DNA from: an uncultured Clostridia bacterium
GTDB lineage: Bacteria > Bacillota > Clostridia > TANB77 > CAG-508
Direction of reading: 5' to 3'
NCBI GenBank assembly: GCA_948485625.1
Contig: CAOMRW010000007.1
Coordinates: forward strand, 10,117 to 74,116
Length of the DNA stretch: 64,000 nucleotides
The first letter of the stretch is position 1. The number at the start of each line of letters is the position of its first letter. A program made the translations under genes and the position numbers. Under the pieces are notes generated by a model, which saw nothing but the letters and a program-made list of their open reading frames with translations, was not told the origin of the DNA and ran no database searches. Positions 1 to 64,000 of the stretch are shown piece by piece.

Positions 1-1
1 T

Positions 2-70
2 AGACAGTATTTATCAAGATATTTTGAAGTAGAAATTGAGCTTGTTGGAAAACAATATACCAAGATATAA
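2..70 (+). CDS. 3' end of an unidentified upstream gene (partial)
   Basis: Frame open from the window edge to TAA at 68-70 (...YFEVEIELVGKQYTKI*). A hairpin follows at 121-156. Too short to identify. Confidence 0.25.
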   Translation, partial: RQYLSRYFEVEIELVGKQYTKI

Positions 71-120
71 TTTGTGAAATATGAGTGATTTAAAATTAAA
101 TTACTAAATATTGAATATAA

Positions 121-156
121 AAAATGAATATCAATATAAAAAGATATTCATTTTTT
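121..156 (+). terminator. AT-rich hairpin with T-run, candidate terminator
   Basis: AAAATGAATATC - 10 nt loop - GATATTCATTTT followed by T residues. Only two G:C pairs, so a weak call. Confidence 0.35.
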
Positions 157-332
157 ATATAAAATATTGATAAAAAGATGTTTCAAGTATATAATAATAA
201 CGAAAGTGAGTATTTGTTTGAAAGTAAAAGAAAAGAGTTTGTAAGAAGCTACTAAACAGGAATTAGGGAATAAATAAAATTAATAAATTCTTTTTTGAAA
301 TTATCATACTGGTATTAAAAACTGAAAAATAC

Positions 333-361
333 TAGACAAAACAAAGAAAAAGATATATAAT
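333..361 (+). promoter_or_regulatory. candidate sigma-A promoter for the T-box leader
   Basis: TAGACA (333-338), 17-nt spacer, TATAAT (356-361), about 45 nt upstream of the leader. Confidence 0.4.
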
Positions 362-404
362 TATAGCATAATAAATAAAAACAAAGAAAAAGAGGAGTAC
401 ATTT

Positions 405-633
405 AAACACTGATTTAAAGAGAATAGAAGCCAAAGGCTGTAAGCTTCTAAAATAAAGATAAATGGAAGTAACTTTTGAGTTGATAATCTGAAAATAAAC
501 TTAAGATTATTCGTAAAGCTGCGTTAAAGCTAAATAAGATGTTATCTAATATTAAAAATGAAATAGATAATAATTAAGGTGGTACCGTGAGAATAAAGCT
601 CGCCCTTATAGAAATATAAGAGTGAGTTTTTTT
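405..633 (+). promoter_or_regulatory. T-box leader (tRNA-sensing riboswitch), valine specifier GUA
   Basis: Conserved T-box sequence AATTAAGGTGGTACCGTGAG at 572-591. Terminator helix CTCGCCCTTATA/TATAAGAGTGAG (599-626) plus a T-run to 633. AGAGA motif at 418-422. Specifier-loop context GAA-GTA-A at 466-472 just before the CTTT strand that pairs with AAAG (414-417). GUA is a Val codon and valS lies downstream. Confidence 0.8.
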
Positions 634-635
634 AA

Positions 636-704
636 TGTCCAAAAGGGACAGTCACCATTGGACAAAAATGTCCAAATGGAAACGTCCCTCTTGGACATGG
701 GACA
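636..704 (+). repeat. GGGACA/TGTCC hairpin repeat cluster (family A, diverged copy)
   Basis: TGTCCaaaagGGACA, TGGACAaaaaTGTCCA and ATGTCCAA-atggaaACGTCCCtc-TTGGACAT. It aligns with the 49-bp element at 16641-16689 in the same orientation and ends 5 nt before the RBS of the next gene. Confidence 0.8.
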
Positions 705-717
705 GAATGGAGGAAAA

Positions 718-1551
718 ATGTTAACAATAAAAAGTAAAAAGCAAGGAGCTGAATTGACAAGTGTACAATATAATGGAAAAGAAATGTTGTTTCAGGGAGA
801 TGAAAAATTTTGGAATAGACAAGCTCCAATTTTATTTCCAATAGTTGGTAAACTTAAAGACAATAAGACTAAAATAGAAGAAGAATGGTATGAGATGTCT
901 CAACATGGTTTTGCAAGAGATATGAAATTTGAAGAATTTTTAAAAACAGAGACAAAACATGAATACATTTTAAAATATAATGAAGAGACTTTAAAAAAGT
1001 TTCCATACAAATTTGAGCTTAATGTAAAATATGAAATAATAGATAATAAATTATATGTAAGTTATGAAGTGAAAAATGTTGATAATAAAGATATATATTT
1101 TGGATTAGGTGGACATCCTGCTTTCATTTGTGAATATTCTAATGGAGAATATGAAATTGAGTTTGAAGAAAATGAAGATAAGATTGAATTTTTGAAGTTA
1201 AAAGATGGATTGATTGATACAGAAAAAGCAGAAAATATTTTAAATAATAATAAGATTTATTTAAAAGAGGATACTTTTGAAAAAGATGCTATTATAATGA
1301 AAAATATAAAATCAAGTAAAGTTATTTTTCAAAATAATAAGACTAATAAAAAGATATTAGAATTTGATTTTACAGGTTTTCCATATTTAGCAATATGGTC
1401 TAAAAAAGGAGCTCCATTTGTCTGTATTGAACCATGGCAAAATACAGCAGATAAGATTGATAGTAATAATAGTTTTAAAGATAAAGAAAATATAATAAAG
1501 TTAAAAGTTAATGATATATTTTCATGTAAATTTAGTATTAAATTTATATAG
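718..1551 (+). CDS. aldose 1-epimerase (galactose mutarotase-like, LacX-type) family protein
   Basis: The ORF-track start at 622 reads through the hairpin repeat. ATG at 718 is preceded by GGAGG. Family-like motifs: QAPILFPIVGKL, GLGGHPAF, CIEPW. Confidence 0.7.
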   Translation: MLTIKSKKQGAELTSVQYNGKEMLFQGDEKFWNRQAPILFPIVGKLKDNKTKIEEEWYEMSQHGFARDMKFEEFLKTETKHEYILKYNEETLKKFPYKFELNVKYEIIDNKLYVSYEVKNVDNKDIYFGLGGHPAFICEYSNGEYEIEFEENEDKIEFLKLKDGLIDTEKAENILNNNKIYLKEDTFEKDAIIMKNIKSSKVIFQNNKTNKKILEFDFTGFPYLAIWSKKGAPFVCIEPWQNTADKIDSNNSFKDKENIIKLKVNDIFSCKFSIKFI

Positions 1552-1570
1552 TTAAAAGGAGGAAAAATTT

Positions 1571-4252
1571 ATGAGTAATTGTAAAAAATTAAACGACAAA
1601 TATAATCCACAGGAATTTGAAGAAAATTTATATAAAGAATGGGAAGAAAAAGGATATTTTAAACCAAGTATGGATAAAACTAAAGAAAGTTATTGTATAA
1701 TGATGCCACCACCAAATGTAACAGGAAAATTACACATGGGACATGCATTAGATGATACAATACAAGATATTTTAATAAGATTTAAAAGAATGCAAAGATA
1801 TAATACATTATGGCTTCCAGGTTCAGATCATGCTGCAATTGCAACTGAGGTTAAAGTTGTTGAAAAAATGAAAAAAGAAGAGGGGCTTACTAAGGCAGAT
1901 ATAACAAGAGAACAATTTTTAGAAAGAGCATGGGCTTGGACAAAAGAATATGGTGGAACAATTCAGAAACAACAGAAAAGACTTGGATGTTCTTGTGATT
2001 GGGAAAGAAATAGATTTACAATGGATGAGGGATTGTCGGAGGCAGTTTTAGAACAGTTTGTTAATCTATATAATAAAGGATTGATTTATAAAGGTAAGAA
2101 AATGATAAATTGGTGTCCATCATGCCATACAACTATATCAGATGCAGAAGTTGAATATGAAGATGAAGCATCACATTTATGGCATATTAGATATCAAATT
2201 TTAGGAGAAGATAATAGATATATTATAGTTGCAACAACAAGACCTGAAACAATGTTAGGAGATACAGCAGTAGCAGTACATCCTGATGATGAAAGATATA
2301 AAGATTTAATAGGTAAAAAATGTATATTACCAATAATGAATAAAGAAATTCCAATTATAGCAGATGAATTTGTTGAAAAAGAATTTGGAACAGGTTGTGT
2401 TAAAATTACACCTGCACATGATCCAAATGATTATCAAGCTGGATTACGTCATAATTTAGAAATTATTGAAGTTTTTGATGATAGTTCTATAATGGGTGAT
2501 TTGGTTCCTGAATATGAAGGAATGAAAGCTATTGATGCAAGAAAATTAATTGTAGAAAAATTACAAGAATTAGGAAATTTAGTAAAAATTGAAGATTATA
2601 CACATAATGTTGGAAAATGTTATAGATGCCATAATACAATAGAACCAAGAGTTTCTGAACAATGGTTTATAAGTATGAAAGATTTAGCAAAAAGAGCGGC
2701 AGATGAAGTAAGAAATGGAGAAGTTAAATTTGTTCCAAAAAGATATGAGAAAATGTATTTTAACTGGTTAGATAATATTCAAGATTGGTGTATATCAAGA
2801 CAATTATGGTGGGGACATAGAATACCAGTATATTATTGTGAAGAATGTGGACATATGAATGTAACAAAAATAGCACCAGTAAAATGTGAAAAATGTAATT
2901 CAAACAAACTTCATCAAGATGAAGATTCATTAGATACATGGTTTAGTTCGGCATTATGGCCATTCTCAACATTAGGCTGGCCAAATGAAGACACAGAAGA
3001 TTATAAAGTGTTTTATCCAACAAATGTATTAGTTACAGGATATGATATTATAACATTTTGGATATCAAGAATGATGACACAAGGATTAGAACTTACAAAT
3101 CAAAATCCATTCAAAGATGTTGTAGTACATGGTATAGTACGTGATAGCCAAGGAAGAAAAATGTCAAAATCATTAGGAAATGGAATAGATCCAATTGAGA
3201 TAATTGATAAATATGGAGCAGATGCATTAAGATTTTCAGTATTATCTGGAACAACAATGGGAAATGATATAAGATATATGCCAGAAAAATTAGAACAAGC
3301 ATCAAACTTTGCAAATAAAATATGGAATGCTGCAAAATTTGTAATTATTAATTCAGCAGATGAAGAAAAAGTAAGAGAATTTTGCTATGAAGCTTTTGAA
3401 AAAACTAAATCATATAATCCAGAATGTTTTAGATTAGAAGATAAATGGATTTTAAATAAGTTTGATAAATTAGTAGTAGATGTTACTAAAAATATAGATA
3501 ATTATGATTTAGGAATTGCACTTGATAATATTTATAATTTTATATGGAATGAATTTTGTGATTGGTATATAGAAATGGTTAAAACTAGAATATATAGTGA
3601 TGACGAAAATGTAAGAGTTCCTGTGACAGATGTACTTAATCATATTTTAGCATCTTCACTAAAATTATTACATCCATTTATGCCATTCCTTACAGCAGAA
3701 ATTTATAGAAATCTTATAGTATTTGGAACAGAAGATTTAATTGTTGCAAAATGGCCAGATATAAGAAAAGAGTTTGTATTTGATAAAGAGGAAGAGACAG
3801 TTGAGAAAATAAAAGACATAATAGTTGAAATTAGAAATGTTAGAGCAAATATGAATATACATCCATCTAAAAAATCTGAATTAATATTTGTTACAGAAAA
3901 ATATGAAAAAGAAATTTTAGAAGCTAAAGATTTTATTTTGAAATTAGGTTTTGGAACAGATATAAAAGTTCAAAAAGATAAAATAGGAATTGCTGAAAAT
4001 AGTATATCTATTTTAAAAGATGGAATTGAACTTTATATGCCTATTGAAGATTTAGTTGATATGGAAGAAGAAAGAAAGAGATTACAAGAAGAAAAAATAA
4101 AATTAGAAGCGGAAGTTGCGAGATGTGAAAAAATGCTTTCTAATCCTGGCTTTGTAAATAAAGCTCCTGAAAAGAAAATACAAGAAGAAAAGGATAAGTT
4201 AGAAAAATATAGAGATATGCTTACAAAAGTTATGGAAAGACTTGAAAAATAG
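1571..4252 (+). CDS. valS: valine--tRNA ligase
   Basis: 893 aa. Class I signatures HMGH (GKLHMGHAL) and KMSKS (RKMSKSLGN), editing domain and C-terminal coiled coil. RBS AAAGGAGG. A Val T-box lies upstream in the same transcription unit. Confidence 0.97.
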   Translation: MSNCKKLNDKYNPQEFEENLYKEWEEKGYFKPSMDKTKESYCIMMPPPNVTGKLHMGHALDDTIQDILIRFKRMQRYNTLWLPGSDHAAIATEVKVVEKMKKEEGLTKADITREQFLERAWAWTKEYGGTIQKQQKRLGCSCDWERNRFTMDEGLSEAVLEQFVNLYNKGLIYKGKKMINWCPSCHTTISDAEVEYEDEASHLWHIRYQILGEDNRYIIVATTRPETMLGDTAVAVHPDDERYKDLIGKKCILPIMNKEIPIIADEFVEKEFGTGCVKITPAHDPNDYQAGLRHNLEIIEVFDDSSIMGDLVPEYEGMKAIDARKLIVEKLQELGNLVKIEDYTHNVGKCYRCHNTIEPRVSEQWFISMKDLAKRAADEVRNGEVKFVPKRYEKMYFNWLDNIQDWCISRQLWWGHRIPVYYCEECGHMNVTKIAPVKCEKCNSNKLHQDEDSLDTWFSSALWPFSTLGWPNEDTEDYKVFYPTNVLVTGYDIITFWISRMMTQGLELTNQNPFKDVVVHGIVRDSQGRKMSKSLGNGIDPIEIIDKYGADALRFSVLSGTTMGNDIRYMPEKLEQASNFANKIWNAAKFVIINSADEEKVREFCYEAFEKTKSYNPECFRLEDKWILNKFDKLVVDVTKNIDNYDLGIALDNIYNFIWNEFCDWYIEMVKTRIYSDDENVRVPVTDVLNHILASSLKLLHPFMPFLTAEIYRNLIVFGTEDLIVAKWPDIRKEFVFDKEEETVEKIKDIIVEIRNVRANMNIHPSKKSELIFVTEKYEKEILEAKDFILKLGFGTDIKVQKDKIGIAENSISILKDGIELYMPIEDLVDMEEERKRLQEEKIKLEAEVARCEKMLSNPGFVNKAPEKKIQEEKDKLEKYRDMLTKVMERLEK

Positions 4253-4340
4253 ATTGGAATTATAATTGCTAAAGGAATTGATAAGTTAAAATACTATTTA
4301 AGAAAACGAAAATATTGGAAGTGAAGTTTTACCTGAAAAA

Positions 4341-4389
4341 GAAAAGAACTTAATTCAAAAAATTGAATTAAGTTCTTTTCTTTTTTTTT
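4341..4389 (+). terminator. rho-independent terminator of valS
   Basis: GAAAAGAACTTAATTCAA-aaaa-TTGAATTAAGTTCTTTTC (18-bp stem) followed by a 9-T run. Confidence 0.85.
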
Positions 4390-4427
4390 ATGTTATGCTA
4401 AAATTAGAAAAAACATAGGAGGAAAAT

Positions 4428-6143
4428 ATGGAAAATATTGATAAAATATATGATTTATTAAATAGCATAACAGTTACAAAAAATAATGAAGCATATATAA
4501 ATGAAATAAAAGATTTATTAGCAACAGGAAATTATCTTGAAGCATTATCAAAGATGAGAGACTTAAAAGATAAAGAGGATAAAATAAAGGAAGAAGATAT
4601 TATAGAAATAGATGAAGAAGAGGAAGATGCAGATGGAAAGTATCCAAAGCAACTTAGTAATATAGAACTAGAAAGAATATTTATAGGACTATTATTAGAA
4701 AATCCAAAGTTAATAGCAAAGTATTATTTTATATTTGAAATTTGTATGTTTGAAGATGATGAGATGCTTAATATATATAAAAGTGTTTTGTATAATGAGG
4801 GTTCAAAATATTCATCAGAACAAGCAAAAAATAGATTTAATTTTTCAAAAGATACAGAAGAAGTATATGAATTAAAAAATCAATTAATTAAAGAAGTAAA
4901 AGACGAAGATTATAATGTTGAAAAAATATATACAGAATTAAGAAAATTGTTTATACTTAGAAAAGCTTATATAGAGACACCTGAAAAAAATGTACAAGAT
5001 AAAATATTAGAAATAACACAATATCAATTATATGATGAAATGTCATCTGAAGAAGTTGAAGAGACAATAGAACAAGTAAAAATAACGCAGAAATTTAAAC
5101 AATCCATATTAAGTGATGATTTAGTAGAATTTTTATCAAGTGGAGAAAATGAATTAGCAAATGGATTAGAATATCCATTTCCAATAATAACACAAGTATT
5201 TAAAGGAATAAGAAAAGGAGAAACAATGGCATTTGCGATGCCATCAAACTCAGGAAAAAGTAGACTTACAACAAATATGGCAGCATATACAGCCTTAGTA
5301 CACAAAAAGAAAGTATTAGTTATATCAAATGAAATGTCAGAAGAAAAAATGAAACTTTGTTTAATAACTACTATACTTAATCATCCAGAAATACAAAAAA
5401 TACATGGACAAAATTTAAAAATAACAGAAGGTGAATTATTAGAATTCAAATTTAGACCAGATAATAAAAAAGATGCAAAATTAGATGAAGATGGATACAT
5501 TTTAAAAGAAGATGGAGAAACACAAAAACAATTTGTAAAAAGGTTATCAACTATATCATCAGATTTTAATAATGTTATAAAAGCAATAGACTGGGCAAGT
5601 AAACAAATAAAAAATTCAATATATTTTATAAACATTACAGACCATACAAATGACGAATTGAAAAAAGTAATAATAAACTATTATTATAAAGAACATATTG
5701 AATACATTTTTTATGATACATTAAAAACAGACACAAACAATATAGGAAAACCAGAAGAAATAAAAAGAACAGCAACAATATTATCTAATTTAGCACAAAA
5801 TTTTAATATTTTTATATGTTCATCTCTACAACTTGCAGAAAACACAACATCACCAATAAACTTAGATGTAAATGATTTAGCAGTTAGTAGAACAGTAAAA
5901 GAAGTTTTAGATACATTATGCTTATTTAAACAAATAAATAGAGACAGTTTAGATGAATATGAATATTCACTAAATGAAGTTGACACCAAGTTTTTTGATT
6001 TAGAGAAATCAGAAAATCCTGATGTAAGATATTATGCCTGTGTCATTGATAAAAATAGAGCAGGAGCAAAACCAAAATTAGTATTTAGATTAAATTTGGC
6101 TTACAATAGTTGGGAAGAGTTAGGATATTTAAGATTAAAATAA
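4428..6143 (+). CDS. divergent DnaB-family (replicative helicase-like) protein with acidic N-terminal extension
   Basis: DnaB N-domain-like IELERIFIGLLLENPKL. RecA-type C-domain with Walker A AMPSNSGKS, H1a-like VLVISNEMSEEKM, Walker B-like YIFYDTL, SLQLAE, and DKNRAGAKP matching the DnaB KxRNG motif. Own RBS AGGAGG. Confidence 0.6.
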   Translation: MENIDKIYDLLNSITVTKNNEAYINEIKDLLATGNYLEALSKMRDLKDKEDKIKEEDIIEIDEEEEDADGKYPKQLSNIELERIFIGLLLENPKLIAKYYFIFEICMFEDDEMLNIYKSVLYNEGSKYSSEQAKNRFNFSKDTEEVYELKNQLIKEVKDEDYNVEKIYTELRKLFILRKAYIETPEKNVQDKILEITQYQLYDEMSSEEVEETIEQVKITQKFKQSILSDDLVEFLSSGENELANGLEYPFPIITQVFKGIRKGETMAFAMPSNSGKSRLTTNMAAYTALVHKKKVLVISNEMSEEKMKLCLITTILNHPEIQKIHGQNLKITEGELLEFKFRPDNKKDAKLDEDGYILKEDGETQKQFVKRLSTISSDFNNVIKAIDWASKQIKNSIYFINITDHTNDELKKVIINYYYKEHIEYIFYDTLKTDTNNIGKPEEIKRTATILSNLAQNFNIFICSSLQLAENTTSPINLDVNDLAVSRTVKEVLDTLCLFKQINRDSLDEYEYSLNEVDTKFFDLEKSENPDVRYYACVIDKNRAGAKPKLVFRLNLAYNSWEELGYLRLK

Positions 6144-6146
6144 TTA

Positions 6147-6178
6147 GGATTTGGGGACGGGTTAAAAATCCCCATTTT
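6147..6178. repeat. left inverted repeat of the RAYT unit (REP-like)
   Basis: Exact reverse complement of 7005-7036. Contains the internal hairpin GGGGA-cgggttaaaaa-TCCCC. Confidence 0.9.
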
Positions 6179-6234
6179 CTTCTCTTTTATAATATATTTT
6201 ATTGTACATATATTATGAGAGGAGGTTGAGGGAT

Positions 6235-6990
6235 ATGTCAAGGACGTCAAGAAACAGTATTACTTCAAATTTTTTATATATTATAGTTCAAGGAATAGAA
6301 AAAAGTCATATTTTCAATAAAGAACAATACAAAAGAAAATATATTAATTTGATTCAAGAAAATTCAGAAAAGTTTGATATTTCAATTATTTCATTTTGTG
6401 TAATGAATAATCATGTACATTTATGTTTGTATTATAATAATATAAAAGATGTTTCAAGTTTTATGCATAGAATAAATACTTTATATGCAAATTATTATAA
6501 TTTCTTAGAAAATAGAGTTGGCTATGTTTTTAGAAATCGTTATTATTCAAAAGAGATAAAAGATAGAAATCAATTATTTAATACAATGGTTTATATTCAT
6601 AAAAATCCTATAGAGGCAAATTTAGTTAAGTTTATTAATGAGTGGAGTTTTTCAACATATAATGATTATATTAATCATAAAATTGAAGACAAAATAATTA
6701 TGATTGTTTTTCAAAAACAAGAATATATTGATATTTTTAATAAAATTCATAGTAGAAAACATTTTACTGAAGTGTTTGATGTGGAAGAAAGAAAAAGTGC
6801 TAAAGAAATAATAAAAGAGTATTTGCTTGATATAAATATGTCTTTGGAACTTGTATGTAAAGAAAAAAATTTATTATTAGAGTTGATTAAGAAAATGAAA
6901 TATGAGGGGAGAATTTTAAATAAAGTTATATCTAAAGAATTAAAGATAAATAAGAATACAGTTACTAGAATGCTAAGAAAAATACAATAA
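6235..6990 (+). CDS. REP-associated tyrosine transposase (IS200/IS605-like Y1 HUH transposase) with C-terminal HTH
   Basis: HUH motif in MNNHVHLCLYY. Tyr motif region RNRYYSKE...VYIHKNPIEANLV. C-terminal HTH-like ISKELKINKNTVTRMLRKI. ATG at 6235 follows GAGGAGG; the track start at 6202 lacks an RBS. Confidence 0.75.
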   Translation: MSRTSRNSITSNFLYIIVQGIEKSHIFNKEQYKRKYINLIQENSEKFDISIISFCVMNNHVHLCLYYNNIKDVSSFMHRINTLYANYYNFLENRVGYVFRNRYYSKEIKDRNQLFNTMVYIHKNPIEANLVKFINEWSFSTYNDYINHKIEDKIIMIVFQKQEYIDIFNKIHSRKHFTEVFDVEERKSAKEIIKEYLLDINMSLELVCKEKNLLLELIKKMKYEGRILNKVISKELKINKNTVTRMLRKIQ

Positions 6991-7004
6991 AAATAAAAAT
7001 AAAG

Positions 7005-7036
7005 AAAATGGGGATTTTTAACCCGTCCCCAAATCC
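7005..7036. repeat. right inverted repeat of the RAYT unit (REP-like)
   Basis: AAAATGGGGATTTTTAACCCGTCCCCAAATCC. Abuts and overlaps the stop codon of the convergent carboxypeptidase gene by 1 nt. Confidence 0.9.
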
Positions 7037-8283
7037 TAACTTCTTAATAAGTCAATCCAACTATAAATAATCTTTTTAGACATAGTAAATAAATTAATTT
7101 TATCAATATCAGAAGATGCAATTAAATTGACACTTGCGATTTTATTTCCATCTAAAGAAAATGTTACTTGACCAAGTTTATCTCCTTTATGTATAGGTGC
7201 TTCAATATTATTATTTATTTCTATTGATTGAGAAATTTGACTTTCTTTACCTTTTTCAATTAAAGCTCCTGCATGACTTTCTAAAATAGCATCGGTATAG
7301 TTTTTTACACCTTTATTTACAGTGACTGATTGTATAATATCATTTTTGTTTCCAAAACTTTTAAATGAAAATTTACTAAAACCATAGTCTAATAATTTTT
7401 GGGCTTCTGCAAATCTTACTTTAGTAGATGGTGCTTTCATGATTACTGCAATTAAAGATAGATCACCACGTGTAGCGCTTGCAGATAAATTGTATAAAGC
7501 AAGGGAGGTTGAACCAGTTTTTAAGCCAGTAATTCCTTTATATGTTTTTATTAGTTTATTTGTATTGACTAATTGAGATTTACCATCTCTTAAGCTATCC
7601 ATCCATATTGTTGTGTATTTTGTTATATCAGGATGATTTTGTAATAATTCACGAGACATTAATGATATATCATAGGCAGATGTTATATGCCCGTCTTCGT
7701 CAATGCCATGACAGTTTTTAAAACAAGTATCATTCATTCCTAATTCTTTTGCTTTATCATTCATCATTTGGACAAATGCTTCTTCTGAACCTGCGATGTG
7801 TTCTGCCATTGCTACTACACAATCATTAGCAGATACAACACATATTGCTTTTAACATTTCATCAACTGTTAAAGTTTCTCTTGGGTCTAACCATATTTGT
7901 GAACCTCCCATAGAACGTGCAGTTTCTGAACAACTAATTGCATCTGAGTATGATAATGTTCCATTATCAATTTGTTCCATGATTAATAATATACTCATTA
8001 TTTTTGTGACAGATGCAGGGCGTAGTTGTTCATGAATATTATGAGAATATAATATTTGACCTGTTGTTTGTTCAATTAAAATTGCAGAACCACTTTCAAG
8101 ATTTAATGAATTAGTATTTTCATTTTCTGAGTTTATTTTTACTGTATCTGATGAATTTACTGTTATTGCATCTGTTTCAGATGACCATATGTATGAACTT
8201 GATGAATCATATCCTAATGAATTTATTGATATACATATGATTAAGATTAATGAAATTATTATTATCCTTTTTATATTTTTCAT
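7036..8283 (-). CDS. serine-type D-Ala-D-Ala carboxypeptidase (peptidase S11, DacB/DacF-like)
   Basis: Signal anchor. SxxK (ASVTK), SxN (SAND) and KTG (LKTGST) motifs, plus a C-terminal beta-sandwich domain. Confidence 0.85.
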   Translation of the reverse strand: MKNIKRIIIISLILIICISINSLGYDSSSSYIWSSETDAITVNSSDTVKINSENENTNSLNLESGSAILIEQTTGQILYSHNIHEQLRPASVTKIMSILLIMEQIDNGTLSYSDAISCSETARSMGGSQIWLDPRETLTVDEMLKAICVVSANDCVVAMAEHIAGSEEAFVQMMNDKAKELGMNDTCFKNCHGIDEDGHITSAYDISLMSRELLQNHPDITKYTTIWMDSLRDGKSQLVNTNKLIKTYKGITGLKTGSTSLALYNLSASATRGDLSLIAVIMKAPSTKVRFAEAQKLLDYGFSKFSFKSFGNKNDIIQSVTVNKGVKNYTDAILESHAGALIEKGKESQISQSIEINNNIEAPIHKGDKLGQVTFSLDGNKIASVNLIASSDIDKINLFTMSKKIIYSWIDLLRS

Positions 8284-8514
8284 TTAGTACCTCCAATATT
8301 GTTGTATGAAATTTAAAGTTTTATAGTTTTCCATACAAAATTTTATATTTTAATATAAATATATGTTACTTATATAGTTTTAGAATTAGGTTTTGTAAAA
8401 TAAAAGCTATGTTTTATAAAATATGTATTAACTTTTTAGTTGTTTATGATATAATTTATGTTAAGCTAGGTAGTATAATGTAAATATGTTTTCAAAAGAA
8501 AGGATGACAGTGAT

Positions 8515-8805
8515 ATGTTACAGCTAAGATTATTAGGATTGAAAACGGAAATGCCAGGAATAAGAGTATTAGAAAAAATGATTATTGGAGAGTTGACTAC
8601 TTCAGATCTAGATAAGAATCAGATTAAGCAGGTTTTAGATGTTTGGGATACAAGACATTTTGTTCCAGAATATAAACTAGAAAGAGTTGATGTGGTGAAG
8701 CCAATAATTACAAAAGTGGAGATACAACAAGGATTGTATACTCAAGATGAGTATGACAAAAATTACGTAGAAATGATTGAAAGATATTTGAAAACTCTTT
8801 GGTAA
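8515..8805 (+). CDS. hypothetical protein (96 aa)
   Basis: ORF with RBS AAAGGATGA, followed by the hairpin AAGAGGAAGTGT-gatt-ACACTTCCTCTT (8813-8840). No recognisable motif. Confidence 0.4.
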   Translation: MLQLRLLGLKTEMPGIRVLEKMIIGELTTSDLDKNQIKQVLDVWDTRHFVPEYKLERVDVVKPIITKVEIQQGLYTQDEYDKNYVEMIERYLKTLW

Positions 8806-8899
8806 TTAAGATAAGAGGAAGTGTGATTACACTTCCTCTTGACATTTAAGTATAAAAATATTAATATATAAATACAATATAAAAAGGATGTAGATAAAA

Positions 8900-9094
8900 A
8901 TGTTTAATATAATAATGAGAATAGTATTACTTATAATAATTTTATCAGGAGTTGTTTTGATATATGATGCAAGAGTATTAACAAAGAAGTTTTTTAGCTT
9001 TGGTGACCAGAATGAGGGGACATCAGGTTTGAAAATTTTTGGATTTATTTTTGCTGTGATTGGTGGGGTATTATTATTTTTTATATCAAAGTAG
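8900..9094 (+). CDS. small two-TM membrane protein (64 aa)
   Basis: RBS AAAGGATG. Two hydrophobic helices (IVLLIIILSGVVLIY and IFGFIFAVIGGVLLFFI). Confidence 0.45.
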   Translation: MFNIIMRIVLLIIILSGVVLIYDARVLTKKFFSFGDQNEGTSGLKIFGFIFAVIGGVLLFFISK

Positions 9095-9164
9095 AAAAAA
9101 ATTATGAATTTGTATTGACAATAAAACTAAGAATGTGCTATTATAAATATTGTCAATAGGATAT

Positions 9165-9248
9165 GCAGATGTGGCGGAACTGGTAGACGCGCTGGTCTTA
9201 GGAACCAGTGTCAACGACGTGGGGGTTCGAGTCCCTTCATCTGCACCA
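9165..9248 (+). tRNA. tRNA-Leu (anticodon TAG), CCA encoded
   Basis: Acceptor GCAGATG/CATCTGC. Anticodon arm CTGGT-CTTAGGA-ACCAG. Long variable arm. T-loop GGTTCGAGTCC. Terminal ACCA. Confidence 0.93.
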
Positions 9249-9648
9249 TTTTATAACAACTTGTGAACTATAAAGTTTGTGAGTTGTTTTTTTGTATATT
9301 AAACTCAAAATATAATCAAAAGTATAACTTAAAAGAAATTAAACAAATTCTCATAAAATTAAAAGTTTAGCTTGCAAAACTATATTTTACTTAGGAAACA
9401 TATGAAAGTACATATTATCGTGTAACTTGCATGTTATACTGGCGGATTTCCTTTACAAATAATAATAGCTTAACACTTGTCATCAAGTATTAAGCTATTT
9501 AACTTTTCATCATAGGCTTAAACCTATGGCATTGGCATACCGCCTCAAATATCTATTTTTAGTATAGCATTTTCAAAACGATAAGTCAATCAAAATATAA
9601 AAATTTCTTCCTATATTTATATAACTATTATATGCAAAAAAGAGACTA

Positions 9649-10242
9649 TTATTGATTATTTTTTAATTTTTGCATTTTATAATGTATTGGTTCAAATATT
9701 TGCTCAAATAACTTATTATAAATTCTATCAAAGAATTGATTAGAAGTTTTACCAAGTCTTGAAATTACTCTATTTTTGTCAATATATTTAGCTTCATATA
9801 GCATAACAACTGTATTTCTTTGAAAACCATCATTAGTTGTTCCGACTTCAAATTCTGAATAAATATTACCATTTTTGTCTTTTCTTGGAGTACCACTTGA
9901 GCAAGGAACTATAAATATTTTAGTAGCAGTTTCTTTTATAACAATAGCAGGATGAATATATGCAAATTCTCTATCATAGTTATTCCAACCTAAATCAACC
10001 AAAAGAATTTCACCTAAACTATATTTAGTAAAGTTATTTTGCTGTGATGCCAATAAATGTTTTTCATTTGATTCTATCCATAAAGCAATTTCATAGGCAG
10101 ATTGTTCAGTTAGCTTAAATTCATAGTTTTTTAATGATGTAAAGAATTCTTTTTTTAGCTTTTCGTCTTGCATAAATTTTATATTTTTGAATTTAGTATC
10201 ATTTCTTTTTATGAGATTTATAATATTTTTATTTATATCCAT
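9649..10242 (-). CDS. PemK/MazF-like toxin domain protein with ~75-aa N-terminal extension
   Basis: GEILLVDLG...FAYIHPAIVI...IVPCSSG...TVVMLYEAKYIDKNRVISRLGKTS follows the MazF/PemK core pattern. No adjacent antitoxin ORF. Confidence 0.55.
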   Translation of the reverse strand: MDINKNIINLIKRNDTKFKNIKFMQDEKLKKEFFTSLKNYEFKLTEQSAYEIALWIESNEKHLLASQQNNFTKYSLGEILLVDLGWNNYDREFAYIHPAIVIKETATKIFIVPCSSGTPRKDKNGNIYSEFEVGTTNDGFQRNTVVMLYEAKYIDKNRVISRLGKTSNQFFDRIYNKLFEQIFEPIHYKMQKLKNNQ

Positions 10243-10271
10243 GTATATTTATCACTTCCTATTCTTTCCAA

Positions 10272-10300
10272 ATTATATAGTGTTTATAAGTAAAAGTCAA
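10272..10300 (-). promoter_or_regulatory. candidate sigma-A promoter of the MazF-like gene
   Basis: On the minus strand: TTGACT, 17-nt spacer, TATAAT, then RBS AGGAAGTGA before the ATG at 10242. Confidence 0.5.
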
Positions 10301-10424
10301 TATATTTCCAAACAAAAGTTTACAATACTTGTTCTAAAATATAATTTTGATATTGCTTTTTGCTTCTGAATTATCTATAATTAAGTCATAATTTAGAAAT
10401 AGAATAGGAGTACATAATGTAAAA

Positions 10425-10526
10425 ATGTATGATGAAGAAACTCTACTTAACTCTGATGAAAATTATGCAGAAGAAAATGGAGATGATCTTTCTACAATTC
10501 ATCATTTTTATCATAAATTATGTTAG
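10425..10526 (+). CDS. possible 33-aa acidic peptide
   Basis: MYDEETLLNSDENYAEENGDDLSTIHHFYHKLC*. It stops 4 nt before the terminator hairpin. Below the ORF-track size cut-off. Confidence 0.25.
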   Translation: MYDEETLLNSDENYAEENGDDLSTIHHFYHKLC

Positions 10527-10530
10527 ACAA

Positions 10531-10563
10531 AGAAAGAAGCGGAATAAAAAACCGCTTCTTTCT
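10531..10563. terminator. bidirectional terminator hairpin
   Basis: AGAAAGAAGCGG-aataaaaaa-CCGCTTCTTTCT between two convergent small ORFs. Confidence 0.75.
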
Positions 10564-10580
10564 ATGCTACAAATTTGTAG

Positions 10581-10733
10581 CTATTGTTGGCTACTTTTTT
10601 TCTTCTGGTCTGAAAAAGCACTTATCAAACCTGCTATGCAAAACAGTATTGATGGGATGTGAAAAACTGAATTGCTAGTAGTAGAAGCAAGAGTAGAAAA
10701 CATCATTCCAATACAGGTGAACATTACCCACAT
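10581..10733 (-). CDS. 50-aa hydrophobic peptide with basic tail (holin- or type-I-toxin-like shape)
   Basis: MWVMFTCIGMMFSTLASTTSNSVFHIPSILFCIAGLISAFSDQKKKSSQQ*. On the minus strand a TATAAT and RBS AAGGAG lie 9 nt before the ATG, and the terminator is immediately downstream. Not in the ORF track (under 60 aa). Confidence 0.45.
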   Translation of the reverse strand: MWVMFTCIGMMFSTLASTTSNSVFHIPSILFCIAGLISAFSDQKKKSSQQ

Positions 10734-10814
10734 AATAGTAAACTCCTTAGATTTTATACTTTAATTATACTATGTTTTTTATAAAAAATCAAATTATACA
10801 ATTTTATGTAAAAT

Positions 10815-11036
10815 GTGGTAATATATAGCTATATTAGTAAATTTGAAATGGAATTAAGACAATTTATGAAGAAGAAAATCAAAGTGAAAGATTTACTATC
10901 ATTATTCCAATACATGATGTTGGAGAACAAAAAAATGTACTTATTAAGTAGTTTTATAAAAGATAAAATATTTATTATTATTTTAGTATTATCTATATTT
11001 TCAACAATTTTAATAAATATAAAAATGAAAGAGTAA
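10815..11036 (+). CDS. hypothetical small membrane protein (73 aa)
   Basis: ORF with a C-terminal hydrophobic helix IFIIILVLSIFSTILI. No clear RBS, so a weak call. Confidence 0.25.
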   Translation: MVIYSYISKFEMELRQFMKKKIKVKDLLSLFQYMMLENKKMYLLSSFIKDKIFIIILVLSIFSTILINIKMKE

Positions 11037-11285
11037 ACAAGAATAGGAGTGTAAGAAATTTAAACGCACTCTAATTTTTTTTAGATTATATAGAAAAAAG
11101 TAAAAATAAAGTTATTAATTTATTTTAAAAATTCTAAATATTATTATTTTAGTAAACTCATCTTTATTTGTAATAAGTACTTTTTTATTGAGTAACAGAT
11201 AGATTTTGGAGGATAATTTCCTAATTGACTATATATTGTAAAAACGACTTTTATTTTACAATTATATTACATTTTTATAAAGTAT

Positions 11286-11314
11286 TTGACTAAAAAAATA
11301 CGCAATGATATAAT
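11286..11314 (+). promoter_or_regulatory. candidate sigma-A promoter of the cell-wall hydrolase operon
   Basis: TTGACT (11286-11291), 17-nt spacer, TATAAT (11309-11314). Confidence 0.55.
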
Positions 11315-11389
11315 AATATCGAAAAATATGGAAAAAAGTAACAAAGTGATAAATGTATAAAAAAACGGAAGATATGGAGGAATAAAAAT

Positions 11390-13078
11390 ATGAGAAAAAC
11401 AATAAAAATTATGTCACTAATTTTAATTCTAACAATGCTAATGACTGCTTTGATGCCAATATTCATTAGAAGCCATACATATGCAGTAACACAAAGTTTC
11501 AGCACAGATATAGAATCAATAGATAATTTAAAATACCCAGGAATAAAAGATAAAATAAAAACATTACAAAGCCAATATCCAAATTGGAAATTTAAAATAT
11601 TATATACAGGATTAAATTGGGATGAAGTTATATCAAATGAATTTGTAGGACATGGAGCATCTCCAAAGAATTTAGTATATAAATCATCAAATTATCAAGG
11701 AGAATGGATTTGTCCTATATGTGGAGATAAAGGATATGACAATGGAAGTTGGAAATGTGCATCTGAACAAGCAATAAAATATATGATGGATCCTAGAAAT
11801 CTTATAAATGCTTCTGATATATTCCAATTTGAAGAACTAACAAATTCAGGATATGATATAAATATAGTGAAGTCAATGACAAAAGGAACATTTCTTGCAG
11901 GACATGAACAAGGAATAATAGATGCAGCAAGTAATAATAATGTAAATGCTTATTATATAGTTGCAAGATTAATACAAGAACAAGGTGCTTCTGGTACAGT
12001 ATTAACATCAGGAGCTGGATATAATGGACAAAATGCAGGATATTACAATGCTTTCAATATTGCTGCTTCAGGAAATTCAACAGAACAGATTTTAGCAAAT
12101 GCCTTAGAATATGCTAAAAAGAAAGGTTGGACAACTTTAGAAAAATCAATAGATGGTGGAATAAGCTTTTTAGCAAAACAATATATACAAAAAGGACAAA
12201 ATACATTATATCTACAAAAATTTGATGTTGAAGCAACTAATGGATTATATTCAAATCAATATATGCAAAATATATTAGCTGCACAAAATGAAAGTATAAC
12301 TTTAAGAAATACATATATAAATATGAATGCTATGGCATCTTCACATACATTTATAATACCTGTATATGAAAATATGCCAAAAGAATCTTGCAAAAGACCT
12401 AATGAAAATGGAACTAGTAGTACAAATATAGATTTAGTAAAAGTAAATGTTGATGGTTCATTAAGAATAAGAAATACTCCAAATGGAGAAACAACTGTTG
12501 GATATTTATATGAAAACGAAATTGTTACTAGATTAGAAAAAGCAAATACTAAAGTTAATGGAACATATTGGGATAAGGTAAGAAAAGCTAATGGTGTAAT
12601 AGGATATGCTGCTAGAGAGACTTATGATAATGAAAGTAAGTACAAATTATATTTGGTACCAATAAATGGAAATAACTCAAGTAATCAGGCAGGGGATAAA
12701 GTGAAAATAGATGAGACTAAAAAGATTATAAATGTTATTCCTAATGCAATTGCTAATGATATATTAAATGCTTTTGGAGGGTCTGTAAAAATAACTAGAG
12801 CGGATGGAAGCTTATTGAATGGAGGAAACGATTTAGTAGCAACAGGATTTATAGTAGCTGATAAATATACTGTTGTGAAAAAAGGTGATTGTAATGCAGA
12901 TGGAAAAGTTGATACAGCAGATTTATTATTAGTTCAAAAGCAATTATTAAATATTTCACAAATAAAAGAAAAACCTAAAACAGAGGCAGCAGATACTAAT
13001 AATGATGGAAAAATAGATACAGCAGATTTATTAATAATACAGAAAAAATTGTTAAATATTTCTGATATACAAATTTAG
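11390..13078 (+). CDS. secreted N-acetylglucosaminidase (GH73-type) with SH3b-like domain and C-terminal dockerin
   Basis: Signal peptide. GH73-like IVARLIQEQGASG...YYNAFNI...YLQKFDV. SH3b-like LRIRNTPNGETTVGYLYENE...YWDKV. Two dockerin calcium-binding repeats DCNADGKVDTADLLLVQK and DTNNDGKIDTADLLIIQK. Confidence 0.75.
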   Translation: MRKTIKIMSLILILTMLMTALMPIFIRSHTYAVTQSFSTDIESIDNLKYPGIKDKIKTLQSQYPNWKFKILYTGLNWDEVISNEFVGHGASPKNLVYKSSNYQGEWICPICGDKGYDNGSWKCASEQAIKYMMDPRNLINASDIFQFEELTNSGYDINIVKSMTKGTFLAGHEQGIIDAASNNNVNAYYIVARLIQEQGASGTVLTSGAGYNGQNAGYYNAFNIAASGNSTEQILANALEYAKKKGWTTLEKSIDGGISFLAKQYIQKGQNTLYLQKFDVEATNGLYSNQYMQNILAAQNESITLRNTYINMNAMASSHTFIIPVYENMPKESCKRPNENGTSSTNIDLVKVNVDGSLRIRNTPNGETTVGYLYENEIVTRLEKANTKVNGTYWDKVRKANGVIGYAARETYDNESKYKLYLVPINGNNSSNQAGDKVKIDETKKIINVIPNAIANDILNAFGGSVKITRADGSLLNGGNDLVATGFIVADKYTVVKKGDCNADGKVDTADLLLVQKQLLNISQIKEKPKTEAADTNNDGKIDTADLLIIQKKLLNISDIQI

Positions 13079-13098
13079 TATAAGAGAAAGGGAATTAT

Positions 13099-14466
13099 AT
13101 GAAAAAAATAAAAAGTAAATTATTATTTATAATTTTAATGTTATTCTTAGGAGTAGTGTTTATAAATACAAATGTAAAAGCAGCAAGTGCTTCATTATCA
13201 GCTAGTAATATGAATCCTGAGGAAGGACAAACTGTAACTGTTACAGGTGTTGTAACAGCAGGAGCTTGGAATTTGAAACTTTCAGGAGCTGGAAAAAGTG
13301 AAACTATATATGGTTTTACACAAGCAAATGCAAATGCATCAGATTCTAAAAATATAAGTTTTGTAGCAGGAAGTGCAGGGACTAAATATACATTTACTTT
13401 AACAGGTGATATGACAGATATTAATGCTAATTCTTCAGAGCCAGTAAATAAGTCTATAACTATAACAGTAAAGTCAAAGACTCAATCAAATCAAGGTGGG
13501 CAGTCATCAACTAATACTCCAAACACATCAACGCCACCAACAAATACTGAAAAACCAAAAACACCAGAAAAATCAAAAGTAGCAACACTTTCAAATTTAG
13601 GAATAAAACCTAATGATTTTTCAGGATTTAAATCAAATAAATATTCTTATGATGTTGAAGTACCAAATGATGTAGAAAAAATAGAAATATACGCAAATAA
13701 AGGACAGAGTGCTCAAAAAATAACAGGTACAGGAACAAAAACATTACAAGAAGGAAAAAATACATTTAGTGTAGTAGTAACAGCAGAAGCTGGAAATACC
13801 CAAAACTACACAATAAATGTTACAAGAAAACAAAAACAAGAAGAAACACCAGTTGAAGGAAATCCAGAAGAAAATGTAGATGAAAATAAAGAAGAGACAC
13901 CTGAAGAAGAGCCAACAGATAAAACTTTTGGATTGACTTCATTAAAGATTGAGGGACTTGAAATTCAACCAGAATTTCAAACAGATGTATATGAATATAA
14001 ATTAGAATTAAAAGAAGATATTGATAAATTAGATATAACAACATTATCATCAGAAGCAAACTCAAATATAGAGATAACAGGAAATGAAAATCTAGTTGAA
14101 GGTGAAAATGTAATTACTATTATTGTAAAAAGTGAAAATGAAGAAAAAACAATAACATATCAATTGACAGTAAATAAAGTTATTAAGATAGAACAAGAAG
14201 AAAGTTTTATGGAAAATAAAAAAATTATTATATTGTCAGTAGCAGGAATAGTAATTTTAGTAATTGTTATAGGAATAGTAATTGCAAAATTAAGAAAAGA
14301 AAAAAGTTATGATTCTGAATATATTCCATATAATGGTTTAAATAATGATTATAATGAAACAAATGAAGATGTTTTTGAAAGCCAAGAAGAACAAACATAT
14401 GAAGAAGATATTAATGATGATGAATATAGAAAAAATAAACGTTCAAAAGGTAAAAGATTTAAGTAA
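13099..14466 (+). CDS. surface protein with cadherin-like beta-sandwich repeats and C-terminal TM anchor
   Basis: Signal peptide (VKA/AS). Two repeats of the form LSNLGIKPNDF...YSYDVEVPNDVEKIEI...NTQNYTINVTR and LTSLKIEGLEIQPEF...YEYKLEL...TYQLTVNK. TM helix IIILSVAGIVILVIVIGIVIA and a basic tail. Confidence 0.55.
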   Translation: MKKIKSKLLFIILMLFLGVVFINTNVKAASASLSASNMNPEEGQTVTVTGVVTAGAWNLKLSGAGKSETIYGFTQANANASDSKNISFVAGSAGTKYTFTLTGDMTDINANSSEPVNKSITITVKSKTQSNQGGQSSTNTPNTSTPPTNTEKPKTPEKSKVATLSNLGIKPNDFSGFKSNKYSYDVEVPNDVEKIEIYANKGQSAQKITGTGTKTLQEGKNTFSVVVTAEAGNTQNYTINVTRKQKQEETPVEGNPEENVDENKEETPEEEPTDKTFGLTSLKIEGLEIQPEFQTDVYEYKLELKEDIDKLDITTLSSEANSNIEITGNENLVEGENVITIIVKSENEEKTITYQLTVNKVIKIEQEESFMENKKIIILSVAGIVILVIVIGIVIAKLRKEKSYDSEYIPYNGLNNDYNETNEDVFESQEEQTYEEDINDDEYRKNKRSKGKRFK

Positions 14467-14521
14467 ATATAAGCAGAGTATATAACTCTGCTTAAAAAAT
14501 TCAAAAATAACAAAAATATGT

Positions 14522-14550
14522 TTGACATTTTTTTGTTTGTATGATATTAT
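14522..14550 (+). promoter_or_regulatory. candidate sigma-A promoter of lexA
   Basis: TTGACA (14522-14527), 17-nt spacer, TATTAT (14545-14550). Confidence 0.55.
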
Positions 14551-14577
14551 GTACAAAATAGAAATGGAGTGATATAT

Positions 14578-15228
14578 ATGCCAAGAAAAAGACCAGAATT
14601 AAATGGAAGAGAAAAATCAATATTAAGATATATTGAAAAACAAATAATGACAGCTGGATATCCACCATCAGTAAGAGAAATAGGAAAAGCTGTAGGTTTA
14701 AGTTCAACAGCAACAGTACATGGATATTTAGCAAGATTAGAAGACAAAGGATACATCAAAAAACAAGATAAAAAAGGAAGAACATTAAGACTATTAAAAG
14801 GAACAGATGGAGAAACAAAGAAAACATCTACAAAAGACTTTTATACACAAAAAGAATTAGTAGAAGTACCAGTAGTAGGAAGAATAACTGCAGGAGCACC
14901 AATATTAGCAGTAGAAAATATAACAGATACATTCCCAATACCAATAGATTTTGTTGGAAATTCAGATTGCTTTATGCTTACTGTTAGAGGAGAAAGCATG
15001 ATAGAAGCTGGAATATTAGATGGAGACTATATATTAGTTAGAAAACAAAAAGACGCAAACAATGGAGAAATAGTTGTAGCATTAATAGAAGATGAAGCAA
15101 CAGTAAAAACATTTTATAAAGAAAAAGACCATATCAGATTACAACCTGAAAACAGCACAATGGACCCAATAATAGTTCCAACATGTGAAATTTTAGGAAA
15201 AGTATGTGGTGTATTTAGAAAAATGTAA
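14578..15228 (+). CDS. lexA: LexA repressor
   Basis: N-terminal wHTH ([34 protein letters not shown]). Ala-Gly cleavage site (RITAGAP). Ser/Lys dyad context (RGESM...ATVKTF). ATG at 14578 follows GGAG. Confidence 0.93.
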
Positions 15229-15260
15229 TTTTACACTATAGCTTTAATTAGGAGATATAA

Positions 15261-15899
15261 ATGATTAAAAGAGTGATATTTGATATAGATGATACTCTTA
15301 TTCCATGGGAAAAAGAATATGACAAAGAAATAAATAAAGCGTTAGACGAATTAAAAATAACATATACAGATGAAGAAGTAAAGCAAATATTAAAAGCATT
15401 ATCTGAATATGAAAATGTATATTATACATTTAACAAAGAAAAAATGGCAGAATACATAAATGGATATACAAAAAAAGAATATCCAAAAGAATTAATATAT
15501 AATATTATTAAAAAATGGGAAGACTGTGTACAAGAAGAAATAGAACAAGAAATAATAGAGACATTAGAATATTTGAAATCAAAATATGAAATAGTATCAT
15601 TAACAGATTGGTATGCGGATAGTCAAGAAAAAAGACTAAAAAAGCTAGGAATTGATAAATATTTTAAAACTATATATTCAGCAGAAAATACAAAAAGAAA
15701 ACCATTTAAAGAAGCTTTTTTACAAGCAATAGGAGAAAATAAACCAGAAGAATGTATAATGATTGGAGATAATTTGGAAAGAGATATAAAAGGAGCTTTA
15801 AATGCTGGACTTCAAGCTGTTTACTATGCAAAAAATAAAATGGAAGAAAAAGAATATTATACAATTTCTAAAATAGAAGAATTAATAAAAATATTATAA
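15261..15899 (+). CDS. HAD-superfamily hydrolase
   Basis: Motif I FDIDDTL, motif III K (TKRKP), motif IV IGDNLERDIKGA. Confidence 0.75.
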   Translation: MIKRVIFDIDDTLIPWEKEYDKEINKALDELKITYTDEEVKQILKALSEYENVYYTFNKEKMAEYINGYTKKEYPKELIYNIIKKWEDCVQEEIEQEIIETLEYLKSKYEIVSLTDWYADSQEKRLKKLGIDKYFKTIYSAENTKRKPFKEAFLQAIGENKPEECIMIGDNLERDIKGALNAGLQAVYYAKNKMEEKEYYTISKIEELIKIL

Positions 15900-15925
15900 T
15901 TTACAAAAAATTCACATAAAAATCA

Positions 15926-15974
15926 TTGACAAAATGGCACTGGGTTACATATAATAAATGACACGGTGTCATTT
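15926..15974 (+). promoter_or_regulatory. promoter plus palindromic operator upstream of the TetR-ABC operon
   Basis: TTGACA (15926-15931), 18-nt spacer, TATAAT (15950-15955). Immediately followed by the 9-1-9 perfect palindrome AAATGACAC-G-GTGTCATTT (15956-15974). Confidence 0.6.
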
Positions 15975-16009
15975 ATGTTGTTTAATACTAAACTTAAGAG
16001 GTGAGAAAA

Positions 16010-16615
16010 ATGCCAAAAGAAACATTTTTAAAACTTTCAGAAGAAAAGAAAGAAAAAATAATATTGGCAGCAAAAAAAGAATTTGCAAGAGTATCATTAG
16101 AACAAGTATCAATAAAAAATATAGTAGAAGATGCAAAAATAGCAAGAGGAAGTTTTTATCAATATTTTGAGGATAAAGAAGATTTATTAGGGTATATTCT
16201 AAGTATGCACTTTAAAGAAATAAGAGAAAAAATGAAAGAAAATATAAAAAGAGCAAATGGAGATATTTTTGAATTTTTTATATCAATATATGACCTAATG
16301 ACTGATAATTGTTTAGAAAACAAAGATATGGAATTTTATAAAAAGATATTTGAAAATATAAGAACAAGTGAAGACTATTTGTTTTCAAAGAATATAATAA
16401 AAGATAAACCATTACAAATAAAAGAATTTATAGAAGATATTGATATAAGCAAATTGAGAATTAAATCAAAACAAGACCTTGATATAATTGAAAAAGTTTT
16501 ATTTGCTGTAACAAATAAAGCAATAGTCATGAGATTTAGATATGAATCAAAAGAAAAAGCTAGAGAAGACTATTTAAAGCAAATTGAATTATTGAAGTAT
16601 GGTATTTTGTTTTAA
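16010..16615 (+). CDS. TetR/AcrR family transcriptional regulator
   Basis: N-terminal HTH (SIKNIVEDAKIARGSFYQYFEDKEDLL). ATG at 16010 follows AGAGGTGAG; the track start at 16001 is a GTG. Confidence 0.85.
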   Translation: MPKETFLKLSEEKKEKIILAAKKEFARVSLEQVSIKNIVEDAKIARGSFYQYFEDKEDLLGYILSMHFKEIREKMKENIKRANGDIFEFFISIYDLMTDNCLENKDMEFYKKIFENIRTSEDYLFSKNIIKDKPLQIKEFIEDIDISKLRIKSKQDLDIIEKVLFAVTNKAIVMRFRYESKEKAREDYLKQIELLKYGILF

Positions 16616-16640
16616 TAGAAACTTATATTAAATAAAGATA

Positions 16641-16689
16641 TGTCCCCAATGGGACAAAAATGTCCCAAAAGAAACGTCCCTTTGGGACA
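16641..16689 (+). repeat. 49-bp hairpin repeat (family A), identical inverted copy at 56214-56262
   Basis: TGTCCC-caat-GGGACA aaaa TGTCCCAAA-agaaACGTCCC-TTTGGGACA. The exact reverse complement occurs at 56214-56262. Ends 1 nt before the RBS AGAGGAGG. Confidence 0.95.
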
Positions 16690-16704
16690 AAGAGGAGGAG
16701 AATA

Positions 16705-18987
16705 ATGTTAAAAGTATTGAAAAATTTGAAAGAATCATGGATATCAGTAATAGCAATTATAATATTACTAATGGTTCAAGCAGCATGTGATTTAACGCTT
16801 CCAGATTATACATCAAAAATAGTAAATGTTGGAATCCAAAATGGTGGTATTGAGGAAGTTTCACCAGAGGTAATAAGAAAGACTACAATGGATACTTTAC
16901 TTGTTTTTACTGAAGATGATGAACAAATATTGTTATCATATGAAGAGATTTCTAAAGAAAGTCTTGATAGTAAAAGTTATCAAAAATTAGTGAATCAATA
17001 TCCTGCTTTAGAAAATGAAACACTATATAAAATAAAGAAATTATCTAATGATGATAAAGAAAAATTAAATGCAATTATGGCCAAGCCTTTAATGATAACG
17101 AGTTATATTAATAATGAAGAAATGGCATCACAAATAAAAACACAAATGTTAACAAATTTGCCTCAAAATATGTCAGAACAGCAAAAGATGGCAATGGCTA
17201 ATATGGATTTATTAGATATTATTAAACAAATGCCACAAGAACAATTAAATCAAATGTTTATAGAAATAAATAAACAATTAGATAATATGCAAGATAGTAT
17301 ATTAGAACAAGCTGCTATTCAAGAAGTAAAAGAAGAATATAAAGCAATGGGAGTAAATACAGATAACTTACAAAATAAATACATAATAATATCTGGATTA
17401 AAAATGCTTGGAATTTCTTTAGTTATAATGGCATCTGCAATATCGATAATGCTATTAGCAGCAAGAGTAGGAGCAAGACTTGCTAAAACTTTAAGAGAGA
17501 AAGTATTTAAAAAAGTATTAAGCTTTTCTAATAAAGAGTTTTCTGAATTTAGTACAGCTTCTTTAATTACTCGTTCAACAAATGATATTCAACAAATACA
17601 AGGTTTGATAGGAATGCTATTTAGAGTAATTATATATGCCCCAATAATAGGAATTGGAGGATTTACAAGAGTATTAAGACAAAGCGATAATTCAATGGCT
17701 TGGATTATTGGTGTTGCAGTTTTAGGAATATTATTTGTTATTGCAACTTTGTTTACTATTGCAATGCCAAAATTTAAAAAATTACAAGAGTTAATAGATA
17801 AGGTGAATCTAGTTGCAAGAGAAATATTGACAGGATTATTAGCTATTAGAGCTTTTAATACAGAAAAGAGAGAGGAAAAAAGATTTGATATTGCTAATAT
17901 GGATTTGACTAAAACAAATTTATTTGTTAATAGAGCAATGAGTTTTATGATGCCTGTTTTGATGTTGATAATGAATTGTATTTCATTATTAATAGTATGG
18001 GTTGGAGCACATGGTGTTGATAGTGGAACGATGCAAGTTGGAAATATGATGGCATTTATTCAATATACAATGCAAATTGTGATGAGCTTTTTAATGATAT
18101 CAATGATGTCAATTATACTTCCAAGAGCATCAGTATCAGCTAATCGTATAAATGAAGTAATAGAAACAGATGAATTTATTAAAGAAAGTAAAAATCCAAA
18201 ACAATTAAAGCCTGATAAAAGAGGAGTTGTAGAGTTTAGAAATGTTTGTTTTAAATATCCAGATAGTGATGAAGAAGTTCTAAGTGATATAACATTTACT
18301 GCAAATCCTGGAGAGACAACTGCTATTATAGGAAGTACTGGAAGTGGTAAATCAACAGTTGTTAATTTAATACCAAGATTTTATGATATTACATCAGGAA
18401 ATTTGATTATTGATGGTGTTGATATAAAAGATATATCAAATAAAGATTTAAGAAGAATTATTGGATTTGTTCCTCAAAAGGGTATATTATTTTCAGGAAC
18501 AATAGAATCAAATATAAAATATGGAAATTCAGAGATGTCTGATGCGCAAATGATTGAAGCAGCCCAAATAGCACAGGCAGAAGAATTTATTGAAGCAAAA
18601 CCTTTGAAATATCAAGAACCAATAGCTCAAGGTGGAAGTAATGTATCTGGTGGACAAAAACAAAGGTTATCAATTGCAAGAGCAATTGCAATTAATCCAG
18701 AAATACTTGTATTTGATGATAGTTTTTCAGCTTTAGATTTTAAAACAGATAGTGTTTTAAGAGCAGAACTTAGTAAAAAAACAAAAGATAAGACAGTGAT
18801 AATAGTAGCACAAAGAATAAATACAATATTAAATGCAAATCAAATTATTGTATTAGAAGATGGAAAGATTGTAGGAAAAGGTACACATCAAGAGTTAATG
18901 AAAAATAATGAAACATATAGACAAATAGCATTATCACAATTGTCAAAAGAAGAATTAGATATAGAAGGAGGTAGTGAACATGAGTAA
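16705..18987 (+). CDS. ABC exporter subunit (TMD-NBD fusion), degenerate-site half of a heterodimer, with ~200-aa insertion after TM1
   Basis: Walker A GSTGSGKST, signature SGGQKQR, Walker B ILVFDDSFS with Asp in place of the catalytic Glu. ATG at 16705 follows AGAGGAGG; the track start at 16660 reads through the repeat. Confidence 0.85.
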   Translation: MLKVLKNLKESWISVIAIIILLMVQAACDLTLPDYTSKIVNVGIQNGGIEEVSPEVIRKTTMDTLLVFTEDDEQILLSYEEISKESLDSKSYQKLVNQYPALENETLYKIKKLSNDDKEKLNAIMAKPLMITSYINNEEMASQIKTQMLTNLPQNMSEQQKMAMANMDLLDIIKQMPQEQLNQMFIEINKQLDNMQDSILEQAAIQEVKEEYKAMGVNTDNLQNKYIIISGLKMLGISLVIMASAISIMLLAARVGARLAKTLREKVFKKVLSFSNKEFSEFSTASLITRSTNDIQQIQGLIGMLFRVIIYAPIIGIGGFTRVLRQSDNSMAWIIGVAVLGILFVIATLFTIAMPKFKKLQELIDKVNLVAREILTGLLAIRAFNTEKREEKRFDIANMDLTKTNLFVNRAMSFMMPVLMLIMNCISLLIVWVGAHGVDSGTMQVGNMMAFIQYTMQIVMSFLMISMMSIILPRASVSANRINEVIETDEFIKESKNPKQLKPDKRGVVEFRNVCFKYPDSDEEVLSDITFTANPGETTAIIGSTGSGKSTVVNLIPRFYDITSGNLIIDGVDIKDISNKDLRRIIGFVPQKGILFSGTIESNIKYGNSEMSDAQMIEAAQIAQAEEFIEAKPLKYQEPIAQGGSNVSGGQKQRLSIARAIAINPEILVFDDSFSALDFKTDSVLRAELSKKTKDKTVIIVAQRINTILNANQIIVLEDGKIVGKGTHQELMKNNETYRQIALSQLSKEELDIEGGSEHE

Positions 18988-20857
18988 TAAAGAAACAACT
19001 AAACAACCTCCAATGATGAATGGAAGAGGACCAATGGGAAGAGGTCCAGGTGGTCATGCACCAGCGGAAAAAGCAAAAGATATAAAAGGTACAACAAAGA
19101 AATTAGCAGGATTACTTTCTAAATATAAAATTGCAGTAATCATAGTTATTATATTTGCAATAGGAAGTACTTTGTTTAGTATTGTAGGTCCTAAAATATT
19201 AGGAAATGCTACAACAGAAATTTATACAGGTTTGATGAATAAAATAAATGGAACAGGTGGAATTGACTTTGGGAAAATTGGTCAAATAATTTTATGGGTC
19301 GTAGGATTATATGGAGCAAGTGCTATTTTTAATTTAATACAAAGTATTATAATGGCAGGAGTTTCTCAAAAGGTAACTTATAAAATGAGAAACGATTTAA
19401 CACATAAAATAAATAAATTGCCAATGAAGTATTTTGATAAAAGAACTAATGGTGAGGTTTTATCAATTATAACAAATGATGTTGATACATTAAGTACAGG
19501 ATTAAATCAAAGTATTACACAAATAATAACATCAATATGTACAATTATAGGAATATTAATAATGATGTTTTTAATTAGCTGGGAGATGACTATTGTTAGT
19601 TTATTAATATTGCCAATATCAGCTGTAATATTGAAAAAAGTTATAGGAAAATCACAAAAATACTTTGTTGAACAACAAGAATATTTAGCACATGTAAATG
19701 GTCAAGTAGAAGAAGTTTATAGTGGACACAATATAGTAAAAGTATTTGCTAGAGAAGAAGAAGCTATAAAAGAATTTGAAAAAGAAAATAAAGAATTGTA
19801 TAAATCAGGATGGCGTTCTCAATTCTTATCAGGTTTAATGCATCCATTAATGCATTTTGTTGGAAATGTTGGTTATGTATTAGTTGCAATTCTTGGAGGA
19901 TATTTTGCAATAAAAGGAAGAATTACAGTAGGAAATATTCAAAGTTTTATACAATATAATAAACAATTTACACAGCCAATTGGTCAAGTAGCACAAATAT
20001 CAAGCACAATACAAGCAATGATAGCAGCTGCGGAGAGAATATTTGAATTTTTAGAGGAAAATGAAGAAGTAGAAGATATTGAAAATCCAGTATCAATAGA
20101 TGGAATAAATGGAAATATTAAATTTGAACATGTTAATTTTGGATATGATGCTGATAAAACTATAATAAATGATTTCAATAGTGATGTAAAAGATGGACAA
20201 AAAATAGCAATAGTTGGTCCAACTGGAGCTGGAAAAACAACAATGGTTAAATTATTAATGAGATTTTATGATGTGAATTCTGGAGCTATTTTAATAGATG
20301 GACACAATGTAAAAGACTTTAGACGTGGAGAGCTTAGAAAATTATTTGGAATGGTACTTCAAGATACATGGTTATATAGTGGAACAATTAAAGATAATAT
20401 TAGATATAGTAAACCAGATGCAACAGATTCAGAAGTAATTGAAGCTGCAAAAGCTGCACATGTTCATCATTATATTAAAACATTATCAAAAGGATATAAT
20501 GCTATTATAAATGAAGAATCAAGTAATATTTCAGCAGGACAAAAACAATTATTGACAATAGCAAGAGTTATATTAGCAGACCCTAAAATATTGATTTTGG
20601 ATGAGGCTACAAGTTCGATTGATACTAGAACAGAACAACAAATTCAAGCTGCTATGGATAATTTAATGAAAGGTAGAACTAGTTTTATTATTGCACATAG
20701 ATTATCTACTATTAAAAATGCAGATTTAATTTTAGTTATGGATCATGGTGATATTGTAGAACAGGGAACTCATGAGGAATTGTTAGAGAAAGATGGATTT
20801 TATGCTAAATTGTATAATTCACAATTCGAAATCGAAGAACGGATAAAGAGGAATTAA
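18980..20857 (+). CDS. ABC exporter subunit (TMD-NBD fusion), consensus-site half
   Basis: Walker A GPTGAGKTT, signature SAGQKQL, Walker B ILILDEATS. Start overlaps the stop of the previous gene (translational coupling), RBS GAAGGAGG. Confidence 0.88.
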   Translation: MSNKETTKQPPMMNGRGPMGRGPGGHAPAEKAKDIKGTTKKLAGLLSKYKIAVIIVIIFAIGSTLFSIVGPKILGNATTEIYTGLMNKINGTGGIDFGKIGQIILWVVGLYGASAIFNLIQSIIMAGVSQKVTYKMRNDLTHKINKLPMKYFDKRTNGEVLSIITNDVDTLSTGLNQSITQIITSICTIIGILIMMFLISWEMTIVSLLILPISAVILKKVIGKSQKYFVEQQEYLAHVNGQVEEVYSGHNIVKVFAREEEAIKEFEKENKELYKSGWRSQFLSGLMHPLMHFVGNVGYVLVAILGGYFAIKGRITVGNIQSFIQYNKQFTQPIGQVAQISSTIQAMIAAAERIFEFLEENEEVEDIENPVSIDGINGNIKFEHVNFGYDADKTIINDFNSDVKDGQKIAIVGPTGAGKTTMVKLLMRFYDVNSGAILIDGHNVKDFRRGELRKLFGMVLQDTWLYSGTIKDNIRYSKPDATDSEVIEAAKAAHVHHYIKTLSKGYNAIINEESSNISAGQKQLLTIARVILADPKILILDEATSSIDTRTEQQIQAAMDNLMKGRTSFIIAHRLSTIKNADLILVMDHGDIVEQGTHEELLEKDGFYAKLYNSQFEIEERIKRN

Positions 20858-20865
20858 AGTATTGT

Positions 20866-21036
20866 GTGGTCTATGAAAAAGAACACTTTGAAGATATCTC
20901 CATTGCTCACAAACAAAGAAAAAGAAATGAAGTTATAAGAAAGAGAAAGTTGACAATCAAATGGGCAATTGATATCGATGATTTTGAATTTCAAATAGGA
21001 CATAGAAAATATAGATTAGAAATTTTAGATAAATAA
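20866..21036 (+). CDS. possible 56-aa basic protein or gene remnant (GTG start)
   Basis: VVYEKEHFEDISIAHKQRKRNEVIRKRKLTIKWAIDIDDFEFQIGHRKYRLEILDK*. No ATG. GAGGA lies 13 nt upstream. A terminator follows directly. Confidence 0.25.
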   Translation: MVYEKEHFEDISIAHKQRKRNEVIRKRKLTIKWAIDIDDFEFQIGHRKYRLEILDK

Positions 21037-21037
21037 A

Positions 21038-21072
21038 AGAAGGAAGATAATTGGAAAAGTCTTCCTTTTTTC
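21038..21072 (+). terminator. rho-independent terminator
   Basis: AGGAAG (21041-21046) pairs with CTTCCT (21061-21066), followed by a T-run. Confidence 0.55.
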
Positions 21073-21133
21073 TATTTTTTATGATATAAATAAGAAAATA
21101 TGAAATTTGTAACGTTATGTTATAAGTTTTATA

Positions 21134-22651
21134 ATGGAAGGATTTGAAATTATGAAATTGCCTACAAGTATAGAAAATATATTAAATGAAAATATTGTAG
21201 AAAATGCAAGATTAGAATTAAAGAGAAATTGGAATCCAGAGCCAATATTACATACAATTTGTGCATTTGCAAATGATATAGATAATTGGGGTGGAGGATA
21301 TATTTTAATAGGTCTTGAAGAAGAAAATGGTAGACCTAAAATGCCAATAACTGGACTTGAATTATCTGAAATAGATAGAATTCAAAAGGAATTATTAGCA
21401 AAATGTAAGCTAATTCAACCATCCTACACACCAATCGTAGATGTTGCACAATATAAAGGAAAAAATATATTAATAGTATGGTGTTTTGGAGGACAAACAA
21501 GACCATATAAATGTCCAACAACATTGGACAAAGACTTTTCAAAAGGATATTCATATTATATAAGAAAAATGTCAAGTACAGTAAAGGCAACAGAAATAGA
21601 ACAGAAAGAATTATATGAGATGGCAAGAACAATACCTTTTGATGATAGAATGAATCACGAAGCGGAAATTAGAGATTTAAAGTTACCATTAATTCAAAAT
21701 TACTTATATGAAATAAAAAGTGATTTGCTAAAACAATCTGAAACTATGGATTTTATGGATTTATGCAAAAGTATGAGAATTGTAGATGGAACGCCAGAAT
21801 ATATGAAACCTTTGAATGTAGGCTTAATGTTCTTTAATGATGAACCACAAAAATTCTTTCCGTATTCACAAATAGAAGTGGTGGATTTAAGAAATGGACC
21901 TGAAGGTGATGATATGACAGAGCAGATATTTAAAGGACCAATAGACAGTATGATAAAGAGTGCTTTAACATACATTAAAAATATTGTTATTGTCGAAAAA
22001 ATACTAAAGATAGATGGACAAGCAGAAGCGATAAGATTTTTTAATTATCCATATCAAGCGATAGAAGAAGCTTTAGTAAATGCAGTTTATCATAGAGGAT
22101 ATGATGTAAGAGAACCGGTAGAAGTAAGAATAATGGAAGATAGAATCCATATTGTAAGTTATCCTGGACCAGACCGTTCAATAAGCGAGAGATCAATTGA
22201 AGATAAAAATATGATAGCAAGAAAATATAGAAATCGTAGAATTGGAGAATTTTTAAAAGAATTAAAATTAACAGAAGGTAGAAATACAGGGATTCCGAAA
22301 ATAAAAAGAGCATTAAAGGATAATGGTTCAAAAGAGCCAGAATTTGAGACAAATGAAACAAGAGATTATTTTATTACAACAATATTTATGCATAATGGGT
22401 TCGAAAATGAAATGAAAGACCGACCAAGAACCGACCAAGAACCGACCAAGTTAAATGAGCAAGAAATAAAGATATTAGAATTCTGTAAAGAGCCACATAG
22501 TAAGAAAGAAATAATGGAATATATGGAATATAAACATACAAGAAATTTTACAATATTATATTTAAAACCACTGTTAGAAAAAGGATTATTACAAATGACT
22601 ATACCAGAAAAACCAAATCATAAGAATCAAAAATATGTAGAAAAAAGATAA
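21134..22651 (+). CDS. AlbA_2 (Schlafen-like) plus HATPase_c_4-type ATP-binding protein with C-terminal wHTH (often annotated RecG-like or transcriptional regulator)
   Basis: N-terminal ENARLELKRNWNPEPILHTICAFANDIDNWGGGYILIGL. Central ALVNAVYHRGY...VEVRIMEDRIHIVSYPGP...GRNTGIPKI. The C-terminal 70 aa is wHTH-like. Start may be the ATG at 21152. Confidence 0.6.
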   Translation: MEGFEIMKLPTSIENILNENIVENARLELKRNWNPEPILHTICAFANDIDNWGGGYILIGLEEENGRPKMPITGLELSEIDRIQKELLAKCKLIQPSYTPIVDVAQYKGKNILIVWCFGGQTRPYKCPTTLDKDFSKGYSYYIRKMSSTVKATEIEQKELYEMARTIPFDDRMNHEAEIRDLKLPLIQNYLYEIKSDLLKQSETMDFMDLCKSMRIVDGTPEYMKPLNVGLMFFNDEPQKFFPYSQIEVVDLRNGPEGDDMTEQIFKGPIDSMIKSALTYIKNIVIVEKILKIDGQAEAIRFFNYPYQAIEEALVNAVYHRGYDVREPVEVRIMEDRIHIVSYPGPDRSISERSIEDKNMIARKYRNRRIGEFLKELKLTEGRNTGIPKIKRALKDNGSKEPEFETNETRDYFITTIFMHNGFENEMKDRPRTDQEPTKLNEQEIKILEFCKEPHSKKEIMEYMEYKHTRNFTILYLKPLLEKGLLQMTIPEKPNHKNQKYVEKR

Positions 22652-22677
22652 AAAATTAAATTGAAAGAGTAAAAAAT

Positions 22678-23571
22678 ATGAGTAATAATTTGATTAAGCA
22701 AAAAAATAAAGAGAAAATATATAATGAAAAATACTTTGAGATTGTATATAGCAATAAACCAAACTATTTACATAATGAATTAGATATACCTGATTATTAT
22801 GTAGAAAGTAAAGAAGTAAAATTTGCAATTGAACTTACAACTTATTTTATGCAAGAAGATGAACAAAAAATAGTTGTATTAAAAAGAACTATAGCCAAAT
22901 TGTTAGAAAAAAATAATTGGTTATATGAGGCATATAAACATATTGGAAAAGTAAAGGAAGATACAATTAAAGTTCATTACAAACATAAAAAGGATATGAT
23001 AGAGGATGTATTAAAAGCTAAAGATTACATTAAGCATATAAGAATAGGAAATAATGCTTGGTTTTATACTAAAAATAGAATAAATTGTTACTTAATGAGC
23101 AATAATAGACAAGAACTAGAATTAGAAGAATTTTTAAAATATATAAATTTTGTAGAAAGTGATGAAAAATACATTTATATAGAATTAATTAAAAATAACA
23201 AGTATAATTTTTCTACAGAATTAATATATAATAGATATACTTTAAATAATAAAGAAAAATGTATTGATTATTCTTATATATATTGGGAAAATGAAGAAAA
23301 ACAGTATAATAGTTTAAAGAAATCGATTGATAAAAAGCTAAATAAATATGAACAATATACTAATAAATTATCTATGAATAATATTTCTTATGATAAATAT
23401 ATTTTGATTATATATCCAGAGCAATATCCATTAGATATTGAAAATTTTGATGAATTGTATATATATTTAAAAAAACAAATAAAAAATTTAAGATATGATG
23501 AAATTGGCATTTTTTTGTTTAATAAAGTTTTTGTATTAAGAGATACACAGTATATAGTTTATGATATTTGA
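22678..23571 (+). CDS. hypothetical protein (297 aa), no recognisable domain
   Basis: Begins 27 nt after the previous stop with RBS AAGAG. Lys/Asn/Tyr-rich. Followed by a terminator at 23702-23729. Confidence 0.5.
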   Translation: MSNNLIKQKNKEKIYNEKYFEIVYSNKPNYLHNELDIPDYYVESKEVKFAIELTTYFMQEDEQKIVVLKRTIAKLLEKNNWLYEAYKHIGKVKEDTIKVHYKHKKDMIEDVLKAKDYIKHIRIGNNAWFYTKNRINCYLMSNNRQELELEEFLKYINFVESDEKYIYIELIKNNKYNFSTELIYNRYTLNNKEKCIDYSYIYWENEEKQYNSLKKSIDKKLNKYEQYTNKLSMNNISYDKYILIIYPEQYPLDIENFDELYIYLKKQIKNLRYDEIGIFLFNKVFVLRDTQYIVYDI

Positions 23572-23701
23572 GATAATTTATTAATATATATAAAGTATAT
23601 AATATTTCAAAGTAGAGGAGTTATTCTGACTATATTTTTTCGTCCCTCATTGATACACAACACAGTTTGAAGATTGTGATGATGAAGTTGGATAGAATTA
23701 T

Positions 23702-23729
23702 AAAGAAGTGTTCAAATTGACACTTCTTT
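23702..23729 (+). terminator. terminator hairpin
   Basis: AAAGAAGTG-ttcaaattga-CACTTCTTT, then a T-rich tract. Confidence 0.55.
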
Positions 23730-23906
23730 ATAATTTTTAGCGAAACAGAAATGTCTGGTCTTGTGAATATTAGAAATAATGGTCGAAAAATAAGTCTGTT
23801 TTTCTATTATAGGAAGTATTAATTTTAAAAATACTATTCTTTTTTTAAATTTTTATGATAATATATAATAAATTGTAACAATAAAAGTAAGAAAAGGAAA
23901 ATTGAA

Positions 23907-24830
23907 ATGGCTAAAATTAACGAAAAAGAACTAAAAGAAATATTTAATCAATTAAAAAAGGATAATAAATCAATATTTGAAAAGTTTTATTCAAAGTATA
24001 ATAAATTAGTATATGGAATAGCATATAGTATTTTAAAGAATATAACAGACTCAGAAGATATTGTACAAACAGTTTTTACAAAGATATATGAACTAGAAAA
24101 AGAAAAACTTCCAACAAAAAATGAAGCTAGTTGGATATATACTTTAACAAAAAACGAAGCAATATCACTATTAAGAAAGAAAAATGAAAATATTGATTTA
24201 GACAGTATATATGAAATAGAAGATAATAATAATGAAATTAGTAGTACAATGGATAAACTAGAATTTAATAGATTAATATCTAAATTAAATGAAAAAGAAA
24301 AACAAATAATATCATTAAAAATATTATCTAATTTATCATTTGAACAAATAGGAAAATTATTAAATGAACCAACAGGAACAATCAAATGGAGATATTACAA
24401 ATCTATGAATACACTAAAAATATTACTTAGTAATTTAGGAATGTTTATAATAACATTCATTATAGGATTAAAAACATTAACTAAAAAAGATAGAAGTAAT
24501 AAAAAACAGGAAAGTACTACAGGAAAAGAGGAAATAAATCAAAATACAGAAATTCTAGAAGATAAACGTACAGAAGCAGAAATACAAGAAGCAGAGCAAG
24601 ATAAAAATGAAACTAAGAAAGAATATAATAATGTAGAAGAAAATATACAAGAAAATACAATAGAACAAGAAACAGTAATAATAACAGATATAGAAAATAA
24701 CCAAGAAAGTATTAATTATTTAGGAATAGGAATATTAATCATTTCAGGAGTATTTTTAGTTATAACAATAATTTTTTTCACTTTTTTTATAAAATACCAA
24801 CTAAAATTAAAAACAAAAACATCTAAATAA
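23907..24830 (+). CDS. ECF-type sigma-70 family factor fused to a C-terminal membrane-spanning extension
   Basis: Region 2 (VYGIAYSILKNITDSEDIVQTVFTKIY). Region 4 HTH (LSFEQIGKLLNEPTGTIKWRYYKSMNTL). Then TM LGMFIITFIIGL, an acidic ~90-aa linker and a second TM LGIGILIISGVFLVITIIFFTFF. Confidence 0.7.
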   Translation: MAKINEKELKEIFNQLKKDNKSIFEKFYSKYNKLVYGIAYSILKNITDSEDIVQTVFTKIYELEKEKLPTKNEASWIYTLTKNEAISLLRKKNENIDLDSIYEIEDNNNEISSTMDKLEFNRLISKLNEKEKQIISLKILSNLSFEQIGKLLNEPTGTIKWRYYKSMNTLKILLSNLGMFIITFIIGLKTLTKKDRSNKKQESTTGKEEINQNTEILEDKRTEAEIQEAEQDKNETKKEYNNVEENIQENTIEQETVIITDIENNQESINYLGIGILIISGVFLVITIIFFTFFIKYQLKLKTKTSK

Positions 24831-24855
24831 TAGAAAGGTTAAAAAGGTGATATTT

Positions 24856-26217
24856 ATGAAGAAAAGTGTAAAAATAATAATATGTATTTTTATAATATTA
24901 ATAATTATAGGAGGGATAATTTTTTTAATAGACTATAATAGAATTACTAACAATAAAGCCCCTTTAATAATGTCTTTTAGAAAAGAAAATAATTCAAATG
25001 AAGATAAAGTTACTAACAAAGAAGTTGGAAAAATTGTAAAAGTAGATGGAATTTTATATTATGACACAGGAAAAGAAAGTACAATAAAAGAACGTTGTGG
25101 AACTGTTGATGGACAAATCTCAACAAATATACCAACTAATGAAATTCCAGTAGAAGATAATCAATCAAATTTTCCAGGGAAGTATGGATATCAATATGTA
25201 ACAAAAGATACAATAGAATTACATATAGAGGAGAAATGGATTGTATTTAAAGCAAATACGCAAATAAATACAACATTGACTTTAGAAGATAAAATAAAGG
25301 ATAATACAATATGGTGTGGAACATTTCAGCTTATATGGAATGATTTAAAAAATGATTTAGCAAAACAAGATATAAAATTTGAACAACAATTAGAAGTAGT
25401 TGATAATTTAAATAAAGAAACATTTAAAACAAAGGATTTATCAGATAAATACTATTATAAAAAATATGGAACTCCTACAGCAGAACTGAAGAAAGAAATA
25501 GAAAAAGCAATAAAAGATAAATTTAATGAAAAAAGTGATATCTTAGATGATTTTGAATGGGTTGTAAAAGACAAAGGTGATTACTTTTTATATGCAATGT
25601 TAAAAAAAGAATTTCAATTTAATAAAGCTTTTGAAGAATTAGAAAAAGGCAAATTTGCAAATTATGAAAATGTAAATTATTTTGGAATAGAAAAAGATAG
25701 TGAAAGTGATGAATTAAGAGCACAAGTAAAAGTTTTGTATTATAATTCAAAAGATGACTTTTCTATAAAATTAAAAACTAAACAAGAAGATGAAGTTATA
25801 CTTTGTAAAAATCCAAAAGGTAATACTTTTAATGAAATATATACAAATATTGCTGGACAATCAAACAATTATCAAGGTAACAAAAATATACAAAAAGGAG
25901 AATTGCTAAAAGTTCCAAATATAAAAGTTAATGAGAAAACAGAATTTACAGACCTTGAAAAAAAGCCATTCTTATTTGCAAATGGAGATACTTATAGAAT
26001 TGAAAAAGCTTTACAGACAATACAATTTGAGTTAGATAGAACTGGTGGAAAGATAAAAAGTGAAGCGGGAATGATGGTAAGAAAAGAATCAGCAGTTATG
26101 ATAGATGAAATTAGAGAATTTGCATTAGATGATACATTTGCAATTTTCTTAATAGAAGATGGAAAAGATAAGCCTTATTTTGCAAGTAAGATAAGTGATA
26201 TAACAAAATTTCAATAA
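24856..26217 (+). CDS. membrane-anchored serpin-like protein (tentative)
   Basis: N-terminal TM. The C-terminal part fits the serpin hinge/RCL/strand pattern (IQFELDRTGGKIKSEAGMM...EFALDDTFAIFLIED...PYFASKISD). ATG at 24856. Confidence 0.4.
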   Translation: MKKSVKIIICIFIILIIIGGIIFLIDYNRITNNKAPLIMSFRKENNSNEDKVTNKEVGKIVKVDGILYYDTGKESTIKERCGTVDGQISTNIPTNEIPVEDNQSNFPGKYGYQYVTKDTIELHIEEKWIVFKANTQINTTLTLEDKIKDNTIWCGTFQLIWNDLKNDLAKQDIKFEQQLEVVDNLNKETFKTKDLSDKYYYKKYGTPTAELKKEIEKAIKDKFNEKSDILDDFEWVVKDKGDYFLYAMLKKEFQFNKAFEELEKGKFANYENVNYFGIEKDSESDELRAQVKVLYYNSKDDFSIKLKTKQEDEVILCKNPKGNTFNEIYTNIAGQSNNYQGNKNIQKGELLKVPNIKVNEKTEFTDLEKKPFLFANGDTYRIEKALQTIQFELDRTGGKIKSEAGMMVRKESAVMIDEIREFALDDTFAIFLIEDGKDKPYFASKISDITKFQ

Positions 26218-26284
26218 AAAATATGAATAGATATAGATATTTTAGATGTAAATTAAAGCTAATATATAAAGATGGAGAGATAAA

Positions 26285-26551
26285 ATGAAAACAGATTTAA
26301 TTACAATACCAAATGTTGGAGAAAGAACAAAAAAAGCATTATTGAAAATCGGAATTACCTGTGTTGAAGATTTAAAAGGAAAAAATCCAGAAGACTTATA
26401 CTTTAAAGATTGTATTTCTAAAGGATTTAAAGAAGATAAATGTGAATTATATGTTTTTAGGATGGCAGTTTATTATGCAGAACATACTATTTGGGAAGAG
26501 GAAAAATTAAAATGGTGGTATTGGAAAGATAAAGAATATCCAGAAAAATGA
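26285..26551 (+). CDS. helix-hairpin-helix domain protein (Cdd1/pathogenicity-locus-like)
   Basis: LITIPNVGERTKKALLKIGITCVEDL HhH motif. 88 aa. Confidence 0.5.
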   Translation: MKTDLITIPNVGERTKKALLKIGITCVEDLKGKNPEDLYFKDCISKGFKEDKCELYVFRMAVYYAEHTIWEEEKLKWWYWKDKEYPEK

Positions 26552-26628
26552 AATGTATGAAATAGATATTTGACTATGATAGTAAACAATATAGAATTAA
26601 TTTATGTTTACATTTGAATTATAAAACA

Positions 26629-26658
26629 AAAAAAGAATAGAGAAAACTATTCTTTTTT
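26629..26658 (+). terminator. rho-independent terminator
   Basis: AAAAAGAATAG-agaaaa-CTATTCTTTTT plus T-run. Confidence 0.65.
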
Positions 26659-26738
26659 GGAATTTTATGATAATATTAATAGAGAAAAAATAAAGAAAAA
26701 TTTGATATAAAATAAATTTATCAAATAGATAGGAAAAT

Positions 26739-27500
26739 ATGAAACAAAAAATATATGAAATAATAGTATTAGTAATAATTATTTTTATAATAACTAATAT
26801 ATTTAATTTTTATAAAACGAAAAATAAACAAAAAGAAATAGAAGTGTCTTCAGTACCAATAAAGGAAAATCAAACAGATAATGAACTTGTTGCGGTGAAT
26901 AAAAAACCAATTGACAGTAGTACAAATGATTGGAATTTGATTTTAGTTAACAAAGACAATTTAATCCCAGAAGATTATGAAAAAGAAATAGTAGAAGTAG
27001 AGAATCGATGGGATATAGATATTAGAATTAAAGAAGCGTTAGAAGATATGTTGGCAGATGCTAGAAAAGAAGGATTAGACCCAATGATATGTTCAGCATA
27101 TAGAACATCACAATATCAAACAAAACTTTTTAATAAAAAGGTAAATGAATATAGAAAAAAAGGATATTCCCAAAAAAATGCAGAAGAACAAGCAGGATTT
27201 TGGGTTACAATACCAGGTTCAAGTGAACATGAAATTGGACTAGCAGTTGATATAGTTGGAAGTAGTTATCAAATATTAGATGAAAAACAAGAACAAACAG
27301 CTATACAAAAATGGCTTATGGAACATTCGCATGAATATGGTTTTATATTAAGGTATCCTACAAATAAAAAAGAAATTACAAAAATAAATTATGAACCATG
27401 GCATTACAGATATGTTGGCGTAAAAGATGCTACATTTATGAAAGAAAAGGACTTTTGTTTAGAAGAATATATAGAATTTTTAAAAGAATATGAAATGTGA
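26739..27500 (+). CDS. VanY-type D-Ala-D-Ala carboxypeptidase (peptidase M15B)
   Basis: N-terminal TM. SAYRTSQYQ, SEHEIGLAVDI and EPWHYRYVG zinc-peptidase motifs. Confidence 0.85.
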   Translation: MKQKIYEIIVLVIIIFIITNIFNFYKTKNKQKEIEVSSVPIKENQTDNELVAVNKKPIDSSTNDWNLILVNKDNLIPEDYEKEIVEVENRWDIDIRIKEALEDMLADARKEGLDPMICSAYRTSQYQTKLFNKKVNEYRKKGYSQKNAEEQAGFWVTIPGSSEHEIGLAVDIVGSSYQILDEKQEQTAIQKWLMEHSHEYGFILRYPTNKKEITKINYEPWHYRYVGVKDATFMKEKDFCLEEYIEFLKEYEM

Positions 27501-27562
27501 CAAAAGGGGTGTCCCTTTTTGGCATAAAATATGTGACAAAAAGACACGCCCCCTTTGTCACA
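27501..27562. repeat. hairpin repeat pair (family B)
   Basis: CAAAAGGG-gtgt-CCCTTTTTG, then TGTGACAAA-aagacACGCCCCC-TTTGTCACA (27532-27562). Same architecture as 59644-59680. Confidence 0.8.
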
Positions 27563-27578
27563 AAATAGGGTGATGAGT

Positions 27579-28235
27579 ATGAAAAAAGTAATAAAGTATG
27601 TAATAATATTTATTTTAATAGTTATATTAATAGTATTATCAATTAATTTCTATCTTATAATTTCTACTAAAAATCAAATTCTTGAAGTGGAAAATGCAAA
27701 TTTAGATAATGTAGATTGTATATTAGTTTTGGGAGCTGGAATATGGGGAGATAAGCCAAGTCCGATTTTAGAAGATAGATTATTAACAGGAATTGAATTA
27801 TATAAAAATAATGTATCTTCTAAAATAATAATGAGTGGAGACCATGGAAGAGAAGAATATGATGAAGTAAATATAATGAAGAGTTTTGCAATAGAAAAAG
27901 GAATTCCATCAGAAAATATTTTTATGGACCATGCAGGTTTTTCTTCATATGATAGTATATATAGAGCAAAAGAAATTTTTAATTGTAAAAAGATAATTAT
28001 AGTAACACAGAAATATCATTTATATAGAGCAATATATATTGCAAATCAGTTAGGAATTGAAGCGTATGGGGTTAATTCAGATCCTAGACAATATGTAGGT
28101 GCTACTTATAGAGAAGTAAGGGAGATACTAGCTAGAAATAAAGATTTTCTAAAATGTATATTTAAGCCAGCGCCAACATTTTTAGGAGAAACTATTCCTG
28201 TAAGTGGTAATGGAGATATTACAAATGATAAATAA
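27579..28235 (+). CDS. sanA: SanA/YdcF (DUF218) family protein
   Basis: N-terminal TM. CILVLGAGIWGDKPSPILEDRL...IIMSGDHG...HAGFSSYDS. The track start at 27555 (TTG) reads through the hairpin repeat. Confidence 0.7.
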   Translation: MKKVIKYVIIFILIVILIVLSINFYLIISTKNQILEVENANLDNVDCILVLGAGIWGDKPSPILEDRLLTGIELYKNNVSSKIIMSGDHGREEYDEVNIMKSFAIEKGIPSENIFMDHAGFSSYDSIYRAKEIFNCKKIIIVTQKYHLYRAIYIANQLGIEAYGVNSDPRQYVGATYREVREILARNKDFLKCIFKPAPTFLGETIPVSGNGDITNDK

Positions 28236-28236
28236 G

Positions 28237-28314
28237 TGGTGATTGGGGGCCAGGTCTTGAATCCCCATTTTTTTATATAAAAATGGAGATTCAAGACCTG
28301 GCCCCCAATCACCA
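28237..28314. repeat. 78-bp REPIN-like palindrome (family C)
   Basis: TGGTGATTGGGGGCCAGGTCTTGAATCCCCATTTTT / loop / reverse complement, one mismatch. Starts 2 nt after the sanA stop, between convergent genes. Confidence 0.92.
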
Positions 28315-28368
28315 TAAGTTGGTATTTTGGGAAGTTCACTCTTTTTTTGATTGTTGTGATATATTTTA

Positions 28369-28533
28369 TTATTTACATTCATAACTTGAACATTTTGATT
28401 CATCTGGTTGTTGTGTATTACATCTTTTTGTAGGAGTAACAATAATTTCGCTTAGAGTACAACGGCCATCTAATTTGTCATTATATATACAGCTTCCAAC
28501 TGTACAAGAGATTTTTTGATTATTATTTGACAT
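28369..28533 (-). CDS. DUF1540-like small Cys-rich protein (54 aa)
   Basis: MSNNNQKISCTVGSCIYNDKLDGRCTLSEIIVTPTKRCNTQQPDESKCSSYECK*. RBS GGAGG 8 nt upstream. Two C-x-x-x-x-C...C half-repeats. Not in the ORF track. Confidence 0.6.
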   Translation of the reverse strand: MSNNNQKISCTVGSCIYNDKLDGRCTLSEIIVTPTKRCNTQQPDESKCSSYECK

Positions 28534-28717
28534 TTTTTACCTCCATTAATTTATTTATAAAGTTATAATTTTATTATGTGTAAATTTTATTTTTATATTC
28601 TTATTTTATGAGGTAATGAAAAATAAAAATTTGCAAAATTATGTAAATTGTGTTACAATATAAATAAGTATTTTAAAAATAGCATAAAAAACATTACCAT
28701 AGGGAGGACATTGAAAT

Positions 28718-31393
28718 ATGAATAACACATTACCAATTTCTAATTACAAAAAAGAGATAATGCAGGCTGTTGCAAATCATGCAGTTACAATTATTACAGC
28801 TGAAACAGGATCTGGTAAATCAACACAGGTTCCACAATTTTTATATGAGGCTGGATATCAGGTTATAGTTACAGAACCTAGACGGATGGCTGCTTGGTCT
28901 TTAGCAGAAAGAGTTGCTGAAGAAATAAAGTCTTCATTAGGAGAAATAGTAGGATTTAGAACTGGTTTTGAGAGAAAAGATTCTACTAATACATCTATAT
29001 TGTATTGTACAGATGGATTAGAACTAGTTCGTGAAATTACAGATACAAAGGACAAGCGAAAAGTGTTAATTATAGATGAAGTCCATGAATGGAACTTAAA
29101 TATAGAAACACTTGTTGCTTGGTCAAAGAAAAAAATCAATGAGGGCTGGAATACTAAGGTAGTTATTATGAGTGCAACTTTGGAAAAAGAAAGTCTTACA
29201 AAATATTTTGGAGAAGACGCATATCTTTTGAATGTTCCTGGGAAAATTTTTCCAGTTGAATTTAGTGAGAGATATGAAAATGAGTTGATTCCAACTGTTA
29301 AAGATATGATTCTTGATAAACATAATACTTTAGTATTTGTACCAGGCAAAAAAGAGATTTCAAATGTAATAGAAGAACTTTCTTTTATGAATGATAGTGC
29401 AGTTATTTTACCATTACATGGTAAACTGGATAGTGAGGAACAGAAGAAGTGTTTTGAAGCTTATTCTATTCCAAAAGTTATTGTTGCTACAAATGTAGCT
29501 CAAACTTCAATCACTATTCCTGATATTGATGCAGTAGTAGATACAGGTAAAGAAAGGAGACTGGAAGTACATGATGGTATTCAGGGCCTTTTCTTAAGAA
29601 ATATTAGCAAAGCAGATTGTATGCAAAGGAAAGGGCGTGCTGGAAGAACAAAGGAGGGAAAATATATACTTTGTTCAGATTCATCTTTTGATTCAAGAAC
29701 AGAGTTCTCAGTTCCAGAGATTCAGAGAGGTATTTTAAATCAGATTGTTCTTCGTCTTGCAACTTGTGGAATTGACGCATTAGAATTGGAATTTTTCCAT
29801 CAGCCAAATGATGAAGCCTTAATACTTGCAAAGCAAACACTTATTAATTTAGGAGCAATTAAACCAAATAACAAAGTAACAGAGATAGGATACAAAATGG
29901 CCAAAATGCCAGTATCTGTTGAAACTGCAAGAATGATTATTGAAGCAGAAAAATATGGTGTTACAGAAGATGTTATTTGTATTGCTGCTATATTAGAAGT
30001 AGGAACTTTATTAGATTATCGGCCTAAAAAGGGATTAGGAGGATGTCAGGTTTCATATTATAATTTCACAAGTGAAAATCAAAGTGATTTACTTGCGGAA
30101 TATGATGTATGGAAAAATATCAGCAAATTGAAATATATAGATTTCAAAGAATTATCTATTAATAAGAAATCTTATTTTCGTATCAAAGAACTTATTAAAA
30201 AGATGTATGAGGTATTAGAGGGAATAGTAACAATATCTTCTTCAGGAGATAGGGAAGCTATTAAGAAATCATGTTTAGCTGGTATGATAAACCATGTATA
30301 CAAATATGAGCATGGTGAATACATTAATGGAGATGGAAAGCCAAGAAATTTAGACAATCATAGCTGTTTAAGTGGCTGGAATAATCCTAAGCTTCTTGTT
30401 GGAATTCCAAAAATTATTGAATTTAAAGATTCTTGGGGTTGGAAAAGAACGATGGATTTAGTTTGTATGGCAACAAAAGTAACAGTTGGAGACTTAAAAG
30501 AAATAGCACCAGATTTTGTGACACAGAAAGATATAGACGCATATTATTCTTGCTCTGCTGATGCTGTAAAAGTTACAAGAAAAACTTATTTTAGAGATAT
30601 TCTCATAGATGAAAAAGAGGAAGTAATTCAAAATCATCCAGATTATGAAAGATTAAAAGAAATTTATGAGAATGAAAATAAGAAAGAAAATTACTATGAA
30701 AGCATATATCAGAGAACAGTAATAATTGATGGGAAACAATTTGAGGTTTCATATGATTGGAAGCAAAAAGCAAGTATAACCATTGATGAATATACTCTTT
30801 ATCATACTGAAGTGAAAGAAGTAATTCTTGATAATGGCAAAAAGGTAGAAGTATATTATTGTGGCTCATGCTGTCATTCCAAAAGAAATACCAATATTGT
30901 AGCATTAAGAAATGCAGTAGAGAATGATAGAGTTAGAAAATGTTTTGAAAGAAAAAGAGAAAATCTTCCAAGATTAAAATCTAATACTATTAAATCTGCA
31001 TTAGAACTTATTGAGTATATTGGAAAACAAGAGGTAACTTGTGGTAATGGGGGATACGGTGAACCGATTTATGGATTTGGATGTTTTGTATTGGAAAAGA
31101 ATTCTCTTCATTTAGAATTATTAGAAGATGAAGAGAAAGCAGAAGAAAATACACAAGAAGCTATAGAGTTTCTGTATGGTAAATTTATCAGAGAGAATTT
31201 TTATGATAAAAAGTTCAAATTCAAAAAAGGTGTAAAGGGCCTGTCTCCAAAAGAACAGAAAGTAAAATCAGAATTTGATTCAGAAGTTCAAGAGCTACTA
31301 AGAGGATTAAATATTAGTAATATAGAAGAAAATGTAACTTACCTAGAAGAACTTTATTCTATATTGATAGAGGATTTAAAGATAGTAGCTTAA
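28718..31393 (+). CDS. DEAH-box (HrpA/HrpB-like) helicase with ~300-aa unassigned C-terminal region
   Basis: Motif I AETGSGKST, Ia TEPRRMAA, II DEVHE, III SAT, V TNVAQTSITIPDI, VI QRKGRAGR. HA2-like region follows. The final third has no recognisable motif. Confidence 0.85.
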   Translation: MNNTLPISNYKKEIMQAVANHAVTIITAETGSGKSTQVPQFLYEAGYQVIVTEPRRMAAWSLAERVAEEIKSSLGEIVGFRTGFERKDSTNTSILYCTDGLELVREITDTKDKRKVLIIDEVHEWNLNIETLVAWSKKKINEGWNTKVVIMSATLEKESLTKYFGEDAYLLNVPGKIFPVEFSERYENELIPTVKDMILDKHNTLVFVPGKKEISNVIEELSFMNDSAVILPLHGKLDSEEQKKCFEAYSIPKVIVATNVAQTSITIPDIDAVVDTGKERRLEVHDGIQGLFLRNISKADCMQRKGRAGRTKEGKYILCSDSSFDSRTEFSVPEIQRGILNQIVLRLATCGIDALELEFFHQPNDEALILAKQTLINLGAIKPNNKVTEIGYKMAKMPVSVETARMIIEAEKYGVTEDVICIAAILEVGTLLDYRPKKGLGGCQVSYYNFTSENQSDLLAEYDVWKNISKLKYIDFKELSINKKSYFRIKELIKKMYEVLEGIVTISSSGDREAIKKSCLAGMINHVYKYEHGEYINGDGKPRNLDNHSCLSGWNNPKLLVGIPKIIEFKDSWGWKRTMDLVCMATKVTVGDLKEIAPDFVTQKDIDAYYSCSADAVKVTRKTYFRDILIDEKEEVIQNHPDYERLKEIYENENKKENYYESIYQRTVIIDGKQFEVSYDWKQKASITIDEYTLYHTEVKEVILDNGKKVEVYYCGSCCHSKRNTNIVALRNAVENDRVRKCFERKRENLPRLKSNTIKSALELIEYIGKQEVTCGNGGYGEPIYGFGCFVLEKNSLHLELLEDEEKAEENTQEAIEFLYGKFIRENFYDKKFKFKKGVKGLSPKEQKVKSEFDSEVQELLRGLNISNIEENVTYLEELYSILIEDLKIVA

Positions 31394-31404
31394 GTTGAAT
31401 TTGC

Positions 31405-31438
31405 AAAGAGCCTGCTAACAATTGTTAGCAGGCTCTTT
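31405..31438 (+). terminator. rho-independent terminator
   Basis: AAAGAGCCTGCTAACA-at-TGTTAGCAGGCTCTTT, a GC-containing 16-bp stem. Confidence 0.85.
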
Positions 31439-31540
31439 TAATATTATAAATTTAGTTGATAATCACTTTATTTTATGATATTATTCAACTATAAATTATA
31501 AGATAATAATAATTAACAAATATAAAGGAGACAAGAATAA

Positions 31541-32317
31541 ATGTTTTCAAAAATAGGAAAATTTAAACCATGTGGAATATTTACAAAAGGACATTTTATT
31601 TTGATTGTTTTGACAATAAGTAGTATCATATTAGTATTAAAGAAAACAATAATAAAAAGTAAAGAAGAAGTATATAAAATAATAAAAAGATTAACAGTAA
31701 TAATGTGTATATTAGAAGTTATTAGGATAATCTATAGTATATCTCAAAATTCATTATATGAAGTAAATACATATATGCCATTATATTATTGTAGTATGTT
31801 ATTATATGCAGGATTATTAAGCTCTTTTGGGAAAGAAAAACTAAAAAGAATGGGAGATGTGTTTTTGGCAACTGGCTGTATAATTGGAGGAATTGTTTTT
31901 ATAATATATCCATCTACATCATTATTATCATATCCAGCTTTCCATTTTTTAAGTATTCATAGCTTTTTGTTTCATGGTGTAATGATATATTTGGGGATAT
32001 TAGTAAATAAGACAGAATATATAAAATTAAAAAAAGAAGATATTAAATATTTTGCAATTTTAGTAGGAATTATGTGTATATTAGCATTAATTGTAAATAA
32101 TATTTTTGATAGTAATTTAATGTTCATATCACAAAACTTTTGTGGAACTCCTATTGAAATATTATATAAAATGACTAATGGAAGCTTTTTATTTAGTTTG
32201 ATAATGTCAATAGGACAAATGACAATTCCATTTTATCTTACTTTTTATGTGATAAAGTTTAAAGAATATTATAAAGAACATTATAAGAAAACAGAAAAAC
32301 TTAAAATTAATGTATAA
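31541..32317 (+). CDS. polytopic integral membrane protein (YwaF/TMEM164-like, tentative)
   Basis: About 7 predicted hydrophobic helices. N-terminal FTKGHFILIVL pattern. The family call is weak. Confidence 0.4.
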   Translation: MFSKIGKFKPCGIFTKGHFILIVLTISSIILVLKKTIIKSKEEVYKIIKRLTVIMCILEVIRIIYSISQNSLYEVNTYMPLYYCSMLLYAGLLSSFGKEKLKRMGDVFLATGCIIGGIVFIIYPSTSLLSYPAFHFLSIHSFLFHGVMIYLGILVNKTEYIKLKKEDIKYFAILVGIMCILALIVNNIFDSNLMFISQNFCGTPIEILYKMTNGSFLFSLIMSIGQMTIPFYLTFYVIKFKEYYKEHYKKTEKLKINV

Positions 32318-32334
32318 AGGGAGATTTAAAAAGC

Positions 32335-33036
32335 ATGGAATATATAGAATTCAAGAATGTAAATAAAAAATATAAAATGGGAGAAGTAGAAATAAATGCT
32401 TTAAACAATACAAATTTTCAAATAAATAAAGGAGAATTAGTTGTTATTGTAGGGCCAAGTGGAGCAGGAAAAACAACAGCATTAAATATACTAGGAGGGA
32501 TGGATACTGCAACTTCAGGAAATGTATATGTAGATGAAAAAGATATAACAGAATTAAATAATAAACAACTAATCAAATATAGAAGAAATGATATCGGATT
32601 TGTTTTTCAGTTTTATAATCTAGTACAAAATTTAACAGCAAAAGAAAATGTAGAACTTGCAACACAATTATGTTCTAATGCATTAGATGCTCAAGAAATA
32701 TTAGAGAAAGTAGGATTAGCAAGTAGAAAAGATAACTTTCCAGCACAATTATCAGGAGGAGAGCAACAAAGAGTTGCGATAGCAAGAGCAATAGCAAAAA
32801 ATCCAAAACTTTTACTTTGTGACGAACCAACAGGAGCACTAGATTATAAAACAGGAAAAAGTATTTTAAAGCTATTGCAAGATATGGCAAGAAATGAAAA
32901 AATGACAGTTATAATAATTACACATAATGTTGCTATATCTCCAATGGCAGATAAAGTTATTCACTTTAAAAATGGAACAGCAGAGAAGATAGAAATAAAT
33001 GATACACCAGTATCAATAGAAGAAATAGAGTGGTAA
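32335..33036 (+). CDS. ABC transporter ATP-binding protein (MacB/FtsE-type)
   Basis: Walker [11 protein letters not shown]-loop, signature LSGGEQQRV, Walker [14 protein letters not shown]-loop ITHN. Confidence 0.92.
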
Positions 33037-33040
33037 AATT

Positions 33041-36000
33041 ATGAAAAAATCTTTGTGGAAAAATAATTTTAAAGAAATAGTAAAAACCAAAAGAAGATTT
33101 ATATCAATTTTAATAATGGCTTTTTTAGGTGTTGGCTTTTTTTCAGGCCTAGTTGTTACACGGTCCAGATATGCGAGATAGTCTTAAGATATATGCAGAT
33201 TCATCTAATTTATTTGATATAGATATTATTTCAACATTAGGATTAACAGATAATGATGTTGAAGCTATAAAAAATATAGAAGGAATGGAAAATAGTTATG
33301 GAATAAAGACAAAAGATTCTATGGCAAAAATAGAGGGAAAAGAAAGCATATGTAAAGTAATAGAATATAATGAATATTGTAATAAACCAGCAATAATAGA
33401 GGGAAGATTACCTGAAAAAATAAATGAATGCTTATTAGATAAAAATTATTCAATAACAGATAATATTTCTGAATTTATAGGAAAAACAATAATACTTGAA
33501 AACGAAGAAGCAGATTCTGAGGACAATAATATTTTTAATCAGAAAGAATTTACTATTGTAGGAATTGCTGAATCACCATTATATATATCAAATGAAAGAG
33601 GAAATACAACAATAGGAAATGGCTCAATTAATTTCTTTATTTATACACTTCCTGATGTAATTAATATTGATTATTATACAAATGTATATGGATTTGTTAA
33701 AGGTACTAAAGAGTTAGAATTAAATAGTAATGAATATTGGAAATTAGTAGATTTGACAATATTAAAATTAGAAGATATAAAAGAAAAACAGGAACAGGAA
33801 AGATATAAGCAATTAATTTCTGAAGCAGAAAATAAGTTAAATGATGCACAAGAAGAATTTAATACAGAAAAACAAAAAGTAGATAAGGAACTTGAAGATG
33901 CAGAAAAAAAGATAGAAGAAGCGAAAAATGAGATTTTGAAATCTGAAAATGAATTAAAGAAATCTGAAAAAGAAATTAATTTACAAGAAAAAAATGCAAA
34001 GCAACAATTTTTGGTATCAGATAAAAAAATGAATGATGCAGAAAATCAAATTGCTGAAAAAAAGAAAGAGCTAGAAAATGGAAAAACTGAATTAGAAAAT
34101 AATAAAAAAGAAGCACATAAAGCAATAGAACAACTTGATAATGGAATAGATGAAGCTAATAAGAATCTTAATGAGTTACAACTCCAAAGAGAAGAACTAG
34201 AAAATAATAATTTGGATACAAGCAATATAGATGAACTTATAGTAAAAGTAGAATCAAACATAGAGTTATTAGACAAGCAAAAGTTGCAAATACAAAAACA
34301 GCTATTAGATGCAGAAAATTACTTGAATAACGGGCAAAATGAAATATTAAAAGCAGAAAATGAATTAGAAAACCAAAGAAATATTTTTAATAAAACTCAA
34401 AAAGATACAATGAATAAAATTGCAAGTGCAAAAGTTAAAATAGAAAATGGAAAAAATGAATTAAGAAAAGCGAAAGTTGAAATAGAAGAAAAACAGATTG
34501 AATTTAAAAATAAAAAACAAGAAGCAATTACAAAGTTGAATGATGCACAAAAAGAACTTGACAATGCAAAAGAGGATATAAGTAAAATAGAAAGAGCGAA
34601 ATGGTATATTAAAAATAGAAAAGATAATTTGGGTTATACAAATATTATTGATGCAATAAAAACAATTACAAATATATCTAAATTATTTCCAGCAATATTC
34701 TATATTGTAGCAATATTAATTAGTTTAACCTCAATGACAAGAATGATAGAAGAAGAAAGAACCGAAATAGGAACATTAAAAGCATTAGGGTATACGAATA
34801 TACAGATAATAATAAAATATATTTTATATGCATTTTTAGCATGTGTTATTGGAGGCTTTTTAGGAATGACAGTTGGATTTTATCTAATTCCAAATATAGT
34901 TTGGGATATATATGACACAATATATAAAATACCAGAATTCTATACTCTATATAGGTTAGATATTGGGTTGTTAGGATTAATTATTTCATTTGTTTGCATT
35001 GGTGGAGCTACAATTTTTGTTGCAACAAAAGAATTGAAGAATGTGCCAGCAATATTGATGAGACCAAAGGTACCAAAAAATGGAAAAAAGATTTTATTAG
35101 AAAGAATTTCATTTATTTGGAATAAATTTAATTTCTCTAAAAAAGTAATAGCAAGAAATATATTTAGATATAAAAAAAGAGCAATTATGACAATAGTAGG
35201 TATTGCAGGGTGTACAGGACTTATGGTTACAGGATTTGGATTAAAAGATTCTGTTATTGATATTCCTACATCACAATATGGAGAAATTTTTACTTATAAT
35301 ATGTCTATTTCATTGTCAGAAGATAAAAATTTAAGCAAAATAGAAGAAATATTAAATAATAATGAAAGTATAGAAAGTTATTCTAAATTGTGTACAACTA
35401 CGGGGAAATTAAAAGGAGAAGATATCAATTATGAAACAGCAATTTTCGTCCCAGAATCAATAGAAAATTTTCAAAAAGTATGTTATTTAAAAGATGCAAA
35501 AACTCATGAGAAACTAGAACTAACAGATGATGGAATTATTATTTCTGATAAAGTTGCAGAAATGTTAAGTGTAAAAAAAGGTGATAGTATTATACTAATT
35601 GATAGTGATAATTCAGAATATTCATTTAAAATAGTAGGTATTGCAGAAAACTATGTTTCAAATTATGTATATATGACTAAAAACTTTTATGAAAATAATA
35701 TTAGAACTTATAAAACAAGTATGATTTTAATAGATACTAAAAAAGATATGACAGTTGATATAAAAAATCAAATATCTGAAAGATTTTTACAAATTGAGGG
35801 AGTTGCTGCTGTAAGTATGGTTTCAGATACAATGAAAGCAATTGAGGATATGTTAGGCTCATTAAATTATGTAGTTATAATTTTAATTGTTGCTTCAGCA
35901 TTACTTGCATTTGTTGTATTATACAATTTAGCTAATATAAATATAGGTGAAAGACAAAGAGAGATTGCAACATTAAAAGTTTTAGGTTTTTATGATAAAG

Positions 36001-36263
36001 AAGTTGACAATTATATAAATAAAGAAAATATAATATTCACTTTTATGGGGGTATTTATTGGTTTAATATTTGGATATTTTTTAACAGAAATGATTGTTAT
36101 GAGTGTGGAAATAGATAAGTTAAGATTTATTAGAAATATAAGAACTATAAGTTATGTATATGCTTCTGCTATATCAGTGTTTTTTTCTCTTATAGTTAAT
36201 TATATTATTCATTTTGTTTTGAAAAAAATTGATATGATAGAAAGTTTAAAAAGTGTAGAATGA
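33041..36263 (+). pseudogene. FtsX-family ABC permease (double FtsX, long coiled-coil ectodomain) with apparent +1 frameshift near 33161
   Basis: ATG at 33041 encodes MKKSLWKNNFKEIVKTKRRFISILIMAFLGVGFFSGLVVT, then stops at 33179-33181. The main ORF continues in the next frame as GPDMRDSLKIY. Deleting C33161 gives ...GLVVTGPDM..., the usual junction in this family. Confidence 0.75.
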
Positions 36264-36284
36264 TATTTAGGGAGAAATAGTAAA

Positions 36285-37457
36285 ATGGAATATAAATACT
36301 TATTAGATATTGGATTAATAATAGTAGTAGTAAAGATATTTACATTAATAACGCAAAAAATAAAGATGCCAAAAGTATTAGGTGGATTAATAGCAGGAAT
36401 AGTGCTGGGACCAGCAATGTTAGATATTGTACAAAATAGTACAATATTGGAGGCATTATCAAAATTTGGAATAATTTTAATAATGTTTTTAGCAGGTATG
36501 GAAACAAGTATAAAGAAATTTATATCAAATAGTAATAAGTATATAGTAATAGCTTCAATAGGAGTAATAGTTCCATTGATTTTAGGTACATTAGTTAGTC
36601 TTATATATGTACAAGATTTGAAAATGAATTTATTCTTTGGAGCAGTTATAACAGCCACATCAGTTAGTATAACAGTAGAGACTTTGATAGAAATGAAGAA
36701 AATAAAATCTAGTGTAGGAATGGCAATATTAGGAGCAGGTGTTGTTGATGATATAATAGGGATTGTATTTTTGACTATAGTTATGAATAGTGGGAATTTA
36801 CAAGTATCAACCTTTACTTTAATGATGTTAAAAATAATAATATTCTTTTTAATGGCAATAATTTTAGGGTTACTATTATTTAAAGTATTTGAGAAAATTG
36901 AAGAAAAAGATATAAAATCAGAGCAGATGCCTACATATTCAATAGCTTTTGCTTTGATATTGGCTTATATTGCTGAGAGATTAGGAGTTAGTGGAATTAT
37001 TGGAGCGTATATAGCAGGATTAGTTATAGGTAATACAGAAAAGGGAAGAAAAGTAAAGGGAAAGATAGATTTAGTAGTACACATGATTTTTTCACCAATA
37101 TTTTTTGCAAGTATAGGTTTAAATTTAACAACATTAAGTCTTAATAAACCAGTATGGATATTTATAATAATATTTACAGGAGTTACAATAGTTAGTAAAA
37201 TAATAGGAAATGGTTTAGGAGCAAAACTATGTGGTTATACAAATGATAAAGCAGTTCAAATTGGAATAGGGATGGCTACAAGAGGTGAAGTTGCACTTAT
37301 TATGGCAGATGAAGCAAAGAAATTGGGATTGATAAATGAGGAAATATTTTCTATTGTTATAATAACAGTTCTATTAGTGACAATAATAACTCCAATGTTA
37401 TTACATTATAGCTTTATGAAAAATACTGTTATAGAAGATGCTAAGAATAATCCTTGA
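36285..37457 (+). CDS. cation:proton antiporter (Na+/H+ exchanger family, CPA2-like)
   Basis: About 11 TM helices. LGGLIAGIVLGP and FLAGMET motifs typical of the Na_H_exchanger family. Confidence 0.8.
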   Translation: MEYKYLLDIGLIIVVVKIFTLITQKIKMPKVLGGLIAGIVLGPAMLDIVQNSTILEALSKFGIILIMFLAGMETSIKKFISNSNKYIVIASIGVIVPLILGTLVSLIYVQDLKMNLFFGAVITATSVSITVETLIEMKKIKSSVGMAILGAGVVDDIIGIVFLTIVMNSGNLQVSTFTLMMLKIIIFFLMAIILGLLLFKVFEKIEEKDIKSEQMPTYSIAFALILAYIAERLGVSGIIGAYIAGLVIGNTEKGRKVKGKIDLVVHMIFSPIFFASIGLNLTTLSLNKPVWIFIIIFTGVTIVSKIIGNGLGAKLCGYTNDKAVQIGIGMATRGEVALIMADEAKKLGLINEEIFSIVIITVLLVTIITPMLLHYSFMKNTVIEDAKNNP

Positions 37458-37465
37458 TTATGTTT

Positions 37466-37544
37466 GTGGTGATAGGGGGCCAGGTCTTAAATCCTCATTT
37501 TTGTATAAAAAATGGGGATTTAAGACCTGGCCCCCTATCACCAC
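37466..37544. repeat. 79-bp REPIN-like palindrome (family C)
   Basis: GTGGTGATAGGGGGCCAGGTCTTAAATCCTCATTTTT / loop / reverse complement, one mismatch. Lies between the convergent antiporter and peroxiredoxin genes. Confidence 0.92.
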
Positions 37545-37556
37545 CATGGACTTTTT

Positions 37557-38105
37557 TTAATTACATTCATTATTAGTTTTTTCACAAATCTCTGGTGGCT
37601 GTTTAAAACTTAGATACCAACTAATACCATTTTGATTTTCGTTTATAGCATTTTGCCTTTCTTCTAATTCACAGAATGTTTGAGGTGGGGGGACAATAAC
37701 AGGTTGCCCAGGCATCCAGTTTGCAGCAGTAGAGCCTTTACTACAATCAGCCATTTGTAATGCTTGAACTGTTCTTATAATTTCAGGTATGAATCTACCA
37801 ACATTTAATGGATAAATCATAATTGTTCTTATAATTTGTTTATCATCAATTATAAAAACATTTCTAACTGTTTCTGTTGTACTTATATCATTTGAAATCA
37901 TTCCATACTTTCTTGCGATTTGACCGCTTCTATCTGCAACAATAGGGAATGGAAGTTTAATACCAGTTTTACAATATATATCATATATCCATGCTAAATG
38001 AGATGGATTGCTATCAATACTTAATCCTAAAAGTTCTGTATTCATTTGCTGAAAATATGTATAAGCTCTTGAGAATGCTATCATTTCTGTTGTACAAACA
38101 GGGGT
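37557..38105 (-). pseudogene. peroxiredoxin (Prx6/1-Cys-like), C-terminal 182 codons, separated from its 5' part by the integrated element
   Basis: Minus-strand reading from 38105: TPVCTTEMIAFSRAYTYFQQMNTELLGLSIDS...IVADRSGQIARKYGM...VFIIDDKQIIR. It has no promoter or start of its own upstream of the Cys. Confidence 0.85.
38098..38105. repeat. 8-bp att core, left copy (attL)
   Basis: ACAGGGGT, identical to 51246-51253. Corresponds to codons T-P-V of the peroxiredoxin. Confidence 0.75.
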
Positions 38106-38229
38106 TACTCTATATTCAATTTTCTAACTTTATTAAATATATAATGCTATATAAGAAACTAGAAAAAAATAGGTGAATTTGCAGTACTAAATAATAAATT
38201 GAAAAATAAATTGAAAAATGTTAAAATAG

Positions 38230-38258
38230 TTGAAATTTATGACGAAATTTGTTATAAT
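38230..38258 (+). promoter_or_regulatory. candidate sigma-A promoter of the cargo operon
   Basis: TTGAAA (38230-38235), 17-nt spacer, TATAAT (38253-38258). Confidence 0.5.
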
Positions 38259-38341
38259 ATAGGTATTGATTTTTAAATATATAAGGTTTAATGTAAGACC
38301 TTAAAAAACTAAAAATATTATAAAAGGGAAGGTAAGTATTT

Positions 38342-39307
38342 ATGAAAGAAAGTAAAAAACGATTATTAAGTAAAAAAATAATAATCATTGTAACAATAGT
38401 AATATTGGCATTATTAATAACAAAAAACCTAGTTTTAGCAGATACCATAAAACTAGAAGCAAAAGTTAGTAGTACTACAACAGAAGTAAAAGATGGACAA
38501 GAATTAACAATTACATTTAGCTTAGACAGATACAATGAAATAGAAAAAGGTATAAATGCTTATAAAGCAACTCTAGTATATGACAAAAACATTTTTGAAG
38601 AAGTATTAGAAAAAGATTTTAAAAGTCAAAATCATTGGGAAGAGCTGAAATATAATAAAGAAACAGGAGAATTTATAGCAATAAAAAAAGCTGGAAGTAT
38701 TTCACCAGAGGATATAGTAAAAATTGATTTAAAAGCAAAAAGAGAATTAAAAGCAGGAGAAACAGAAATAAAAATAACAGATGTAGTATCTTCAGAAGGA
38801 AAAGCAGATATACAAATAAATGAAGCAAAAGTAGAAGTAGATATAATAGAAGATCAAGAGGAAATACCAGATGTTCCTGAAAATCCAGACAAACCAGATA
38901 AAATAACTTCAAAAAAATATAAAATAGAACAAAACTATATATTAAGAATTTTACCAGAAACAACAATAAAGCAATTTAAAGAAAATGTAACAACAGATAA
39001 TGAAATGGTATTTATAGATGAATATGGAAACACAATGACAGATAATGAAATTATTTCAACAGGTGTAAAAATAAAAGTAGGAAAAACCTTACAATATACT
39101 TTAATAGTAATTGGAGATATAGACAAAGATGCAAAGATTACAATAAATGATATTGCAAAATTAAAATTACATCTTATAGAATCTGAAGTTTTAACAGGAA
39201 TGCAGCTAAAAGCAGCATATGTAGATAATGACAATGAAGTTACGATAAATGATTTGGCACAATTAAAGTTAGTTTTAATAGGATTATTAAATTTACAAAG
39301 TGAGTAA
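38342..39307 (+). CDS. secreted scaffoldin-like protein: cohesin domain, linker, beta module and C-terminal dockerin
   Basis: Signal peptide (LVLA/DT). Cohesin-like IKLEAKVSSTTTEVKDGQELTITFSL...GINAYKATLVYDKNIFEEV...GETEIKITDV. Pro/Asp linker. Dockerin repeats GDIDKDAKITINDIAKLKLHL and VDNDNEVTINDLAQLKLVL. Confidence 0.7.
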   Translation: MKESKKRLLSKKIIIIVTIVILALLITKNLVLADTIKLEAKVSSTTTEVKDGQELTITFSLDRYNEIEKGINAYKATLVYDKNIFEEVLEKDFKSQNHWEELKYNKETGEFIAIKKAGSISPEDIVKIDLKAKRELKAGETEIKITDVVSSEGKADIQINEAKVEVDIIEDQEEIPDVPENPDKPDKITSKKYKIEQNYILRILPETTIKQFKENVTTDNEMVFIDEYGNTMTDNEIISTGVKIKVGKTLQYTLIVIGDIDKDAKITINDIAKLKLHLIESEVLTGMQLKAAYVDNDNEVTINDLAQLKLVLIGLLNLQSE

Positions 39308-39359
39308 TTTATTTTAGAAATGAAAATAGAAAATATAAGAAATGGGGGATTAGTAGATT

Positions 39360-42300
39360 ATGAAAAAACATTTAAAAAATAATAAAAGTAAACTTAAATA
39401 TATTTTTAGAATAAGTACAATTACTGTTTTATTATTAATGGTGTTTTTAGGAGTAATTTATGCAGTAAGCAATTTTTCTACAAAAGGTGAGTTAAATGAT
39501 GATGGAGAAATAAATTATGCTGATGTAAGTTTATTACAATTACATTTAATACATTCAAAAGAATTACCAGAAGATAAGTTAGAAAATGCTGATATGAATA
39601 ATGATGGAGAAATAACAATAACAGACTTAAATCTTTTAATTAAAAAGATAGAAAAAACAATAGAATATGAAGCAACAGTAAGAGAGATAGAAGTAAATAA
39701 TTATTATCCAAATAGAAATGAAGAAATAACAATAAGTTTAGATATTGATGTGACTTATAGTATTGATATTAAAACTATAACTATTAGTGGAAAAGAATAT
39801 GAAACAGTAAAAAATGAACAAAATTTATATGAAGTTAAATTAAATGTAGGAGACATAAATGGTGTAAAAGAATATGCAATTGAAAAACTAACTCTTATAA
39901 ATGAAGAACAAATTAAAGTAAATAAAACAGTTAAAGTAGAAGTATTAAAATCACAACCTCAAATTGAAAACTGGATATTAACAGAAGACTTAGAAAAATC
40001 AGAATTAAATATATCATTTGATGTAGTAGATTCTGATGAAGCAATAACAGGAACAGGAGAATATATAATTACTGAAAAGAAGGAAGAAACTGAAAGTTCA
40101 GAAGAGACAAATTATATACAACATGGGGGAGTAGAAGTTGGTACTAATAAGATAAATGTAAAAGTGGAAGAAAACAAGAAATATCAAATATTAGTAAATG
40201 TACCATACAACTTAGATACAGATACTTTAGAACAAGAAGTAGACAATACAGGAAGACTTACAAAAGATGAAGAATTAATACTTATAAAAGATTATGAATT
40301 CCAATTATCTAATATAAAAATTTATAAAGAAGAACATGAAGACGAAACTTCAGAAGAATTTAATTTAGAAGAAAATATAATAGTAAAATTTGATAGTACA
40401 AATGGAACAGAATATTTACCTCAAATTGCAATTATAAATGGAAAAAGATATGAGCTTACAAAAGAAAACAATACATATACAACATTTATAGATGGATTTA
40501 ACAATACAGGTAATCAAAAAATAACTATAGAAAAGGTTATTTTAGATAATGGAAAAGAATTTGAAGTAAATCAAGAAACACAAGTAAAAATAATAAAAAA
40601 TGCACCAACTGTTGCAAGATTTAGAAGCCATGAGAATACAGAAGAAAAGAACATGGATATGCTTATATTTGTAAAAGATAAAGATAAAACAATAACTAAT
40701 TTAACTGTAAAATTAGTTGATGAAAATGATAATGAAATTACATCAAGAGATTTAACAGAGCATTTAAAAGATGAAAACTTAAATGATAGTGAAGAAGAAG
40801 ATATAAAAAATACATATTATATAAATACAAGTATAAATTTAGAAAATGTGCAATTACCAGATAAATATAAAATAAAATTGATTGCAACTTATTGTTTGTC
40901 TGAAAATGAGGAAAATTACACATATACAAAAACTCTATTAGAAAATGAAGAAGAATCTAATCCAATTGTTAATATAGAAAATGTACAAATATCAAATAAA
41001 TATCCTGAAAAAGGAGAAAATATTACATTAACATATAAAATAGAAACAAATAAGGAGAACACTAATATAACACATATTAGAGTAAATAACTTAAGATGTA
41101 TTGCAACAAAAAATATAGATGAGCAAGGAAATGCAACATATTCTGTAACTCTAAATGCAGGAGAAACAGCAGGTATAGTAGACTTAAATACAACAGACAT
41201 TATATTTGAAGAAAATACATCGGTTGGTGTAACAAACCAAGTAAAAATAGATGTTTTAAAAGAAAAACCTACAAGTGAAGCATTCTCACAAATAGATGAC
41301 ATAAACAATAGATCTGTAAGATTAACTGCAAACATAGTAGACCCAGATAAAGCATTTATAACTGGAAAAGCAGAACTTGTAAGAAACAGTGATAGTGAAA
41401 TAGTAGCGACTAAAACATTTGATGCTGAACACATTACTTTTGAAATAAATAATATTGAATTAGGAACACAATATACATTAATTGCAAAAATGACATATGA
41501 TAGAGATACTAATGAAATAGAAGAAGAAACAAATCAAAACTATGTAGAAGATGAAATATTCAGAGAAAGACCAATTCAATTAATTGCAGATTATCAGCTA
41601 GAAATAAATAATATAAAAACATATAATGGAGAAAAAGAAACAAAATATTTTGAAAGAGGACAAGAAGTAACAGTAAGTTTTGATAGTATTAACCAAACAG
41701 AATTCTATCCAGTTTATGCAATTATAAATGGAAAACAATATGAATTAGAAAAAGTAGAACAAAATTATAAAACAAAGATACCAGTAGTTTCTGCATTTGG
41801 ACCAAAAACAATTACAATTGAAAAAGTAATTTTAAATAATACAAAAGAAATTGAATTAACAGAAAATAATGAAATACGAGTAGGAATATTAAAATTAAGA
41901 CCAACTATTACAGATTTTGGATATAGTGAAAATGCAGATAATGGAAATATTGATGTATCATTTAAAGTAAATGATACAGAAGATGCAATAACAGATGGAA
42001 CTATAAAAGTAATAAATGAAAACGGAGATAAAATAAAAGAAGAAAAATTAACTGGCAATTCAAATGGAATAAGCTTTGAAAAAGGCGTTTGTGAGGAATT
42101 TGAAATACAAATACTTGCAGATTATGATTTAGATACAAATCAAATTACAACTGGAGATAATGAATATGAAAATCAACAATTACTTAAAGAAGGAATTAAT
42201 ATAAGTGCAGAGCGTTTGATTGAAGTAAAAGATATTATAACAATAAATCTATATTCAAAAGAAGACCCAACAGCAGAAGTTAGTAGTATAACAGAAGAAA

Positions 42301-45300
42301 AATTGTCTACATTAGATAATTATATAGTAAAAGTTATACAAAAAGAGATGCCTGTATTCTATGCTAAAATAAAGAGCTATGAAATAACAGAAGATGGAAA
42401 TCTAGATTTTATTTTAGATTATGATAATGTAATTCAATATGAAAATGGCAAAAAACAAAATAAATTAAAAGTTACGTATGGTAAAGTAAATAATGGAGTT
42501 GCTGAAAATAAGAGTATAGAAGCTTTAATTGCAGAAATAGAAGCAAATCCAGATGGAGACTTTACACTAACACAAGACTATGATGTATCTTATTTAAAAA
42601 CAACAAATAGTTCACTTATTACATGTGAGTTTAGAGGTACATTAAATGGAAATGGACACAAAATATATAATTTGGGTAAACCATTATTTGATACACTAGA
42701 AAGTGCAACAATTCAAAATATTCAATTAGAAAAAGTGAATTTAATGGATGCAACAAGTAGAGGAAGTATAGCAAATATTGCTACAAATACTACTATAAAA
42801 AATATACACATTAAGAACTTGAATATAACAACAAAGGTAAACCAAGTAGGTGGAATTGTTGGTGATTTGAATTCAGGAAATATTGAAGAATGTAGTATAA
42901 GAAATTATAATTTAAATACATCTGGTCATATCAGAGTAGCAGGAATTGCTGGTGCAATGACAGGAGGAACAATTAAAAATTGTTATGTACAAGGTGAAGT
43001 GCATTCAACTCAGACTAAAGATGGTAATGGAATAGGAGGTATTTTAGGTCACGCATTAGAAAATACACCAGTTACTATTGAAAACTGTATTACAAAAATA
43101 AATTATGTATGGAGTGGTGGAGGACCTAGACTTAATGGTGCCATAATAGGATTAGGAAATGGTACAGTTGCAACTTTAAAAAATAATGTAAGTTTATCAA
43201 CTGGTACAGGTGTTTATAAAGTACATGGTGGTAATATTAATCCAAATGCTTCTACTAATAACTATGAACTAGAAGAATCTGAATTAATATCTAATGCTTC
43301 AGGAGAAAGAGTAAAGAAAGTTTCTAAAGATAATATAACAAAAGAATTCTTTAAAGATAGTGCAAAATTTGATGAAAATGTATGGAATTTAGATGATGTG
43401 TCTTATGACCATATGCCAACATTAAAAGGAAATAAACAACAAGAAAATGAAACAGAAACAGATACAGAAGAGATAGATGCGAACTTATATATACCAGAAT
43501 ATGATAGAATAAAAAATACACCAGGATTTAATACAAATAAATTAATAGCATATAATAATATACAAAAATTAATGCCATATTATGATGCAAAATATGTAGT
43601 ATTAGATAGTGTTAGTATATCAAATACAGATACATTAAATACAAAAACTATAAAACATATACTACCATTTGCAGACAATAAACTTGTAACATATTTAACA
43701 TCAAAAGCATATAACGGAATAACAAGTATAAAAGTTGTATTCACTGATTATACTGTAGAACAATATGAAGTAAACTTTGAAAAACTTATGGGAAATATTG
43801 CAATATATAAAATACCAGAATTAAATCTAAGTTATGCATTTGGAAATTATATTGTAAATGAAAATTCAGAAGTTGTAAAAAAACTAGCTGATTATATCAA
43901 ATCATTAGATTATAACACAGTATTAGAGCCACTTACTGCAGCAGCAGATAGCAGATTATATAGAGATAATTATAATAATGTAATTAAAAATATGGCAGAA
44001 GAAATGGCACTTCAAATTTTACAAAATGATGAATGTAGTATACTTATGTTAAATAATGAGATTCTAAACAAAAAAATAGAAAAAGAATTAATTGGAACTG
44101 AAAAAATAAATAAAATGATATATGCTTATAATTATTATCAACGTTGGTATGGATTTGAAATAGGTGGTGCAAGAGTATCAGACATATTACTATTTGAAGG
44201 TAAAATGTATTCAAATTCAATGACATTTTATAATGTACTAAATGAAGTACTTGTAGGAAATCTAAATCCAGGAGGAACAGATGGATTTTATACAAGTTGT
44301 CTAAAAAAATATACAGGAAGTTCAACTGTTGGCTATTTCCTAAATTATATAATAGCTAATATTGGTGGATATGAAGATGTAAATGACTGGTTTACTGAGT
44401 ATTTTGGTGCTAGAAATATACTAGCTGAAGTTTCAGTAGATCATCTACCTGAAATAGGGTATCGTGGTTGGTATCAACTTACCAAAAAGGCAAAAATGAT
44501 ACTTCCAGTTATTACTTTACCAAATGATTGTGCGTATATGATTTCTGGACCTGCTCATTTACAATTTGGACCTTCACAATTATATCATAAAGATCCTCAG
44601 ACTGAAGCTGGAAGAACAGAAGTTGAAAACAAAGTAAATAATCATGTTAAACTTGTAAAAAGCCATTTTTCTACTTTAGCAGATTCATTTGACTATAAAA
44701 AATGGAATAACTACTGTATTATGGTCTATGATTGTACAAAAATAATTACAGGTTATAAAAATACTTATTTCCCTGGTACAAATATTGTAATATCAACAGG
44801 TCCAGTTTATACACAAGGAAAAGTTGGTCTAGAATATCCATTCTTTAAGAATTTTAGTGAAGTTTTTGGACTATGGCAACCAGGTGGTAGCTCAGCTGGT
44901 GTAGGTAATACTGCTGGATTCCTATGGTTTCAAGCAAGACCAGGACTTACTAATTTTGATACTTGGACACACGAATTTGAACACGCTTTATATGATAAAA
45001 TAATGTTATATCAACGTGGTGCTAGAGTGCAACTTGAAACACTTACAGAAGGTAATGTTCAACAATATGCTAATTGGAGTGAAAACAATCTTACTCAAGA
45101 TGTTGGACCATATTACTTTAATACATCTTTCTATTTGAATAAAGAAGGTAATGCGACTCAAAATCTAACTCCTGAGAGAATTAATACAAGGGAAAAATTA
45201 GAAAATTATTATAAAGGACAACAAAATGCACTAGATTTACTAGATTATATTGAAGGAAAAGCATTTATTAGATTAACACCAGAACAACAAGCAAAGATTG

Positions 45301-52414: not shown

Positions 52415-54166
52415 TCAAACAGACGGATTAACATTCAAAGTTTTATTATTAGTATATATAACCATACCAGGCTTAGATCCAGATGGCTTTTTAACATACT
52501 TAACTTCACAATAATCCACAGGAACATTAGAAGAATTTTTTGCTTTGCTATAGAATGCAGAAATCTGAGCGACTTTGATTAATAAAGCATTATCAGGATA
52601 AGGCAAATTATTATCAAGTCTAAGTATAGTATGACTACCATGAAAATCTTTAGTATGGAACCATATATCATTTTTATTAGCATATTTTAAAGTCAAATAA
52701 TCATTTTCTTTATTATTTCTACCAACTAAAACAGTATAGCCATCAATAGAATATTTAATAGGATTAAATGAAACAGTTTTATTTTTAGTAAGCTTAGATT
52801 TTTTAATTTTAGATTTTTTCGAATTAGATATATTATTTGATTTTGAAGTTTTTTCTTTAAAGATATCATTTTCAGAAATTTCCTCAAAAATTTCTGTAAC
52901 TTCTTCTAAAGTAGAACAATTTTCTAATTCATAAACAACACTTTCAATATAATTTAATTCTTTTAATGTTTCTTCTTTCTGCTCAGAAACTATTTCTAAA
53001 GCATTTTTCAATTTTGAATATTTTTTAAAAAATCTTTTAGCATTTATGCTAGGCAAAAAACGTTTATCTAATTTTATTAAAATTTTATTATTATTATCAT
53101 AATAATTTTCCAATTCAATTTCTTCTAAGTTTCTATTAGGAATTCTATATAAATTAGCTGTTATAAGTTCACCATAGATTCTATATTTATCCATATCATC
53201 ACATTCATGCAATTTTTCATTTATATTTGATAATCTCTTATTATATTTTTTTAAAGTTTCTAATATTAACCTTAATAATGTATTTCTATAATTTTTAAAA
53301 GATTCATTTGTTTCTTTATTAAAATAGAAATCATCTATAAAGAAATTTAAATTAAAAATGTTATCAGTATTAGATTTTGACATTGATAAAAAATAATCTT
53401 TTATAATACCTTTATCATTTTCAACATATTCAAACTGTAAATTATTTGTACCAATATTATTGATAATTTCATTTATATAATTAAAAATAATTTCTAAGGT
53501 TAAGCTATTCAATTCTTTTATCTCTAATTTTTTAATAATAGAATATATAAAATTTTTAGATATACCATTAAATGTATTTGAAATTTCACTAGGCAAATCA
53601 TCAATATATTTTATATTTAAATTATTTTTAAAATCTTCAAAATCCTTTAATTCCAAGAAACTAATTTTATTTGATGTAGGAAAACTATATTTTGTATGTG
53701 GTAATATATCTCTATAATTTTCATCATTTTCTTTTATATGTCTTAAACTATCAATTATTATATTAGTATCATCTAGTAATATGACATTACTATGTTTTCC
53801 CATTAATTCAATAATTAACTTTTTTGAAATAATATCATCTATTTCATCAAATCCCTCGAATTCTATTACTATTAATCTTTCTAAATCAAATGTAATTATA
53901 TTTTTAAGTTTTAGACCTATTAAATTTTTGCGTAGTAACATACAAAAATTAGGAGCAATCTGAGGATTGGGCTTTGAATTAGTTGTTAGATTTATTCTAC
54001 AATTTTGAGATTCTATACATATATTTAAAGCATAATTTTTTTTATCTAAATACAAACCTAATACTATTTCATTTTTACTAGGTTGAAATATTTTATCAAT
54101 TCTTGCACCACATAGGTCTAAAAGTTCTGTTGTAATTGCTTTTGTTACAATTCCATCAAATGCCAT
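52415..54166 (-). CDS. rqcH: ribosome quality control factor RqcH (NFACT / fibronectin-binding protein A family)
   Basis: N-terminal MAFDGIVTKAITTELLDLCGARIDKIFQP, a coiled-coil middle and a C-terminal NFACT-R region (DIWFHTKDFHGSHTILR). ATG at 54166 rather than the track start at 54205. Confidence 0.88.
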   Translation of the reverse strand: MAFDGIVTKAITTELLDLCGARIDKIFQPSKNEIVLGLYLDKKNYALNICIESQNCRINLTTNSKPNPQIAPNFCMLLRKNLIGLKLKNIITFDLERLIVIEFEGFDEIDDIISKKLIIELMGKHSNVILLDDTNIIIDSLRHIKENDENYRDILPHTKYSFPTSNKISFLELKDFEDFKNNLNIKYIDDLPSEISNTFNGISKNFIYSIIKKLEIKELNSLTLEIIFNYINEIINNIGTNNLQFEYVENDKGIIKDYFLSMSKSNTDNIFNLNFFIDDFYFNKETNESFKNYRNTLLRLILETLKKYNKRLSNINEKLHECDDMDKYRIYGELITANLYRIPNRNLEEIELENYYDNNNKILIKLDKRFLPSINAKRFFKKYSKLKNALEIVSEQKEETLKELNYIESVVYELENCSTLEEVTEIFEEISENDIFKEKTSKSNNISNSKKSKIKKSKLTKNKTVSFNPIKYSIDGYTVLVGRNNKENDYLTLKYANKNDIWFHTKDFHGSHTILRLDNNLPYPDNALLIKVAQISAFYSKAKNSSNVPVDYCEVKYVKKPSGSKPGMVIYTNNKTLNVNPSV

Positions 54167-54323
54167 TAAAATCATCTCTTTTCTAATTTTTATATATGAT
54201 ATCATAAATTTTGAGAATGTTCAAATTACTGGATAAAGTTGTACACATATTTTTATTGCAAATAAATTGATTTTCTAAATTTTATATAGTAAAATAAGTT
54301 TAGAAAAAGAGAGGGGTATATAT

Positions 54324-56213
54324 ATGAGTAAAATTAAAAAAATGCTATATATAATAATATTTGCATTGATGATATTACTGATTGGGACAGTAAAGTCAAA
54401 TGCAGGGGATTTAAGTTTAAGCAATCTAGATTTTGAAGTACAAATAAATAGTGATGGAAGTATGAATGTTACAGAAACATGGGATATTTATATAAAACAA
54501 ACAAACACACTATATAAAAGTTTTAAAACAGACTCTAGTAAATATTCAAAAATAACAGATGTATCAGTAAAAGAGATAACAAATGGAAAAGAAAATGCTT
54601 TTATAAAAACTAACAATTGGGCATATCATGTAAGTAAAAATCGTTATTATGGAACAAAAAATGAAGATGGAGATTTTGAAATTGGATGGGGAGTTGGACT
54701 AGATAATTCAAGTGGAAGAAGAAAATATAAGATATCATATAAAGTACAAGATGTTATAACGAAATATAATGATTACTCTGAATTATATTGGCAATTTGTA
54801 GGTGAAAATTTTGAGATTAATTCTAATAAGATAACAGGGACAATTTATTTACCATCAAATGTACAAGATATTAATAATATTAAAGTTTGGGGACATACAA
54901 GAGATTTAAATGGAACTATATATGCAACAGATACAAATAAAATAGAATTTGAAGTAACAAATTATAGAAGCGGTAGATATGTAGAAATAAGGACATTATT
55001 TCCAACAGAATTAATAACTACCTCAACTAAAGTGAAAGACAAAGAAATATTGCAAACTGCAATAAATGAAGAAACAAAATGGGCAGACAAAGCAAATGCT
55101 AGAAGAGAAAGAAATGAATTTTTAAAAAAAGCGATTCCACTTATTATAATTGGAGTATATGTGATAATTAATGTATTATTAATTGTAGTTTATTTAAGAA
55201 AAACATTAAAATATATACAAAAAAACAAACAATTAAAAAAATACAAACCAACACAATTATTACAATACTATAGAGAATTACCAGATGAAAAAGCAACACC
55301 AGGAGAAGCTGTAAAAACTTTAAATATAGATGTTGAAGCTTTTACGCCTATGAATTTTGGAAAAATATTTTCTGCTACAATGTTAGATTTATCATTAAGA
55401 GGTTTTTTAGAAATAAAACAGGAAAAAAATCAAAAAGGAAAAGATACAATAAAAATAAAAATCTTAAAAGAAGCAAATGAACAAATTAAAGCAGATGAAA
55501 TGGAAATAATGAAAATTGTAAAAAGTGCAACACAAGAAAAAGAAATATTAACATTAAAAGAACTAGAAAAATATATTAAAAATCATCCAACAAAAATAGA
55601 AAATTTATTAAAAAATACTTATAATAATGTCAATAAGCAACTTATAGATGAAGAAATAATAGATAAAGAAGAACAAAAAGAATATAAAAAATATAAAAAT
55701 AGTCAAATAGGATATATAGTATCAATAATATTTTTGTTATGCTTTACATTAATTGCATTTATAATTCCAATAATTATATTTATAGTTAATGCAGTGTTAT
55801 GTGGAAAAATATGTGAAAAAATAAATGTATTAACACAAAAAGGTATAGACAAGCAAGAAGAATGGAAAGGCTTAAAAAAATATATGGAAGATTTTTCTAT
55901 GTTAGACAGAAGAGAAGTACCAGAATTAGTTATTTGGGAAAGATACTTAGTTTATGCAACAGCATTTGGAATTGCAGATAAAGTAATAAAACAATTAAAA
56001 ATAGTATATCCAAACTTAGATGAAATGACAAATGGATTAGCAACATTCACATATATGAACTTAATGATTAATACAGACTTTAGTTCAAGCTTTACAAAAG
56101 CAATAAACACTTCAATGGCCTCAGCATACTCTTCAGGATCAGGCTCAGGAGGAGGATTCTCTGGTGGAGGAGGATTTGGCCGGTGGCCGGTGGTGGCGGA
56201 GGCCGGAAGATAA
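54324..56213 (+). CDS. DUF2207 family membrane protein
   Basis: Signal peptide. N-terminal ectodomain LDFEVQINSDGSMNVTETWDIYI. Central and C-terminal TM helices. Gly-rich tail SGSGSGGGFSGGGGFG that ends atypically in RWPVVAEAGR. Confidence 0.8.
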   Translation: MSKIKKMLYIIIFALMILLIGTVKSNAGDLSLSNLDFEVQINSDGSMNVTETWDIYIKQTNTLYKSFKTDSSKYSKITDVSVKEITNGKENAFIKTNNWAYHVSKNRYYGTKNEDGDFEIGWGVGLDNSSGRRKYKISYKVQDVITKYNDYSELYWQFVGENFEINSNKITGTIYLPSNVQDINNIKVWGHTRDLNGTIYATDTNKIEFEVTNYRSGRYVEIRTLFPTELITTSTKVKDKEILQTAINEETKWADKANARRERNEFLKKAIPLIIIGVYVIINVLLIVVYLRKTLKYIQKNKQLKKYKPTQLLQYYRELPDEKATPGEAVKTLNIDVEAFTPMNFGKIFSATMLDLSLRGFLEIKQEKNQKGKDTIKIKILKEANEQIKADEMEIMKIVKSATQEKEILTLKELEKYIKNHPTKIENLLKNTYNNVNKQLIDEEIIDKEEQKEYKKYKNSQIGYIVSIIFLLCFTLIAFIIPIIIFIVNAVLCGKICEKINVLTQKGIDKQEEWKGLKKYMEDFSMLDRREVPELVIWERYLVYATAFGIADKVIKQLKIVYPNLDEMTNGLATFTYMNLMINTDFSSSFTKAINTSMASAYSSGSGSGGGFSGGGGFGRWPVVAEAGR

Positions 56214-56262
56214 TGTCCCAAAGGGACGTTTCTTTTGGGACATTTTTGTCCCATTGGGGACA
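56214..56262 (-). repeat. 49-bp hairpin repeat (family A), exact inverted copy of 16641-16689
   Basis: Begins immediately after the DUF2207 stop codon. The reverse complement is identical over all 49 nt to 16641-16689. Confidence 0.95.
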
Positions 56263-56504
56263 CATATGCAATTGTACTTTTGAAAGTAATAAATTTTATA
56301 TTGAATATTTTATAAGTGAAAATGGAAATTATATGTATAAATTTTGTACTATATTTTCCATTTTTTATTTATTAAATTTTTATTACAATAATTGACTAAA
56401 AAACGTAAATAGTATAGAATATCAATAAAAGAAAATATAAAATAAAATATAGAATGAAATCTCATAAATACTTTGTATAATGAGATATAAAGAAAGGAAA
56501 CAAT

Positions 56505-57833
56505 ATGTCAAAACCAATAGTAGCAATAATAGGAAAGCCAAATGTAGGGAAATCAACATTTTTTAATTATTTGGCAGGAAGTAGAATATCAATAGTGCAA
56601 GATACACCAGGAGTTACAAGAGATAGAATTTATGCAGAAACAAATTGGCGTGGAAGAAAATTTACTTTAGTAGATACAGGAGGGATAGAACCAGACTCAG
56701 ATGATATAATTTTATCTCAAATGAGAGAACAAGCGAATTTAGCAGTATCAATGGCAGATGTAATAATATTTTTAACAGATATAAGGCAAGGAGTTACAGC
56801 AGCAGATAGAGAAATTGCGTTAATGTTAAAAAAATCTGGAAAGCCAATAGTTTTAGTTTGTAATAAAGCAGATAATTATGATAAAGATAGTCAGCAAGCA
56901 TATGAATTTTATAATTTAGGAATAGGAGAACCATTTCCAATTTCAGCAACAAATGCACTTGGGATAGGAGATGTGTTAGATGAAGTATACGAACATTTTC
57001 CTGAAAAAGATGAATCAGAAGATGAAGAGGACATAGTAAAAGTTGCAGTAATAGGAAAGCCAAATGTAGGAAAATCATCTTTGATAAATAAAATATTAGG
57101 CGAAAGAAGAACAATTGTAAGTAATATTGCAGGAACAACAAGAGATGCAATAGATTCTCCTTTTGAAAATGAACATGGAAAATATGTTTTAATAGATACA
57201 GCAGGTATAAGAAAGAAGAGTAAAGTAAATGAATCTATTGAAAAATATAGTGTAATGAGAAGTTTATTAGCTGTTGAAAGAGCAGATGTATGTTTAATGA
57301 TGATTGATGCAAATGATGGGGTAACAGACCAAGATGCTAAAATAGCAGGGGAAGCACATGAAGCAGGAAAAGGAGTAATAATAGTTGTAAATAAATGGGA
57401 TGAATATGAGAAGACAACAGGAACTCTAGAAAAATACAAAAAAGAAGTTTATGAAAAATTATCATATCTATCATATGCACCAATTATATTTATATCAGCT
57501 AAAACAGGGCAAAGAGTTGATAAATTATTTGATATGATAAATAATGTTGCAAAACAAAATGCGTTAAGAGTATCTACATCAGTATTGAATCAGGTAATAA
57601 ATGAAGCAATAGCAATTGTTCAACCGCCAACAGATAAAGGAAAAAGATTAAAGATATATTATGGAACACAAGCATCTACAAAACCACCAACATTTGTTAT
57701 TTTTGTAAATAATAAAGATTTATTTCATTTTTCATATCAAAGATATTTAATTAATCAAATAAGAAAAGAATTCGGATTAGAAGGAACACCTGTAAGAATT
57801 ATAGCAAGAGAGAAAAATGAAAAAGATATTTGA
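56505..57833 (+). CDS. der: ribosome biogenesis GTPase Der (EngA)
   Basis: Two tandem GTPase domains (GKPNVGKST...DTGG...NKAD and GKPNVGKSS...DTAG...NKWD) and a KH-like C-terminus. Confidence 0.95.
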   Translation: MSKPIVAIIGKPNVGKSTFFNYLAGSRISIVQDTPGVTRDRIYAETNWRGRKFTLVDTGGIEPDSDDIILSQMREQANLAVSMADVIIFLTDIRQGVTAADREIALMLKKSGKPIVLVCNKADNYDKDSQQAYEFYNLGIGEPFPISATNALGIGDVLDEVYEHFPEKDESEDEEDIVKVAVIGKPNVGKSSLINKILGERRTIVSNIAGTTRDAIDSPFENEHGKYVLIDTAGIRKKSKVNESIEKYSVMRSLLAVERADVCLMMIDANDGVTDQDAKIAGEAHEAGKGVIIVVNKWDEYEKTTGTLEKYKKEVYEKLSYLSYAPIIFISAKTGQRVDKLFDMINNVAKQNALRVSTSVLNQVINEAIAIVQPPTDKGKRLKIYYGTQASTKPPTFVIFVNNKDLFHFSYQRYLINQIRKEFGLEGTPVRIIAREKNEKDI

Positions 57834-57849
57834 GAATAAAAATAATATC

Positions 57850-57864
57850 TGTCCATTTTGGACA
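57850..57864. repeat. minimal TGTCCA/TGGACA hairpin (family A-like)
   Basis: TGTCCA-ttt-TGGACA in the der-plsY spacer. Confidence 0.5.
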
Positions 57865-57893
57865 AATGTTTTTATATAAAAGGAGGAATAAAT

Positions 57894-58538
57894 ATGGTAG
57901 TCTATATAATTATGGCAATAATAGCTTATTTAATAGGAAGTATAAACTTTTCAATTATCATTAGTAAAAAAGTAGCAGGATTTGACGTAAGAGAAAAAGG
58001 AAGTGGAAATGCAGGTACTACTAATATGCTACGTTCAGTAGGAAAAGGAGCAGCAGCGATTACATTAATATGTGACATTTTAAAAGGTGTAGTATCTATA
58101 CTTATAGCATTATTAGCTGGTAATATAATAAAAGATTTAGATAAAGAGTTACTTATACAAATTGCAGGAATAGCAGTTGTCATTGGTCACACTTTTCCAA
58201 TTTTCTTTGGATTTAAAGGTGGAAAAGGTGTTGCTACATCATTAGGTGTTTTACTTATGAGTAATTGGCAAATAGGATTAATTTGTTTAGTATTTGCTTT
58301 GGTATTAATAGTTTTAACAAGAATGGTATCACTAGGGTCTTGTTCTGCTGCTATCTTATTTCCAGTATTGACATTATTTATTAATGAACATTATATGGTT
58401 TTATCAGATGGAAAAAGTGGTAATGTATATTTTATATATAGTGTAATATTAGCAATAGTTGTTTTATATAATCATAGAAGTAATATAAAAAGAATGATGA
58501 ATGGGACTGAAAATAGAATAAGCTTTAGCAAAAAATAA
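57894..58538 (+). CDS. plsY: glycerol-3-phosphate acyltransferase PlsY
   Basis: GSINFS...GSGNAGTTN...GHTFPIFFGFKGGKGVAT motifs. ATG at 57894 follows AAAGGAGG. Confidence 0.93.
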   Translation: MVVYIIMAIIAYLIGSINFSIIISKKVAGFDVREKGSGNAGTTNMLRSVGKGAAAITLICDILKGVVSILIALLAGNIIKDLDKELLIQIAGIAVVIGHTFPIFFGFKGGKGVATSLGVLLMSNWQIGLICLVFALVLIVLTRMVSLGSCSAAILFPVLTLFINEHYMVLSDGKSGNVYFIYSVILAIVVLYNHRSNIKRMMNGTENRISFSKK

Positions 58539-58562
58539 ATTTTCGTGAAGGAGTAAATAAAA

Positions 58563-59546
58563 ATGAAAAATATAGCAATAATAGGAAGTGGAAGCTGGGG
58601 AGTTGCGCTTGGTGTATACTTAGCAGGTATTGGCAATAATGTAAAGATATGGTCTTTTATGGAAGAAGAAAGAGATATCATTAATAATGAAAGAAAATGT
58701 AAATTTTTGCCAGGTTTGATTTTGCCTGAAAATATTCACTGTTCAACTGATTTTGAAGAAGTAATAAAAGATTCTGAATTTATTTTACATGTAACACCAT
58801 CAAAATTTACAAGAAGTACATTTAAACAATATAAACAATATGTTGGTGATAAACCAGTTATAATATGTTCAAAAGGTTTTGAAAAAGAAACATTAGAAAC
58901 ACTTGATGAAGTTATTTTAGAAGAAATGCCTAACGCAAAAGTTGGAGTTTTATCAGGACCAAGTCATGCAGAAGAGGTATCCACAGGAGTTCCAACAGCT
59001 TTAGTAATAGCATCAAAACATCAAAACATATTAAAAAAAGTTCAAGACACATTTATGTCAGATAAGATGAGAATATATACATCAAATGATGTTAAAGGTG
59101 TAGAATTAGGAGGAGCTTTAAAAAATATTATAGCATTTTGTGCTGGAGTAGCAGCAGGAATTGGACTTGGAGATAATAGTTTTGCAGCATTAATAACAAG
59201 AGGATTAAAAGAAATATCTAGATTAGGTGTAGAATTAGGCGGAAAAGAAGATTCTTTTTATGGATTAAGTGGACTTGGAGATTTAATTGTTACATGTTTA
59301 AGTGAACATAGTAGAAACAGAAGAGCTGGAAAATTAATAGGTCAAGGAGTTTCATTAGAAGATACTAAAAAAGAAGTTGGAATGGTAATTGAAAGTATAG
59401 ATAATATAGAAGTTGCTTATGAACTTGGCAAACTACATAATATAGAAATGCCTATAGTAGAAACTGTATATAAAGTTCTTTATGAGAATTTAGACCCTAA
59501 AAAAGCTGTACAAGATTTGATGACAAGAGATAAGAAAATGGAATAA
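58563..59546 (+). CDS. gpsA: NAD(P)H-dependent glycerol-3-phosphate dehydrogenase
   Basis: Rossmann IIGSGSWGVALG. Family motifs GPSHAEEV, GALKNIIA, SRNRRAG. Confidence 0.95.
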   Translation: MKNIAIIGSGSWGVALGVYLAGIGNNVKIWSFMEEERDIINNERKCKFLPGLILPENIHCSTDFEEVIKDSEFILHVTPSKFTRSTFKQYKQYVGDKPVIICSKGFEKETLETLDEVILEEMPNAKVGVLSGPSHAEEVSTGVPTALVIASKHQNILKKVQDTFMSDKMRIYTSNDVKGVELGGALKNIIAFCAGVAAGIGLGDNSFAALITRGLKEISRLGVELGGKEDSFYGLSGLGDLIVTCLSEHSRNRRAGKLIGQGVSLEDTKKEVGMVIESIDNIEVAYELGKLHNIEMPIVETVYKVLYENLDPKKAVQDLMTRDKKME

Positions 59547-59643
59547 TTTTGTGCTAAAGGAAGTTCCCATTTTGGGCACATTAACCAAAAAATGAGTTAA
59601 TGAATAAAATTATAAATATATGCAATAATATAAATAAAAATGA

Positions 59644-59680
59644 ATTTGTGCCAAAAAGGGACGCCCCCTTTGGCACAAAT
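59644..59680. repeat. hairpin repeat (family B)
   Basis: ATTTGTGCCAAA-aagggACGCCCCC-TTTGGCACAAAT, a 12-bp stem. The loop is nearly identical to that of 27532-27562. Ends 5 nt before the RBS of the next gene. A degenerate relative lies at about 59549-59581. Confidence 0.85.
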
Positions 59681-59695
59681 TAGGGAGGAATATAT

Positions 59696-60253
59696 ATGGA
59701 ATTTTTTGATAAGTTAGGGAAAAAAGCAAGTGAAGCATATAAAGTGACAGCTGATAAAACAGGTAAGTTGGCTAAAGAAGCTAAACTTAGAATGAAAATG
59801 GGAGAGTTGAAATCTGAAATTAGTGATATTTATGAAGATATTGGAAAAGTTGTTTATGAAAATCATGTTAGAGAGGAAAAACAAGATATTTCAAATGAAT
59901 TAGAAGAAAGATGCACAAAAATAGATTGTTTAAGTGATGAGATAGAGTCGTATTTAAAGGAATGTTTAGAATTAAAAGATAAGAGAAAATGTCCTAAATG
60001 TTATGTTGAAATAGATAAGGATGTAAAATTTTGCCCAGAGTGTGGTGCTAAACAAGATGTTGATGAAACAGTAAAAGAGGTTGAAGTGTTAGATAAACAA
60101 CAAGAAAGTGATAATAAAGAAAATCACATAGAAAATGATAAAGAAGATACTAAACAAGAGAAGACAAATTTAGAGAGAACAGTTGAAGTCGAATCAGATG
60201 TAGATGAGAATCATAATGAAACTGTTGAACATCTTGAAGTTGAAGATGAATAA
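59696..60253 (+). CDS. zinc-ribbon domain protein with acidic tail
   Basis: CPKCYVEIDKDVKFCPECG zinc ribbon. N-terminal coiled region. Confidence 0.6.
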   Translation: MEFFDKLGKKASEAYKVTADKTGKLAKEAKLRMKMGELKSEISDIYEDIGKVVYENHVREEKQDISNELEERCTKIDCLSDEIESYLKECLELKDKRKCPKCYVEIDKDVKFCPECGAKQDVDETVKEVEVLDKQQESDNKENHIENDKEDTKQEKTNLERTVEVESDVDENHNETVEHLEVEDE

Positions 60254-60290
60254 TTAGTTATTTAATAATAAGTTTTCTTTAAGTTTTGCT

Positions 60291-60336
60291 AAAAACAAAC
60301 AGTATGGGAAATGTATTTCTCGTACTGTTTGTTTTT
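60291..60336. terminator. bidirectional terminator
   Basis: AAAAACAAACAGTA-loop-TACTGTTTGTTTTT between convergent genes. Confidence 0.75.
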
Positions 60337-60613
60337 AATAGGGATACCTTTCGTACAAGTATTTAATTAAGTTATCAGCATTTTCTTCAGTAACATTAAT
60401 ATAAATTCCTTTATCAAGAGAAACCCACATTACAATTTTAAAATCATCTAAATTATCAATAAAAGTACCAATAATTTCAGTAATTTCAATTGGATTTTCA
60501 TATTTGTGTTCCCAATTTAAATCATTATTTATATCAAATGAAGAATTATAAAATGAACTTAAAAACTTTTCTAATTCTTTTGAATTTTCACTATATAAAT
60601 TAACAGAAACCAT
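60335..60613 (-). CDS. hypothetical protein (92 aa)
   Basis: ORF with RBS (AGGAG on the minus strand). No motif recognised. Confidence 0.45.
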   Translation of the reverse strand: MVSVNLYSENSKELEKFLSSFYNSSFDINNDLNWEHKYENPIEITEIIGTFIDNLDDFKIVMWVSLDKGIYINVTEENADNLIKYLYERYPY

Positions 60614-60724
60614 ATTTATCTCCTAGTATGTCCTTTTTTATTATTATATTATTCAAATTAAAAAAATATACCTAAAAAATTAATTTAGAATACTTTATAA
60701 AGAAAAAGTAAATAATAACAATAA

Positions 60725-61693
60725 ATGGTTTTGAAAACTAATTACAATTTGAATGGGGGTTATATTTTGAAGAAATATACTAGAATTGCATATCTTGTTA
60801 TTATAGTACTTATATTATTATTTGGATTTTTTGTATATAAAGTTTCTGGAAAGAATAGTACTGATGGAGATGTAAAAGAAAAGTCATTATCAGAAATTAA
60901 ATATTTAGAAAGTAAATTTTTGAATTTGTTTAATCAATTAAATAATATAAATTTTGAAAATTATACTATTTCTGCAACTAAAATAAGTGAAGAACAATCA
61001 GAAAAACAGTCATCGAGTTCATCAGGAAAATCTGGAAGTTCTGGAAGTGGTAAAGGACAAGGTGGCCAATCAGAAAATGGACAAAGTTCTGAAAGTTCAC
61101 AAAGCTCAGAAGATAGTTCTAAAGAAGATAATAAACAATATGAATTACAAGAATCAGGTGTCTTGACACAAAATTCAGAAATTAATTGGAAACAAATTAA
61201 GAATGATGTTGAAAATATATATGTTTCACTATATCCAACAACACTTGATTTATATCAAACAGCTAGTAATAAGGAAGATATAGTTAATTTTAATAAAGAA
61301 TATGATAATTTAACAAAAGCTGTAAAAGACGAAAATAAAGAAGAAACATTAAAAGAGTTATCACGATTGTATGATTATTTACCAAAATTTATTGAAAATT
61401 GTGCTAGTGAAGAAAAAGATAAAACAATAATAAAAACTAAAAATAATATATTTAAGGCATATAGTATTTTAGAACAAGAAGATTGGGGAGCAATGTCAGA
61501 ATATGTAAATAATGCTATACAAGAATTTACAAAAATTGTTACTGATTTTAATAATCAAGAAAAAGGTAATCAATATAATATAAATAAAACATATATAATG
61601 ATAAATGAGTTACAAAATGCAATTGCTTTAAATGATAAAGAAGTTTTTTTAATAAAATATAAAAATTTACTAGAAGAATTACAAAATATGTGA
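60725..61693 (+). CDS. membrane-anchored hypothetical protein with Ser/Gly/Gln-rich linker
   Basis: TM IAYLVIIVLILLFGFFVY. The likely real start is the TTG at 60767 after GGGGGT. Low-complexity SSSSGKSGSSGSGKGQGGQSENGQSSESSQSSE. Confidence 0.5.
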   Translation: MVLKTNYNLNGGYILKKYTRIAYLVIIVLILLFGFFVYKVSGKNSTDGDVKEKSLSEIKYLESKFLNLFNQLNNINFENYTISATKISEEQSEKQSSSSSGKSGSSGSGKGQGGQSENGQSSESSQSSEDSSKEDNKQYELQESGVLTQNSEINWKQIKNDVENIYVSLYPTTLDLYQTASNKEDIVNFNKEYDNLTKAVKDENKEETLKELSRLYDYLPKFIENCASEEKDKTIIKTKNNIFKAYSILEQEDWGAMSEYVNNAIQEFTKIVTDFNNQEKGNQYNINKTYIMINELQNAIALNDKEVFLIKYKNLLEELQNM

Positions 61694-61708
61694 TATAATT
61701 TCAAAGTA

Positions 61709-62050
61709 GAGTAAATTGAATAGTCGCTGGTAAATTCCGAAAGGAACTACGAGAGGAAAGTCCGGGCTCCATAGAGCAATGATGCTAGATAACGTCTAGT
61801 GGGGGCGACCCTAAGGAAAGTGCAACAGAAAATAACCGCCTGTAATGGTAAGGGTGAAAAGGCGAGGTAAGAGCTCACCGCTTCTATGGTGACATAGGAG
61901 GCTGTGTAAACCCCATCTGGAGCAACACCTAAAAAAGAAGATTAAGCCTGCTCGGCAACTTCTTAAATTGCGTGGCTTGAGATATATAGTGATATGTATC
62001 CTAGATAAATGACTATTTTTGATGACAGAACCCGGCTTACAGATTTACTC
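61709..62050 (+). ncRNA. rnpB: RNase P RNA (bacterial, Firmicute type B)
   Basis: Universal GAGGAAAGTCCGGGCTCCATAG and ACAGAACCCGGCTTA elements. P1 pairing GAGTAAAT (61709-61716) with ATTTACTC (62043-62050). T-run afterwards. Confidence 0.92.
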
Positions 62051-62236
62051 TTTTTTTATTTTTATTAGATGTTAGAGATTTTAAATTGGGCAAGTTAATT
62101 TGTTATCCAGCAGAAGAAGTTTTATTAGAGATAGAAGAGATAATGTTATATTGAGGGATAATTTATATAATAATAAAAAACAAAGTTTTTATAAATGAAG
62201 TTTTAGATTCTAGACAAAATAAAATATATTATAAAA

Positions 62237-63106
62237 TTAAACCAAATTTTTAAAATCCAGTGGTAAATCACTACAAAAATTCATTAATTTTTTACTGATT
62301 GGATGTATAAAACACAATCTATAACAATGAAGAGCCTGTCTATGTATAAAATCAGAAATAGAACCATATAAAGTATCACCAATTAAAGGATGATTAATAG
62401 CACTCATATGTACTCTAATTTGATGAGTTCTACCAGTTTCTAAAGAACACTTTACTAAACTATAATTATCAAATTCTTTTAGAACTTCATAGTGAGTGAT
62501 AGAAGATTGTCCATTTTCAGAAATACATCTTTCTATAATACTATTTTCTTTTCTAGCAATTGGTAAATTGATAGTACCAGAATAGTTTTCAAAAATCCCA
62601 TTACAAATAGCTAAATATTCTTTTTTAAATGTGCTATTTTTCATTTGAGAAATTAAAGATTCTTGAATATATTCACATTTTGCAAAAATAACTAGGCCAG
62701 ATGTATTTAAATCTAATCTATTTACAGGCCTAATTTTTTTCTTTAGATTAATAGAATCAAAATAAAATCTAATTCCATTACATAAAGAATCAGAGTAGTG
62801 CAAAATAGATGGATGTATAGCAATTCCAGCAGGTTTATTTACTATTAATAACCAGTCATCTTCATATATTATTTCTAAGTTCATTTTAGTAGGAATAATA
62901 TTTGAATTGTCTTCTTCATATTCAAAATCTATAATTAAATAATCTCCTTTATTTGCTGTTTGTCTAGTGTCTACTGTTTTTCCATTTAGAAAAATTTTGT
63001 TATTTTTTATTAATTTGAATAATAGTCTAGATGAAATATTAAGTTTACTTTGTAATATTTGATTTATTGATGTTTTATCATTTTCTATAATATATTTTAA
63101 TTTCAT
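62237..63106 (-). CDS. RluA-family pseudouridine synthase (RluD-like, with S4 domain)
   Basis: S4-like N-terminus. Catalytic region RPVNRLDLNTSGLVIFAK and GRTHQIRVHM. Confidence 0.88.
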   Translation of the reverse strand: MKLKYIIENDKTSINQILQSKLNISSRLLFKLIKNNKIFLNGKTVDTRQTANKGDYLIIDFEYEEDNSNIIPTKMNLEIIYEDDWLLIVNKPAGIAIHPSILHYSDSLCNGIRFYFDSINLKKKIRPVNRLDLNTSGLVIFAKCEYIQESLISQMKNSTFKKEYLAICNGIFENYSGTINLPIARKENSIIERCISENGQSSITHYEVLKEFDNYSLVKCSLETGRTHQIRVHMSAINHPLIGDTLYGSISDFIHRQALHCYRLCFIHPISKKLMNFCSDLPLDFKNLV

Positions 63107-63283
63107 ATGTACTCCTTGGGAATTTTAGATTATTTGATTTTAGCATATTATTTATAAGATTTCAATTGAAAAAATACAAATTTGTCTTTACAATTATTAA
63201 AAATATGTATATAATTTTCTTTGTAAAATAAATAGAATAATAGATAAAAATATTGAAAATAGTAATATATAGAGGGAAAAAAT

Positions 63284-63943
63284 ATGAGAATAAGATATAA
63301 AAAATGGGCAAGGCCAGAATTAGAAGCAAGTAAATTTTATATAGACAATCCAGAACAACAAAAGGGTAACTGGAAACACTTTTTTGAAAATACAAAAAGT
63401 CCAATACATTTAGAACTAGGATGTGGAAAAGGACAATTTATATCAAATTTAGCATCAAGCAATTTAGATATAAATTATATAGCTATAGATTTAGTTGACG
63501 CAATGTTAGGATTAGCAAAAAGAAATGTAGAACAAGTTTATGAAGAAAAAGATGTACAACCAAACAATATTGCATTAACAAGATTTGATATAGAAAGAAT
63601 AAACTTGATTTTTGAGCCAAATGATAAAATACAAAGAATATATATAAATTTTTGTAATCCATGGCCAAAAGGAAAACATAGAAAGAAAAGATTAACACAT
63701 ACAAGACAACTTGAAAAATATAAACAATTCTTAGTTGAGGATGGAGAAGTTTATTTTAAAACAGATGATGATGATTTATTTAATTCAAGTTTATTATATT
63801 TTGAAGAATGTGGGTTTGAAATAATATCTAAGACATATGATTTACATAGTGAGCCTATATTTGAAAATAATATAGAAACAGAACATGAAAAAATGTTTTC
63901 AGAGCAAGGAATAAAAATAAAGGCATTAATAGCAAGAAGGTGA
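63284..63943 (+). CDS. trmB: tRNA (guanine-N7)-methyltransferase
   Basis: [13 protein letters not shown] motif, NFCNPWPK, and the HTRQL...YFKTDD pattern typical of TrmB. Confidence 0.9.
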
Positions 63944-63947
63944 AGAG

Positions 63948-64000
63948 ATGGAAGCACAAGATGTTATAGATATTAAAAAAAATGGTAATAATAAAGAATA
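63948..64000 (+). CDS. 5' end of an unidentified gene (partial)
   Basis: ATG at 63948 after GAAGGTGAAGAG. MEAQDVIDIKKNGNNKE... runs off the window. Confidence 0.3.
   Translation, partial: MEAQDVIDIKKNGNNKE

Follow-up and report, generated by a model that had tools for sequence, protein, structure and literature searches.

The locus described here lies in 64,000 nucleotides of DNA from an uncultured Clostridia bacterium (the window), and consists of an 896-bp unit, 6144-7039, in which one nuclease gene is enclosed by two long inverted repeats. The first-pass annotation had placed this DNA in an AT-rich, Clostridia-like host, and the 26% GC, class A RNase P and T-box of the host genome agree with such an origin. 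As had also been noted, the unit separates two convergent genes, one for a DnaB_C-like protein (4428-6143, plus strand) and the other for a PBP5/D-Ala-D-Ala carboxypeptidase (7036-8283, minus strand). Its components are the following.

6144-6190, plus strand: left terminal inverted repeat (exact core 6147-6178)
6186-6225, plus strand: possible promoter of the gene's own and ribosome-binding site, both on the inner side of the left arm boundary (TTTATA-17-TATATT, 9/12; AGGAGG at 6220-6225)
6235-6990, plus strand: RAYT-family Y1 HUH nuclease gene, 251 aa, the sole ORF between the arms
6993-7039, minus strand: right terminal inverted repeat (exact core 7005-7036)

Translation likely starts at ATG 6235, downstream of the AGGAGG at 6220, and stops at 6988-6990; the possible promoter is a consensus match only, in a region where promoter-like sites do not exceed the number found in shuffled sequence. 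The perfect 32-bp inverted repeats reported earlier around this single gene were recovered, 6147-6178 being the exact reverse complement of 7005-7036. The 32-mer GGATTTGGGGACGGGTTAAAAATCCCCATTTT is present in exactly two copies in the window, one on the plus strand (6147-6178) and one on the minus strand (7005-7036), and 0 of 100 shuffles contained any match with three mismatches allowed. The inverted repeat extends to 6144-6190 and 6993-7039 (47 nt, 94% identity), and the 64-kb window holds no further arm of this type (type 1) beyond the two gene-flanking copies. The TAA stop of the DnaB_C-like gene (6141-6143) immediately precedes the left arm, and the right arm encloses the TAG stop of the carboxypeptidase gene (7036-7038, minus strand). 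The left arm contains an inner block, AAATCCCCATTTT, and a G-rich box, GGGGACGG, which sits 9 nt inside the arm and agrees at 7/8 positions with GGGG[AT][CG]A[CG], the consensus given for the terminal inverted repeats (TIRs) of TIRtrons.

Classical REPs are GTAG-tagged imperfect hairpins of 20-40 nt, a description that the flanking arms do not fit. Since the GTAG tag is absent from the sequence of both arms and a single arm folds weakly (ssDNA -4.7 kcal/mol, z -0.7), the arms are long TIRs with a G-rich box and not classical REPs. A mechanism of hairpin recognition like that of E. coli TnpA_REP is not evident because single arms are poor hairpins. The single-arm hairpin was considered as a recognition structure and set aside, given that folding prefers a different weak stem and that one of the compared loci, L030, breaks the GGATTT/AAATCC stem; in another, L005, two apparent compensatory changes occur in this same stem. 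A search of Rfam identified no known RNA family overlapping the arms or the long palindromes described below.

Protein family and relation to described systems

The protein is organized into a catalytic region at about residues 1-150 (HUH H60/H62, Y120, N124-P125, S140), a linker at 175-188 and a C-terminal helix-turn-helix (HTH) at about 189-248. Both motifs read in the first pass, NHVHL (N59-H60-V-H62-L) and Y120-IHKNP, were located in the 251-aa ORF, and across 42 homologues N59, H60, H62, N124, P125 and S140 are invariant and Y120 is conserved in at least 90%. The class-2 signature Y---NP, as defined for TnpA_REP (PMC6006769), is found together with the HUH metal-binding motif in the protein and its homologues. 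The additional HTH that had been proposed is borne out as a three-helix HTH by the AF2 model (pLDDT 89.7), which displays five helices over 189-248, and by sub-threshold matches among family members to HTH_23, HTH_28, HTH_24, Sigma70_r4 and HTH_7, with HTH_23 in 5 of the 42 members (best E 4e-5) and HTH_28 in 4 (1e-4), all below the Pfam cut-offs.

With respect to family assignment, the protein matches the Pfam profile Y1_Tnp (4.8e-11) and scores 62.3 bits (4.5e-17) with the NCBIfam model for REP-associated tyrosine transposases (REP_Tyr_transpos), as compared with 21.9 bits (1.6e-4) for the IS200 model. The REP score does not reach the 80-bit equivalog cut-off, which argues against that particular equivalog and not against the superfamily, and the model appears to be tuned to the short proteobacterial type. 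Among PDB entries, a profile of the 42 sequences identified E. coli TnpA_REP (4ER8) at 1.8e-6 and the IS200/ISDra2 TnpA structures (2F4F/2XM3) at E of about 0.6-0.8, while Foldseek with the AF2 model placed 4ER8 first (E 1.6e-6, TM 0.73 on the target, 153 columns) and IS608 second (E 1e-4). By profile and fold, the protein is nearer to TnpA_REP than to IS200/IS605 transposases, in accordance with the earlier designation of the gene as a RAYT rather than an ordinary IS200.

The locus most likely belongs to a kind that has already been described, under the names TIRYT/TIRtron (Di Nocera et al. 2013, PMC3733652), TnpA_REP subclass 2.1 (Quentin et al. 2018, PMC6006769) and RAYT group 1 (Bertels et al. 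2017, PMC5581495), and that has been reported in Clostridia. This long, HTH-bearing type forms the largest RAYT group in one survey (PMC5581495) and the second-largest Y1 subclass in the other, where subclass 2.1 was reported to combine a long protein with a C-terminal HTH of the Bac_DnaA_C, HTH_23 or HTH_28 type (PMC6006769). The present locus shares with it the long Y1 protein, the Y---NP signature, the C-terminal HTH, the long TIRs around the gene (here 47 nt, 94% identical, of which 32 nt form an exact core) and a low copy number; the TIRs of TIRtrons carry a GGGG-W-S box in place of GTAG REPs and are sometimes moderately abundant elsewhere in the genome as singlets or dimers. Group 1 has been characterized as the most IS-like RAYT group (PMC5581495), whereas in the lineage examined here synteny is strict and the arms have stayed frozen at dS 0.7. 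Whether these genes are linked to dispersed repeats is a matter of dispute in the literature: no REP-like repeats were found near subclass 2.1 genes in the 2018 survey (PMC6006769), whereas related long hairpins recur in the window.

The locus also resembles E. coli TnpA_REP (YafM) with its REP/BIME elements, the best match in sequence and fold, and the Pseudomonas RAYT-REPIN systems (groups 2 and 3), in that a single-copy, vertically inherited gene is surrounded by inverted repeat copies. It differs from both in lacking a GTAG tag, in that a single arm is not a stable hairpin and in that its dispersed palindromes differ in sequence from the arms beside the gene, and from E. coli TnpA_REP in its extra HTH domain (251 aa versus 165 aa). 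To our knowledge, the long HTH-bearing type has no biochemistry, and almost everything known of RAYT-REPIN systems derives from Proteobacteria and from short, hairpin-binding enzymes.

Conservation of the gene slot and of the arms

Orthologues of the 251-aa protein were found at 72, 67 and 61% amino acid identity. Synteny was judged only where flanks are visible, that is, in the 67% and 61% orthologues, and in both of these the gene order ValRS / DnaB_C-like / nuclease gene / PBP5 is kept and the locus is collinear with the window at about 82% nucleotide identity. Multiple identical gene copies, which the first-pass annotation regarded as the mark of an ordinary IS200 transposase, were not encountered: the window has one copy, and the same slot is occupied in these two orthologues. 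Among orthologues the gene is under purifying selection, with dS of 0.5-0.7 and dN/dS of 0.25-0.35. In each arm 30 nt are unchanged in all five aligned lineages, including the 72, 67 and 61% orthologues, and 34 nt (6145-6178 in the left arm) are unchanged in the four lineages with contigs reaching that far; SNPs in the arms are single ones and occur in two contigs only. The stop codons of both neighbours are touched by, or lie within, the arms in every lineage, and arm conservation at this position could be partly due to the neighbouring genes. So fixed a slot, together with arms that stay unchanged at dS 0.5-0.7 while dN/dS is about 0.3, indicates that the gene is domesticated and vertically inherited and that the arms are functional.

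More distant homologues carry flanks of their own. At 38% identity (L005), the gene is flanked by its own inverted repeats, GAAATTTAGGGACGCTCGAAAAATTTC, and at 30% (L074) by its own inverted repeats with an exact box, GGGGTCAG, matching GGGG[AT][CG]A[CG]. No paired arms were detected at L071-73 (35%) or L091 (47%), and the latter locus has an exact match to this consensus, GGGGACAG, on the minus strand.

Dispersed palindromes related to the arms

Three long palindromes, designated type 2, are distributed over the window at about one every 20 kb (3 per 64 kb).

28237-28314, no strand: type-2 long palindrome, arms of 39 nt at 95%, arm TGGTGATTGGGGGCCAGGTCTTGAATCCCCATTTTT
37466-37544, no strand: type-2 long palindrome, arms of 37 nt at 97%
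47426-47528, no strand: type-2 long palindrome, perfect 49-nt arms

All three are intergenic and near-perfect, with lengths of 78-103 bp and loops of 0-5 nt, and each joins two inverted units into one long hairpin, so that the architecture of REPINs (dispersed doublets forming long hairpins, intergenic, in several copies and just after stop codons) is found here. The first begins 2 nt past the stop of the ORF 27555-28235 (RNA fold -67.6 kcal/mol, z -11.3). The second separates the convergent genes 36285-37457 (plus strand) and 37557-38084 (minus strand) (-71.4 kcal/mol, z -12.9). The third lies 3' of an ORF of 2644 aa (-107.7 kcal/mol, z -20.4), and its hairpin continues to about 47413-47542 via copy-specific outer sequence. 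A terminator scan of the long palindromes was negative. The second palindrome is adjacent to an antiporter gene and occupies the same site in five Logan contigs with an identical antiporter protein, all five of which end inside the palindrome. Many homologues of this antiporter exist at 80-89% identity; a comparison of presence and absence at orthologous sites was attempted and abandoned, as the three lineages compared were not syntenic and only conspecific contigs were informative.

The first-pass annotation had related the arm to these palindromes (the third listed as 47420), and this relationship holds. With at most one mismatch, AAATCCCCATTTT occurs 7 times in the window against 0.44 expected, and all 7 occurrences fall in the two arms and the three palindromes; the blocks GAT, GGGG.C.RGGT and AAATCCCCATTTT are common to the arm and the three palindromes in the same register, order and polarity. 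Overall, arm and type-2 palindrome are identical at 25/37 positions (68%), a value that 0 of 5000 shuffles reach; without the shared 13-mer the resemblance is marginal, being equalled by 221 of 5000 shuffles. The palindromes are a sister family of the arms and not copies of them, so that the nuclease gene can be regarded only as their candidate mobilizer.

Arm-type sequence was also recovered from other genomes. In the Clostridia MAG RGIG2063 the 27-nt core of the arm occurs as a free-standing doublet, and in another Clostridium MAG it occurs as a singlet, with no RAYT gene nearby in the 8 kb and 1.9 kb fetched, respectively. A pattern covering both arm types yielded 46 matches in a scan of 185,579 species genomes, a collection evidently without the source species; about 43 were single chance matches in unrelated phyla, L030 and L053 were the only real ones, and L047, from a ruminant-gut MAG, was a partial arm-like match. 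The corresponding JGI metagenome scan gave 4 matches, all in unrelated DNA of 49-63% GC, and the IMG/VR scan for the arm pattern yielded none.

Proposed role of the nuclease and alternative readings

The reading that we favour, and hold to be somewhat more than an even prospect, is that 6144-7039 is a domesticated TIRtron whose nuclease probably acts in trans on palindromic doublets. Its gene would code for a single-strand DNA nuclease of the RAYT family (Y1 HUH), of the long type that ends in an HTH, and the TIRs on either side would be the predicted recognition and cleavage sites of this enzyme. The gene itself would be immobile, having stayed through speciation in a single chromosomal slot that abuts the stop codons of its two convergent neighbours, and the enzyme would most likely act in trans on short palindromic doublets made of arm-type sequence. 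Its binding sites would be the G-rich box (GAT-W-GGGG-N-C-R-GG) and the inner AAATCCCCATTTT block, and it would use Tyr120 and the HUH metal site to cleave single strands of DNA and join them again, an activity by which dispersed REPIN-type hairpins would be seeded or maintained. The DNA binding, cleavage chemistry, mobilization and cognate palindrome family in this scheme we infer from the observed sequence features, family membership by sequence and fold, purifying selection, arm conservation, synteny and the dispersed arm-derived or related palindromes. From the RAYT-REPIN system postulated in the first pass, the RAYT-like gene and the arm-related palindromes are retained, but the arms are TIRs instead of REPs and the palindromes are not arm copies.

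It is doubtful, though conceivable, that a single frozen TIRYT gene in an uncultured gut Clostridia clade maintains the whole set of arm-derived hairpins, namely type-1 doublets and type-2 palindromes of 80-100 bp, and perhaps also the GGGAC/GTCCC cluster units, with recognition that might depend on the extra HTH reading the G-rich box instead of on a REP hairpin. If this were true, it would represent a Gram-positive counterpart of the vertically inherited proteobacterial REPIN-RAYT 'replicator' systems, and subclass 2.1 enzymes would have the cognate repeats that the 2018 survey did not find.

Because palindromes and arms share only 68% identity and each described RAYT matches its own repeat family, their partner could be a paralogue elsewhere in the genome. 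There is accordingly a real, if lesser, chance that the unit is as proposed above while the type-2 palindromes serve another partner, either a paralogous TIRYT with exact type-2 arms or an unrelated MITE-mobilizing transposase, and that the shared 13-mer reflects common ancestry of two TIR families. The marginal similarity beyond this 13-mer and the many paralogue-like homologues (40-47% identity) in similar metagenomes are in line with such a partner; on the other hand, no second RAYT is present in the 64-kb window, and the three shared blocks keep their order and polarity in both families. P0012, a homologue at 47% identity that was inspected as a possible paralogue with type-2 flanks, proved to lack paired arms and to have nothing but type-1-like cores on its downstream side. 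Recruitment of the nuclease for a host function apart from repeat mobilization, with the arms as regulatory or structural elements that end the transcripts of the convergent neighbours or form a long-range RNA duplex controlling the gene, is unlikely. It would account for the contact between arms and both stop codons in every lineage, for a T-rich tract after a small GGGGA/TCCCC stem, for a minus-strand RNA fold of -15.7 kcal/mol (z -2.4) and for the report of only 12 occurrences of the flanking 16-mer per replicon in RAYT group 1. However, the terminator scan is empty at either arm, the loops measure 11 nt and shuffled sequence folds as well as the plus strand does (z -0.5), so the earlier suggestion that the arms serve as terminators finds no support. 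Moreover, a terminator does not require that all 34 positions, those in the loop and the unpaired ones among them, stay fixed at dS 0.7, and other genomes contain the arm's 27-nt core at loci unrelated to this one.

An ordinary, currently mobile insertion sequence of the IS200/IS605 type is highly improbable, even though the Pfam profile matched is that of 'Transposase IS200 like', the boundaries are sharp and many homologue contigs measure about 900-1000 bp, a frequent size for repeats in assemblies. The protein does share the HUH/Y1 fold with IS608 and ISDra2 TnpA (TM about 0.6 on these targets), and its single-strand cleavage chemistry is presumably, by analogy, the same. Nevertheless, IS200/IS605 elements have a Y...Q-type motif, co-oriented subterminal hairpins without TIRs, multiple near-identical copies and often tnpB, whereas this unit has Y---NP, perfectly inverted ends, a single syntenic copy in the window that holds its slot across dS 0.7 and no tnpB, and its IS200 scores are far below those for TnpA_REP. 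Inverted repeats of at least 31 nt interrupt a 31-mer graph even if they are single-copy, which can explain the Logan contigs of 902 bp, as these begin and finish within the arms themselves.

Under the favoured reading of a domesticated TIRtron, the locus touches on a broader subject, given that mobile DNA persisting by vertical descent is best exemplified by the RAYT-REPIN systems. It offers a clean test case, with a compact enzyme, arm bases constant across species and candidate substrates nearby, and the practical gain, although modest, would be a good construct for in vitro work. The arms and palindromes also account for the breaks that occur at these positions when such genomes are assembled from short reads.

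The nuclease gene, its arms and their inheritance

It had been noted in the first-pass annotation that a single gene lies between exact 32-bp inverted repeats, and this is correct: 7005-7036 is the exact reverse complement of the 32-mer at 6147-6178, there is one ORF between them, and the full inverted repeat extends over 6144-6190 and 6993-7039 (47 nt, 94%). No further copy of the 32-mer is found in the window at up to 3 mismatches (0 in 100 shuffles). The genes concerned are the following, the start of the nuclease gene being assigned from the AGGAGG motif.

Genes of the nuclease locus
4428-6143, plus strand: upstream neighbour, 571 aa, weak DnaB_C match, convergent with the PBP5 gene
ATG 6235 (likely start) to stop 6988-6990, plus strand: nuclease gene, 251 aa, sole ORF between the arms, AGGAGG at 6220
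7036-8283, minus strand: downstream neighbour, Peptidase_S11/PBP5 D-Ala-D-Ala carboxypeptidase, convergent with the 571-aa gene

The left arm starts one base after the TAA of the 571-aa gene and the right arm contains the TAG of the PBP5 gene. In L001, a relative, the stop codon on both sides is supplied by the TAG of the arm itself.

Relatives were fetched whose proteins share 96, 72, 67 and 61% amino acid identity with the window protein. Gene order in the 67% and 61% lineages is that of the window (ValRS, DnaB_C-like, nuclease gene, PBP5), and both are collinear with positions 268-8315 at about 82% nucleotide identity. Between lineages the nuclease gene shows a dN/dS of 0.25-0.35 at a dS of 0.5-0.7, and the arms are identical at 30 positions per side in all five aligned lineages and at 34 per side in the four whose contigs extend there, with variation confined to single SNPs in two individual contigs. 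At a dS of 0.7, chance would not keep about 60 neutral sites identical. Based on this synteny, the dN/dS values and the identity of the arms at such divergence, the nuclease gene is a chromosomal gene that is fixed, inherited vertically and held under purifying selection, and its arms are the most constrained sequence of the neighbourhood. It is very improbable that the unit is an active IS. All that is known of the 72% lineage comes from 902-bp Logan contigs, which start and end in the arms; a 31-mer graph breaks in this way at inverted repeats of at least 31 nt.

The 571-aa neighbour is an unusual long DnaB-like protein, whose match to DnaB_C/replicative helicase is weak and partial (34 bits, residues 246-316; 31 bits against TIGR DnaB, cut-off 385), and its gene adjoins the nuclease gene in all syntenic relatives. 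A conjugative element (L066 10880-20690, L069, L070; orthologous to the window from about 7824 onward) has entered PBP5 in some of the 61%-lineage genomes, at a distance of about 800 bp from the right arm, truncating PBP5 from 371 to 213 aa. It encodes HTH_36, T4SS pilin, PrgI, a VirB4-like ATPase and TrbL, as well as an M23 peptidase, a sortase and SpaA-type surface proteins; the sister contigs L067 and L068 are without it.

Protein family and published class

The only Pfam match of the 251-aa protein is Y1_Tnp (4.8e-11), and in NCBIfam the 'REP-associated tyrosine transposase' model (62.3 bits, E 4.5e-17, below its cut-off of 80) ranks far above 'IS200/IS605 family transposase' (21.9 bits), in agreement with the earlier RAYT assignment. 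Among 5.8 billion proteins searched there were 114 homologues, almost all of them about 250 aa long, and an exhaustive search of 1.84 billion cluster representatives gave 94 at E<=1e-30 and 15,610 at E<=1e-3, so that the broader family is large. Across an alignment of 42 homologues N59, H60, H62, N124, P125 and S140 are invariant and Y120 occurs in at least 90%, thus reproducing the HUH plus Y---NP signature of all class-2 (TnpA_REP) proteins (Quentin et al. 2018, PMC6006769). The profile built from these homologues matches E. coli TnpA_REP (4ER8) at 1.8e-6, as against E values of only about 0.6-0.8 for Sulfolobus IS200 and ISDra2 TnpA. In the AlphaFold2 model (mean pLDDT 89.7) the catalytic domain reaches to around residue 150, a linker at 175-188 is modelled with low confidence, and the C-terminus is made up of five helices. 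Among PDB structures 4ER8 again matches this model best (E 1.6e-6, TM 0.73 on target, 153 columns), with IS608 and ISDra2 ranking behind. The five helices, together with sub-threshold HTH_24, HTH_23, HTH_28, Sigma70_r4 and HTH_7 matches across family members, support the extra C-terminal HTH proposed earlier.

RAYT-like genes with long TIRs instead of GTAG REPs have been described as TIRYTs or TIRtrons, whose TIRs carry a GGGGWSAS box; some of these TIRs recur as singlets and dimers in families of moderate abundance (Di Nocera et al. 2013, PMC3733652). Twenty of 26 TIRYTs were assigned to TnpA_REP subclass 2.1, which comprises the longest proteins and has a C-terminal HTH of Bac_DnaA_C, HTH_23 or HTH_28 type; that survey found no REP-like sequences adjoining the genes and equated the subclass with RAYT group 1 of Bertels et al. 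(Quentin et al. 2018, PMC6006769). The window element agrees with this described class in its length, HTH, Y---NP signature and TIRs, comes within one base of the G-rich box and is accompanied by related dimers dispersed elsewhere; it probably belongs to this class rather than to a separate kind. The proposed RAYT-REPIN system holds in substance, but GTAG is absent from both arms and the REP/REPIN name gives way to a TIRYT/TIRtron with related palindromes. Three features go slightly further than the published picture: gene order is strictly conserved, the arms are frozen across a group of uncultured gut Clostridia of 26% GC, and 80-100-bp perfect hairpins of a sister arm family are present.

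In the 61% lineage (P0010, L066-L070) a 66-nt in-frame deletion, aligned to window 6715-6780, shortens the protein to 229 aa while arms and reading frame stay intact. The 22 missing residues run from the model helix 165-173 into the linker between catalytic domain and HTH, and this segment seems dispensable.

Arms, palindromes and the proposed action in trans

The arm box GGGGACGG is one base from the GGGG[AT][CG]A[CG] box of TIRYT TIRs, and the exact box is present in the arms of L074 (30% homologue; GGGGTCAG) and 3' of L091 (47% homologue; GGGGACAG, minus strand). Paired arms are absent from the homologues L071-73. L091 (1098-1152) has no upstream arm and carries downstream three short copies of the arm core that alternate in orientation (GGATTAGGGGACAGG, GGATTTTTGGGGCCG, GGATTTGGGGACGG) without the AAATCCCCATTTT half, which suggests that the outer G-rich half is the conserved recognition core. 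As single-stranded DNA, one arm forms only GGGGA(T)/(A)TCCCC with an 11-nt loop (-4.7 kcal/mol, z -0.7). The homologue L005 (38%) has its own inverted arms, GAAATTTAGGGACGCTCGAAAAATTTC, in which two changes are seemingly compensatory for an alternative GGATTT/AAATCC stem; a conserved hairpin is not claimed, because the arm copies in L030 break this stem and lengthen the other, the weak stem which folding favours.

Three further palindromes (type 2) lie between genes.

Type-2 palindromes
28237-28314: long, near-perfect, intergenic
37466-37544: palindrome 2, long, near-perfect, intergenic
47426-47528: perfect 49-nt arms, intergenic

They form one family (arm consensus GTGGTGATAGGGGGCCAGGTCTTAAATCCCCATTTTT) with three copies in the 64 kb of the window, fold as RNA at -68 to -108 kcal/mol (z -11 to -20), and two of them begin 2 and 9 nt past a stop codon. 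The relation of the gene's arms to these palindromes, suggested earlier, holds in part: within the window, GAT-W(1-3)-GGGG, GGGG.C.RGG and AAATCCCCATTTT are essentially confined to the eight arms, where their order is conserved, and 25 of 37 positions are identical (a score reached by 0 of 5000 shuffles), but the similarity resides mostly in the inner 13-mer and is marginal outside it (p about 0.04). The 13-mer points inward in both types, a geometry to be expected if the palindromes are arm pairs minus the gene.

Arm copies also occur away from the gene, at least in relatives: a species-genome scan located the 27-nt arm core as a stand-alone doublet with a 14-nt spacer in Clostridia bacterium RGIG2063 (L030 4906-4975) and, in the MAG of an uncultured Clostridium (L053), as a singlet, with no RAYT nearby in the stretches fetched (8 kb and 1.9 kb, respectively). 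A metagenome scan for the arm pattern gave chance matches only. Five Logan contigs of other samples, in which the adjacent antiporter is identical to that of the window, carry palindrome 2 at the corresponding site and all end within it. A decayed type-2-like remnant is found in the 61% lineage (L066 4270-4355).

Taken together, we lean towards a model in which a domesticated Y1 nuclease would bind and cleave at the arms and would act in trans on arm-derived palindromes; we infer nuclease chemistry and mobilisation from the family. A tenable but less probable view is that the type-2 palindromes have a partner other than this nuclease, which is compatible with the first half of the model, that of a domesticated nuclease with the arms as its binding and cleavage sites. 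Expression of the neighbours, or of the nuclease gene itself, is an unlikely reason for the conservation of the arms, a reading to which terminator scans and folds lend little support, and the earlier suggestion that the arms may act as terminators was dropped on the same grounds.

The gene adjoining palindrome 2 (36285-37457) encodes a cation:proton antiporter whose homologues at 80-89% identity number in the hundreds. Its surroundings are unrelated in the three lineages fetched, twice with T4SS or Fic/Bro-N genes alongside; the gene may itself travel on mobile elements, and as a marker for orthologous palindrome sites it is not syntenic in the relatives fetched. A very large ORF (39360-47294, 2644 aa) stops 132 nt short of the largest palindrome. 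Short-read Logan contigs (k=31; L062-L065, L076-L080) end systematically in arms and type-2 palindromes, for instance as 902-bp contigs holding the nuclease gene alone or 35-68 nt past the antiporter stop, and in practice these repeats cause MAGs of this clade to fragment.

A GGGAC/GTCCC repeat and the host background

A third dispersed repeat is a 49-nt unit, TGTCCCCAATGGGACAAAAATGTCCCAAAAGAAACGTCCCTTTGGGACA, with alternating GTCCC/GGGAC half-sites.

Copies of the 49-nt unit and host features
16641-16689, plus strand, and 56214-56262, minus strand: 49-nt units, 100% identical, opposite orientation
636-705, plus strand: diverged third copy, a variant
375-610: T-box leader upstream of a 309-aa gene and valS
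9165-9245: one tRNA
61708-62055: class A RNase P RNA, 297 bits

Two copies of the unit lie directly upstream of a ribosome-binding site, GGGAC[AG] is found 26 times where 8 are expected, and an 89% match (L030 1923-1959) is found in the MAG with the arm doublet. Because one end of the unit, ATTGGGGACA(C), resembles the arm's ATTTGGGGACG and the TIRYT box, the unit could be another nuclease substrate, or else a regulator's binding array.

The class A RNase P RNA, the T-box and the 26% GC fit Clostridia, as first proposed, and not Bacilli or Mollicutes. The window carries the GGGAC-unit variant (610-715) in the stretch that separates the T-box leader from the first valS-operon gene, and the corresponding spot in L066 (4239-4381) holds the decayed type-2-like palindrome, so palindromic elements seem to have landed repeatedly at this site.
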